Below are positions 1 to 60,000 of a DNA stretch of 60,000 nucleotides, one piece after another (the first letter of the stretch is position 1; each line of letters begins with the position of its first letter). The position numbers and the translations under genes are program-made. The notes beneath the pieces were generated by a model. The model worked only from the letters and a program-made list of their open reading frames with translations. It was not told the DNA's origin and did no database searches. Source of the DNA: Mobula hypostoma (lineage: Eukaryota); the NCBI RefSeq assembly GCF_963921235.1, contig NC_086097.1, positions 47,308,001 through 47,368,000 of the forward strand, in the 5' to 3' direction.

Positions 1-390
1 GAATCTGATTGAAATGTATAAAATTCTAAAGGGATTGGACAGGCTAGATGCAGGAAGATTGTTCCCGATGTTGGGGAAGTCCAGAACGAGGGGTCACAGT
101 TTGAGGATAAAGGGGAAGCCTTTTAGGACCGAGATTAGGAAAAACTTCTTCACACAGAGAGTGGTGAATCTGTGGAATTCTCTGCCACAGGAAACAGTTG
201 AGGCCAGTTCATTGGCTATATTTAAGAGGGAGTTAGATATGGCCCTTGTGGCTAAAGGGATCAGGGGGTATGGAGGGAAGGCTGGTGCAGGGTTCTGAGT
301 TGGATGATCAGCCATGATCATACTGAATGGCGGTGCAGGCTCGAAGGGCCAAATGGCCTACTCCTGCACCTATTTTCTATGTTTCTATGT
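1..390 (+). mobile_element. CR1-clade LINE, 3' end (ORF2 C-terminus and 3' UTR)
   Basis: ORF 14..298 reads ...TRGHSLRIKG..FFTQRVVNLWNSLP, the CR1 ORF2 C-terminus; ends in a TTTCTATG tandem tail at ~375-390. Confidence 0.9.
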
Positions 391-394
391 TTAC

Positions 395-790
395 ATGTCG
401 TTTAAATGCTCTAATTGTACTCGTCTCTACCATTTCCTGTGGCGGCTTGTTCCACGTGCCCACCATCCTCTGTGTGAGAGGTGGACCTTGCCTCTAAGAT
501 TCTCTAAATCTTTCCCTGCTCAACTTAAACCTATGCCCACAAGTTTTAGCCTTCTCTGACCTGGTTAAAAAGACCAACCATTCACCTTACCTATGCCTCT
601 CAAAATTACCCCTCAGCCTTCTACACTCTATAGAAAAATGCCACAGCTTATTAAGACTCTCCTTATAGTTCAGACCAGTAACACCCTCATGAATCTTTTC
701 TACACCCTTTCAAGCATAAGGACACCTTTCCTCTAACCAAGAACTGCACACATTACAACAATACCTTGTACAACTGGTATTTAAAAGCCA
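395..790 (-). mobile_element. degenerate CR1 fragment
   Basis: Reverse-strand resemblance to CR1 3' ORF2/UTR (caccatcctctgtgtga, aacttaaacctatgccc, gaactgcacac). Confidence 0.6.
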
Positions 791-805
791 AACTGCTGAA
801 GGCAA

Positions 806-960
806 AGTCAGTGTAAATTTATTATCAAATATGGCTATGTCACCATATAATACCTTGAGATACATTTTCTTGCAGGCATTTATAGGAAAATAAGGAAATT
901 CAATTGTTTATGGAAAAACTATACGAACAAAGGCTAACAAATAAATAATGTGCAACCTGA
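806..960 (-). mobile_element. Rex1/L2-type LINE 3' tail remnant
   Basis: tttattatcaa...gtcaccatata..ccttgagat..attttcttgcaggca block recurs at ~3820 and ~44530, the latter attached to Rex1 ORF remnants. Confidence 0.5.
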
Positions 961-1004
961 TGGTGTGCGACCTAAGGTTTCACTGCTCCACTGCAAAGTC
1001 TCCA

Positions 1005-1550
1005 TGAGGGATACCAACCCTGAAGAAGTTTAAATCTTCCCTTCGTCAGGAGTTCAGTGAAACCCTCTCTCACTGCTCCTCCACTGTAATCTCTGCTGCT
1101 CTCTGACTTTTCGACCATCTGTTCACCCAGACCTGTTACCGCAGCAACGTATCCTTCCTGGGAGCCAGTCTTCTCCACCATCTTGCGATGAATATTGATT
1201 TTTTTTTCCTCTGTTGAACAAAATGTCCCCCCTCTGCCTCCTCTATTCCTCACTCTGACCTTTAACTACTTCTCACCTGCTTATCACCTCCCCATGGCTC
1301 TCCTCCTCTCCTTTCTCCTGTTGTCCACTCTTCTCTGCTAGCAGATTCTTTTTTCCCCAGCCCTTGACCTTCCCCAGCCCTTGACCTTTCCCACCCACCT
1401 GGCTTCACCTATTACCTTCCAGATAGCCTTTCTCCTCTCCCCACCTTTTAATTCAGGGATCTTTTTCACCCCCCCCCCGCCCCCAGTCCCAATGAAGGGC
1501 CTCGGCCCGAAAATTTGACTGATTACTCCTTTCCGTAGATGCTGCCTGAC
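1005..1550 (+). mobile_element. Penelope-like element remnant with degenerate hammerhead terminus
   Basis: Pyrimidine-rich 3' region ending cagtcccaatgaagggcctcggcccgaaaatttgactg...gatgctgcctgac, homologous to the other PLE termini in the window. Confidence 0.6.
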
Positions 1551-1826
1551 AGTCAGACAGAGGGACAATAGCCTTGCTACTCTCAATTTTGTCTGCCAAA
1601 TAATGAGTTTGAAGGAATGTCGGTCCATCAGACAAGAGAGTCGTAGCTAGTCACAGGGAGGAGATTTCCTTGTCCATTTTCTCTTTTTCTGCAGTAGGAT
1701 ATGATATGTCTATAATGTTAGTTAAGTGGCTTGGTTCATGTGCTGTTGCTTCAGTAACCATTGGAACCTCTCTACCAATTTACAGGCAACTTCCCTAATA
1801 TGTGTACTGAGTATTTTACATGGTCA

Positions 1827-2616
1827 CACACATAAAAGTTGCTGGTGAATGCAGCAGGCCAGGCAGCATCTCTAGGAAGAGGTGCAGTCGACGTTTCAGG
1901 CCGAGATCCTTCGTCAGGACTAACTGAAGGAAGAGTGAGTAAGGGATTTGAAAGTTGGAGGGGGAGGGGGAGATCCAAAATGATAGGAGAAGACAGGAGG
2001 GGGAGGGATGGAGCCAAGAGCTGGACAGGTGATAGGCAAAAGGGATACGAGAGGATCATGGGACAGGAGGTCCGGGAAGAAAGACGGGGGGGGGGGACCC
2101 AGAGGATGGGCAAGGGGTATATTCAGAGGGAGAAAAAGGAGAGTGAGAGAAAGAATGTGTGTATAAAAATAAGTAACAGATGGGGTATGAGGGGGAGGGG
2201 GAGGTGGGGCATTAGCGGAAGTTAGAGAAGTCGATGTTCATGCCATCAGGTTGGAGGCTACCCATACGGAATATAAGGTGTTGTTCCTCCAACCTGAGTG
2301 TGGCTTCATCTTTACAGTAGAGGAGGCCGTGGATAGACATGTCAGAATGGGAATGGGATGTGGAATTAAAATGTGTGGCCACTGGGAGATCCTGCTTTCT
2401 CTGGCGGACAGAGCGTAGATGTTCAGCAAAGCGGTCTCCCAGTCTGCATCGGGTCTCGCCAATATATAAAAGGCCACATCGGGAGCACCGGACGCAGTAT
2501 ATCACCCCAGTCGACTCACAGGTGAAGTGATGCCTCACCTGGAAGGACTGTTTGGGGCCCTGAATGGTGGTGAGGGAGGAAGTGTAAGGGCATGTGTAGC
2601 ACTTGTTCTGCTTAGC
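1827..2616 (-). mobile_element. 5'-truncated Penelope-like element (GIY-YIG endonuclease end plus terminal repeat)
   Basis: ORF 2212..2538 has GVIYCVRCSRCGLLYIGET..RL..RF.EH (GIY-YIG); flanked by 11-bp TSD TTACATGGTCA at 1816-1826 and 2617-2627. Confidence 0.9.
1885..1922 (-). ncRNA. minimal type I hammerhead ribozyme, intact core
   Basis: Minus strand: tagtc-CTGACGA-agg atctcgg cct-GAAA-c-GTC-gactg; stem I agtc/gact, stem II agg/cct, self-complementary ACGT stem III, GUC cleavage triplet. Confidence 0.75.
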
Positions 2617-2861
2617 TTACATGGTCAGCTGGATTTTCCATGTTTGACTGAATTGAGTACATTTTTTTTGTCCTGTTAGATGTCCAGTTTTCATATAAGT
2701 TTTCCCAGGGCATTAAAAAGTAAACCACATTTTTTTGATTTAGGGTGGAGGCATGAAGACCAGAATAGCTAAGAGCAGCAAAATTCTATCCCTAAGGTAC
2801 ATTCGTGAAACAGTTGCCTTTTATGGCAATTTAATTGATTGGCGACTATCACTGCTGATAT

Positions 2862-3006
2862 CCAGACCTGAGGAAGGGTCCCGGCCTGAAGCGTCAACTG
2901 TTTACTCTTTTCCATAGATGCTGCCTGACCTGCTGAGTTCGTCCACCATTTCGTGTATGTTGCTTTGGATTTTCAGAATCTGCAAAGTTTCTCGTGTTTG
3001 TAATTT
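2862..3006 (+). mobile_element. 145-bp PLE-derived mini element starting at a degenerate hammerhead
   Basis: ccagacCTGAGGAagggtcccggcctGAAGcGTCaactg followed by the PLE terminus; 11-bp TSD ACTGCTGATAT at 2851-2861 and 3007-3017. Confidence 0.8.
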
Positions 3007-3594
3007 ACTGCTGATATTAGTTGTTTAAAATGTTACTCAACTAACTTAATTTAAATTCGAAGTCTGGCAACGTTACCAACAACAGACCATTCCTATCCAA
3101 TAAGCTTAAAGCATCTTATGCAAGTTTTGAACAGGAGGGGATTGGAATGTCACCACCCACCCCCTCCAGTGCACCTGAACCCATCGTCTTCATTGCCGAT
3201 GTAAATCAGTCTTCCAGAGAGTGAACTCACAGAATTCATCAGGGCCTGGGCAACCTCCCTGGCCATACCTTAGATAGATTTGATCCTTATGCAGATCAGC
3301 TGGTGATATTTGCAGACTTTTTTAACCTTATCCTGCTTCAGTCTGTAGTATCCACCTGCTTTATGAAGACAACTATCATCCCAGTATCTAAGGAAAAACA
3401 AGGTAACATGCCTTAATGACTATTGCCTTGTGACTTTGATATCCACTGTCACAAAATATTTTGAAACACTGGTTATGGATCACATTAAGTTCAGCTCCCA
3501 AACAAACTTGATGCACTACAATTTGTCCACTGTCGAAACAGCTCTACAGATGCTACCTCCCTGGTCTCTCTACGTATCTGGACATGCAAAACAC

Positions 3595-4485
3595 TTGCAC
3601 TGTGTGGCCACTTTACTATGTATATCTAATCAGCCAAAATCATGTGACAGTAATTCAATACATAAAAGCATTACAAACATGGTCAAGGTTCGGTAGTTGT
3701 TCAGAACAAGGAAGAAATTTGATTTAAGTGACGTTCAAGTGTGCAGAAAGGCGACAGTAACAAAGAACTACACATTGCAACACTGGTGTGCAGAAGAGCA
3801 TCTCTAAATTTTAAAGTACATTTATTATCACAGTATGTATACTATATACAGCCTTGAGATTCGTCCTTTTGCAGGCAGCCACACAACAAGGACTGTTAAG
3901 CAGCTGATCTGCAGAGAAAAGAACAAATTATGCAAGCAGTAAATAAGTAACACACACAACATGAACCGCAGAGTACCTGAAAGTGAGTCCACAGACATGA
4001 AACCAGTTCAGCGCTGACGTAAGTAAGCCTTACTGAGTACTGAGGTGAACACCAGTTGTCCTTTTCCCTTGGCTCTGACGCCCCAATCTAGCTTGGCGCT
4101 TTGCTGTCGGGCCTGGGAGCCGCCGCTTCCCTGTCCCAAGTCCATCCCCAAAATGGCGGCAGCTGCGCCCTCAAGAGTCCAGTCTGCTGATTTCCCTAGG
4201 ACACTGCAAAAGTGTCTGGTCATATAGACAGCTCAAAAGCACAACTTCCAAAGGGAAACCACAGACTGTCGATGGCAGTGACCATAGTCCAGAAAATGTG
4301 TAATTAATACAATACTTAGTACTTTTGCTTGCTGCCTGCAAAGCTTCACTGTGTCTCACCAGTGCCACCTTTTACAGGTTTTATCTTAGTGGATGGGCTA
4401 CAGCAGCAGAAGACCATGAACATACAGAAATACACTCAGTGGCCACTTTGTTAGGTACCCCCTATACCTAATAAAGTGGCTCCCA
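3595..4485 (+). mobile_element. Tc1/mariner-like non-autonomous remnant (two pieces: ~3595-3807 and ~4385-4485)
   Basis: tggccacttta start, ctaatcagccaa..catgtg, and terminal acactcagtggccactttgttaggtac / tacctaataaagtggc inverted motif typical of fish Tc1 MITEs. Confidence 0.55.
3808..4380 (-). mobile_element. non-autonomous retroelement with Rex1-type tail inserted in the Tc1 remnant
   Basis: Tail block matches 806-960 and ~44530; GC-richer body splits the Tc1 remnant. Confidence 0.4.
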
Positions 4486-6779
4486 GGTGCATGTTAATCT
4501 ATTGATGACAGCTCCACCTTCAATACTATTAAGTCCAAGCAACCTTATCTCCAAACTCCTAAACCTGAGTCTCAACACCTACTTTTGTATCTGGATCCTT
4601 GACTTCCTAATCAAAAGATTGGTCAGTCACGAAGAACAGGTAGCAACACCTTCACCACAATTATCCTCAACACTGGTGCCCCAGGAGGCTACCTCCCAGC
4701 TCCCTAATCTACTCCCCATATATTCACAATTACGTGGCTAGATGCTGCTCTAGTTCCATCTACAAGTTTGCAAATTATACCACCATATTAGGATGTATCT
4801 TAAGTAAATGACTCAGAGTACATGAAGGAGATTAGAGAGCCTAGTGACATGTTGTCATAACAACAACCTTTCCCTCATTATATACAAAACCAATGAACTG
4901 GTCATTGACTTCAGAAAAGGGGCAGTGCACATGCTCCTGTCTGTATCAACTGTGTTGAGGTTGAGAGTTTCTAAGGTCGTAAGAAGATAGTTGTCTGTCC
5001 TGGTCCAACCATGTTGATGCCATAGCCAAGAAACCTCACTGTTGCCTCTACTTCCTCAGGAGGCTAAAGAAATTTGGCGTGTCCCCTTTGACCCTCACCA
5101 AGTTTTATCAGTGCTCCATATGGAGCCATGATGCATCCTCTTTGCATGCATCGTGGCTTGGTATGGCAACTGCTCTGCTTTTTGTCTGCAAGAAACTGCA
5201 GAGTGGTGAGCACAGCTCAGCACATCACGGAAACAAGCCCTACCTCTGCAGACTCTGGCTATACAGTACTTTGATTATACTGGCTTCATTAAAGCAGAGA
5301 GCATAATTAAAGACACCACCCACCCCAAACGTTACCCTTTCGCCCATCCTCATATGAGGCGGAAAATACATAAGTCTGAAGCCACATACCTCTAGGCTCA
5401 AAGACCCTCTTCCCCAATGACCATTGAATGCTGCTCTAGTATGATGAGATGGACTCTTGGCCTCAGTCTACCTTGTTATGACCTTGCGCCTTATTGCCAA
5501 CCCATATAGCTCTTTCTCTTAACTACAACAGTGTATTCTGCACATTTATTGTTTTACCATGTACTACCTCAATGCACTGTTGTAATGAATTGATCTGTAT
5601 GTACAGTATGAGAGACTTTATTGCACCTTTGACAATAATAAAGCAGTTATAATTTACCAAATTCCTTCCTCAGTTGGTGGATTATGAATTTATGATCCAG
5701 AAGCCTGGACTGAGGACACTTGAGTGGTTCTTTTATGTTTAAAATAGAACATGGTGGTAGTCGTGTTTGAGGAAATGGAGACACAGATGGTGGCACCGTG
5801 TTTTTTTTTTCAGTTTCCACTGCGTCTGCTGAGGAACCATGTGGTCAATTTATCTGAAATTCTAAAATCCCTGGAAAAGCTAAAAGCTATTTAAAAAAAA
5901 CATGTTTATTTGATTCTAAGAATTATTCAGCAAAATATTTTCTGCTGTTGACAATTATGCAGAATCATTTGCATTGAGATAGTCATCACAGCAGAGCAGT
6001 CTCAAATGTTAACATTGGATTTTGCAGTCTTGGAAGTCTTGCTAGATCAAATGAAAACTTTTAAATTGCATCTTTAATTAATTTGATATATGCATAATGC
6101 ATGAGTATTATTAAACAGCTCTGATATAAATGTTAATGTGCATATTAACTAAATTCCTCTCAAAAGGAGTGTATATTTGGGGGAGAAATAGATGGTTTTT
6201 TTTGGAATTTTCTGTAGCAATTTATATTCATCATACTTTAGTACAATATGGTGGATTAGAACAGTTTCTGTTGAACCAAAGAAGATCAATCTTGTACTCT
6301 GCATCTAAATTATGGCAGCATAATAAATCATCTGTCATAACTCCAGTGATATCTATACATAGACATTGCTTCAACTTGCTGTACCAAAGTTCACATAGTT
6401 AATGATTGCTATATCATCAGCTTGAAATGCCTATCTCTTATGTAGATGATTTATTTGCAGTAATAACCAGCAAATTAGACTTTCCTGGAAGAGATCTAAA
6501 ATAAAAGACTGATAAGCTAAATATAGAAGAAATAGAATTTATAAATTAAACTAGAATGAGGTTGGTTTTGTTAGGGTCTACAACTCGTTATATAATGTAC
6601 TCGGCAATCATATGATTGTCATATCTGTATTTTCTCCATCTGCTTATATCTTTTTGTAAATGATTGGTTAATAATGGCATGGGTAGAAAAAGGAGATGAA
6701 GTGTTGCAACATGATTTGGTGAGCTAAGTTGCATTCTCAAGTTCAAGTTTCATTGCCATTTACCCATGAATACAGCATA

Positions 6780-7260
6780 CTGGCCTGGTTTTTCCCAGTC
6801 CACTTTCATGTTAAAATCCCCAACGATTAACATGACAGTGCCCGTCTGACACACCTTTTCCATCTCCTGCTGTAATTTGTAATCCACATCCCAGCTGCTG
6901 TTTGGAGGCCTGTATACAACTGCCATTAGGGTCCTTTTACCCTTGTCATTTCTTAACTCAACCCACAGGGACTCTACACCTTCCGATCCTATGTCATCCC
7001 TTTCTACCAACTAACCCATCTTTCGGATACACAGTATATCCTTGGATGTTCAGCTCCCAAGGGCAGCCATTCTTTAGCCAAGTTTCAGAGATGGCCACAA
7101 CGTCATACTTGCCAATCTGTAGATGAATTTCAAGATCGTCCATTTTATTTATGCTGCGTGCATTCAAATATAACATTTTCAATCCAGTATTTGTTGCTCT
7201 CTGTTTTAACTGCCCTACGCCTCTATTGCCCTGTAACTCATCCCACTGGCCTGTGAGTAT
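6780..7260 (-). mobile_element. CR1 fragment (APE endonuclease region)
   Basis: LYLNARSI, AISETWL, ESLWVELRN, YRPPNS, GDFN motifs; same subfamily as 49147-49644. Confidence 0.9.
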
Positions 7261-7329
7261 GCCTCATCTCCTACCTGTCCTTTCATCTCTGTTGAACTCT
7301 ACCTTTGATTTATTTGTTTTCCCCTTTCA

Positions 7330-7880
7330 CAATTTCAATGTGAAAGGACAGGAACTGGCAAAACTGGTTGGAGAGCAGCTACTTGCATGTAACTGTGTGT
7401 GCAATCAGTGGGAGTCATTCAATGAAATGCTCCCAGACCAGGATAACTTGTGTATTAAGGGCGTCAAAATGAAAGAACTATGGCTGTTAAGGGGGAAGAA
7501 AGAAAAACCAAGGTCATTTAGGGCAAGTATGGAGAACTGGAAATGGGAGAGGCTGTCCAGAAGTGTGAGGTGGTTGGGGGAGTAAGTTCAAACAGCAAAT
7601 AGGAAGCAAAGTCATAAAGTGACATTGTTGATGAGATCCCAAAGTATCTGAGTAGCATATTAAATGCAAGAGGCAACAGGAAAAGAGTAGGGAGAAAAGT
7701 GGCAATCTGCACGATGCTCAGGAAGATAGGTGAGGCTGTAATCATTGGCGTAACTGTGGAGAAGGGGATTATAACCAAGGAATTCAAAGAAAGGCACAGT
7801 GGGATTGCAGAAAAAAGGAAGGCATTGTAGATATCTTAGTGGGCTGACAGTGGATGTCTGCAAGGCTGGTCAAATGTATT
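7330..7880 (+). mobile_element. old degenerate CR1 fragment
   Basis: Patchy similarity to the CR1 ORF2 region between EN and RT. Confidence 0.5.
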
Positions 7881-7982
7881 GCATGTTCCTATGGAAGGCA
7901 AGGGAGGACATGGGGAGATTACTAAAGCCAGGTGATTGCTGACTGGTAAATTAACATAATTGTTAGGGAAACTGTGTGTGTG

Positions 7983-9822
7983 GTGAGGTCTATTATCCAG
8001 AAAGTAGCGGAGGGCTTTGAGGCCTTCATGGGGAATGGAGGTGTATAGGGATTGGACATCCAATTTTGAGATTTGCCTCAAAGCCCTTCGCTACTTTCTG
8101 GATGGATGTCCAATCTCTATACACCTCCATTCCCCATGAAGAAGGCCTCAAAGCCCTCCGCTACTTTCTGGACAATAGACCTCACCAGTTCCCCACCACC
8201 ACTACCCTCCTCTGGTTGGTGGAACTGGTTCTCACACTCAATAACTTCTCTTTTGGCTCTTCCCATTTTCTTCAGGCCAAGTGTGTAGCTATGGGAACTC
8301 GCATGGGCCCTAGCTATTCCTGCCTCTTTGTTGATTATGTGGAACAGTCTGTGCTCCAAACCTATTCTGGTATTGTTCCCCAACTTTTCCTTCGGTACAT
8401 TGACGACTACATTGGTGCTGCTTCCTGCACCCATGCTGAGCGCGTCAATTTCATTGACTTTACTTCTAACTTCCACCCAGCCCTCAAATTCACTTGGTCT
8501 ATCTCGGACACATCTCTCCCCTTTCTCGATCTCTTGGTCTCCATCTCTGGAGACAGACTGTCCACTGACATCTTCTACAAGCCCACTGACTCTCATAACT
8601 ACCTCAACTATACCTCTTCCCACCCCGCCACATGCAAAAATGCCATTCCCTATTCCCAGTTCCTCCGACTCTGCCGCATCTGCTCCGAGGATGAGATTTT
8701 CCATCCCAGGACATCTCAAATGTCCTCTTTCTTTAAGGATTGTGTTTTCCCTTCTGCTGTCATCAATGATGCCCTCACCCGCATCTCCTCCATTTCCCGC
8801 ACTTCGGCTCTCACCCCATCCTCCCGTCACCACAACAGGGACAGAGTTCCCCTTGTCCTTACCTACCAGCCTACTAGCCTCCGGATCCAACACATTATCC
8901 TCCGCAACTTCCGCCACCTTCAACAGGACCCCACCACTAAGCACATCTTTCCCTCTCCGCCTTCCGCAGGGATCGGTCCCTCCGCGATTCCCTGGTCCAC
9001 ACGTCCCTCCCCACGGATCTCCCACATGGCACTTATCCCTGTAAGCGTAAGTGCTACACCTGCCCCTACACCTCCTCTCTCGCCACCATTCAGGGCCCCA
9101 AACAGTCCTTCCAGTTGAGGCAACACTTCACTTGTGAGTCTGTTGGGGTCATCTATTGCATCCAGTGCTCCCGGTGCGGCCTCCTCTACATTGGTGAAAC
9201 CCGACGCAGATTGGGGACTGCTTCGTCGAGCACCTCTGCTCCATCTGCCAAAACAGACAGGATCTCCCAGTAGCCACCCACTTCAACTCTGCTTCCCACT
9301 CCCATTCAGATATGTCCATACATGGCCTCGTCTACTGCCATGATGAGGCTAAACTCAGGTTGGAGGAGCAACACCTCATATACCATCTAAGTAGTCTCCA
9401 GCCCCTTGGTACGAACATAGAATTCTCCAACTTCCAGTAATTCCCTTCCCCTATCCCTATGTCTCTCTGCCCCCTCCCCCAGCTGCCTACCACCTCCCTC
9501 ATGGTCCCGCCTCCTTCTACTACCCATTGTGTTTTCCCCTATTCTTTCTTCACCTTTCCTGCCTATCCCCTCCCTGCCTCCCTTTCCCCACCCCTTTATC
9601 TTTCCCCTTACTGGTTTTTCACCTGGAACCTTCCAGCCTTCTCCTTCCCACCCTCCCCCCACCTTCTTTATAGGGCCTCTGCCCCTTCCCCCTACAGTCC
9701 TGACAAAGGGTTCCGGCCCAAAATGTCGACCGATCTTTTCCACGGATGCTGCCCGACCTGCTGAGTTCCTCCAGCGTGTTGAGTGTTGCTTTGACCCCAG
9801 CATCTGCAGAGTATTTTGTGTT
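7983..9822 (+). mobile_element. 5'-truncated Penelope-like element with inverted 5' segment
   Basis: RT and GIY-YIG remnants, then a degenerate hammerhead at 9695-9732 and the terminus; 7983-8062 is an inverted copy of ~8102-8186. Confidence 0.92.
8102..9440 (+). pseudogene. PLE reverse transcriptase-GIY-YIG ORF, disrupted
   Basis: MDVQSLYTSIPH, AMGTRMGPSY, FLRYIDD, DIFYKPTDSH motifs; frameshifted GIY-YIG (VIYCIQCSRCGLLYIGET) from ~9147. Confidence 0.9.
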
Positions 9823-10470
9823 ATAGGTAGACCAATGGTGGATGGAATTCAATCTGGAAAAATGGTGTAATGCATTTTGGGTTGACTAATAAGGCTAGGA
9901 TATACACAATGGATGTTTTGACTGCTGGAAATACTGAGGATAGAGGACCCTTGGTGTACGAGTCCAAAGATCCTGAATGTGGCAGCATAGGTACATAATG
10001 TGATTGTGAGAAGCACAAGGGATACTCTCTTTCATTAGCCACAGCATAGTGGACATGAACACGAGGGTTTGAGACAACTAATTAAAACATTAGTCAGGCT
10101 ACAGCTGGAGTACGGGGTGCAATTATGGTCACCCATAGTAGGAAGGGCATGATTACACTTGAGAGGGGGCAGAGGTTCACTCATGTGGCCTCTAATGGAG
10201 CCTTTCAACAATGAAGAGGCATTGGAAAGGCTTAGGATACATTTAAGATAAGAGGGGAGATCAAGGGGGGATTTGAGGAAGAAATCTGCTCAACTTTGGG
10301 GGAGGTGGAGGCTAATCTTCTTACATTTGAGAAGTATTTAGATGAGCCCGTGAAACACTGAGCATAGCAGGCTGCGTGCCGAATGCTGGAAATGGAATAG
10401 TATCATAGGTATTTGTTGACTGGCACAAGGTGGGGTAAATAACCTCTGTCCAAGCTGTTTGACAGTGCAT
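9823..10470 (+). mobile_element. degenerate CR1 3' fragment
   Basis: atggaattcaatctggaaaa..tgcattttgg, ctggagtacggggtgcaatta and CR1-like 3' UTR. Confidence 0.65.
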
Positions 10471-10989
10471 TTTAATGCATATATTGACTACTGTGAGCAA
10501 ACCTAGAAACTGTAGGTTGGCTATCAACATTCTACAGAAAATTCAAATTAACCTTCATAGTTTGGGAGCATCCAATTGTTGTTTGTAAAATGTTAATGTC
10601 AGTAAATTAAGAACAGCATTTTGGTTATTTATATAAATAAATTATATAATCGTTATGAAATCAAATGATTTTAAGTTGGGTTATTTTCACTTGAGCAGAA
10701 TATATTTTGCACAACTGTTTTCGTACCTTTTGTAAGCAGAGTTTACTAGGTGTAGCCACTTGACTCATTACCTTAACTGGTAACTGTTTAAATGTTGTCA
10801 AGCCAACTTAGTTTACAATAACACAGGAGTTGCCAGGAATTCATTTTACATCTTGTGATTAAAGTTGTAATTTAAACTTTTCTATTAAATGTTCCTTACT
10901 TCCCCAATCACCCCAATAACAAAGGAAACTTTCAAAGGTGATGTTTTAAATGCCACAGTATTATGTTTTACAGTACCATTATTTTTATT

Positions 10990-11430
10990 CCAGTTTGCCA
11001 ATGCCTTTTTCACCCTACCTACTTGAGGTGCTGCTTCCAGTGAACTCTGCGTTTGTACTCTGATCTGTGACACTCTCCAGCATCCTTTTATTTACTGTAC
11101 AAGCTTTACAGTTCTTTTATCTCCCTAAGCGCAATACCTCACCAATTATTTGGATTAAAAACCGTTTGCCAGTCCTCAGCCCACATACCTAACTGATCAA
11201 GATCCTCCTCCTGAGCCTCAGAGCTGGTCACAGTACCATTGACCTGGTTACTGCCTCTGTACCTAAAAAGGTCATTCTCCCCTAGCAGTACCCAAAGGGG
11301 TGTACTCTTTCTGATGGCCATAAAGAGATCCTGCACTGTCTGTCTCTTTCCCTTGCTTCTCCTGTTGGTTGCTCAGCTATTTTCAGCTTGCACCTCAGGT
11401 GTGACCACCTCACCAAAACTCTAGTTCCTT
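10990..11430 (-). mobile_element. degenerate CR1 fragments
   Basis: DLDQLGMWAEDWQTVFNP in ORF 11139..11336; SSLEAAPQVGRVKKA in ORF 10885..11073. Confidence 0.6.
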
Positions 11431-11534
11431 GGGCTCAGTCAGTGTTTAGCATTACTGTGAAATGAGTCACATATGGCTAAGTCAAATAGTACCTGCATTT
11501 TCATATATGACCAAGGATCTTTTCATTCATTTAC

Positions 11535-11760
11535 AGGACGACGGTGGATGTTTTGGACCAAAACCCTTCCTGAGGACTGGGGGGTGGGGTGGGGGGGAGA
11601 GGAAACGGGCCAGAATAAAAAGGTGGTGGAGGGGAAAGAGGCTAGTTGGAAAGTGATAGATGAAGCCAGGTGGGTGGGAAAGATCGAGGGCTGGAGAAGA
11701 AAGAATCTGATAGGAGAGGAGAATGGACACAGGAGAATGTGGGGATATGGCCTGTGAGCC
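11535..11760 (-). mobile_element. PLE 3' remnant with degenerate hammerhead
   Basis: Reverse complement of the 1380-1520 type block, including cccttcctgaggactgg. Confidence 0.6.
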
Positions 11761-11869
11761 AAGGGAGCAGTAACCCAAAATAGTTTGTGAACCACTGATC
11801 TAGATTCTATGGTGACTCATCATTCCCCTCATTGGGATTCTTTGACATGTACAGAAATGAGCAACTTGT

Positions 11870-13210
11870 TAGTCATGGAATACTACACCACAGAAATAGG
11901 CTCTTCGGCCCATCTAGTTCATGCTAAACTACTAATCTGCTAGGCCCATCAACCTGCATGTGGACCATAAACCTCCATATCACTCCTGTCCATGTTCAGT
12001 ACCTATCCAAATTCTCTTAAATATTGAAACCTGCATCCACCACTTTCACTGGCAACTCATTCCACACTCTCACCACCCTCTGAGTGATGAAGTTTCCCTC
12101 ATCTTCCCCTCAAACATTTCACCTATCTTCCCCTCAAACATTTCACCTCTCACCCTTAACTCATGACCACTAGTTCTACTCTTACCCCACCTCAATGGGA
12201 AAAGCCTGCTTGCATTTTCCCTATCTATACCCCTCATAATTTTGAATACCTCTGTGAAATCTCCCCTCATTCTCCTATGCTCTAGGGAATAAAAAGTCCA
12301 AACCTATTATTAGTCTAAACCTGGTCAACCTTTTCCTTTAATTCAGGTTGTCAAGCAAAAGCAACGCCTTTGAAAATTTTCTTTGCACACTTTCAAAGGT
12401 ATTAATATCTTTCACGTCAGGAGGTGACCAGAACTGCACAGAAGTTGGGTCTCTCCAAAGTCTTATACAACTTCAGCATAACATTCCAACTCCTGTGCTC
12501 TGTCCTCTGATTTCGGAAGGCCAATGTGCCTAAGTTGTCTTTATGACCCTATCTACTTTGCCACCACTTTCAAGGAATTATAGGTCTGTATTCCCAGATT
12601 GCTTTCTTCCACCATACTCCTCAGTGCTCTACTGTGTAAGTCCTACCCTGGTTTGTCCTCCCAAAGTGCAACACCTCACATTTTTCTGCATAATATTCCA
12701 CCTGCCCTTTTTCAGCTCATTCTCCAGCTGGTCTAGGTCCTGCTGAAAGCTTTGGTAGTCTTTCTTGCCATTAACTATGTCCCCTATCATGGTGTCATCC
12801 CGAAATTTGCTGATCCAGTTTACCACAGATAATTGATATAGGTGACAAAGAACAATGGACCCAGCACCAATCCCTGCAGCACACCATTAGTCACAGTCCT
12901 CCAGTAAGAAAGGCATTTATTTTCTGCCACTTTCTGGTTTCTCCCACAAACCCAATGTTTAATCCAATTTACTACGTCATCCTGAATGACAAGCAAGTGA
13001 AACTTCTTGATCGACTTCTCATGTGGAACCTTGTCAAGGGCCTTGCTGAAATCCATGTAGGCAACATCCACTGCCTCACCTTCATTAACTTTCTTGGTAG
13101 TATCCTTGGATTGGTTTGACATGACCTACCCCGCAGAAAGCCATATTGACTATCCCTAATCTGTCCCTGTCTATCCAAATACTTGTATATCCGGTCCCTT
13201 AGAATACCTT
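11870..13210 (-). mobile_element. degenerate CR1 (RT to 3' end)
   Basis: SQYGFLRGRSC, YMDFSKALDKVPH, GVLQGLVLGPL, SKFRDDT motifs in reverse ORFs. Confidence 0.9.
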
Positions 13211-13739
13211 GTTCCAGGAAATGAAAACTCTAAACTTCAATTCAGTGCTTTGAAGTATTAACAACTAATTGTTTATTTAAGAGTGGTGAAGACTTCATGC
13301 TCAACAAAACCTGCAACTGGAACAGCAGATGGGCAGAAAGGAAGGAGGGACGAGTGGAATACAAATAGAAATGTTACATTTTGCAATCCTTTTAGTCTGG
13401 CATACACCTTAGCTGTAACCTTCAGCAATATTATGTCAACCTACACATATTTCCATCACATCTTTGATTCAAACTCCAGCCAATTAGCATTAGAAGATAC
13501 ATTTGAAAAGCTTTGCAGCTTCTTTAAGGAGACAGTAGCAATAATCTCGAAGAGGGTTCTCACCTCAGTCCCATCTAAACTTTGTTTTCTTTTCTCCTGC
13601 AGTTTTGTTTCCTTATTTTATCTTCACCCTTCTCCCTCTTCATTTCATTTTTTACCTCCTGTTTGTCTTCCGTTTTTTAAAACTTTTGTTTTATTTTGCC
13701 TTGCTCTATTTCCTTTTATAAATCTGTTATTCATCAAGT

Positions 13740-14670
13740 CAAAGAACAGAGAAATAGTCTCTTCAGTCCACTGTATCAGTGCTGGGCATTAAGTACCTGT
13801 CTACACTAATCCTATTGCCCTTTGCCTTCTATACCAGGCATTTCGAAGACTCATCTAATTATTCACTAAATCTGAGAATACCTGCCTCTACCATTCCCCT
13901 CAGACAATGCATTTCGTCCAATCTCTAGGTGAAAAATAATTTTCCTTGAGTCTCCTGTAAAACAGAGCCTTGCTTTAATCCTTTGTCCTCTGGTCATAAG
14001 CATCCCTGGTACGTAGAACAAAAATAAAAGGAGCCCAAGAGTGGAAAGTTTTGAGGTACAGCTTTGCAGTACTTTGAAGATGGCAGTTGAGAAAGTGGCT
14101 ACAAAAGGACACAGAATCCTAGGTTTTATAAACAGAGGCACTAAGTAGAACATCAAGGTATAACAAGGAACCCTTTTAAACAAAAATGCTGGTTCTACTA
14201 CAACTAGTTTAATGTGTCTGATTGTTGGTATCCTCTCTAGGATTTATAGAGCATGCAGAAGAGATTTTCCAGAATGATTACAGGGATGAAGGGCTTTGGT
14301 TAGGTGGATAAACTGGATTGTTCTTAGAACAGAAGATGGTTGTGAAGTACTTATAACCATGGTGGGTGTAGACTAAACAGGTAGAAGTATGCTGGCAGAT
14401 GGGATGAAGGTAATTGAGAAAAGAACCAAAATGACATGAGGAAAAACATTTTTATTCAGTGAGTGAAGTTTTACTCCCTGGGCTAGTCTGGGGCTTAGAT
14501 TTCAATTGTACTGATTAAAAGACAGCTGGCGTGTTTGCTGAAAGGAAAGAATTTGCAGGAAGTGGGCACTGATGTGAGACCTACTGGGTTGCTCTTGTAT
14601 AGAGCCGGTACAGACCGTATGAGTTGAATGGCCACCTTCTGTGCCAGAACCATTCTGTGCTTCTGTGATT
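13740..14670. mobile_element. two opposed old CR1 3' fragments (minus ~13740-14010, plus ~14010-14670)
   Basis: Patchy CR1 3' ORF2/UTR similarity on both strands. Confidence 0.55.
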
Positions 14671-16523
14671 CATCAGAATAGGATTTGCATTCTACACGTG
14701 TAAAAGTATCATCCGGGGTCACCAAACAATTGCGCTGTTTAGATGTTAAATTGAATAATGCTTGGACAAAGATGCAGGGCTTTGGGAGAGAGTATGAGTG
14801 GGATTAGTTTTATATAAATCTAGCAAAGAACCAGGGCAAACACAATTAGCCAAGTAGCCTCATTCTGAGTTGTTTCTGCACTATTTCTTGTCAGAACTTA
14901 CACTGGACTAGTGACAAAAGAGGACCTCATCAATTTTTTTGATAAAAATACTTAAAAGGAAAGCTAACACTACAAGGAGTCAATAAATTAAACAACTAAA
15001 GACTCCACCCCATCACAGCCATTCCCCCTTTTGCTTCTCCAGCCTTCTTCACAACTTATTTCCCAACTAGGCCTAAAGCCTTAAATGTTAACTCTGCCTC
15101 TCACTCCACAGATGCTGCCTGACCTCCTGAGTGAAGCATTTTGTTTTTTTTTAAACAGGAAGTGCTATACATGAATTACAGTTATAAAAGTAGTATGTCT
15201 AATACCTTTGAGATTTTAGATATTAGTAAAAAGTAAAATTTTTAAAATATTTTTTTCTAATAAAGCAACTGTGTAAATTGGATTGAACGAGAAGTTCAGA
15301 GTCCATTATTTTGCACCACTGTGGAAGAGGCATATTTCCTGGAAATGTTTCTGCTTTGATTTTTGTATTCACTTCCACCCTGCTGGATATGCTTCATAAC
15401 TTAGGTTTTAGAAGTCTATTTTTGCAGCTTTTACTGTGAATATTTTTAAGTATTACGTAAGCACAATATTTAACAACGGGCAATTTTCATATTCAAATTT
15501 CTTGTATCCTGAGGCTTTGTTGACCTTGACAGGCTGTGTTTTAGACTTCCACAGTTTTGAAGAGATTTGAATTTTTTTTAAATTGTCCTACAGCATGCAT
15601 AATTTCCTTGATAACAAACAGAAATGTCATGCGATGTGACGATTGCCTGGATTGTCAAGTTCAAACAAAGTCATGAATATAGAACCATAATACCTGAGCA
15701 GATTTTCATTCTCAGACAGAACCTCAACAGATTAATTATCATTGGAAATGCATTGTTGATTACGTTCTTGATTTACATTGTAAATTGAAGCCCAGGAAAC
15801 AAGCTGCTTGACTAGAATATAATTATAATGCAAGCAGGCAGAGACTTCTTAAGGTGTTTAAGGGGAAGTGCTACCAGAATGGTATACTGCAACAGAAAAA
15901 AAACAGCGAAAATAAATGATCTTCCAATAAAAGAGAGCAGCCAGAGAATTTGCCTCCTCGGAAACAGCAGAGTAAAAAGCAAACCTTCTTAAATCTGAAA
16001 TGCTGAATGTTTAAGTGAGCATAAGCGTTATCACAGAACATAGAATAGTACAGTACAGGAATGGGCCTGTCAGCCCACAATGTTGTGTGGAAACAGCTAA
16101 AAAGTAAATAAATAAAACCCCAAAACTAATCCCTCCTATCTACACAATGTCCATTTCCCTCCATCTTCCTCACATTTGTGTGTCTATGTAAACGTCTCTT
16201 AAAAGCCTCTAATGTATTTGTCTCTACCACCACACCAGGTAGTGCATTCCAGGCATTCACCACTCTCTGAGTAAAAAAACTTGCATCCCCTTTCAACCAA
16301 TGCATGCCCTCTGGTATTAGATATTTCTATAATCTTAAAAACCTCTATCAGATCTCCCTTCAGTCTCCGCTACTCCAAAGAAAACAAGACAAGTTTAACC
16401 AGCCTGTCGTGATAGCACCTGCCCTCTAGACCAGGCAGTATCCTGATAAACCTCTTCTGCACCTTCTCCAAAGCTTCAACATCCCTGTAGTGGGGTGATC
16501 AAAATTGCATGTAATACTCCAGA

Positions 16524-19123
16524 CATGAGAAAATCTGCAGATGCTGGAAATCCAAAGCAAAATGCGTTTTGTCCCCTTGTACCCGCCATGACGCCAAGCT
16601 CTTCTTCCATTGCCTCCATCTCTGTGCCTACTTCTTTGCCAAGGACTCTCCAGCCTGCACTGATGACCCTTTCTCCTGTCTTCAACCCTGCTCTTCTTCA
16701 TGGACACCCCCACTCTGGTCTTCTGCCTGCTCTGGATCTTCTTATTGCCAACTGCCGATGAGACAGCAACCATTTTGACTTTAAAACTCTCTCCGGTTCT
16801 AACCTCTCTTCTTCTGAGCTTAGTGCTCTCCACCCTTCCCGCATTAATCCCAATCTCACTATCAACCCACAGATAAAGGGGGTGCTGTAGTAGTCTGGCA
16901 GATTAGCCTCTACCTTGCTGAGGCCAGGCGGCAACTCTCAGACACCTCCTCTTACTTAACCATTGAATAAGACCCCACTAAGGAGCAGCAGGCCATTGTC
17001 TCCCACACCATCACCAACCTCATCGACTCTGGGGATCTGCCACCCTCCGTCACAAACCTCATAGTTCCCTTACCCTGCACCTCCCATTTCTACCTCCTTC
17101 CCAAGATCCATAACCTGCCTGTCCAGGTAGACCCATTTCTGCCTGCTCCTACCCCACTGAACTTGTGTCTGCATACCTCAGCTCTGTTTTATCCCCCCTG
17201 GTTCATTCCCTTCCTACCTGCCTCTGTGACACTTCACACGTTCTTGATCTTTTCAATGACCTTAAGTTCCCTGACACCGAACATCTCATTTTCACTATGG
17301 ATGTCCAGTCCCTATACACCTCCATCCCCCATCAGGAGGGCCTTAAAGCTCTCCACTTCTTTCTGGACAACAGACCCAACCAGTTCCCCTTCGCCACCGC
17401 TCTCTTCCATCTGGCGAAACTGATCCTCACCCTCAATAATTTCTCCTTTGGTTCGTCCCACTTCCATCAAAACAAAGGTGTAGCCATGGGCACTTGCCTG
17501 GATCCCGGCTATGCCTGCCTTTTCATCGGCTACGTGGAACAGTTCATGTTCAAAGTTTACACTGGCATCGCTCCCCAACTCTTTCTGCACTACATTGATG
17601 ACCGCATTGGTACTTCTTCCTGCACCCATGCTGAGCTCATTGATTTTATCAACTTTGTCTCCAACTTCCAGCCTGCCCTCTAACTTACTTGGTCCATTTC
17701 CAACACATCTCTCCCCTTTCTCGATTACTCTGTCTCCATCTCTGGAGAGAGTCTATCTACTGACATATCTTATAAACCCACTGACTATACCTCTTCTCAC
17801 CCTGCACTTGTAAAAATGCCATCCCTTTCTCTCAGTTCTTCCATCTCCAGTGTATCTACTCTCAGGATGAGACTTTTTATTCCAGAACAATTGAGATGTC
17901 CTCCTAAGAAAAGGGCTTCCCTTTCTCCACCATCTACGCTGTCCTTACCCACATCTCTTCCATGTTGCGTACGTCTGCCCTCACCCCATCCTCCTCCTGT
18001 CACACCAGGGGTAAGAGCACAAGACCATAAGACATAGGAGCAGAATTAGGCCATTCAGTCTGTCAGGTCCGTTCTGGCATTTCATCATGGCTGATTCTGA
18101 ATCCCACTCAAACCCATACACCTGCCTTATCCCCATATCCTTTGATGCCCTGACCAATCAGGAATCTATCAACTTCCACCTTAAATATACTCATGTACAT
18201 GGCTTCCACCCCAGTCTGTGGCAGAGCATTCCATAGACTTACTACTCTCTGGCTAAAAAGATTCTTCCTTACTTCTGTTCTAAAAGGTTGCCCCTCAATT
18301 TTGAGGCTGTGCCCCGTAGTTCTGGATACACCCACCACATGAAACATCCTCTCCATATCCACCTTATCTGGTCTTTTCTGAGACTAGGGGCCCAAACCTA
18401 TTGAAAACACTCCAAGTGCAGCTTGACTAGTGTCTTATAAGGGATCAGCATTATCTCCTTGCTTTTATATTCTATTCCCCTTGAAATAATTGCAACATTG
18501 TATTCGCCTTCTTTACCACAGACTTGACAAGTAAATTAACCTTCTGGGAGCCATCTGGGATAGGGTTCCTCTTGTCCTCCCCTACCACCCCATTAGCTTC
18601 TGCATCCACTACATAATTTTTCATAACTTCCACCACGGTCCCACCATGAAGCATATCTTTCCCTCCCCCCACTTTCAATTTTCCACAGGGATTGCTCCCT
18701 ACACGACTCCCTTGTCCACTCATCCCAATAACTTCTCATAATTGCCCAACCCCTCTCCTCCACCATTCCCCCACTCGTTTCTCTGTCTCACCTTATCTCC
18801 TTACCTGCCCTTTACCTCCTTCCTTGTGCTCCTCCCCCTTTTCTTTGTTCCATGGCCTTCCCCGTCAGGTTCCCTCTTCTCCAGCCCTATATCTCTTTCC
18901 CCAACTTCCCAGCTCTTCACTTCACCCTCTGCCTCTCCTAGTTTCTCCTATCATCCTCTACCTTGTATTTCTTCCTCCCCTCCTCCTGCCATCTTCTTAC
19001 TCTGACTTCTCCTCTTCCTTTCCAGTCCTGATGAAGGGTCTCGGCCAAAAATGTTGACCGTTTACTCATCTCCATAGATGCTGCCTGGCCTGCTGAGTTC
19101 CTCCAGCATTTTGTGTGTGTTGC
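16524..19123 (+). mobile_element. Penelope-like element, decayed, interrupted by a CR1
   Basis: FTMDVQSLYTSIPH, GVAMG, FLHYIDD in ORF 17165..17683; inverted terminus piece at 16524-16565; hammerhead-like cagtcCTGATGAagggtctcggccaAAAAtgtt at 19023-19060; imperfect TSD AATACTC(C/T)AGA. Confidence 0.9.
18015..18552 (-). mobile_element. CR1 3' fragment inside the PLE
   Basis: ORF 18108..18362 GHSLKIEG..FSQRVVSLWNALP; tail agaccataagacatagg. Confidence 0.88.
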
Positions 19124-20572
19124 AATACTCTAGATGCGGCCTAACCAGAGTTCTATAAAGTTGCAACATAACCTTTTGATTTTTATACTCAGTGCCTCAA
19201 CTATTAAAAGCAAGCATTCTATAGCCTTCTTAATCACCTGTGCAGCCACTTTCAAGGAGCTGTGAACTTGGACCCCAAAATCTCTCCTGCTCAGCATTAT
19301 TGTTAAGGGTCTTTCCCTTAACAAGAGGAACAGAGTACACGGTTAATCATTTCATTAGCAAATCAAATTTTTATATAGTAATTGCCGTAGCTCTGTTTGA
19401 ATTATCTTCATAAGTAGATGTATACCATTCTGTTCCAGCCCAGTTAGTTCCAGGATTTCCTTCTTTGATGATCAAAGGGAAAGATTATCTTTTCCTCCTA
19501 TTAAAAAACCGTAAGGTTTAAATCACCTTGAATGCTGGGCCTACAGATCCTGTTGGTTACCAAAGGTTACCAGAAGTAGAGACAAAGTTCCTTATTCCTT
19601 GGTGTTAATTGTTAAAATTATTTCCAACAAAGAACATCATCACTTTTCCAAAGATGTGATCAATCCTATGCATTTCTAACAAATGTCCATCCAGTTGCCA
19701 TCAGTGTGGCTGGGTTCATTGGAGAGTTGTCTTAACCAGACGAGACAGGACATTACAAAAGCATGAATTCATGTGAGTTAAAACATTTACACGCAGCTAA
19801 GTTCATGTCAAAGTCCAAAAGGGTGCAGCTCTTCTGGTACCTTGAGTTCCTATATCACCTTGTGCAATAAATAGTGTACTGTATTGTACTAAAATCAAAC
19901 TGTGTGTAGTATCTGAATTATTTCCATTTTCAGTATTTTTCTTACTTTTAGTCATGCTGCAGGGATAGAACTGATTAGTTGGTTCAGTGAGTTCCATGAG
20001 TGAAATGTATTTCGATATTGCCTGTACTATATGTACCTTATTAATTTGTACCTTTTAAATGTCTGATTTTTATTTCCTAGATATAAGTTAATATGCTTCC
20101 TTATTTGCAAGTATTGAGAAGTCCATGTCCTTCATAATTCCGTCAATGAAAATTAAACCAAGTTTCAGAAAGTCTTTGAAGAATTAATCTGTAAAGTCTT
20201 TTACCAAAGGTGACCTGATTTTTAGGTCACATTTGGGAGAGGCCAATTTTAGTTCATTAAATTAAGAAAAACATTTTGATTATTTATATAAATAGGTAAT
20301 AATCTTTATGAAAACTCTTCTCGTGTAACTTTGGTATCTTTTAGGTTTTGGAGGCGCAATAATTCATTTAACAGCCATATTAGTAAATGCAACCGATAAT
20401 GCAGGAATCTAAATTTTACTACAGTTGCTTGACCCAGTTCTGAGCTTAAATCTATCATCACAAATTATAAATTTAGTAAACTAACCATGCTTTCTGCAGG
20501 GCACCTTCACAGCTGAGTTATTATCAGTCGAACTGTGCATTTACGCATTTGTAACCTACACTGGTGATTTGA

Positions 20573-20586
20573 GTTACTATGGCAAC
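20573..20586. promoter_or_regulatory. RFX X-box motif
   Basis: GTTACTATGGCAAC, near-palindromic match to the X-box consensus, in non-repetitive sequence. Confidence 0.5.
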
Positions 20587-21099
20587 AAGGGGACTAACCC
20601 TAGAGATGAATAGTTCTGTATTTGCGGTCTGTGCCTGCAAAGTCATTTCAGCTCCAAGCTCGTGCTGAGGTAATGTTCCTTTGTATGAGGAAGACCTGTA
20701 TTTCATAGAGCTTATCACTTAAATTACCTTGCACTAATCTATATTTTATCATTGAAGTGAGAGCTGCGGTACAGTCGGCACCTGGCATAGCAATGCCGTC
20801 TGACCTGTGCAAGCTATTAAACAACGATCAGTATTTTTAGAAGTGAGCTAGATGGAGAAATAGGAGCAATAATTTTAATGTACATTAACAAAATTATAAA
20901 AAGGTGGCTGTTCATCTGAGAGAAAATCATAGATCAGTTAACGTCTCTTATTTTGAGGTTGATAGTTAACAGGAACCATTCTCATATGACGTGGGGGGAC
21001 AGTCACCCTATTAAGTCTGCTCTCTGGGTAATGCCTTCACATCCGTTCTCTCATTTATTTTCCAGTAACTCATTCTCTCTCACATCCCAACATGAATCT

Positions 21100-21295
21100 C
21101 CTGCCACCCTCTGTTACAAGGGGTGATTTGCTGTTGCAATTTACCTTACTAATTAGGATGTTGAGGAACGCAGGAGCCGACTGACACCCATATAGGAAAC
21201 ACACACAGTCACAGACAGAGCATGCGAATGTCACGCAGGGTTCAAACTGAGCCTGGGTTGCTGGAGCTGTGAGGCAGAAGCACCACCTGCTTTAT
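21100..21295 (-). mobile_element. tRNA-derived SINE remnant (HE1/V-SINE-like)
   Basis: ggaaacacacacagtcacag...cctgggttgctggagctgtgaggcag..gcaccacctgc resembles the antisense head and core of elasmobranch SINEs. Confidence 0.5.
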
Positions 21296-23309
21296 TCCTC
21301 TGTCCTCCAAAATATCAAAAGGTTTGGGATGAAATGAAAAGCTTTTTGTTTTAAAGCCACTGTGAGATGCAACAGCTATACAATCAGTCTGAAGAAAGGC
21401 TTGCCTCAGCATGAGTAACTGTGAACCATGAATTATTATTAAAACCCCATATAGCTTCCAGTCTGCCATCCTGTGTTGACTGGGCCCAGCTGTGACACCA
21501 GGTTCACTAGTGTGGGTGACTCTAACTGCCTAAGCATCATTTAGGATTAGACGATAAATACAGGCCTTACTAGAAATGTTTACAAAAAGCACTGCATGAG
21601 TAAAAATGCCGGAAAAACATTCCTCTGTAGTAAAAAAAAAGCCTTTTTAAACTTAAGAGTCTTGAAAAATTGTACTGTGGAATTGTAGTGACCTATACTA
21701 GGAATCTGAATGTCACATAGCTTGGCTAAAAGTACTGATACATGACTTTTTACAAGTCTTAAAGTCCTGCCTAATCAACAGCACATAGTCATGTGTTAGA
21801 TTTGTTTGTTTAGAAATATATAACCTTATGCTGATATGTTTTTGGTGCAGTGGGCAATCTAACACCATGAGGGACGTCTGCATCCATAGATTAATTTATT
21901 ATCATTAATTATACATTAACATGTTTAAGAAAATTAAGAGATGAAGCTGAACTGCTAACCACTTGTGTAGAGATCACGCGTGAATCTAACATTTAATACT
22001 CATGGTTTTCTTAAACTGCATGCTTTTTGTTTCAGAACTTAGTTATATTATTTTGGAATTTCATTCCAGTTTTTAAATCATAGAAACTACAGCACAGAAA
22101 CAGGCCTTTTGGCCTTCTTGGCTGTGCCGAACCATTTTCTGCCTAGTCCCACTGACCTATAGAAACCATAGAAACTATAGCACAGTTAGCCACCATTTTA
22201 TTTTATTAGGGCTGTGCTACCATAAAGTGCCTTGAAGTTGCACCTTTAATATAACTAGCAGTAAAGGGCAGAGTGAATAACACTCTCCCTATGCTTTTGG
22301 ATAGAGCTCCAGAGTTTTCTTGTCAGTATTTTCTTCTGTCTCATGCTGACCTGGAGGGATGGATGCTGGCTGGGGAGTGTTTCCATGGACACTAACCACC
22401 TTCCGTTGCCTTACCATTATCCATGCATGACTTTTAATAATGGGATCTGGCAGGAGGCAACACATTCATCCAATCCTACCCTCGCTCAACCTCCCCACAG
22501 TCACACTTCCAGCAGGGATTTCTAGATAACGTTTACGAACAGCATAAGGCTGTTACTCCCTTCCCACCATGGGTAAAGAGGCAAATTATAGCAATAAGCT
22601 AACTCACTGAGAGCTGTTGGTTAAAGTTATAACCTTTACTAATCAATGGGTAAACTTGCTGAACCTTGAGGGAAGCCCAGTTGTAATACTAACTAATTTC
22701 TTTATAATGCAAGCATTGTCCTTCCCAGTTTGCTTGCTCTGAAAGATCAGATAATGGAATAAAAGAGCCAGGGTAATACCAAGTACAAAAGGTCAGCGCA
22801 ATCGAAACCCCTCAGCTCCATTCTGCAAGGTATTTTCTCTTCCCCTTTAAAGCCCTCATATTTAGTCTTTGGGTTTTTGTTGTGTAAGTGGAAAAGCAAC
22901 AATCCTCTTCTATTCTCTCCCCCCTCCCCTTCCCTCCCCTCCCCTCCCCCAGTGAAAAACAACTAACTATGAGAGGCTGATTTGACTCTGAAGTTTCCCT
23001 CAACACAGAGAAGCTTCACCTCTCCACTGGGTGCCTCTATTAAGTAGGTTAGTTAACAGCTACAGCCCACGCCATGGGAATCTTCGGCAGTAGCTTGAAG
23101 GTATCCTAATATACAGATTATTTTCTGGTGTGGCAGAACTAGTGATTTGCATATTCCATTTAGAATTACATTTAAGAAACTTTATAAACTATACATCTTC
23201 TTCCTTGATTCGGAGCATAACGGAAATAGAAATACTTCAGAAGCTTTTTCTAGTGATATTATGTTTAGCTCCATTTGTAAAAGATCTGAGAAATCTGACT
23301 TCTTCTAAA

Positions 23310-23633
23310 TAAGAAGTGGTCCCCACTATGTGGGGGGGGGGTGTTGTTGCACTCCTAGAAAACAAACCAGATTGTGGTTTTCCATAATGCAAAGAGGTGG
23401 GGAAGGACCACGGTTTAGGTTTCTCCACCTGCGGGAGTGGGAGGGGTCGGGTGGCGGGGAGTATACATCTCAACAATGATGTGGTAAGGTGAACAACTGG
23501 AGTGCCACGTGGGTGGCCATAAATATGGATATGTACTGACTATAATGGAAACGTACGTAAAGGATGGGAAGTTATTGAATGGTTTATTGTATATATTTAT
23601 TTTTGAATAAAGTATATTTTGAAATTAAAAAAA
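23310..23633 (+). mobile_element. L1/Tx1-type 3' end with polyA signal
   Basis: G-rich body, then tttttgAATAAAgtatattttgaaatt and a short A tail. Confidence 0.45.
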
Positions 23634-23913
23634 CATGACTTCAAAGACATGTTAGAAAAATAACTTCTTAAAAAATTTACTTTTTCCCATATGAATTCTG
23701 AGGGAGCAAATTTTATTCCATATATCAAAATTTTAGGCAGAAATTTGCGAATTCTGCATGGTAAATTTCCATTCCTCAGCTGCCATAATGCAGGGGTCAC
23801 CTTTAATGAAAAGAGAGACTTGTATTTCTATAATGTCGTTCACTGCTTCCACTAATCCCAAAGAAATTTTGCAGCTAATGAAGTTCTTTAGATATGCGAT
23901 GCAGGATCATCAT

Positions 23914-24126
23914 TGTTTTGGTTTGTAATTCCAAAAACTAATTGAAAGAAAAACGCCGGAGCTGGGATGTTTTGTCTACTTAATTTTTCTTTAGTGAGGC
24001 GCTCACGTATGATGTGGTGGCATAATGACATATGCCATTCACATACTTTTACATATAACCTGTAAACAAAGAATACATAATCAAACAAAATATTTACAAT
24101 ATTACTGAAATATTAAATATATGACA
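23914..24126 (-). repeat. 3' LTR of the Gypsy element
   Basis: TG...CA ends, abuts the PPT, homologous to the LTR at 38494-38747. Confidence 0.8.
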
Positions 24127-26117
24127 CTGTTCCTCCTCCTCCTTATTTAACTATAAACTCTAACCCTAATGCACCTCAACTCAAATATGTAACGTATTGC
24201 TCTCTAGTCACCTAAGTATAAATAATAAACATATATACACATACAGTATACTATATAATACAACTACTATATAGACATCCACAGCATAGTAAATTTTAAA
24301 TTGCCCCATTTAAAGCTAAAGATTTAATCACTGTTGAGGATTTCCTACTCTTGTGGGAGAACATTTTTCCTGAAAAGGGAGTGGAGGTCACTCTGCTTGG
24401 CAGGTGAGACTTGCGGCTGTGAATCTGGGGCCCCTCCATGGTGATTGTAGGAGTTGATTCCAGGACTGCAGGAAGTGGTTCCTACAGCTTTGGATACCTT
24501 TCTTCTGGATGTGTTGGCATTCCAAACAGTGCATAGGAAGATACTAGATCTTCTGATCTACCCCAGGCCACCAGACAAAGCTTCAAGCCAATGCTTCATT
24601 TTTACCATATCTAGCTGACCAGCATCTAGCTCCTCCAACATTTTAACTCTGAGCTTGGATGGTACAACAGCTCTCAATCCCCACATAAGGCAGCCCCTTT
24701 CAAGGGCAAGTTCATTCCAGCGTTTGTAAAAATGAAGCAACAGAAATTTTTGCTGCATAGTCAAGCCCATTTCAGTTTCATGTAGACCTGAGACAGTGTC
24801 GGGCATTTCTGGTTTCCCTTTGGATAATCTCTGCCATAATAGGGAGAATATGTTAAGAAGAGTGTCTTTTTTAGTAAATTTTTCAGATATTTCCTTTAGC
24901 AAGGATAACCAGGACAATCCATCAGCATTTCCGTTAGTTGTCCTCTTGAATCTGATCTTGTAATTGTGTGTCCTCCAAGAAACAGAGCCCATCTCTGCAT
25001 TCAAGCTGCTGCTGGTGTGGAACACCTTTCTGTGGATTGAAAATGGACACAAGTGGTTTTATGATCAGTAATGAGGGTAACCTCTCTCCCATGCAAGTAT
25101 CCTAAACCAGAGTGAATGGCATGACTTCACTCATAACAAGTGAAGTGACTGCACCTATATCATAAGGCAAGGTTTCACAGCCAAGCTTCACCGGACAATG
25201 TGGATCCCAATGTGTGAGTACAGTGTCTGCTAGCACCATTTTCTTTGCTTTTAGAAAGCCACCTCACATTGCTTCATCCATTGCCATTTCTTCCCAATCT
25301 GTAGTAATGAGTTCAAGGGGTGGAGCACAATTGCCAGGATTGGCAGGAACCTGTTGTAGTAATTGACAAATCCTAAAAAGTGTCAAACTGTGACATGTCC
25401 TTTGGCCTTGGGGCATCTAGCACTGCTTGAATTTTCTCAGCACACTTGTGTAATCCTTGTGCGTCAATAGTGTGACCACAGTAAGTGATGCTTGCTTTAA
25501 TTAAGAATTCATACTTGTTGCATCATGCTTTGAGCCCATAATCTTCTAATTTTTTTAAACATTGTCTTGAGATTTTGGAGATGTTCCTTATCACCCTTAC
25601 CGGTAACAAAAGTATCATCCAGGTAACACAGAGTGCCTGGACTGCCTTGCAGCATCTGGGACACAGCTTTTTGTCAGAGTGCATGTCCAAAAACAAGCCT
25701 ATTATAGTGAGAAAGCCCTTTGTGAGTGTTTATGGAGAGGTGGACTCTTATTCCATTTCCATCTGTAAGTTGGCCTCAGCTAAGTGCACTTTAATGAAGT
25801 GTTTTCCTCCAGAAAGACTTGCAAAGATATCCTTTATTCTGAGAAGTGGTATTGATCTACTTTCAGTATTGAGTTGATAGTGATGTTAAAATCACCACTG
25901 ATCCTGACATCGTTCTTGGCAACTGGAGCATTTCCTTTGAAACAATTCCTTCAGCCTCCATGCAATCTAGCTCACTGGCTATGTAATCATGGATGGTATA
26001 AGGATCCGAGCAGGCTTTGTAAAGCTTGGGTGTGCCATTTTCATTTAACACTATTTTACCCTTGATACGTTTGAGTTTTCCAATGCCACCTTTGAATACT
26101 GCTGTGGAATTATCCAG

Positions 26118-26455
26118 TTATCATCATCATGTGCCATATTGTGTGGCGTGGGTGCTCAGGGTCTCCATGACCATGATTCTTCCTGGCAAATGTTTCTACT
26201 GCCCTTCTTCTGGGCAGTGTCTTTACAAGACAAGTGATCGCCACCATTATCAATACTCTTCAGAGATTGTCTGCCTGCATCAGAGGTTGCATAGCCAGGA
26301 CTTATGATATGCACCAGCCGTTCATACGGCCATCCACCACCCTGATCGGGGGGCTAAGCAAGTGCTACACGTTGTCCAAGGCTGACCTGCAGGGAAGCAG
26401 AGGGAAGGAATGCCTTACCCTCCTTTGATAGAGACTTAACTCTGCACTGCCACAC
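26118..26455 (-). mobile_element. short retroposon (RTE-related SINE-like) inserted in Gypsy pol
   Basis: Interrupts pol between protease and RT; has an (ATG)n-type tail at ~26119-26130. Confidence 0.45.
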
Positions 26456-27502
26456 TTCCTTTGATTTCAGTTGACTCTGTTGCAGGGGATGTGGCATGCA
26501 AGTGGCCAATCATAGCCCCGCAATGCTGGCCCTTCTGGTTTTACCACATACAAGCCCCATGTGGCTTGTTGGTTGTTGTATTTCACTGTTACAAATGTCG
26601 TTCCCACCGGAGATAGCATTTCCCCAATATAAGTTTTTAGTTGGATATCTGCAGGCTTTAGTTCAGTATGTTGGAAATGCATTTCAAGTTCGTTTTGTGG
26701 AGTGACTGAAACAGCGGAGCCAGTGACCAATTCCATTTTAATTAATTCGCCGCTCACTTCTGGTTTAAGCCATATTGCTTGTCTCTTGTTAGTTATCACA
26801 TTGTAAATTTTAAGGCTATCCAGTCCTATGTCACTCTCATCATTGTCAGATTTTTCATCAGCAGCGTATAGATTAGTGCTTGTTTTGAAACTGCAACTTG
26901 ACTTTTTCTTTTTTTTTCCCTTCCCCAGCCAAGTTTGTGGATGTTGAAGATAGGTGGAGGGGCAGGTAGTGTTGAGGAAGCTGGGAGGCTGCAAAGGACT
27001 TGGGCAGATTAGGAGAATGGACAAAGAAGTGGCAGATCGAATACAGTGTATGGAAGTGTATGGTCATGAACTTTGGTAGAAGGAACAAAAGTGTGGACTA
27101 TTTTCTAAACAGGTAGAAAGTTTAAAAATCTGAGGTACAAGGGGACTTGGGAGTCCTCCTGCAGGATACCCTGAAGGTTAACTTGCAGGCGCAGGTGGTG
27201 GTGAGGACGACAAATGTAACTTTAGTATTAATTTCAAGAGGACCAGAATATAAAAGCAAGAATCTAATGATGAGGCTTCACTGGTGAGGCCTCACTTTGA
27301 ACTTCATGAGCAGTTTTGGACCTCTTATCTAAGAAGGGACGTGCTGATATTGGGAAGGGTTCAGAGGAAGTTCACGAGAATGTTTCCAGGAATGAAAGGA
27401 TGATTGTATGAGGTGTGTTTGATGGCTGTGGGTCTATACTCATTGGAACTTAGAAGAATTAGTTGGGGGGTTAATCTCATTGAAACCTATCAAATATTGA
27501 AG

Positions 27503-27641
27503 GCGCAAACACGAGGAATTCTGCAGATGCTGGAAATTCAAGCAACACACATCAAAGTTGCTGGTGAACGCAGCAGGTCAGGGAGCATCTCTAGGAAGAG
27601 GTACAGTCGACGTTTCAGGCCGAGACCCTTCATCAGGACGG
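27503..27641 (-). mobile_element. ~140-bp PLE-derived mini element inserted in CR1
   Basis: Near-identical to 1827-1920; starts exactly at the hammerhead. Confidence 0.85.
27604..27640 (-). ncRNA. minimal type I hammerhead ribozyme, intact core
   Basis: Minus strand: cgtc-CTGATGA-agg gtctcgg cct-GAAA-c-GTC-gactg; stem I reduced to gtc/gac. Confidence 0.7.
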
Positions 27642-27779
27642 ATATTGATAGAGGAGAGGTGAAGAGGCTGTTCCGATAGTGGGGGAAATCTCGGATCAGA
27701 GGGCTCAGCAGCAGAATAGAGGGATGTACGTTTAGAACGGATGGCAACAACGCCATAGCTTCATGTGTTGATACTTCTT

Positions 27780-29420
27780 GCTTTAAAATAAATACATTCT
27801 AAGTCATCCAACTGACTGCAATTATGCCCAACCTACTGCCTGTCCTTCCTCACAGATGACCTATCAATTTGGTTCCCTTTCAGATCAGTTTAAACCCTTC
27901 CCAAAAGCTCTAGCAAACCCGTCCGCAAGGACATTTCCCCCCTCAAGTTCAGGTGTAACCTGTCCATTTTGTACAAGTCATACCATCACCAGAAATCATC
28001 TACAAATCTGAAAGCCTTCCTTCTGTACTAATTCTTTAGCCACACATCCTATTTCTACCCTCATTAGCACATAGCACAGATAGGAATCCAGGGATTACTA
28101 CCCTTGCAGTCCAGCTTTTCAGCTTCCTACCTAGCCCCTTATATTCTCTTCTCAGAACCTCTTCCCTTTTCCTACCATGTCATTGTTACCAGTATGTACC
28201 ATGACTTCTGATGCTTAAGACCAGACATCCCACCTCTCCCAGAACTTCCGGGAGTCTCCCGCATATTAATAGTGGCTCCCTGATGCCCGCAAATTATATA
28301 CAATATCACGGAAATCAATTTTTTTTGAGAGCGAGCGAGAGAAAAGCAAGAGAGAGCATGAGAGCGACCACGAGAGAGAGAGCGCGAGAGCGAGCAAGAG
28401 CAGGCCGTGGCAGAGTGTTCCAAAAGAAATATAAAACGTACGTCACCCCAGATTACACTAAAGTGTACCCCTGCCTAATAGGGGTCAAAATAATGACAGT
28501 GTTGCTCGCTGCACTGTTTGCAACAGTGACTTTTCTATTGCCCATGGAGGGTTAAGATTGTAAAAGACATGTTGAGGTGAGTTTAACAGATGTCATTCGT
28601 TCATTAGCATAGCTAACATTATTTAAACTAGCTGGCCAGCTGCTAAGGAGCTACTCTATTGCAGACATCCCACCTCTCCCAGAAGTCTCCTGCAAATTGA
28701 TGCTGCTACCTCCCTGAAATGAGTTTTTGCAGGGTGGGATGTCTGTTAAGACTGCTGTGGACCCAGTATGAGACATCCCTGACCCTGGCACCTAGAAGGC
28801 AACATACCATCTGGGAGTTGCTCTCACTTCCATAAAATCTCTTGTCTGTTCCCCTAACTATTGAATCCCCAATCACGACCACTCTCCTCTTCTCCCCCTT
28901 CTCATCTGAGTCACAGAGCCAGACTCAGTGCCAGAGACCTAGTTGCTGTGGTTTTCCCCGATGGGTTGTCCCCCACAAGAGTATGTCTGTAATTGAGGGG
29001 AACAGTCACGGGGCGGGGGGGCACAGTGCACTGTTCACCTTTTCCCTTTGCCTCTCCTGACAGGCACACAGCTAGCTGCTCCCTGTAGATCCTATCTATA
29101 AATTCCTCATTCTCCTGAATGATCCATAGGTCACCCAGCTCCAGCTGCACTTCCCTCAAAGTTCTGTAAGGAGCTGCACCCAGATGCACCCTACAGATGA
29201 AGCATTCAAGGAGACTGGTTGTAGGCACACCACTGCTCTGGAATCCATTCTCGCTGCTCTAGCTAAGACACTAATAAAGAAAGAAAGAGAAATTTGACAG
29301 AAACCTCAGTCTAGTCTCTGCCTGCCTTGCTGTAGCTTCTTGAGCCAAACCCACTCTAATTCTAGCCCATCCCAATGATGGCCGCTCCACTTAAACCTAG
29401 CTCCTTTTTATTGGCTCTTG
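27780..29420 (-). mobile_element. CR1 5' region (ORF1 remnant), split by a MITE
   Basis: ORF 28911..29228 resembles CR1 ORF1 (LREVQLELGDLWIIQENEEFIDRIYRE..VPLNYR); tttaaacccttccc block like 52100. Confidence 0.65.
28222..28745. mobile_element. non-autonomous DNA transposon (MITE, possibly hAT-related)
   Basis: 13-bp TIR CAGACATCCCACC / GGTGGGATGTCTG; direct repeat TTAAGAC at 28215-28221 and 28746-28752; internal GA-rich microsatellite at ~28326-28400. Confidence 0.85.
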
Positions 29421-30061
29421 ACAAGTACATAATAACCCAAATGATCTCATGCTCTGCAGAAACTCCTGAAAGGCCCCGCTCACTTTTCAATTTTACTACT
29501 CTCCATAACTCATGATCTCAAACTCTGAATTTTACTTGATCTTAAATAAATTACAAAAAGAATGGAATAACTAGATTTAACATTTATGAATATTAGACAA
29601 TTCCGGTGCTAATGAAATTGTTGCAAAAAACAACTATTCTCAACACTGGTACCACACAAGACTTCATCCTTAGCCACCAACCCTATACCCTGTACTCCCC
29701 ATGACCGGATGGCCATATTCTGCTCCAGCTGCAACTGCAAGTTTGCAGATGATACTACCATAATGGGCCAAATCCAGAGTATGAAGGGAGATAGAGAGAC
29801 TAGTGACATGATACCATAACAATAACCTTCTTCTCAATGTCAGCAAAACTAAAGAGCTGGTCGCTGAATTCAGGAAAGGGGGTGGTGCACCAACTATCTC
29901 CTGTCTACATCACTGGTGCTGAGGTCGAGCAGGTTGAGAGCTTCAAGTTCACTGGAGTAAACACCACCACAAGCCTGGCCTGGTCCAGTTATGTCTATGC
30001 CACAGCCAAGAAAGCTCACCAGTTTCTCTACTTCCTCAGAAGGCTAAAGAAATTTGGCATG

Positions 30062-30905
30062 TTTTGGTATCAGTTTGTGATTATCATGTATACCAACATA
30101 CAGAGAGTAGCTTGCCTTACATACTGTTTATTCAGATCAAATCATTATACAGTGCATTGAGCTAGAACAAGGTAAAGTAATAACAATGCAGGATAAAGTG
30201 TAAAAGCTACTGGAAGAATTGCAGTGCAGGAAATGATGAAGTGCAGGATCATAATGGGATAGATTGTGATGCCAAGTGTCCGTCTTATCACACAAGGGGT
30301 CTGTGTAAGAGTCTGTAACATCTTATCACACAAGGGGTCTGTGTAAGAGTCTGTAACATCTTATCACACAAGGGGTCTGTGGAAGAGTCTGTAACAGTGG
30401 GCCAGAAGCTGTCCTTGAGCCTGGTGCTTTCAGGCTTTTGTATCTGATGGAAGAGGAGAGAAGAAAGGATGTCCAGGGTGATTGAGATCCTTGATTATAT
30501 TAGCTTTTGCTGCCACAGAAGTACAGTATAGACAGAGCCCATGAAGAGAGGCTGCTTCCTGTGATGTGCTGAGCTGTATTCACAACTCTCTACCAAGGCA
30601 GCGAGAAGTATACACAAAGTCAATGGAGGGAAGATGGATTTCTGTGATGTGCTGAGCTGTGTCCACAACTCTGCAGTTTCTTGTGGTCAAGAGCAGAGTA
30701 ATTGCGATACCAAGCCATTACACATCCTGTCAGAATGGTATATCAATAAAAATTGGTAAGAGTCAATGGGGGACGTGCTGAATTTCTTAAACCTCCTGAA
30801 GAAGTAGCGGCTTGGGGAGATTTCATGCCATGACATCAACGTGGTTGGATCAGGACGGGGTATTGGTGACGTACAGACCTAGGATCTTGAAGTTCTCAAC
30901 CCTCC
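30062..30905 (-). mobile_element. Rex1-type LINE 3' fragment, antisense
   Basis: aatttcttaaacctcctgaagaagtag is antisense YFFRRFKKF; antisense 3' UTR at ~30070-30280. Confidence 0.7.
30283..30396. repeat. 38-bp tandem repeat, 3 copies
   Basis: tcttatcacacaaggggtctgtgtaagagtctgtaaca x3, one substitution in copy 3. Confidence 0.95.
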
Positions 30906-31512
30906 CAACCTTTGTTCCCTTTGACTGTCACCAATTTTTATCAATGCACCTATCCAGATGCATCAGAGCTTGGCATGGCAACTGCTTTGTCCTTGACCAC
31001 AAGAAACTGCAGAGTTGTGGACACAGCTCAGCACATCACAGAAATCCATCTTCCTTCCATTGACTTTGTGTACACTTCTCGCTGCCCTGGTAAAGCAGCC
31101 AGTATAATCAAAGCCCCCACCCACCCTGGATATTCCCTCTTCTCCTTCTCCCATCTGGCAGAAGATACTTGTAACACCAGGTTCAAGGACTGTTTTGCTC
31201 CTGCTGTTATAAGACTATTGCTTGTTTCCTTAGAGTGATAGGAGTGCCTCTTGACCTCTCAATCCACCTTGTTATAATCTTGCACAGTATTTTCTACCCT
31301 GTTCCTGTTATTCTGCAATCTGTTATTGTTTCATCTTATACTGTATTACCTTAAAACACGATTATAGTGAAAAGATCTGTATGAACCGTAAGCAAGGCAA
31401 ACTTTTTACTGCATCTCAGTATGTCGCAATAATAAACAAATTTGACAATTGATTTGCCAATTAAATACTGTACAAGGAACAGTAAATGAAGATCTGAAAA
31501 CGAAGTAAATAT

Positions 31513-31579
31513 AAAAAATGCTTTTGTAGCACATCAACGCATTTTAAAAATGTATTGATGTGCTACAAAAGCATTTTTT
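31513..31579. repeat. palindrome with perfect 25-bp arms
   Basis: aaaaaatgcttttgtagcacatcaa (31513-31537) and its exact reverse complement (31555-31579). Confidence 0.95.
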
Positions 31580-32476
31580 TCTATTTTTAAATTTTTGACC
31601 AAAGGCAAACAAATATTTTATTCTTTGACTGGGTTTTCATTGAGGCTCCTAGTTCTCTTTGTTTTCATTTTGTATGGATCACTAATTTACATCTGTTGTA
31701 TATATTCTGGGTTTAGTCACCAGTTGATTCAAACTGATAGCTGTGACCTTGTTTCTTTCCAGCTACATACAACCAAAAAGTACTTTTTAAATTTATAGTT
31801 TACACAGATTGCGAGTGACAGGGTTGCTTAGTGTTAACGGGTGAGAACTCTTATGACAAAGGATTTCTGTAGGGTGGAAACAATCAGGGCTCATTAGCAA
31901 TTTTATTTCAGATTTTTAAACAGATGGTCGCCTTAACTAACATACAACTGTCTATTTGAATTATGCCCAATGAAGGTTTAGTTAAATTCCTTTTATTCTT
32001 CAATACTTTAGACTTAACTCCTTATAAATTGATGAATAATCCTCGTTTTCACACTTTTCCTCCAGTAAACTAAAATAGTAGGATTATCTCATTAGGCTTA
32101 GTTAAAACTCAATCTTTGGACATGTACAATTTTTAGCAAATTTCTTGAGAAACAGGGATGGCAATTTTACTTCTATACCGTATGCTTTTGCAATTAATTA
32201 GAATATATTTCGAGTAGCTATCAATTAAGTTAAATGAAATGGAAAAACAATCCTTCAGTAGATTTGGAAAGAATGGGGAAATATTTTACACTCTCATGTG
32301 TGTGTAAAGTGGCAAAATTGCCAATTCAGGGAATATGTGAAACCTGTTACTCTACTGCCACATTCTTTTATTGTAAGAAATAATGGGCTCTATGCTTAGG
32401 AAAAAATGATATCAAGAACAATTGTAATCATTTTGACAGAGAACTTCCTTGCCCAGGATAACAAGTATTATAAGGA

Positions 32477-32671
32477 ACACACACAAAATGCTGGAGGAAC
32501 TCAGCAGGCCAGGCATCATCTAATGAAAAAAGTACAGTCAACATTTCAGGCCAAAATCCTTTGGCAGTCCTGTTAATTTTTTCCATAGATACTGCCTGGT
32601 CTGCTGAGTTCCGCCAGCATTTTGTGTATGTTGCTTGGGATTTCCAACATCCGTATATTTTCTCTTGTCAA
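32477..32671. mobile_element. palindromic PLE-derived mini element (two opposed termini)
   Basis: acacacaaaatgctggaggaactcagcaggccaggca ... tgcctggtctgctgagttccgccagcattttgtgtatgt; 11-bp TSD TATTATAAGGA at 32466-32476 and 32672-32682. Confidence 0.85.
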
Positions 32672-33259
32672 TATTATAAGGAGATATTTATACATTTGTA
32701 TACAGTTTAGTTACATGTTCCTCAACTGAGCACATGCTAAAAGCATGCTGGGATAATTTGTTTCTCTTGCCCAAGTGCTTACTGCTGGTGCCCCAGTATA
32801 TCACAATGCATTCTACATAATAGTTGCTGAAAGATAGCTTCTTTTGCAACATTAATATTATGGCACAATTAATTATTAGTACCACACAGGAAAGAAAACA
32901 AATGACAAAATTCTACCAAATATTGCAGTGTAATCCTCAGTAACTTAAAGATTTAGCTTATGGAAAGAAAATAGTTTGTATTTGTATAGCATCTCAAAAA
33001 ATATCAAAATGTCCTTAAATATTTTATGGCCAATTAAGATACTGCTAAGGTACAGGTGATCACCATGTTCCAGCTAGACTAAAATTCCCCTTTCTAGAAT
33101 TTACAAATTATTGCCCAAAATCTGAGATGAGAAATAAAATTAGTTCTCATGGAATTTATGTTTTTAAATAAGTAAACAATTATTATTTTCAACTTGTGTT
33201 TCTTGACACAGCTTCATGTTACAGAAACTCATGATACAAACAAAATCTTGGAACACAGT

Positions 33260-33360
33260 AACACACACAAAATGCTGGAGGAACTCGGCAGGTCAGGCAG
33301 CGTCTATGGAAATGAGTAAACTGTCGACATTTTGGGCTGAGACTCTTCTTCAGGAAGACA
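33260..33360 (-). mobile_element. PLE terminus with degenerate hammerhead
   Basis: acacacacaaaatgctggaggaactcggcagg...gtcgacattttgggctgagactcttcttcagga. Confidence 0.75.
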
Positions 33361-33469
33361 GTTCTTCCACGATGCAGAGTTCACCTGTATAGAATTCGCC
33401 ATGTTTTATAGTATTGTTTAAAGGATAAACATGAACAATAATCCCCCTCCTTTTTACAAGCAGTGCTTT

Positions 33470-33832
33470 GGGGTCTGAGAGTCAGTGAGTCCGCTAGGGA
33501 AGTCTGGGCCCAGTGTCTGCAAAGCCTCGAGACTGCTGGAAGCTTAAGACAGTCTGTCCTGGGGTTAGAGGATTGTATACGTGCATGTGTTTCGGAGGGA
33601 AGCAGGAAAGGGGCTATTTTTGCTGTTGCTGCTTTGTCACTAGCTATGTTCTGTTTGGTTGTTTTCTGTGCTGTTCTGCTGAGTGTGGTGGGCATGCTAC
33701 GTTGGTGCTGAAATGTATGTCGACACTTGCGAGCTGCCCCTAGCAAACCCTCGGGTGTGTTGGTTGTTAACACAAACGGCGCATTTCACTGTTTGTTCCA
33801 GTGTACACGTGACAAATAAATCTGAATCTGAT
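33470..33832 (+). mobile_element. SINE/LINE 3' remnant
   Basis: Ends gcatttcactgt...gtgacaaataaatctgaatctga, a tandem-tailed retroposon end. Confidence 0.5.
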
Positions 33833-36795
33833 TGATGAGATTGTTGCATTCTTATCTGCAGAGTGGAACCACTGACAGGACAGCACTGTCTTAGCCAGAT
33901 CATTAGATAAGGACAACCCTATAAACTGATGCAGCCATTAGGGAATGTTAGTGAACATCCCATCTTTAGGTATCTACCTGTAATGATTGCTGATTGTACT
34001 GCACCTTCCCTATGTCCATCCAGCAGGTAGCAGTAAACTGGAGTGACCAAACTTGCAAAGTGTTTCTCCCATTCAAGAATTCAGTTAGAATGAATGACTA
34101 GTTCCACCGCTCTTTGATCTGGGTAGAGCCTGTTACACTTTAGCACAGGGGTAAAATCAGTCTGCATATGACCTAGAGTTACAAGTTGTGTTTGCACCTG
34201 TTAATGAACACCATCGCTGCTGTAAATGAGCCACTTAAATGTTTATTTGACACATCGCACTCCTCAATTTCAAACTATATTTTCCTGCAGATATAAATGT
34301 CAGGAACCTATTAGTAAAATCTCATGGTTTTCATTCATATTCCCAAACTGATGAATATTTAAGCAGATTGTGGGCAGGTTGGTTGTAGAAGGATGAGTTT
34401 GCATTGCAATCTCGGATATCCTGCTTCCAGTGACATGGCTGGTGAATTACTTCACACCATTCACTGCGGGTCCTCTATGGAGCAGCTCCTGCGACGTGAC
34501 TGCTTTGTTACAGGAGCAGCTGCAATGCTGTGAGTGAAAATCCCTGCTCGTATAATGGCAATGCAGGCATTGCAGTAAAGCACTAAATTTAACAATCGAG
34601 CTCCAATGTGAGCATTGCTGCTGAGGTCTCCAATATTTTCATTTGTTTTTAGGGTCTGGGAATTTCTGGCAAGGTCACAGACCCTTCGAGGGATCTGGCT
34701 GGGAAATTACTACACTGTCGGCCTTCTGCTGACAGTACTTCCACACTACTGCTGAGTGGGGTTCACAGGTTGTAAACCCAGCTTATAGTGAAGGAATGGA
34801 GATGTATTTTTGGTGTGATTTGGTGGAGAGCTTGCAGTGATAGTGTCCTATTCACCTTGAAGCTTTTGTGCTATTTGCTGATTGAAGTTATGGGTTTGAA
34901 AGGTCCTGTTTGCAATACTAAGTAAACAACTGCAGTCATTTTATAGATGATAAACTCAGCAGCCAGCGGTGGGGGAAGTGAACGCTGCTGCAGGGAACTA
35001 TTAAGCCCACTCAATGCATTTAAAGAAGGCTTTTAAATGTCAATTATAAACTCCAGTTTCAAAACATAGTAACATCAATAGCTGAGAAAGAAGCAAATAT
35101 GTTTTGTGCTTAGGGACCAGCTGAGAAGAAATTCCAATGCACTTAAGTTTCCCTATTACACAGACATTCCTCCTCATGGGAAGGTATGACAGTTTAGGTT
35201 TTACAGTGATGCGCTGCAGGAAGAAATAAATCTGCAGTAGTCTGAGTAAAGGGTAGATACAGCATTGCTATTGATTGCAGTTAACAAGGATTCCTTAACT
35301 CTCTCTCTTGGGTTGTTACTAGCATTTCATTCACAATCTTAAAATAACTAGATTATATTTTGCATTGTGTAATTTCAATGAGAATTACTTATAGCTACTC
35401 AATATAGAAATAGCAAAAGTTACAACAAAGTGCAAAGAAAATATATAATTAAACTAATTAACCAGTAATCCTTCAATCTTCTTGATGTCATTTACTCCAT
35501 ATTATACAAGATTTTATAGTTCTTGCATCTCACTACATTTTAGAAGCACATGAATCTTTTATCATTTCTAACATAAAACTTAAAAAAGAATTAATGTTTT
35601 TTTTTATCCCCCAAATTTCTCTACAAATAAGTTGTAGGGTAACCTTCTGGGTGTGACTTCACTGGAGCTTGTGATATCTTTATAGCCATGTGGACAAATT
35701 TAAAGTCGTACTGTATTCCTTTCTATCTGGATGTTGACGGGATGAGGGAGGAGAGGTAGTAAAATTCAGGTTATGGTGAATCAGTAGACAATAAAATTGA
35801 AAATCAGACTCAGAAATAAGTGGTTGCTCATCCATTGCTGTCAGATTAGTACATACATGCTTTGTGAAGTATCAGTCTAATTTTGGAACAGCAAAATCCA
35901 CTAATTGCAGAGAAGACTTCTTGCACTTGTAATTTAAATGTTGTTCAAGTACAAAGTCTGTAATTCACTGACTTTTAATTTACTCCATATATGTTTTCAG
36001 TTTTTCAATGGAAGTGAGGTAAAGTAGTAATTTTATTTTGTAATGAAAAGCTTTATTTAAGGTATCTTTTAGCTGATACAAAATCCTATGTAGATTTTTT
36101 TAAGCGTTCTTCTTGAGCAAGGCTGGATTTATTATTGATTCCTAATAATTTAAAGGTCAATGATACTTTTTTTTATGACTATAGCATGGTAGGGAACTTT
36201 AGAGGACATTAGGGGTCAACCACACACCACAGAAGTGGAGCCATTTGTAAGACAGACCTCATTAGTAAAAGCTCGGTTCTCTCCCTCGAGACAAAGTAGT
36301 GAATCAGATGAGGTAGCAACATGAATGACACCTCCTCCATCTTTGTAATACTGTCTAAAAATGATAATAAAATATTATCAATAATACAATGAGAGCTAAA
36401 GTATTGTATACTACTAGATTTTGAGTTACGGATTTCTTTTGGAAATATAAATTTTAAACAGCTAAATACAAATTATATCTGTGAGATTATTGCATGTGTA
36501 TACTGAAGCTGAGCAAATATGACACTATGTGTGATATGTCTATGAATATTTGTCAACTTTGTTCATTTGAAAATTCAATTTCACTTTTGGGGATTTAAAA
36601 ATGTAAGCATAAAATTGTGGGTTTTAATGCAAGATAAATCTTCCACTTTAAAAAAAACTTTATTCTCAGTTTATTCAAGGCCAACTTCAATTTGTTAAAT
36701 GTAATAAAATAAAAAATGCAGATCAGCTTTAATCTTTAAAGTAGTAAAGCAGTGAAAGTCAGCTTCTGCAGAATAACCTCTATTGAATTTTCCAT

Positions 36796-36809
36796 GTTGC
36801 TATGGCGAT
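36796..36809. promoter_or_regulatory. RFX X-box-like motif
   Basis: GTTGCTATGGCGAT with nearby catagca and atagcaa half-sites. Confidence 0.4.
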
Positions 36810-38121
36810 GCATAGCACAGGTTTCACCAATAGCAATGACAGATAAGTGGTGGAATGGTGATGTCATGCCAACATTTGAATGACACTGTGCCCTCTATCA
36901 CGGACAATGGATTGCAGCACACACATTTTTAATGATTGCCTTGCCTTTCCTATAGGCAAAATGTCAACTACAAAGTGACCCAACATCCATCTTGAAGCTT
37001 GGTGGATTATTTGAAACTGAAGAATAGAACTATCAATCAGAAAAAGTAACATTTACAATATATTAGAATTGGAAAAATACAACATAGGTCCTTTCTCATC
37101 AACTAATCCTCAGGAGAATTCTTACTTAATATTCTAACCTTTTCCCTCTAAGGAGGGAAGCTAAGACTAGGAAAAGCTGGTTATAAAAGTTTCCTTAGCC
37201 TGAGAGCACTAACACATTACCAAGTTTCTTTTCTAAAATAAACACCACTATCTAAGACTCTCTGCATCACAACCAGCACTTGCTGACACAGCAGCTAAAT
37301 TGACCTGCAGATTCTTTTTCTGAAACTTGGCACATAATTATATAAGCCCCCTCTGATGACTTTTATACTGTTTAATATTTATTAATAAGATAGATTAATG
37401 TTCAAAGATTATCTTAAAAATCCTCTATGCACAGAAATAATCGATTATTTGGTATTTATTTTTTTTAAAGTCTTTCCTCCTTGCCAATCCCTCCACCTAA
37501 ACTCCCACCTATACAATCTTCAAGACTAAACAGGTTTGGAGATGAGATGAAACTCATGCCCTTATTGACCCAAAGATTAAAATGTGGCTTAGATTTCAAG
37601 TTCTTTTTGCAAGGTACTGATTTAGTTAGCACAAACAAGCTATTGGCAGTGTAACAATAAACAATCTAAATAAGGGTTTCGAGTCAGCAGGATGTTGTTT
37701 GGGTGAAGGCTGTCAAGTAAGGTTTAAATTAGAGCGTACAGCCTTTTTGGTAATTTGAGAAAACTTAGTCAGAGGTTGGTGCTTGGTCTACAGAAAAAGA
37801 AATTATTTGCAGAGACCCTTTGCTCTGGTTCTTTCAACAATTTTGTAAAGTGCATCTCTAAAAGTCAGTTGAAATAATTGGATATGTGCATACAAAGATA
37901 TCCTAAATTGTTGGAAGGCTCCTCATTAATGTTTACTGCAGTCCTTTGTGTTTTCAGTCATGGTTCCCACAACGTTCAGTTACACAGCTCCAGGCACAAT
38001 ATAATGACTTTTTGTTTTCCACAAGTTACCCGCAATTGCAAAGATTTCAAGGGGGCATTGATTGCCTTGTCGCTTCACTAAATGGAGACTAGGCAAAGTG
38101 GGACATAAGCCACATGTGATG

Positions 38122-38135
38122 GTTACCATGGAGAT
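38122..38135. promoter_or_regulatory. RFX X-box-like motif next to an E-box
   Basis: GTTACCATGGAGAT preceded by CACATGTG at 38111-38118. Confidence 0.4.
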
Positions 38136-38493
38136 TCCGCCCATTAAGGCTCGTGAGAAGAATAGCTATAGAAAGCTGTGCCGTACATTAGAGACCAAAT
38201 AAATTGAAGTTTTGCTGGTGTTGCTGCGAGACCATAAGTATGTGCGCAGATAAAGGATTATAAATGATGTCCCTGTCATGTAGAAAATGGGCATTTCTCA
38301 GCACAAAAGATTCCAGGATAAATTTCAGAAACTTTGATCTTAGCAACAATTCTTGAATTAGAATAATAGATTTTGTTAGTGGGATTGGATGGTTTGCCAT
38401 GCACAATGCTTTACCCCTTTAATTTTGTATATGAAATCTAGCACTGCGATGATAAATAACGTCTGAAATAAATGGATCATTTGTTAGTGTTAT

Positions 38494-38759
38494 TGTGGAG
38501 TATTTAATATTTCAGTGGAACTTGAATAATATTGTAAATGTATTGTTTGATTAAGCATTCTTTGTTAATTCTTTGCATAATTCAGTATAAGTTATATGCA
38601 AGAAGTACATGAATAGCATCCGTTATCACGCCACCATATCATACAAGAGCGCCTCATGAAAGAAAAAAAGAAAAAAAATTAAGTAGGCAAGTATCCCAGC
38701 TCCTGTGTTTTTCTTTGAATTAGTTTCTAGAGTTACAAAATATAACAGTGGTGACGAGG
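38494..38759 (+). mobile_element. Gypsy 5' LTR plus primer-binding site
   Basis: Homologous to the reverse complement of 23914-24126 (tatttaatatttcagt, gagcgcctca, atcccagctcc, ttagttt); ends ...ataaCA at 38747, followed by gTGGTGACGAGG. Confidence 0.8.
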
Positions 38760-38760
38760 G

Positions 38761-38904
38761 TGGGATGAAGGTAGAGAAGAAATTTTAAATAAAGGACAGT
38801 CTAAGAGTACTTGGGGTAAGCTATACAAGGTCATTGATTCATCGGATGTTATAATTCAAGTGTTGGATGCCATAGATCGAACGGGAATACATTCTGCCCA
38901 TATA
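38761..38904 (+). pseudogene. GNL2: decayed fragment of nucleolar GTP-binding protein 2 (GNL2/NOG2)
   Basis: Translates [48 protein letters not shown], matching recalled GNL2 [43 protein letters not shown]; conserved DARDP is mutated and no splice sites flank it. Confidence 0.85.
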
Positions 38905-39139
38905 CATGTCAATGTTTTTAGATGAAAGCCAGGATTTCATTTTTCACTTTATTACAAATTAGATGGTTTCACATTTTAAGAATAATAATGGAACAACACA
39001 TTATCTAAACAAACATTCAAAATGCTATCCTTAATAAATATACAAGTAGAAACCTAATTCAACAATTTTTAAAACATCTTACAAGCAATTCCAAACTCTA
39101 CTTGGCCTATCATAGGACACTACTATTGATAAATATGAA

Positions 39140-39745
39140 AGTTTTCTCCCTTCCTTTGTTTCAGCATTTCATTGAACTTCCATCTTATTTTTCTCACTTC
39201 TTGTCAGCCTTGCTCTTCCAAACTTTTGTTTGTGTCTCTCCTATGTCATTTTTGTCAAGATTTCCCTTCTGTCTCAATTCCTTTCCTTTCTCTTGATTCC
39301 CTTTTCTATAAGATTGCTTCTGAAGTTGTTTCATCTGATGAGTTTCTCTTTTGACTTTTTTCCTATTCTTAATGTTTCACTTTCTTCTTTCTTGCATGTG
39401 TTTTTCTTCTATCCCCATTCCTTTCTTCTTCTATTGTTTCCTCATTTATCTCTCACACTCTCTCTCTCCCCCTTTTTCTCTCTACATTCATGTCTACCAT
39501 GTCCATGCTCTCTCCTCCCTCCTCCTTCCTCCCCTTTTTTTACTCACCAACTCTTTCATTCCCATCTCCTTCTATTCTTTTCTTCCTACTGCTATTATCT
39601 CTTAATTTTCTCTTATTTTGCTGTCACCAGCTTTGTCCCTCTTTACTCTACGCCATTCCCACCACCAACTCTGTATATTCCATCCTCTGTTTTGGATCTC
39701 CCTTTTCTCCATTTTACTTGTACCTTTTTGCCTTCCTGCTCCTAA
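39140..39745. repeat. pyrimidine-rich low-complexity tract
   Basis: ~600 bp strongly C/T-biased on the + strand. Confidence 0.75.
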
Positions 39746-40489
39746 AATAGAAAAAAAAACATATTGGAACAGATGAACCAAAACTAACCCACTTTATTTG
39801 GACTGGGGCTCTGATTTAAGGTCTACATCAGAGATCCTGAAGTCCTTAATGAGAAGAACACTGTTAACTGAAGAGCCATGTAGCACGACTCCAAGAATTA
39901 TTCATCGTTAACCTCAATTTCAATGAAGTGCCAGTGAAAGCCAAGGGTAAAAATGGATGATGTCACTGTCATGCAAGGATGACGGACTATGTTTAAACAA
40001 ATTCAATGTTTGGAAAAATGAATCAGAATCACATTTATTATTACTGTCTTGCATGACATGAAATTTGTTGTTTTGCATTCTCATCCCTGAACTATAATGC
40101 CATCTTGTTGGTACGTTTGCAGATGTCAGTACAATTCAATGAAACCATGCAATAACATTGGAGGTGTTTGTTTTAAGATGAGCTTTGAAAGAAAGTTATA
40201 GATGAAGTCTAGCTGTTTCTTCCCAGTGAGGGCTTGCTGGCAGCTGACCCACCATGGATTGCTGTAGTATGCATCATTACACTGACTTACCCACTCAACA
40301 GTGGGATTAGTTAGGAACATTGCCTTCTCAATAATTTTTGGCAAGGATTAACATACAGCACAGGAGACTAAGGAGAGAAAGAAAACTTCTGAAATAAAAG
40401 CATATCTGTTTTGTTCTAATTAGCAACCCACCCACAAAATCATAACTTAAAAGCCAAATATTCTCTCAGTTATGCTGGTAGGACACTAA

Positions 40490-41220
40490 TTACGGGGTGC
40501 GATAAGATCACAGAGAGGCTTCAGGAGATAGGATAAGTGAGTGGGTGAAATATTGCACAAGGGAAATAATGTGGTTATCCACTTTGTTGGGAGCAACAGA
40601 AGAGCAGAATATGTTTCAAAGCCTGGGAGACTGGAGAATGTTAGTGTTCAGTGGGTCTTGGAGACCCTTATATGCAAATAGCTGAAAGCTAACATTTAAA
40701 AAACATAGAATTAGAGGTTTGCCTTCAAGAAAACTGGAGTTTAGTAGCTTACAATTCTTGCTATGGTCATATAGGGCTTAGAGGATGTTACATCTGAAGT
40801 CCTGCTTACTGAAGTAGGAATATAATGAAGAATTGGAATTCCTGCCTTTGTGGGAATTACTTAGAGCTGCTGGACCTGCTTTGTTAAAAGTTTGTAGGAA
40901 GGAGTGGAGATCTGTGCAATGCATAAACTCAAGGTTTGTGTGTCAGATGTTGGCAGCACCAGAACCAAGGGTCAAAGTTTAAGAAGCTGAGTTTGGCCAT
41001 GCTGGCAGATATGAGAAGTTGCTTTAAAATCTTTGTAAAATTGAATTCACTCGCCATGAGAATCATGAGTGTTCAGTCATTGATTATATTCAAAGCAAAG
41101 ATCAATAGTTTTTTAAGTACTAAGGGCATTCATAGATTTGACCAAAATACAGGAAAATGAAGTTGAAAATGATCATGTTGTTTTTGAATAGTACTGAAAG
41201 CTTGAAATGGTAAATCATCT
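40490..41220 (+). mobile_element. very old CR1 3' fragment
   Basis: gtggttatccactttg, cagtcattgattatattcaaagcaaagatcaatag..ttaagtactaagggcat. Confidence 0.55.
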
Positions 41221-44200
41221 GTTGTTGACTCTCTTTCCAAGGTTGCTAAACCTGGTACTGCTTTTCATCAAAATCTCTTTTTGTTGGAAATTTGCTTCCA
41301 TTTTAAGATCCTTATATTATGTGAGTAAATTTATTTCAAACAAGCTTTGAATACTTGGTAATGAAGTTTTTACTATTTTTTTCTGGAAGTACTTTGCACA
41401 TTTGAGGAAAATATGATTTTTACAAGGTATTCTCAATATAAATTTCAAGAAAAGATTAAATCTTAGTTTAGTAATGTCTTTTTATTTGGACCATAATTTG
41501 ACATATATATGTACAGTACATCAAACTAGTTTTTTTAACATTTTGGATTATATAGAAACTTAAGCATTTGTTCCGCTGACCTACTAAGAAAAAAAAGAAT
41601 TAAGTTTTTATGAGAGAACAGTACTTACCATAATATTTGTTCTAATCACTCACATTTTATGAAAATGTTGATTTAAATACACAGAAAGCAGCTGCTCTGC
41701 TCACTGACTTTGAGAATTTCCAGTATTAATACCTAGTGCTCATGTGGATTTTCTATTTAATCAGAGGACTATTTAACTTCCTTGTAGATGTGTTCATTTT
41801 ATACCAATAATTAATTTGCAGGGGATAATCTAAAAAAACCAATAATTCTCTGTATGAGTCTCACTGCCAATTGTAAGTTATTTGTCTTTGATGTGATGAT
41901 CACTTTTCTCACTCTTTAAAGACTGAATAATAATCAGCAAAAATGTATAAAAACAGTTTGGGGATCATGCCTAAGTACTAATGTTTTGTTGAAAGGGAAA
42001 GACAGCTTTGTCTGTGCTGTACTCAGTAATTCACCAAGGACCTTTCAACAACACTTCCTTCCCGTGGCCCCCACTTCTCAGGAGGACAAATGCAGTGTCA
42101 ATACAGGACCACCATTTTTTTTAAAGTTCCTATTACAAATTCTGCTACCTTTAAAATATGAACATGTATTATTGTTTCCTGATTGCTGAGTCAAAATTCT
42201 GAAATGTTCTACCTACCACCTTTGTAGGATTATTGACCTTGCAGGTATATGTTACCTGCACTTCAGCTAACTGAGGGCTTAGTTCCATGTTTCCTTTGAA
42301 CTCCATAGGACTCCAGTTCTTAAGTTCCCTTTGCACTTACTTGCAATTATAGTTGGAAATGTGATTGCAAATCTAAAAACATCGAAAATAGGAGGGTACA
42401 ATGAAGACAATATGGTAAAAATCCTACTCGAGGACAGTGCATTCAGTATGTTAAGCACATTTATTTAAGATGTGTAGAAAAACAAATACAAGTAATATTC
42501 TTATCCCATTTTATTTACTGAATTCTAGCACAAATTAAACAAATATAGCATACTTTGATAAGGGAGCAACATCTGTTACTGAATTTTATGCCGTGTCTCA
42601 AATAATTGGGGAAAATAAAGATTATTGCAAGTAAAAAAGAAAATGCTGTACAATACTCAGCAGTTGAGGCAATATTTTTGGAGATGAGAGAATTAACATT
42701 TCAGTGTGAAGTCCTTGCATCTGCATATGGAGTATTACAAACAAACTTCTACAATATGTTCACTTCTGAGAAATTCACTCTACTGCTTAATTATTTTTTT
42801 ATTTTTCCTTTGATAGTTTCCCTTTTATTTGAATGAAATGTTCCTCATGAGAAAAGTAGCAAAGAACAGAAATCAAACCAAATCAAGTGAAGGGCACGAA
42901 GAGATATGGGGAGAAGACAGGAGATTGGGGCTGAGAAGCAAATGGATGAGCCAGGATGAAATGGCAGAGCAGACTCAATGGGCCAAATGGCCTCATTCTG
43001 CTCCTACATCTTATGAGTTTTGGATTTTGCATGGTTGATTAAGCAATAATGTTTAATAAACATACCTCTGCAAGCCTACATAATGTGAAACTTCTGTTTA
43101 ATGAAACCAAAAAAGACTGACTATGAGAGTTTAAAACTTTTATTTTCAAGATTATTTCTGTTGCTTGGTTTGTAAGATAATTCACAAAAGTAAAAGTCAT
43201 TTCTAAGTTCTGTTCAAATAACTTAAATCCAATAATCCTGGAATAATCATTATCTCTAATAAAAAAGAATAAAGTATTGGTTTCACTCTATCAAAATAAA
43301 TTTCCTTTCTTCCACCCATTATCCTCTCCCTCATTCTACATGCCTGAACACATCTCTCTCTTTTTTAAGTCTGCAGGTGTGTCCCAGGCTGGGAACATTA
43401 ATTGTTCCTCTTTTCACAGATGCTGTGTGACTTCTGAGTTCTTCAAAACTTCTTATTTCTATTTCAGATTTTCAGCATATGCTGTTTACATGATCATCAA
43501 AGTATTTACTTCCTTGCATCCATGTAAGTAGTTAATCAAAGGGCAATTGAACTGAACCTCTTAAAGTAATCTCCTAATACATTGATAAAATATTCACCAG
43601 ATAATCATGAAGGGTGAATGCTGAAAAGATGCTGAATTATTAATTCATTTGACATTGTTTTCATGATGGAATTTGATCTCATATCTTTGGAATTGGATCT
43701 TGTATCTCTGGGCCGTTTGTCCTGAACTCTGTATTCTAGGCCTGTAATTTAAGCAGTCCTGGCACATTACAATACACACACAGGCTATTAGACTTGACGG
43801 GTCTCTGCCAGACTCCTCCCACACCAGCAGAACTTTCCATTCCTTTCTCCCTCATGCGGTTAACCATTTTCCGTGCTAACATATGGTTCATAAGATGGCA
43901 CTCAGATTTGTACCCATAGTAATTGCCCATTGCCTCACAGTCTTCCTGGCTCGCACTTTGAGGAAGACATAATTTCAGTGATAAAAATATCACTGTATCA
44001 CATATTGTTAAAATAAGACAATATTTTGATAAAATACCCTTTCACCTACAATGTATACAAGTCCTAAAATGGATAACATGAATTGTAATTATATAATTTA
44101 TAAATATTTGGAAAATAATTCTTTATTTAAATATCTTCTAGCTCAAAAGTTAAAAAAAAACCTTTAAAATTTTACTGTATTAAACGTCTAAAGTCATTTG

Positions 44201-44464
44201 ATAATTCATTTTGTATTGTTTTGTGCAAAACAAACTTTGATTATGCTTAAACAAAAATCAAATTACTCAACTTGAATTGTCATTCTTCATGCTTTGCTTG
44301 CACCCATCAAGGACTGCAGCAGTTCGAGAATGGTTTGCTTTTACTGCTGTGACCTTGTCAACATTTTCCACGTTCTCTGCACTCACAGAGTAAGATGTAT
44401 TTTCAAGTGGTTAAAATGCAGAGAATGCCTATCTATTGAAGATTCAGACTGTGCCCTGTACAAT

Positions 44465-44483
44465 GAGTGCCCTCTAGTGGCTA
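44465..44483 (-). promoter_or_regulatory. CTCF core motif
   Basis: Minus strand TAGCCACTAGAGGGCACTC closely matches the CTCF consensus. Confidence 0.5.
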
Positions 44484-44524
44484 TTGTGAACATTGTACAT
44501 TCAGAGTCAAAGTTGTACAGTCAG

Positions 44525-45200
44525 AAATTCAAAGTACATACATATCACCATATACAACCCTGAGATTTATTTTCTTGCAGGCATACTCAATAAATCCAAT
44601 AGCCATAATAGTATCAATGAAATACTGCAGCAACTGGGCTTTCAACCAGAATGCAAAAGACAATAAACTGTGTAAAAACAGAAAGAAAGAAATAATAATA
44701 ATAAATCAACAATAAATATTGAGATCATGAAATAAAGAGTTCTTAAAGGTGAGTCCATAGTGTGTGGGAACAGTTCAGTGACTGGGCAAGTGAAGTTTTC
44801 CCCTCTGGTTGTTGAGGGATAATAACTGTTCCTGAACCTGGTGGTGGGAGTCCTGAGTCTCCTGTACTTTCTTCCTGATGGTAGCAGCAAGAAGAGAACA
44901 TGACTCAGGTGGTGGAGGTCGCTGATGATGGATGCTGCTTTCCTGTGACAGCACTCTGTGTAGATGTGTTCACTGGTGGGGAGGGATTTCCCCATGATGG
45001 ACTGGGCCAGATCCACTACATTTTGTAGGATTTTCCATTCAAGGGCATTGGTGTTTCCATACCAGCTGGTGATCCCAGTCAATACATCCTCCACCACACA
45101 TCTATAGAAGTTTGTCAAAGTTTTAGATGTCATGCTGGATCTTCGCGAAGTCCTAAGGAAGTAAAGGTGCTATTGGGGCTTCCTTTGTAATTGCACCTAC
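44525..45200 (-). mobile_element. Rex1-type LINE 3' end
   Basis: ORF 44642..45133 TLTNFYRCVVE.VLTG.ITSWYGN...LLPSGRKYR....TTRFRNSYYP. Confidence 0.88.
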
Positions 45201-45377
45201 GATTTGATTCCTTTCACTCATCTGAAAGCATGTTCCAGGTATCAACCGCACTCCCGTATATATTTTTTTAAAACTTGCACCTCAGAACCCCTTTAAAACT
45301 TCTTCATTTCATCCAAAGCCTAAACCCTCTTGTTTTTGATGTCCCTACCATGGGAAAATTATTTTAACTATTAACCC

Positions 45378-45401
45378 TATATATATATATATATATATAT
45401 A
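45378..45401. repeat. (TA)12 microsatellite
   Basis: Direct observation. Confidence 0.95.
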
Positions 45402-45679
45402 CAGGATCTCTGGGGTAAAAAAGACCTGAATTGCAGAAATTCAACTTTATACGTGTTCTCCCATTTTTAAAGCATTTCTTCAAGCTAGTAAAAAATAATA
45501 AAATGTTTCATGGCATTCACTAATTACTTGTTACAGTATATATTCCATTAGTTTGATTATGGCTGGTGTTGGGTGATTATTAATTGAAATTAAAGAATTA
45601 TGATAAGTATACATAGACATAGAGTAATATGATATGGGAAACTTTTGAAAATGGTCATTTTCATCTGAGGGAGAAACTG

Positions 45680-45945
45680 GCTTATGGACAGAACCCTTAG
45701 TGCAGGGACCACCTGTACTAGTACTGGCCTGATACAGTATGTAGGCTGATGCCGAAGGTGCTTTGGGCAGTTTTACAGCCTGTCTGTACACTGCAGTGCA
45801 GTTTCCGTACCATGCAGCGATGCAGCGTGTTAGGATGTTTTCAACTGCATGTCTGTAGAAGGCCGTAATTATTCATGTATATAGCCCAGTTCTTTTCAGC
45901 TTCCTCAGAAGGCAGAGGCATTGGTGAGCTTTCTTGTCCTGAGGG
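45680..45945 (-). mobile_element. Rex1-type fragment
   Basis: ttttcagcttcctcagaaggcagaggcattggtgagctttctt is antisense KKAHQCLCLLRKLK. Confidence 0.6.
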
Positions 45946-45949
45946 GAAT

Positions 45950-46470
45950 GTCATAGCACAGGACAGGCCATTCGGCCCACAATGTTGTGCTGAAACAGCT
46001 AAAAAGCAAATCAAAAACACCCAAACATTAATCCCTCCGATGTAGACAATGTCCATATCTCTCCATCTTCCTTACATCCATGTGCCTATCCAAACACCTC
46101 TTAAAAGCCTTTAATGTATTTGCTTCTACCACCATACCAGGCAGCACATTCCAGGCACCCACCACTCTCCGAGTAAAAAAACTTACCCCTCACATCTCCC
46201 TTGAACCTACCAACCCTTCACCTTCAATGCATGTCCTCTGGTATTGGAATTTTCAAACCTGGGAAACACATATTCCCTGGTTATTCTAGGTATGCCTCCG
46301 TTAATCTTATAAATCTCTATCAGATCTTCCCTCAGTCATTCCAGAGAAAACAATCCAAGTTTATCCAGCCTCTCATGATCGCATAACCAGGCAGCATCCT
46401 GGTAAACCTCTTCTGTGCACTCTCCGAGGCCTCAACATCATTTCTGTAGTGGGACAACTTGACTATATGC
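45950..46470 (-). mobile_element. CR1 3' fragment
   Basis: Parallels 16040-16500. Confidence 0.85.
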
Positions 46471-48995
46471 AATAGAAACATAGAAACATAGAAAACTTAG
46501 AGCACAATACAGGCCCTTCAGCCCACAAAGCTGTGTCAAACATGTCCTTACCTTAGAAATTACCTAGGGTTACCCATAGCCCTCTATTTTTCTAAGCTCC
46601 ATGTACCTATCCAGGAGTCTCTTAAAAGACCCTATCGTATCTGCCTCCACCGCCATTGCCGGCAGCCCATTCCACTCACTCACCACTCTCTGCGTAAAAA
46701 ACTTACCCCTGACATCTCCTCTGTACCTACTTCCAAGCACCTTAACACCGTCCCTCTCGAGTTAGCCATTCCATCCCTGGGAAAAAGCCTCCGACTATCC
46801 ACACAATCAATGCTTCTCATCATCTTATACACCTCTATCAGGTCACCTCTCATCCTCCGTCGCTCCAAGGAAAAAAGGCCGAGTTCACTCAACCTCTTCT
46901 CATAAAGCATGCTCCCCAATCCAGGCAACATCCTTGTAAATCTCCTCTGCATACTTTCTATGGCTTTCACATCCTTGCTGTAGTGAGGCAACCAGAACTG
47001 AGCACAGTACTCCAAGTGGGGTCTGGCCAGGGTCCTATATAGCTGCAACATTACCTTTCGACTCCTAAACTCAATCCCACGGTTGATGAAGGTCAATGCA
47101 CCGTATGCTTTCTTAACCACAGAGTCAACCTGCGCAGCAGCTTTGAGTGTCCTATGGATTCAGACCCCAAGATCCCTCTGATCCTCCACACTGCCGAGAG
47201 TCTTACCATTAATACTATATTCTGCCATCATATTTGACCTACTAAAATGAACCACCAAATGTACTGCCCTACCTTCATCAATGTGTTTAGTCACATCCTC
47301 AATAAATTCAATCAGGTTCGTAAGGCATGATCTGCCTTTCACAAAGCCATGCTGACTATTCCTAATCATATTATGCCTCTCCAAATGTTCACAAATCCTG
47401 CCTCTCAGGATCTTCCCCATCAACTTACCAACCACTGAAGTAAAACTCACTGGTCTATAATATCCAGGTCTATAATATCTAGTCCCTTTCTTGAATGAGG
47501 GAACAACATCCGCAACCCTCCAAACCTCTGGAATCTCTCCTGTCCCCAGTCATGATGCAAAGATCATTACCAGAGGCTCAGCAATCTCCTCTCTCACCTC
47601 CCACAGTAGTGTGGGGTACATCTTGTCCGGTCCTGGTGACTTATCCAACTTGATGCTTTCCAAAAGCTCCAGCACGTCCTCTTTCTTAATATCTGCATGC
47701 TCAAGCTTTTCAGTCCACTGTAAGTCATCCCTACAATCGCCAAGATCCCTTTCCGTAGTGAATACTGAATCAAAATACTCATTAAGAACCTCTGCTATCT
47801 CCTTCGGTTCCATACACTTTTCCACTGTCACTGTTGATTGATCCTATTCTCTCACATCTTATCCTCTTGCGCTTCACATACTTGTAGAATACCTTGGGGT
47901 TTTCTTTAATCCGGTCTGCCAAGGCCTTCTCATGGCCCCTTCTGGCTCTCCTAATTTCTTTCTTAAGTTCCTTCCTGCTAGCCTTATATTCTTCTAGATC
48001 TCTATCATTACCTAGGGTACACCACGGTTCCTGTACCCTACCATCCGTTCCCTGTCTCATTCGAGCATATCTATGCAGAACTCCACGCAAATAGCCCCTG
48101 AACATCTGCCACATTTCTTCTGTACATTTCCCTGAGAACATCTGTTCCCAATTTATGCTTCGAAGTTCCTGCCTGATAACCTCATATTTTCCCTTACTCC
48201 AATTAAACACTTTCCTAACTTGTCTGTTCCTATCCCTCTCCAATGCTATGGTAAAGGAGATAGAATTATGATCACTATCTCTGAAATGCTCTCCCACTGA
48301 GAGATCTGACACCTGACCAATTTTATTTCCCAATACCAGGTCAAGTACAGCCTCTCCTCTTGTAGGCCTATCTACATATTGTGTCAAGAAACATTCTTGA
48401 ACACACCTAACAAACTCCACCCCATCTAAACCCCTCACTCTGGGGACATGCCAATCGATATTTGGGAAATTAAAATCTCCCACCACGACAACCCTGTTAT
48501 TATTACACCTTTCCAGAATATGTCTCCCTATCTGCTCCTCTGTGTTCCTGTTTCTATTGGGTGGTCTGTAAAAAACACCCAGTAGAGTTATTGACCCCTT
48601 CCTGTTCCTAACTTCCATCTACAGAGACTCCGTAGACAGTCCCTGCATGTCTTCCTCCTTTTCTGCAGCCGTGACACTATCTCTGATCAACAGTGCCACG
48701 CCCCCACCTCTTTTACCTCCCTCCCTGTCCTTTCTGAAACACCTAAAGCCTGGCTCTCGAAGTAACCATTTCTGCCCCTGAGCCATCCAAGTCTGTGTAA
48801 TGGCCACAACATCATAGCTCCAAGTACTGATTCACACTCTAAGCTCATCCGCTTTGTTCATAACACTCCTTGCAATAAAATAGACACATCTTAAACCATT
48901 GGTCTGAGTGCATCCCTTCTCTATCACCTGCCTATCCTCCCTCTCACACTGTCTCCAAGCTTTCTCTATTTGGGAGCCAACCGCCTCTTTCTCCA
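46471..48995 (-). mobile_element. CR1 ORF2 with internal deletions; continues at ~52070-52325
   Basis: AITQTWM, YRPPN, GDFNFP, KSPGPD, SQHGFVKGRSCLTNL, RPHLEYCAQFW motifs; tail atagaaacatagaaacatagaa at ~46472-46494. Confidence 0.93.
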
Positions 48996-51900
48996 GGTTT
49001 AAACTAATTTGGCAGGGGGATGGGAACTGGAATGATAGAGCAGAGGAAGGGGAAAACAGAAATAAATCTAAGATAGTGAGCAGTAAAGATGTCAGGAAAG
49101 ACAGGCAGGTGATGGGGCAAGTTTGTAGCCATTGGGATGAGTTGCAGTGAAATCAAAGCAAAAAGTATCAAATACTGGCCTTAAGGTGTTGTACTTAAAT
49201 GCACGCAGCATAAGGAATAAGGTGGATGATCTTGTTGTACAGCTACAGATTGGCAGGTACGATATTGTGGCCATCACTGAGACCTGGCTAAAGGATGCAT
49301 GTCTCTGGGAGCTGAACATCCAAGGATACACGGTGTATCGGAAGGATAGGAAGGTAGGCAGAGGGGGAGGCGTGGCTTTATTGGTAAGAAATGATATTAA
49401 ATCATTAGAAAGAGGTGATATAGGATCGGAAGGTGCAGAATCTTTATGGGTTGAGCTAAGAAATAGAAGGGGTAAAAGGACCCTGTTGGCAGTTATTTAT
49501 AGGCCTCCAAACAGCTGCAGGGATGTGGACTACAAATTACAACTGGAAATAGAAAAGGCTTGTCAGAAGGGCGGTGTTATAATAATTGTGGGGGATTTTA
49601 ACATGCGAGTAGATTGGGAAAATCAGGTCAGCACTGGATCTTAAGAGAGAGAATTTGTAGAATGTCTGCGAGATGGCTTTTTAGAACAGCTTGTTGTTGA
49701 GCCTACTAGGGGATCAGCTGTACTGGATTGGGTATTGTGTAATGAACCGGAGGTGATTGGAGAGATTGAGGTGAAGGAACCCTTAGGAGGCAGTGATCAT
49801 AACATGATTGAGTTCACTGTGAAATTAGAAAAAGAGAAGCCGAAATTTGATGTGTCGGTATTTCAGTGGAGTAAAGGAAATTACAGTGGCATGAGAGAGG
49901 AACTAGCCAAAGTTGACTGGAAAGAGACACTGGTGGGAAAGACAGCAGAGCAGCAGTGGCTGGAGTTTATGCGAGAAATGAGGAATGTGCAAGGCAGGTA
50001 TATTCCAAAAAAGAAGAAATTTTCGAGTGGAAAAAGGATGCAACAGTGGTTGACAAGAGAAGTCAAAGCCAAAGTTAAAGCAAAAGAGAGGGCATACAAG
50101 GAAGCAAAAATTAGTGGGAAGAGAGAGGATTGGGAAGTTTTTAAAACCTTACAAAAGGAAACCAAGAAAGTCATTAAGAGACAAAAGATTAACTATGAAA
50201 AGAAACTAGCAAATAATATCGAAGAGGATACTAAAAGCTTTTTCAAGTATATAAAGAGTAAAAGACAGGTGAGAGTAGATATGGGACCGATAGAAAATGA
50301 TGCTGGAGAAATTGTAATGGGAGATGAGGAGATGGCAGAGGAACTGAACAAGTATTTTGCATCAGTCTTCACTGAGGAAGACAGCAGTATACCGGACACT
50401 CAAGGGTGGCAGGGAAGAGAAGTGTGCGCAGTCACAATTACGACAGAGAAAGTACTCAGGAAGCTGAATAGGCTAAAGGTAGATGAATCTTCTGGACCAG
50501 ATGGAATGCACCCACGTGTTCTGAAGGAAGTAGCTGTGGAGATTGCGGAGGCATTAGTGATGATCTTTCAAAAGTCGATAGATTCTGGCATGGTTCCGGA
50601 AGACTGGAAGATTGCAAATGTCACTCCGCTATTTAAGAAGGGGGCAAGGAAGCAAAAAGGAAATTATAGACCTGTAGCTTGACATCCGTGGTTGGGAAGT
50701 TGTTGGAGTCGATTGTCAAGGATGAGGTTACAGAGTACCTGGAGGCATATGACAAGATAGGCAGGACTCAGCATGGATTCCTTAAAGGAAAATCCTGCCT
50801 GATAAACCTATTACAATTTTTCGAGGAAATTACCAGTAGGCTAGACAAGGGAGATGCAGTGGATGTTGTATATTTGGATTTTCAGAAGGCCTTTGACAAG
50901 GTGCCACACATGAGGCTACTTAACAAGATAAGAGCCCATGGAATTACGGGAAAGTTACATACGTGGATAGAGCGTTGGCTGATTGGCAGGAAACAGAGAG
51001 TGAGAATAAAGGGATCCTATTCTGGTTGGCTGCCGGTTACCAGTGGTGTTCCGCAGGGATCAGTGTTGGGGCCGCTTCTTTTTACATTGTACATCAACGA
51101 TTTAGATTATGGAATAGATGGCTTTGTGGCTAAGTTTGCTGATGATACAAAGATAGGTGGAGGGGCCGGTAGTGCTGAGGAAACAGAGAGTCTGCAGAGA
51201 GACTTGGATAGATTAGAAGAATGGGCAGAGAAGTGGCAAATGAAGTACAATGTTGGAAAGTGTATGGTTATGCACTTCGGCAGAAAAAATAAACAGGCAG
51301 ACTATTATTTAAATAGGGAAAGAATTCAAAGTTCTGAGATGCAATGGGACTTGGGAGTCCTCATACAGGATACCCTTAAAGTTAACCTCCAGGTTGAGTC
51401 AGTAGTGAAGAAGGCGAATGCAATGTTTGCATTCATTTCTAGAGGAAAAGAGTATAGGAGCAGGGATGTGATGTTGAGGCTCTATAAGGCGCTGGTGAGA
51501 CCTCGCTTGGAGTACTGTGGGCAGTTTTGGTCTCCTTATTTAAGAAAGGATGTGCTGACATTGGAGAGGGTACAGAGAAGATTCACTAGAATGATTCCGG
51601 GAATGAGAGGGTTAATATATGAGGAACGTTTGTCCGCTCTTGGACTGTATTCCTTGGAGTTTAGAAGAATGAGGGGAGACCTCATAGAAACATTTCGAAT
51701 GTTAAAAGGCATGGACAGAGTGGATGTGGCAAAGTTGTTTCCCATGATGGGGGAGTCTAGTTCGAGAGGGCATGACTTAAGGATTGAAGGGCGCCCTTTC
51801 AGAACAGAAATGCGAAGAAATTTTTTTAGTCAGAGGGTGGTGAATCTATGGAATTTGTTGCCACGGGCAGCAGTGGAGGCCAAGTCATTTGGTGTATTTA

Positions 51901-52070
51901 AGGCAGAGATTGATAGGTATCTGAGTAGCCAGGGCATCAAAGGTTATGGTGAGAAGGCAGGGGAGTGGGACTAAATAGGAGAAAATGGATCAGCTCATGA
52001 TAAAATGGCGGAGCAGACTCGATGGGCTGAATGGCCTACTTCTGCTCCTTTGTCTTATGGTCTTATGGTC
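48996..52070 (+). mobile_element. young 5'-truncated CR1 with complete ORF2 region
   Basis: Full EN and RT domains; 3' tail (TCTTATGG)2 at ~52053-52068. Confidence 0.97.
49147..51974 (+). pseudogene. CR1 ORF2 (APE endonuclease-reverse transcriptase) with one stop and one frameshift
   Basis: LNARSI, ITETWL, SDHNMI, YLDFQKAFDKVPH, GVPQGSVLGP, FADDTK; TAA at 49642-49644 and a -1 shift near 50676. Confidence 0.95.
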
Positions 52071-52325
52071 TCTTCAGTTTGGTTCCCACCCCCCTGTAAT
52101 TCTAGTTTAAACTCTCCCCAATAGCCTTAGCCCCACCAGGATATTGGTCCCCCAGGATTCAAGTGCAACCCGTCCTTTTTGTATAGGTCGCTCCTGCCCC
52201 AGAATAGGTCCCAATGATCCAGAAATATGAATCCCTGCCCACTGATCTAATCCCTCAGCCACGCATTTATCCTCCACTTCACTCTATTCCTATACTCATT
52301 GTTAAGTGGCACAGGCAGTAATCCC

Positions 52326-55110
52326 TCTAGATTTGGTCCAGTGTCTTATAAAGTTGCAACATAACCTCTAGACTTTTGAACTGAATGCCTCGACTAATAA
52401 GCCTTCTTAACCACCTTGTCGACCTGTGTAGGCACTTTCAAGGAGCTATGAATTTGGACCCCAAGATCTCTCTGCTCAGCAACACTGTTAAGGATCTCAC
52501 CCTTAATAGTGTATTGTCTTCTTGCACTTGCCCTACCAAGGTGCAACACCTCACATTTATCTGGGTTAAACTCCATCTGCTATTTCTCTGCCCATATCTG
52601 CAACTGATATATATTGCCCTGTGTTCTTTGCCAGTCTTCTACAGTGTAGAAGACTACACCATCTAGAACTGCACTAATCTTGGTATCATCTGCAAACTTA
52701 CTAACCCACCCACCTACATTTTCACCTAGGTCATTTATATACATCACAAACAGCAGAGGTCCCGTCACAGATCCCTGCTGAACACCACTAATTACAGACC
52801 TCTAGTTCGAATAAGTTCCTTCGACCGCTACCCTCTATGCAAGCCAGTTCTGAATCCAGACAGCCAATTCAGCATGTACTCCATGAATCTTAAACTGCTG
52901 GATTAGCCCCCCATGAGGGACTTTGTCAAATACCTTACTCAGGTCCATGTAGACAACATCCACTGCCCTACCCTCATCAATCTCTCTCGCCACCTTGTCA
53001 AAAAATTCAATCAAGTTGATAAGACATAAACTGCCTCTTACAGAGTTCTTCCAGCATTTTGTGCATGTTGCTCGGATTTCTAGCATCTGTAGATCTTGTT
53101 TGCCCCGTAGAGCCATGCTAACTCTCCCTAATTAGGCCACGGGTTTCCAAATGCTCATATATCCTATCCTTAAGAATTTTCTCCTGCAATTTCCCTACAG
53201 CTGACGTGAGACTCACTGGTCTATTGTTCCCAGGATTTTCCTTGTTCCCTTCTTAAACAGAAGTACATTAACCACTCGCCTGAGGCTAGATAGGACCCAG
53301 CAACCTCGTCTCTTGTCTCCTTCAATAACCTGAGGACCTATCCACTTTAATACTCATTCAGAGGCCCAACACTTTCTGCTCCTTGATCTTTAAATGTACT
53401 AACATAATTATACACTCAGCACTGATTGTGGTAAACCATGTATGTAGGTTGTAACTGGGTTACCTGTCTGGACATGTCTGGACATGCCACTCTGCTGACT
53501 GCTCCTGTGGTTCCTCCCACAGACCCCTGAATAAAGGCGATTATGTCACTGCTGCTCCCACAGTCCAGGGCAGACATACAGCACGGGCGTGGATCCATTT
53601 TACTGTTAATAAAATTGATGCACTATCAATTACTCCAAAAGCCTTTCAGTATTTACTCTACTTCCAGTCTTTTGGAGCAATTGATATTGCATCACTGATC
53701 TCCTGGTCCTCCATATTGGTAAATATTGAAGCAAAGTACTCATTAAGTACCTCACTCACATTCTCCACATCCAAGCAAATGTTCTCCCCTTTATCTACGG
53801 GTTGTCTCACCTTCTCCCTAGTTATCCTCTTGCTCTTGATGTATGTATCAAATGCCTTGGGATACACCTTGATCTACTGGCCAAGGATTTTCCATGGCCC
53901 CTCCTGGCTTTCCTAAATGACTTCTTTATACTCCTCATGTGCTTTCTTTGATCCTAACTTCTGAAGCTTTACAAACTTTTTGTTTTTCTTCTTGGCTAAA
54001 TTCATCACCTCTCTGGACATCCAAGGTTCTCCTATCTTTCCATCCCTATCCTTCCTTCTGACAGGAACATACTTTTCCTGTACTCTGTGCAAATTGATCT
54101 TTAAACACCCACCACATATCTGATGTGGACTGGCCAGAAAAAAAGGTGTTCCCAATTAACTCTATCTAGTTCTTGCCTATGCCCTAGTAATTTTTCCTAC
54201 TCCAATTTAAAACACTCCCACAAGGACCATACTATCCTCATCTGTAACTATCCTGAAAATTAAGGAGTTGTGGTCACTGCTCTTAACTGCTCACCCATTG
54301 AAAGGTCAGTCACCTGGCCAGGCTCATTACCCAACACCAGGTCCAGTACGGCCTCTCCTCTAGTTGGACCATCCACAAATTGAAACCTTCCTGGATACAC
54401 TTAACAAATTCTGCCCCATCACTAAGAAGGTCCCCGTTTGTATTAGGGAGTTGAAACCCCCATGACAACGACCCTATTATTTTTACACATTTTCTTAATC
54501 TGATTACATATCTGCTCCTCAATATCCCAGTGGCTATTGGGCAGTCTGTAGTACAATCCCATCAGTGTGATTGCACCCTTCCCATTCCTGAGTTCTACCC
54601 AAATGAACCCAGTGTCTAATCCTTCCATTATGTCTCATTTGAGTGTGATATTGTCCCTGATGCACCTCCCTCCCCCCTTTTACTTCCTCCTCTATCTTTT
54701 CTACAACTTCAAAAACATGGTACATTAATCACCCATTCCTGCCCCTCTCTCAACTAAGTTTCAGTAATGGCTACAATATTGTATTTCCATATACAGAACA
54801 ATTCTCTAAATTCATCAGCCTTACCCATAATAATCTTAGCATTAAAATATACAGACTTCAAACTATCCGACCCATCATACCTGCTATTTCAATTTTACCT
54901 TTCAATACTTTCCCTGACATCTGTCTTCTAGTCCAACCCTTCCCTTACTGAGCTGGTGCTCTGATTCCAATCCCCTTGCAAACTGAGTTTCAACTCTCCA
55001 GAGTGGCATTTGTACACCTCCCAGCCAATATTTTGGTTCCCCTCCAGTTCAGGTGCAACCTTGTCCCTCTAGTACAGGTCACACCCTTCCCAGAAAAGGT
55101 TCCAATGATC
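52326..55110 (-). mobile_element. older decayed CR1 ORF2
   Basis: [30 protein letters not shown] motifs in short reverse ORFs; contains a PLE scrap at ~53043-53100 and a solo LTR. Confidence 0.88.
53427..53694 (+). mobile_element. solo LTR
   Basis: TG...CA termini, AATAAA at ~53608, 5-bp TSD CTGAT at 53422-53426 and 53695-53699. Confidence 0.85.
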
Positions 55111-58030
55111 CAAGAACTCGAAAGTGCTCAGATAAAATTACTGAAGGATCAAAGAGTTTGGTTTTAGGAGTGGAGCTGAGCAATTAAGAAGGGGATGATC
55201 ACATTGTTGGCAAGGTACCATAGGACCTCAGATGGGCAACAGGAAGTAGAGGAACAAAAGATATAGGCGGGGAAGTTGTGCAAAGACCTATGAATCATAG
55301 GGTTGTCATAGTAGGGGAGTTTAACTTTCCTAACATAGACTGGGACTGACATTGGTTAAGAAATTAGATAGAGTGGAATCTATTAAGTACATTCAGGAAG
55401 TTTCTTTTGATATATATAGACACACACATACACACACATATATAGGGATAGGGCCAGATGAGGGAGGAGACAAACCTTAGCCTACTCTTGTGTAATAGGG
55501 TGAGCAGGTCTTTGAGATGACAATGGGGAACACGTTGGGACCAGTAACCATAGTTCTATTAGCTTTAAACATTTATGGAAAGGTGGATGTCTTAAAAGGT
55601 ATGAAGGCATACAAATATCCAGGGCCTGACTGGGTATAATTGTGGGAGACTCAAGAAGATTTGCAGCAGTCTTTGCTGAGATAATTGCAAGATCATTAGC
55701 CATGAGTGGCTAGAAGACTGGAGTTTAACAAAAATTGTGCCTTTATCTCAGAAGGGTGACAAAGAAAATCTGAGAATAGGCCATTACGACTATCTTTTTT
55801 GGTTGGGAAGTTACTGGAAATTATTCTGAGATATATGATATACATACATCTGGATAAACAGGAGTTGTTTAGGGGTAGTTGGCATGGCTCAGTGCATTGG
55901 ATATCACGTCTTATGAACTTGATGGCACTTTAGATGAGGTAACAAAGAAAGTTCATGAGGGCAGGGCAGTAGATATTGTTTTATATGAACTTCATTAAGG
56001 CTTTTGAAAGGTTTCTACGGTAGACTTCTCTAGGATGGAATCCAGGGAGAGTTGGCTCATTGGATACACACATGGTAGAAAGCAGAGAGTGATAGTGGAA
56101 GGTTGTTTCTTGGACTACAGAGCTGTGACTAGTTGAGTGCCTCAAGGTTTGGGGCTGGGCATATTGTTGTTTGTCATCTATATCAACAATTTGGATTACA
56201 ATGTACAAAGCATGTTTGCAGATAATACCAAAATAGGTGGTAGAGTGGACAATGAGAAAGATATCAAAAAATTACAGGGACATCTTGAAAAACTGAGTAA
56301 GTGGCCAAGGAACGGCAAATGTTGTTTAAATTGGATAAATGCAAGGTGTGGCGTTTCAGAAAGCCAATTTCAGGCAGGACTCTCTCAATGAAGGCAGGAA
56401 CTCGCAGATTGTTATAGAGGATGTTGGTGAGGTACACCTGGTGCATTGTATTCAATTATACTCACCCTGTTAAAGGGCAAATATCATTAAACAGACAAAA
56501 GTGCAGAAAAGATTTATAAGGATGTTGCGAGGAATTGAGAGTCTAAGTTATAGGGAGAGGTTGGAAAAAGTAGGACTCTAATCCTTAGAGGAAGAAGAAT
56601 GATAGGTGACCTTATAGAGGTGTACTAGACAAGGGGTGACCCGTTGGGGCACCCTTTGAGAGAAGGATGGTGCAGTCTGATGTGACCAGAATGAACATTA
56701 AGTTTTCCTGAATGCTATTGGTATCGCTTTGCTTTGGAAACTGAAGTAGAAAACCTCAGTTTGTTAAAGAAGAACAACGCGTAGCAAAGCAAATATAGCT
56801 GCTCCTCATTTAACGAAGGACATTTTTGATGGCATCATTTCTGGTTTATCTGCCACTCTTGTGCCTCTCGTTGTCATTCTGGAGACGTGCAGTCCTTTCA
56901 TCCCCCGTCCGTTCATCTCTTCTGCTGTTTGTTGTTTGTCTCTGATCCTGGAGATGTGCATGCCTCTCCTCCTCTGTCTCTTCTTCTCTCACCTTTTTTC
57001 ATCCTGACTCTTTGATCCTGGAGTTGTGTGGCCCTGGCCTCATCGGATTCTTGTTCTCTCCCTCTCCTTGCCGCTTCGCGACGACGTTTGGCATCATCTC
57101 TTGACCATAATGTCCCCATTCCCTTTCCACGCAGCATAATTAGGCTGACCATTTTTTTTACCCTAATGCTGGATAGAAGATACGAAGCAGTAACACCAAA
57201 GGATGCTGATTATTCTTGATGATGTGGTTGACGCTCTCCTAAATGGACGTGATATAGTCACTGCTGTCCTTTGACTGCAACAGAGGGTTTTATGAGTGTC
57301 TCGAAGTACATCATTACAGTAAGATTTAATTATCTCTTATTGATGGGTGGCAGTTAGATCTGTCCCAATCCTGTACATGCTGATGGTGATTAGCAGAATG
57401 TGACCCTTCGAAATAGAGCTGCCCTGCCCTTTTGCTCCAGTAGGTGTCACTGCCGAGGCTGGCCGTGCGCATGCGTCGGGCTGTCGCGTCCTGATTTCCA
57501 TGACGGTGGATCGGCTCTCGGGTCAAAGGGAGCCTGTTGATTTTGGCGAATGAGCAATTTTATAGGAATATATAACCTTGAACTTTGCTTGCATTCTGTA
57601 AGTTAGCGCATTTTAATTCGATTTAGCCAAAAAAAAAGTGCCGTTGTAATGCACCGTTTGCGCTAATTGGAGGTCACAAACAGACAGAGCATGAGTATTA
57701 GTAGTATAACCATGAGGAGCATTGATGCAGAGAATATAATCAGCCTTTTTTTATGGAGTTGGGGAATCAAGAACTAGAGGGCATAGGTTTAAACTGAGAG
57801 GGGAAGATTTAACAGGAACTTACAAAGTGTGGTATCTGCAGAATCAGCTGCCAGAGGAAGTGATCGAGGCAGGTACAATAACAACTTTTAAAAGACAGTT
57901 GGACAAGTACATGGATTGGGTAGGTTATGGGCCAAATGCCAGCAATGGGACTACCTTGGACAGGGCATCTTGGTCAGCATGGACCAGTTGGGCTGAAGGG
58001 ATTATTTCCATGCTGTATACCTCAAAAATT
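55110..58030 (+). mobile_element. decayed CR1 split by a Helitron
   Basis: PQGLGLG, MFADNTKIGG in ORF 56137..56391; gaccttatagaggtgta|taaccatgagg rejoins across 56624/57707. Confidence 0.8.
56625..57706 (-). mobile_element. non-autonomous Helitron
   Basis: 3' CTAG at 56625-56628 preceded by a GC hairpin (56634-56654); inserted between host A and T with no TSD; 5' end TACTACTAATA..tctgtctgtttgt; ORF remnant 56913..57152 with E.DE.RA..LQDQR repeats. Confidence 0.8.
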
Positions 58031-59454
58031 GGAGACACAGTGCAGATAGTTAAGTCCAAAGTTTCTGTCTTGTATTAGCTTGCCATCCAGGGAGTAACTG
58101 GTGCGGAGGCCCCAGGTTTTCTTTTTAAATGCAATAGAATGGGGTATATCCAAATTCACAAAAATAAATAAGATTTGAGACTTATGACCTATATAACAAG
58201 ATATTGGAAGATACTTTAAATGAATGGATAGATAGTTTAAAATATAAAATTTGAGGCAGAACCAAAGTGATCTGAGGTCATTAAAGCTCACAGGTGCACC
58301 AAAGATTAAAAAAGATTTCATTTGGAATATTGTGTTCGGGTTTATGTGAAGGAATAGTCGATGGTATGCTTCTGCAAGTAGAGCTTTACTGAGTTTTTTT
58401 TTGTCTTGTTGCGCACCTCCACCAATTCTGCAACTCACACGGAGATGTTTGCAAAGCTGTTAGGGCTGGGTATGTCTTTGTTAACTTCAAATCTGATTAT
58501 TTCATTGCTGATTGGTGTGGATATTTTTATTATTTTTACAGTCTTTTAACACAATTTCCAATGTGACTGAAACAAGGATGGTAAATTTCCTTCCTTTGGA
58601 AGATAGTAGTGAACTAGATCTATTTTAAAATTTATTTGATCACCTTAACTGAATCCCATGTGCTATTCCAGATCTTTTGAGTTAATAAAGCTTGTCTTTT
58701 CCAGTTGTCATGGTGAGTTTTTAATGTTATTTACCAACTACCATCTTGTTTCAGCCTGTACCACCATTACTTGTGTATTGCAATAGACCCTATTCTTCAG
58801 CTAAGCACAAGCTCCCATTTGTTCTTTCTGCCTTTCATCCACTTATTTGTGAGTTAAAATTGGGCATTGCTCACATATGTTGAAAAAAAACAATGCTGGA
58901 AATACTCACCAGGTCAGGCTGCATCATTTCGTGGCCTGAACTATAAACTGGTTTTCTCTCTTCCCATCTGCTCCATGATTTACAGTAAGTTCTATACCTA
59001 TTTCAACAACTATTTTGTTTTGGATCGAAGGTCAAGCCTTTAGTTTTCCAGTTCAGCAATGTATACACTGGATACTGGAAAAGTGGTTAATATGCAGCAG
59101 GCATTTGAAAGAGCTTTGAAAGGAATAAGAGGATTTAGACAGAATTCTTTCAACAGAGGGCAATATCAAGACAGATACAAGAAGTTTGTAAAATTATGAA
59201 AATTTTTTGAGAAAGCTCATTTCCTCTGATTAGGAAGATAGATTATGTGGGAGTTTCAAATAAATATGTCAATATAAATGAGGGAGATAGAAAAAAATCT
59301 GCGTACTGGTTAATATTACATTATAAGGAATGCTTGAACCAATGGCCATTTCAACAGTTAAGCAAAAATGAGAAAAATATCTGAAGTATCTGAGAAAAAT
59401 ATGTATAGGGAGAGAGTGGAAGTGTGATTTTTTTCCAAACAGAAAAGCTTCCTG

Positions 59455-59640
59455 CCACAACACTAATGCTGACGGAACTGTGAGTCAAGCAGCATCTATA
59501 AAAAGAAAAGGGGAGCTGTGATGAAGGGTCTTGACCCAAAATGTTCAGTACCCATATCTGTTCATGGATATTGTCTGATCTGCTGGGTTCAAGCATTTTA
59601 TGTGTTGTTCCAGATTTCAGCATCAACAGTCTCTTGTGTC
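59455..59640. mobile_element. old palindromic PLE-derived mini element
   Basis: Opposed termini around gTGATGAagggtcttgacccAAAAtgtt (~59519-59546). Confidence 0.6.
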
Positions 59641-59712
59641 TCTAAAGTAGCTTCTTCCCATACTGTAAACTTGTGTCTCTAAAGTAGCTTCTTCCTGTAC
59701 TGTAAACTTGTG
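59634..59712. repeat. 37-bp tandem duplication
   Basis: ttgtgtctctaaagtagcttcttcc(ca/tg)tactgtaaac x2. Confidence 0.9.
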
Positions 59713-60000
59713 TGGTTTTGTTGCATCATTCTGACAATCAAACAGCAATGTCAGACTGTGGGGGAAATTTAAGTTGGATTATTTTGTTAGCCTGAAAATC
59801 CTAATTTTTATCCCAGTTAAATGAGTTCAGTGAATGACTAATAAGATGCTACTGAAGACTTAAACACTTAACATGGCTTTGTGTCATGTTCCATTCACAT
59901 ATCAAGTGAAGAATTTCATCTGTAAATATGGAACCTAATCTAGTACGTGAGCAAAATTCTTCAGAAAAAGATACAAGATACAAGTTTGATTTTCTGCCTT

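What the first reader, a model, noticed from the sequence alone, without database searches (positions are those of the whole stretch)
38494..38904. Gypsy LTR-PBS fused directly to a GNL2 mRNA fragment
Seen: an LTR ending at 38747, a PBS-like TGGTGACGAGG, then immediately 48 codons of decayed GNL2 in sense orientation. There is no gag, second LTR, polyA tail or obvious TSD. Known: LTR elements can capture cellular mRNA by RT template switching. Inference: a chimeric retrocopy formed at the PBS, possibly via microhomology, since gacgagggtg could belong to either partner. The same LTR family has a decayed internal copy at 23914-26925.
Basis: partly seen in the sequence, partly recalled or inferred. 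Interest (0 to 1): 0.7.

Follow-up and report, generated by a model that had tools for sequence, protein, structure and literature searches.

The report
Lone LTR fused to GNL2 exons
In a cartilaginous-fish genome, one end of a dead jumping gene is joined, exactly where its tRNA primer site ends, to a short intron-free piece of a host ribosome-assembly gene: an old, non-coding relic that most likely records a copying error of the element's reverse transcriptase.

Summary
Observation confirmed and sharpened. A Mag-type Gypsy LTR (38494-38747) is followed by a primer site that matches the tRNA-Ser(GCU) 3' end at 16 of 18 bases. The match stops at base 18, where retroviral plus-strand strong-stop DNA ends (m1A58). 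Then come 143 nt of GNL2 (38762-38904): one whole 67-nt exon joined without its intron to 75 nt of the next, so it derives from spliced RNA. The last 11 primer-site bases match the host mRNA at 9 positions, which explains the join. The junction is single-copy, has no start codon, has decayed about 10%, and is shared by a related species. I found no gag-pol, second LTR, poly(A) or 5-bp target duplication downstream. Best reading (0.5): strong-stop DNA jumped onto a GNL2 cDNA instead of the element's own minus strand. Main rival (0.3): an ordinary double template switch at a natively long primer site, with the 3' half deleted later. 12 of 13 related elements have shorter primer sites (10-15 nt), but this family's own length is unsettled. 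It is a variant of known LTR-mediated retroposition: dead, and of mechanistic interest only.

The parts
38494..38747 (+). Gypsy (Mag-type) LTR, 254 nt, TG...CA, with no polypurine tract upstream (so a 5'-type copy)
   Evidence: 70% to LTR at 23914-24126; high-copy cover and family ends; 3' end fits the Mag C motif AYANAACA
38749..38766 (+). [quoted passage not shown]
   Evidence: 16/18 to the primer printed in PMC9072684; extension length 18; A58 numbering from standard tRNA structure (own knowledge) and PMC13191261
38756..38766 (+). Microsimilarity between the primer-site end and GNL2 mRNA, 9 of 11, last 5 exact; it straddles a GNL2 exon-exon boundary (38762|38763)
   Evidence: loose-end letters of the RNA-like contig X18 record 24; chance per site 3.7e-5; boundary from L166
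38763..38829 (+). One complete 67-nt GNL2 coding exon (exon 6 in recalled human numbering), decayed
   Evidence: L166 exon 429-495 between GT-AG introns; RNA-like contig
38830..38904 (+). First 75 nt of the next GNL2 exon, joined without the intron; cut off inside the exon
   Evidence: a second X1 contig with parental bases aligns only 38827-38904 (read from the from_end and depth columns); intron at this codon boundary in 7 of 12 loci printed
23914..24126 (-). Related 3' LTR, preceded by a polypurine tract (about 24127-24144)
24127..26925 (-). Decayed internal region of a related Ty3/Gypsy element (protease, RT, RNase H, start of integrase; many stops and frameshifts; no match to the integrase core)
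   Evidence: tblastn of intact gag-pol P0176 and P0121; weak Pfam RVT_1 and RT_RNaseH hits below cut-off; 1556 relatives at E<=0.001, with Gypsy domain order in P0130, P0176, P0233, P0253

Best explanation
A dead, single-copy chimera made by the reverse transcriptase of a Mag-type Gypsy element inside its particle, where spliced GNL2 mRNA was co-packaged and partly copied into cDNA. The plus-strand strong-stop DNA (U3-R-U5 plus 18 bases copied from the tRNA-Ser primer up to m1A58) made its obligatory second jump onto the GNL2 cDNA instead of the element's own minus strand. It paired through its last 11 bases (9 Watson-Crick pairs, one G-T wobble, one mismatch) and was extended into GNL2 in sense orientation. 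The product entered a germ-line chromosome before organisms A and H split. Either it entered as a whole element whose 3' half was deleted later, or as a one-LTR fragment patched into a break. It has since decayed neutrally. SHOWN: LTR, tRNA-Ser match ending at base 18, spliced origin, microsimilarity, single copy, presence in a relative, no start codon. INFERRED: co-packaging, that the tail was copied from the tRNA, the plus-strand jump, and the route of integration.
For: The join falls at tRNA base 18|19, the known stop of retroviral plus-strand strong-stop DNA (PMC13191261 passages). Sense orientation is what a plus-strand primer on a cDNA gives. The 9/11 similarity with an exact 3' 5-mer has chance 3.7e-5 per site and 0.08 per 2.2-kb mRNA; it is complete only if the element-side strand carried all 18 bases. 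Native sites in related elements are mostly shorter: 10-15 nt in 12 of the 13 loci with a tRNA-Ser site, among 22 loci examined. The 4 other family copies listed that run past the LTR end stop at 38754-38758 (primer-site base 6-10). Bases 38759-38761 fit the tRNA but match the mRNA at only 1 of 3. In Ty3, tRNA-tailed strong-stop DNA is an abundant dead-end product (PMC5371799 passages). Only one switch to the host RNA is needed. Decay looks neutral: 9 replacement and 4 silent differences among 13 (10 listed, 3 inferred).
Against: 1 of 13 related loci (L216) has a native 17/18 site and 4 more reach 14-15, so a natively long site in this family is possible. The four family copies are a thin sample, chosen by the tool and possibly orthologous. 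Ty3 stops after 12 tRNA bases, not 18, so the 18-nt stop is borrowed from retroviruses. The join also lies within 1 nt of a GNL2 exon boundary, which this model treats as chance (roughly 3%, my estimate). No empty site was seen, so the integration route is untested. The mRNA used comes from a related organism (B), and the tRNA sequence is human.
Confidence: 0.5

Rival explanations
1. Ordinary LTR-mediated retroposition (double minus-strand template switch, Tan et al. 2016). RT left the element RNA for GNL2 mRNA, copied 143 nt or more, and switched back at a natively long (15-18 nt) primer site. Integrase inserted LTR-PBS-GNL2-internal-PPT-LTR, and the 3' half was later deleted.
For: Partial, 5'- and 3'-truncated, sense, poly(A)-less pieces with microsimilarity are the hallmarks of this class, and 4 zebrafish and chicken cases had lost the element on one side (PMC5131818). 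A native 18-nt site exists in the clade (L216). Unchecked notes report several mRNA-carrying Gypsy families in this genome.
Against: It needs the switch back to hit the last bases of a tRNA-occupied site out of about 4 kb. The 4 listed family copies stop at base 6-10. No 3' remnant is found: 38944-39350 has single-copy depth where covered, and there is no gag-pol or LTR similarity downstream.
Confidence: 0.3
2. Independent events: a GNL2 cDNA fragment (made by a LINE or LTR reverse transcriptase) was patched by microhomology into a break just behind the primer site of an existing element, with loss of the element's interior.
For: Breaks in mouse zygotes capture spliced, poly(A)-less, doubly truncated cDNA with microhomology (PMC4516963 passages). 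No target duplication and no 3' LTR are seen.
Against: It needs a native 18-nt site, a break at that spot, and removal of the whole interior and 3' LTR. The decay of the LTR (other copies 82-88% alike) and of the GNL2 piece (90%) fits one age.
Confidence: 0.1
3. Splice capture as in retroviral oncogene transduction: an element in or near the GNL2 gene made an LTR-driven transcript that spliced from inside the primer site to the acceptor of the 67-nt exon, and this RNA was packaged and copied.
For: The GNL2 piece starts at an exon boundary within 1 nt (38762|38763).
Against: The first 4 exon bases must continue the tRNA match by chance (1/256). The upstream exon's last 7 bases also match the primer site at 5 positions, which splicing does not explain. 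The similarity straddles the boundary, as expected for a mature-mRNA template.
Confidence: 0.07
4. DNA-level duplication of part of the GNL2 gene beside an LTR.
For: None beyond the short length of the piece.
Against: The intron at 38829|38830 is absent. The parental DNA contig aligns only from 38827 while the RNA-like contig runs through, and the intron is present in a teleost-type gene and 6 other loci.
Confidence: 0.02

Closest known systems
LTR-mediated retrocopies of metazoans (Tan et al. 2016, PMC5131818; read: abstract, first two of eight parts of the text, Discussion, passages; 9 supplementary files searched by word, file 1 not searched)
   Same: Partial spliced mRNA piece, truncated at both ends, sense to the LTR, no poly(A), microsimilarity at the join; one Drosophila family switches near exon-exon junctions.
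   Different: Element on one side only; the join is at the tRNA-length end of the primer site with no leader or gag; single copy, no second round of copying. The term PBS does not occur in that paper's main text or in the searched supplements.
Plus-strand strong-stop DNA and second-strand transfer of retroviruses and Ty3 (PMC13191261 and PMC5371799, passages read)
   Same: Whole LTR plus 18 tRNA-complementary bases ending before A58.
   Different: Here the acceptor appears to be a host cDNA and the product is fixed in a vertebrate germ line. Ty3 copies 12 tRNA bases and does not pass them on.
RT-product-mediated double-strand-break repair in mouse zygotes (Ono et al. 2015, PMC4516963, passages read)
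   Same: Doubly truncated spliced cDNA, no poly(A), no regular target duplication, microhomology.
   Different: In the passages read, the retrotransposon pieces were truncated and mostly lacked LTRs; here the LTR is complete and ends in a primer site.
Mag clade of Ty3/Gypsy elements (PMC3286476 and PMC3601003, passages read)
   Same: Short LTR, tRNA-Ser primer site, Mag C-like termini, Gypsy domain order in the related copy.
   Different: No coding region and no 5-bp target duplication at this locus; clade placement was not tested by a tree.

Membership tests
LTR-mediated retrocopy (Tan et al. 2016) | Host piece derives from spliced mRNA | tested here: met
   intron at 38829|38830 absent
LTR-mediated retrocopy (Tan et al. 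2016) | Microsimilarity at the element-mRNA join | tested here: met
   9 of 11, last 5 exact, at the 5' join; the 3' join has no known partner
LTR-mediated retrocopy (Tan et al. 2016) | No poly(A) tail; truncated at both ends | tested here: met
LTR-mediated retrocopy (Tan et al. 2016) | Same element on both sides, both LTRs present | tested here: not met
   no 3' LTR, PPT or internal sequence downstream; later loss cannot be excluded
LTR-mediated retrocopy (Tan et al. 2016) | Further copying as a non-autonomous element (not in all members) | tested here: not met
   junction contig depth 15.2 against flank 13.4 in X1; one copy in X17
LTR-mediated retrocopy (Tan et al. 2016) | Co-transcription from the LTR | tested here: inconclusive
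   only contigs of one guessed-RNA run of a relative were laid
Mag-clade Ty3/Gypsy element | Short TG...CA LTR with Mag-type termini | tested here: met
   254 nt; 3' end fits AYANAACA; the related copy's start fits TGTNATRT; this copy's start fits 6 of 8
Mag-clade Ty3/Gypsy element | Primer site for tRNA-Ser or tRNA-Leu | tested here: met
Mag-clade Ty3/Gypsy element | 5-bp target-site duplication | tested here: not met
   left-flank 5-mer not repeated in 38870-39300; the right end of the insert is uncertain
Mag-clade Ty3/Gypsy element | RT phylogeny within the Mag clade | not tested
   no tree built; relatives show Gypsy domain order only
Captured plus-strand strong-stop DNA | Complete LTR plus tRNA-complementary tail ending before A58 | tested here: met
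Captured plus-strand strong-stop DNA | Tail longer than the family's own primer site (tRNA-templated) | tested here: inconclusive
   4 family copies stop at base 6-10; 12 of 13 relatives have 10-15 nt and 1 has 18; no genome held
LINE-made processed pseudogene | Poly(A) tail, intact mRNA 3' end, target duplication | tested here: not met
   the piece ends inside an internal exon

The most novel reading that the evidence does not exclude
A germ-line fossil of a misdirected second-strand transfer: tRNA-tailed strong-stop DNA primes on a host cDNA, so a retrocopy arises with one jump and may need only one LTR. If so, 'solo LTR + tRNA-length tail + host exons' is a recognisable and so far uncounted class of retrocopy, missed by pipelines that demand LTRs on both sides, and countable in ray genomes.
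Probability: 0.4. Interest if true: 0.55.

Novelty: new variant of a known kind. Interest (0 to 1): 0.35.

Why it matters
The locus itself has no function in sight: 143 nt of GNL2, no start codon, neutral decay, one copy. Its value is as a mechanistic record. If the join was set by strong-stop DNA, it shows a route to gene-piece duplication that the double-switch model does not describe. It would also suggest that a vertebrate Mag-type reverse transcriptase stops at tRNA base 58 as retroviral enzymes do. Both points can be tested by counting such joins in a ray assembly.

Tried and rejected
No whole genome is held, so the family's primer-site length and other copies could not be counted directly. 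Family-specific DNA patterns found nothing in metagenome, genome or viral contigs. A looser pattern in viral contigs returned 120 stretches, of which 1 continued the tRNA match fully; the rest look like chance. Protein scans of viral contigs found no relative of the element, and a word-index search with the protease region found none among 47 candidates. No tRNA gene or Rfam family lies in the window. Expression: no RNA holder was listed. In the one guessed-RNA run laid, no listed contig bridges the LTR-GNL2 join; this is no evidence either way. In X9 nothing covers 38784-38810 or most of 38905-39051; I did not use this as evidence, although it may hide a longer copy. The apparent protein match to 38955 was rejected as extension into flank, because parental DNA contigs stop at 38904 and the mRNA matches 5 of the next 13 bases. 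The 4-mer TTAT as a target duplication (3 hits in 430 nt) was rejected as chance. No host gene context was found: 80 of 105 frames of 48 residues or more in 30000-46000 were scanned, and none reached a Pfam cut-off. A paper search for GNL2 exon structure gave nothing useful. Six literature searches (listings only, except the papers named) showed no report of a host retrocopy joined at primer-site base 18. That library holds only open-licence papers, so this does not show absence from print.

Full report
Observation. The window holds an LTR at 38494-38747, one spacer base, a primer-binding site from 38749 and then GNL2-like codons. The LTR is 179/255 identical to the 3' LTR (23914-24126, minus strand) of a decayed element whose interior matches protease, RT, RNase H and the start of integrase of intact gag-pol proteins. 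Relatives of that interior have the Ty3/Gypsy domain order. The termini and the tRNA-Ser site fit the Mag clade as described in PMC3601003 and PMC3286476 (passages); no tree was built. Laying 4 of the 24 listed runs on 37800-39350 shows the LTR as a high-copy repeat, with loose ends next to 38494 (other copies are preceded by a purine tract, this one is not) and at 38747.

The GNL2 piece. The 47 codons at 38764-38904 are 74-77% identical to shark and ray GNL2 and match human GNL2 192-237; nothing else in the window matches GNL2. A deep RNA-like contig of related organism B aligns without gaps at 38762-38887 with 13 differences. Its loose letters upstream encode the GNL2 residues that precede the piece in all ray and shark proteins printed. 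Of the 13 differences, 10 are listed and 3 follow from amino-acid differences; 9 are replacements and 4 silent, as expected for neutral decay. There is no in-frame start codon.

Spliced origin. A teleost-type GNL2 gene in a metagenome contig (L166) has GT-AG introns on both sides of a 67-nt exon; mapped to the window, the boundaries are 38762|38763 and 38829|38830. The second intron is also present in 6 other loci, so in 7 of the 12 printed, out of 80 fetched. In run X1, a second contig of depth 8.9 carries the mRNA's bases but aligns only over 38827-38904; I read this from the from_end columns, and the bin depths agree. That is the parental exon, ending at the expected acceptor. The window runs straight through, so the piece is one whole exon plus 75 nt of the next, copied from spliced RNA. 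DNA-level duplication is excluded. Exon numbers 6 and 7 are recalled, not from a call; isoform gaps fit two neighbouring recalled exon lengths.

The join. Bases 38749-38766 match the tRNA-Ser(GCT) 3'-end primer printed in PMC9072684 at 16 of 18 positions (chance about 8e-8), and the next base follows GNL2, not the tRNA. Base 19 lies opposite A58 (own knowledge of tRNA numbering), where retroviral plus-strand strong-stop DNA ends (PMC13191261 passages). The last 11 of these bases match the mRNA at 9 positions, the last 5 exactly (3.7e-5 per site, 0.08 per 2.2-kb mRNA). The similarity straddles the exon boundary at 38762|38763, which favours a mature-mRNA template over a splice join. The coincidence with that boundary remains a point against my reading.

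How long is the family's own primer site? This decides the mechanism and is only partly answered. Among 22 loci of related elements fetched from contaminated genome bins, 13 have a tRNA-Ser site: 10, 10, 10, 10, 12, 13, 13, 13, 14, 14, 15, 15 and 18 nt. Two pairs are the same family, three sites carry one mismatch, and for three loci the adjacent LTR end was not confirmed. So 12 of 13 are shorter than 18, but a native 18-nt site exists, and in some elements the gag start codon lengthens the match to 14-15. In the ray runs, the 4 listed family copies that pass the LTR end stop at primer-site base 6-10. This leans towards a short native site, but it is a thin sample chosen by the tool.

Copy number, age and right end. 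The contig across the join (38730-39350, 0 differences) has depth 15.2 against 13.4 for the left flank, so the chimera is single-copy; X1 may be the assembled sample and is not independent. Organism H (X17) has overlapping contigs 37951-38531 and 38502-39120 (46 differences, 6 gaps in 613 nt) that carry LTR, primer site, GNL2 piece and flank together. It shares with the window two replacements at arginine codons that are unchanged in all 13 proteins printed (38808, 38873), so the insertion predates their split. Organism C (X9) has the LTR start at the same site and an intron-less piece over 38811-38864. Downstream sequence is single-copy where covered and has no similarity to the LTR, to the related interior or to gag-pol proteins. 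No 5-bp duplication is found, whereas relatives L213 and L218 show one. No empty site was seen.

Mechanism. Best reading (0.5): within a particle, tRNA-tailed strong-stop DNA made its second jump onto GNL2 cDNA through the 11-base similarity. The product was integrated whole and later lost its 3' half, or was patched into a break as a one-LTR fragment. Rivals: an ordinary double switch at a natively long site with later deletion (0.3), a cDNA patch into an existing element (0.1), splice capture (0.07) and DNA duplication (0.02). The first two share the broader claim that the element's own reverse transcriptase made the chimera (about 0.8).

Comparison. It works like the LTR-mediated retrocopies of Tan et al. 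2016 (PMC5131818) but fails the both-sides test, so I do not file it as a plain member; that paper does mention four one-sided cases. The word PBS is absent from its main text and from 9 searched supplementary files; file 1 was not searched, and tables held as pictures were not seen. Six searches of an open-licence library listed no report of a join at primer-site base 18. Unchecked notes from this scan describe several amplified mRNA-carrying Gypsy families and one LTR with an over-long tRNA tail in the same genome. These are leads only, but they suggest that this locus is a small, unamplified case of a process common in this genome.

Verdict. Real, old, non-coding and single-copy; a new variant of a known kind; interest 0.35. 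The most novel reading, a countable class of one-jump retrocopies, has probability about 0.4 and would merit about 0.55.

Noticed in passing
window 24127-26925 (-): The related Gypsy copy shows no match to the integrase core (hits stop at residue 995 of P0176), has about 390 nt between protease and RT where P0176 has 29 residues, and is cut at its 5' end next to a LINE-like repeat.
   Followed up: partly
window 38811-38904, run X9: Organism C has an intron-less contig over 38811-38864 and two contigs over 38835-38904, all with parental bases at sites where the window and organism H are changed; they stop at 38904. This could be a longer or less decayed copy.
   Followed up: partly
window 39150-39750: Single-copy tract that is strongly purine-rich on the minus strand, with an acceptor-like site near 39745 (minus); no clean reading frame and no Pfam match.
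   Followed up: partly
window 30283-30396 and 30588-31095: Three tandem copies of a 38-nt unit, and an element with 139-nt inverted arms (88%) 230 nt apart, MITE-like.
   Followed up: no
window 49645-51974 (+) and 8021-9127: Long open frames (345 and 434 residues; 365 and 336 residues) in repeated DNA, probably non-LTR retrotransposon remains.
   Followed up: no
L216:2609-2626; L209 after 2539: One related element has a native 17/18 tRNA-Ser site and another a 10-nt site followed by a shifted tRNA-like tail, hinting that tRNA tails are sometimes inherited in this clade.
   Followed up: no
L201-L225: Several prokaryote genome bins contain full-length, sometimes near-intact Gypsy elements of eukaryotic type, most likely host contamination.
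   Followed up: no
window 37983-38317, run X18: A 335-nt, depth-4 contig from a guessed-RNA run covers the left flank; it may be DNA or pre-mRNA.
   Followed up: no
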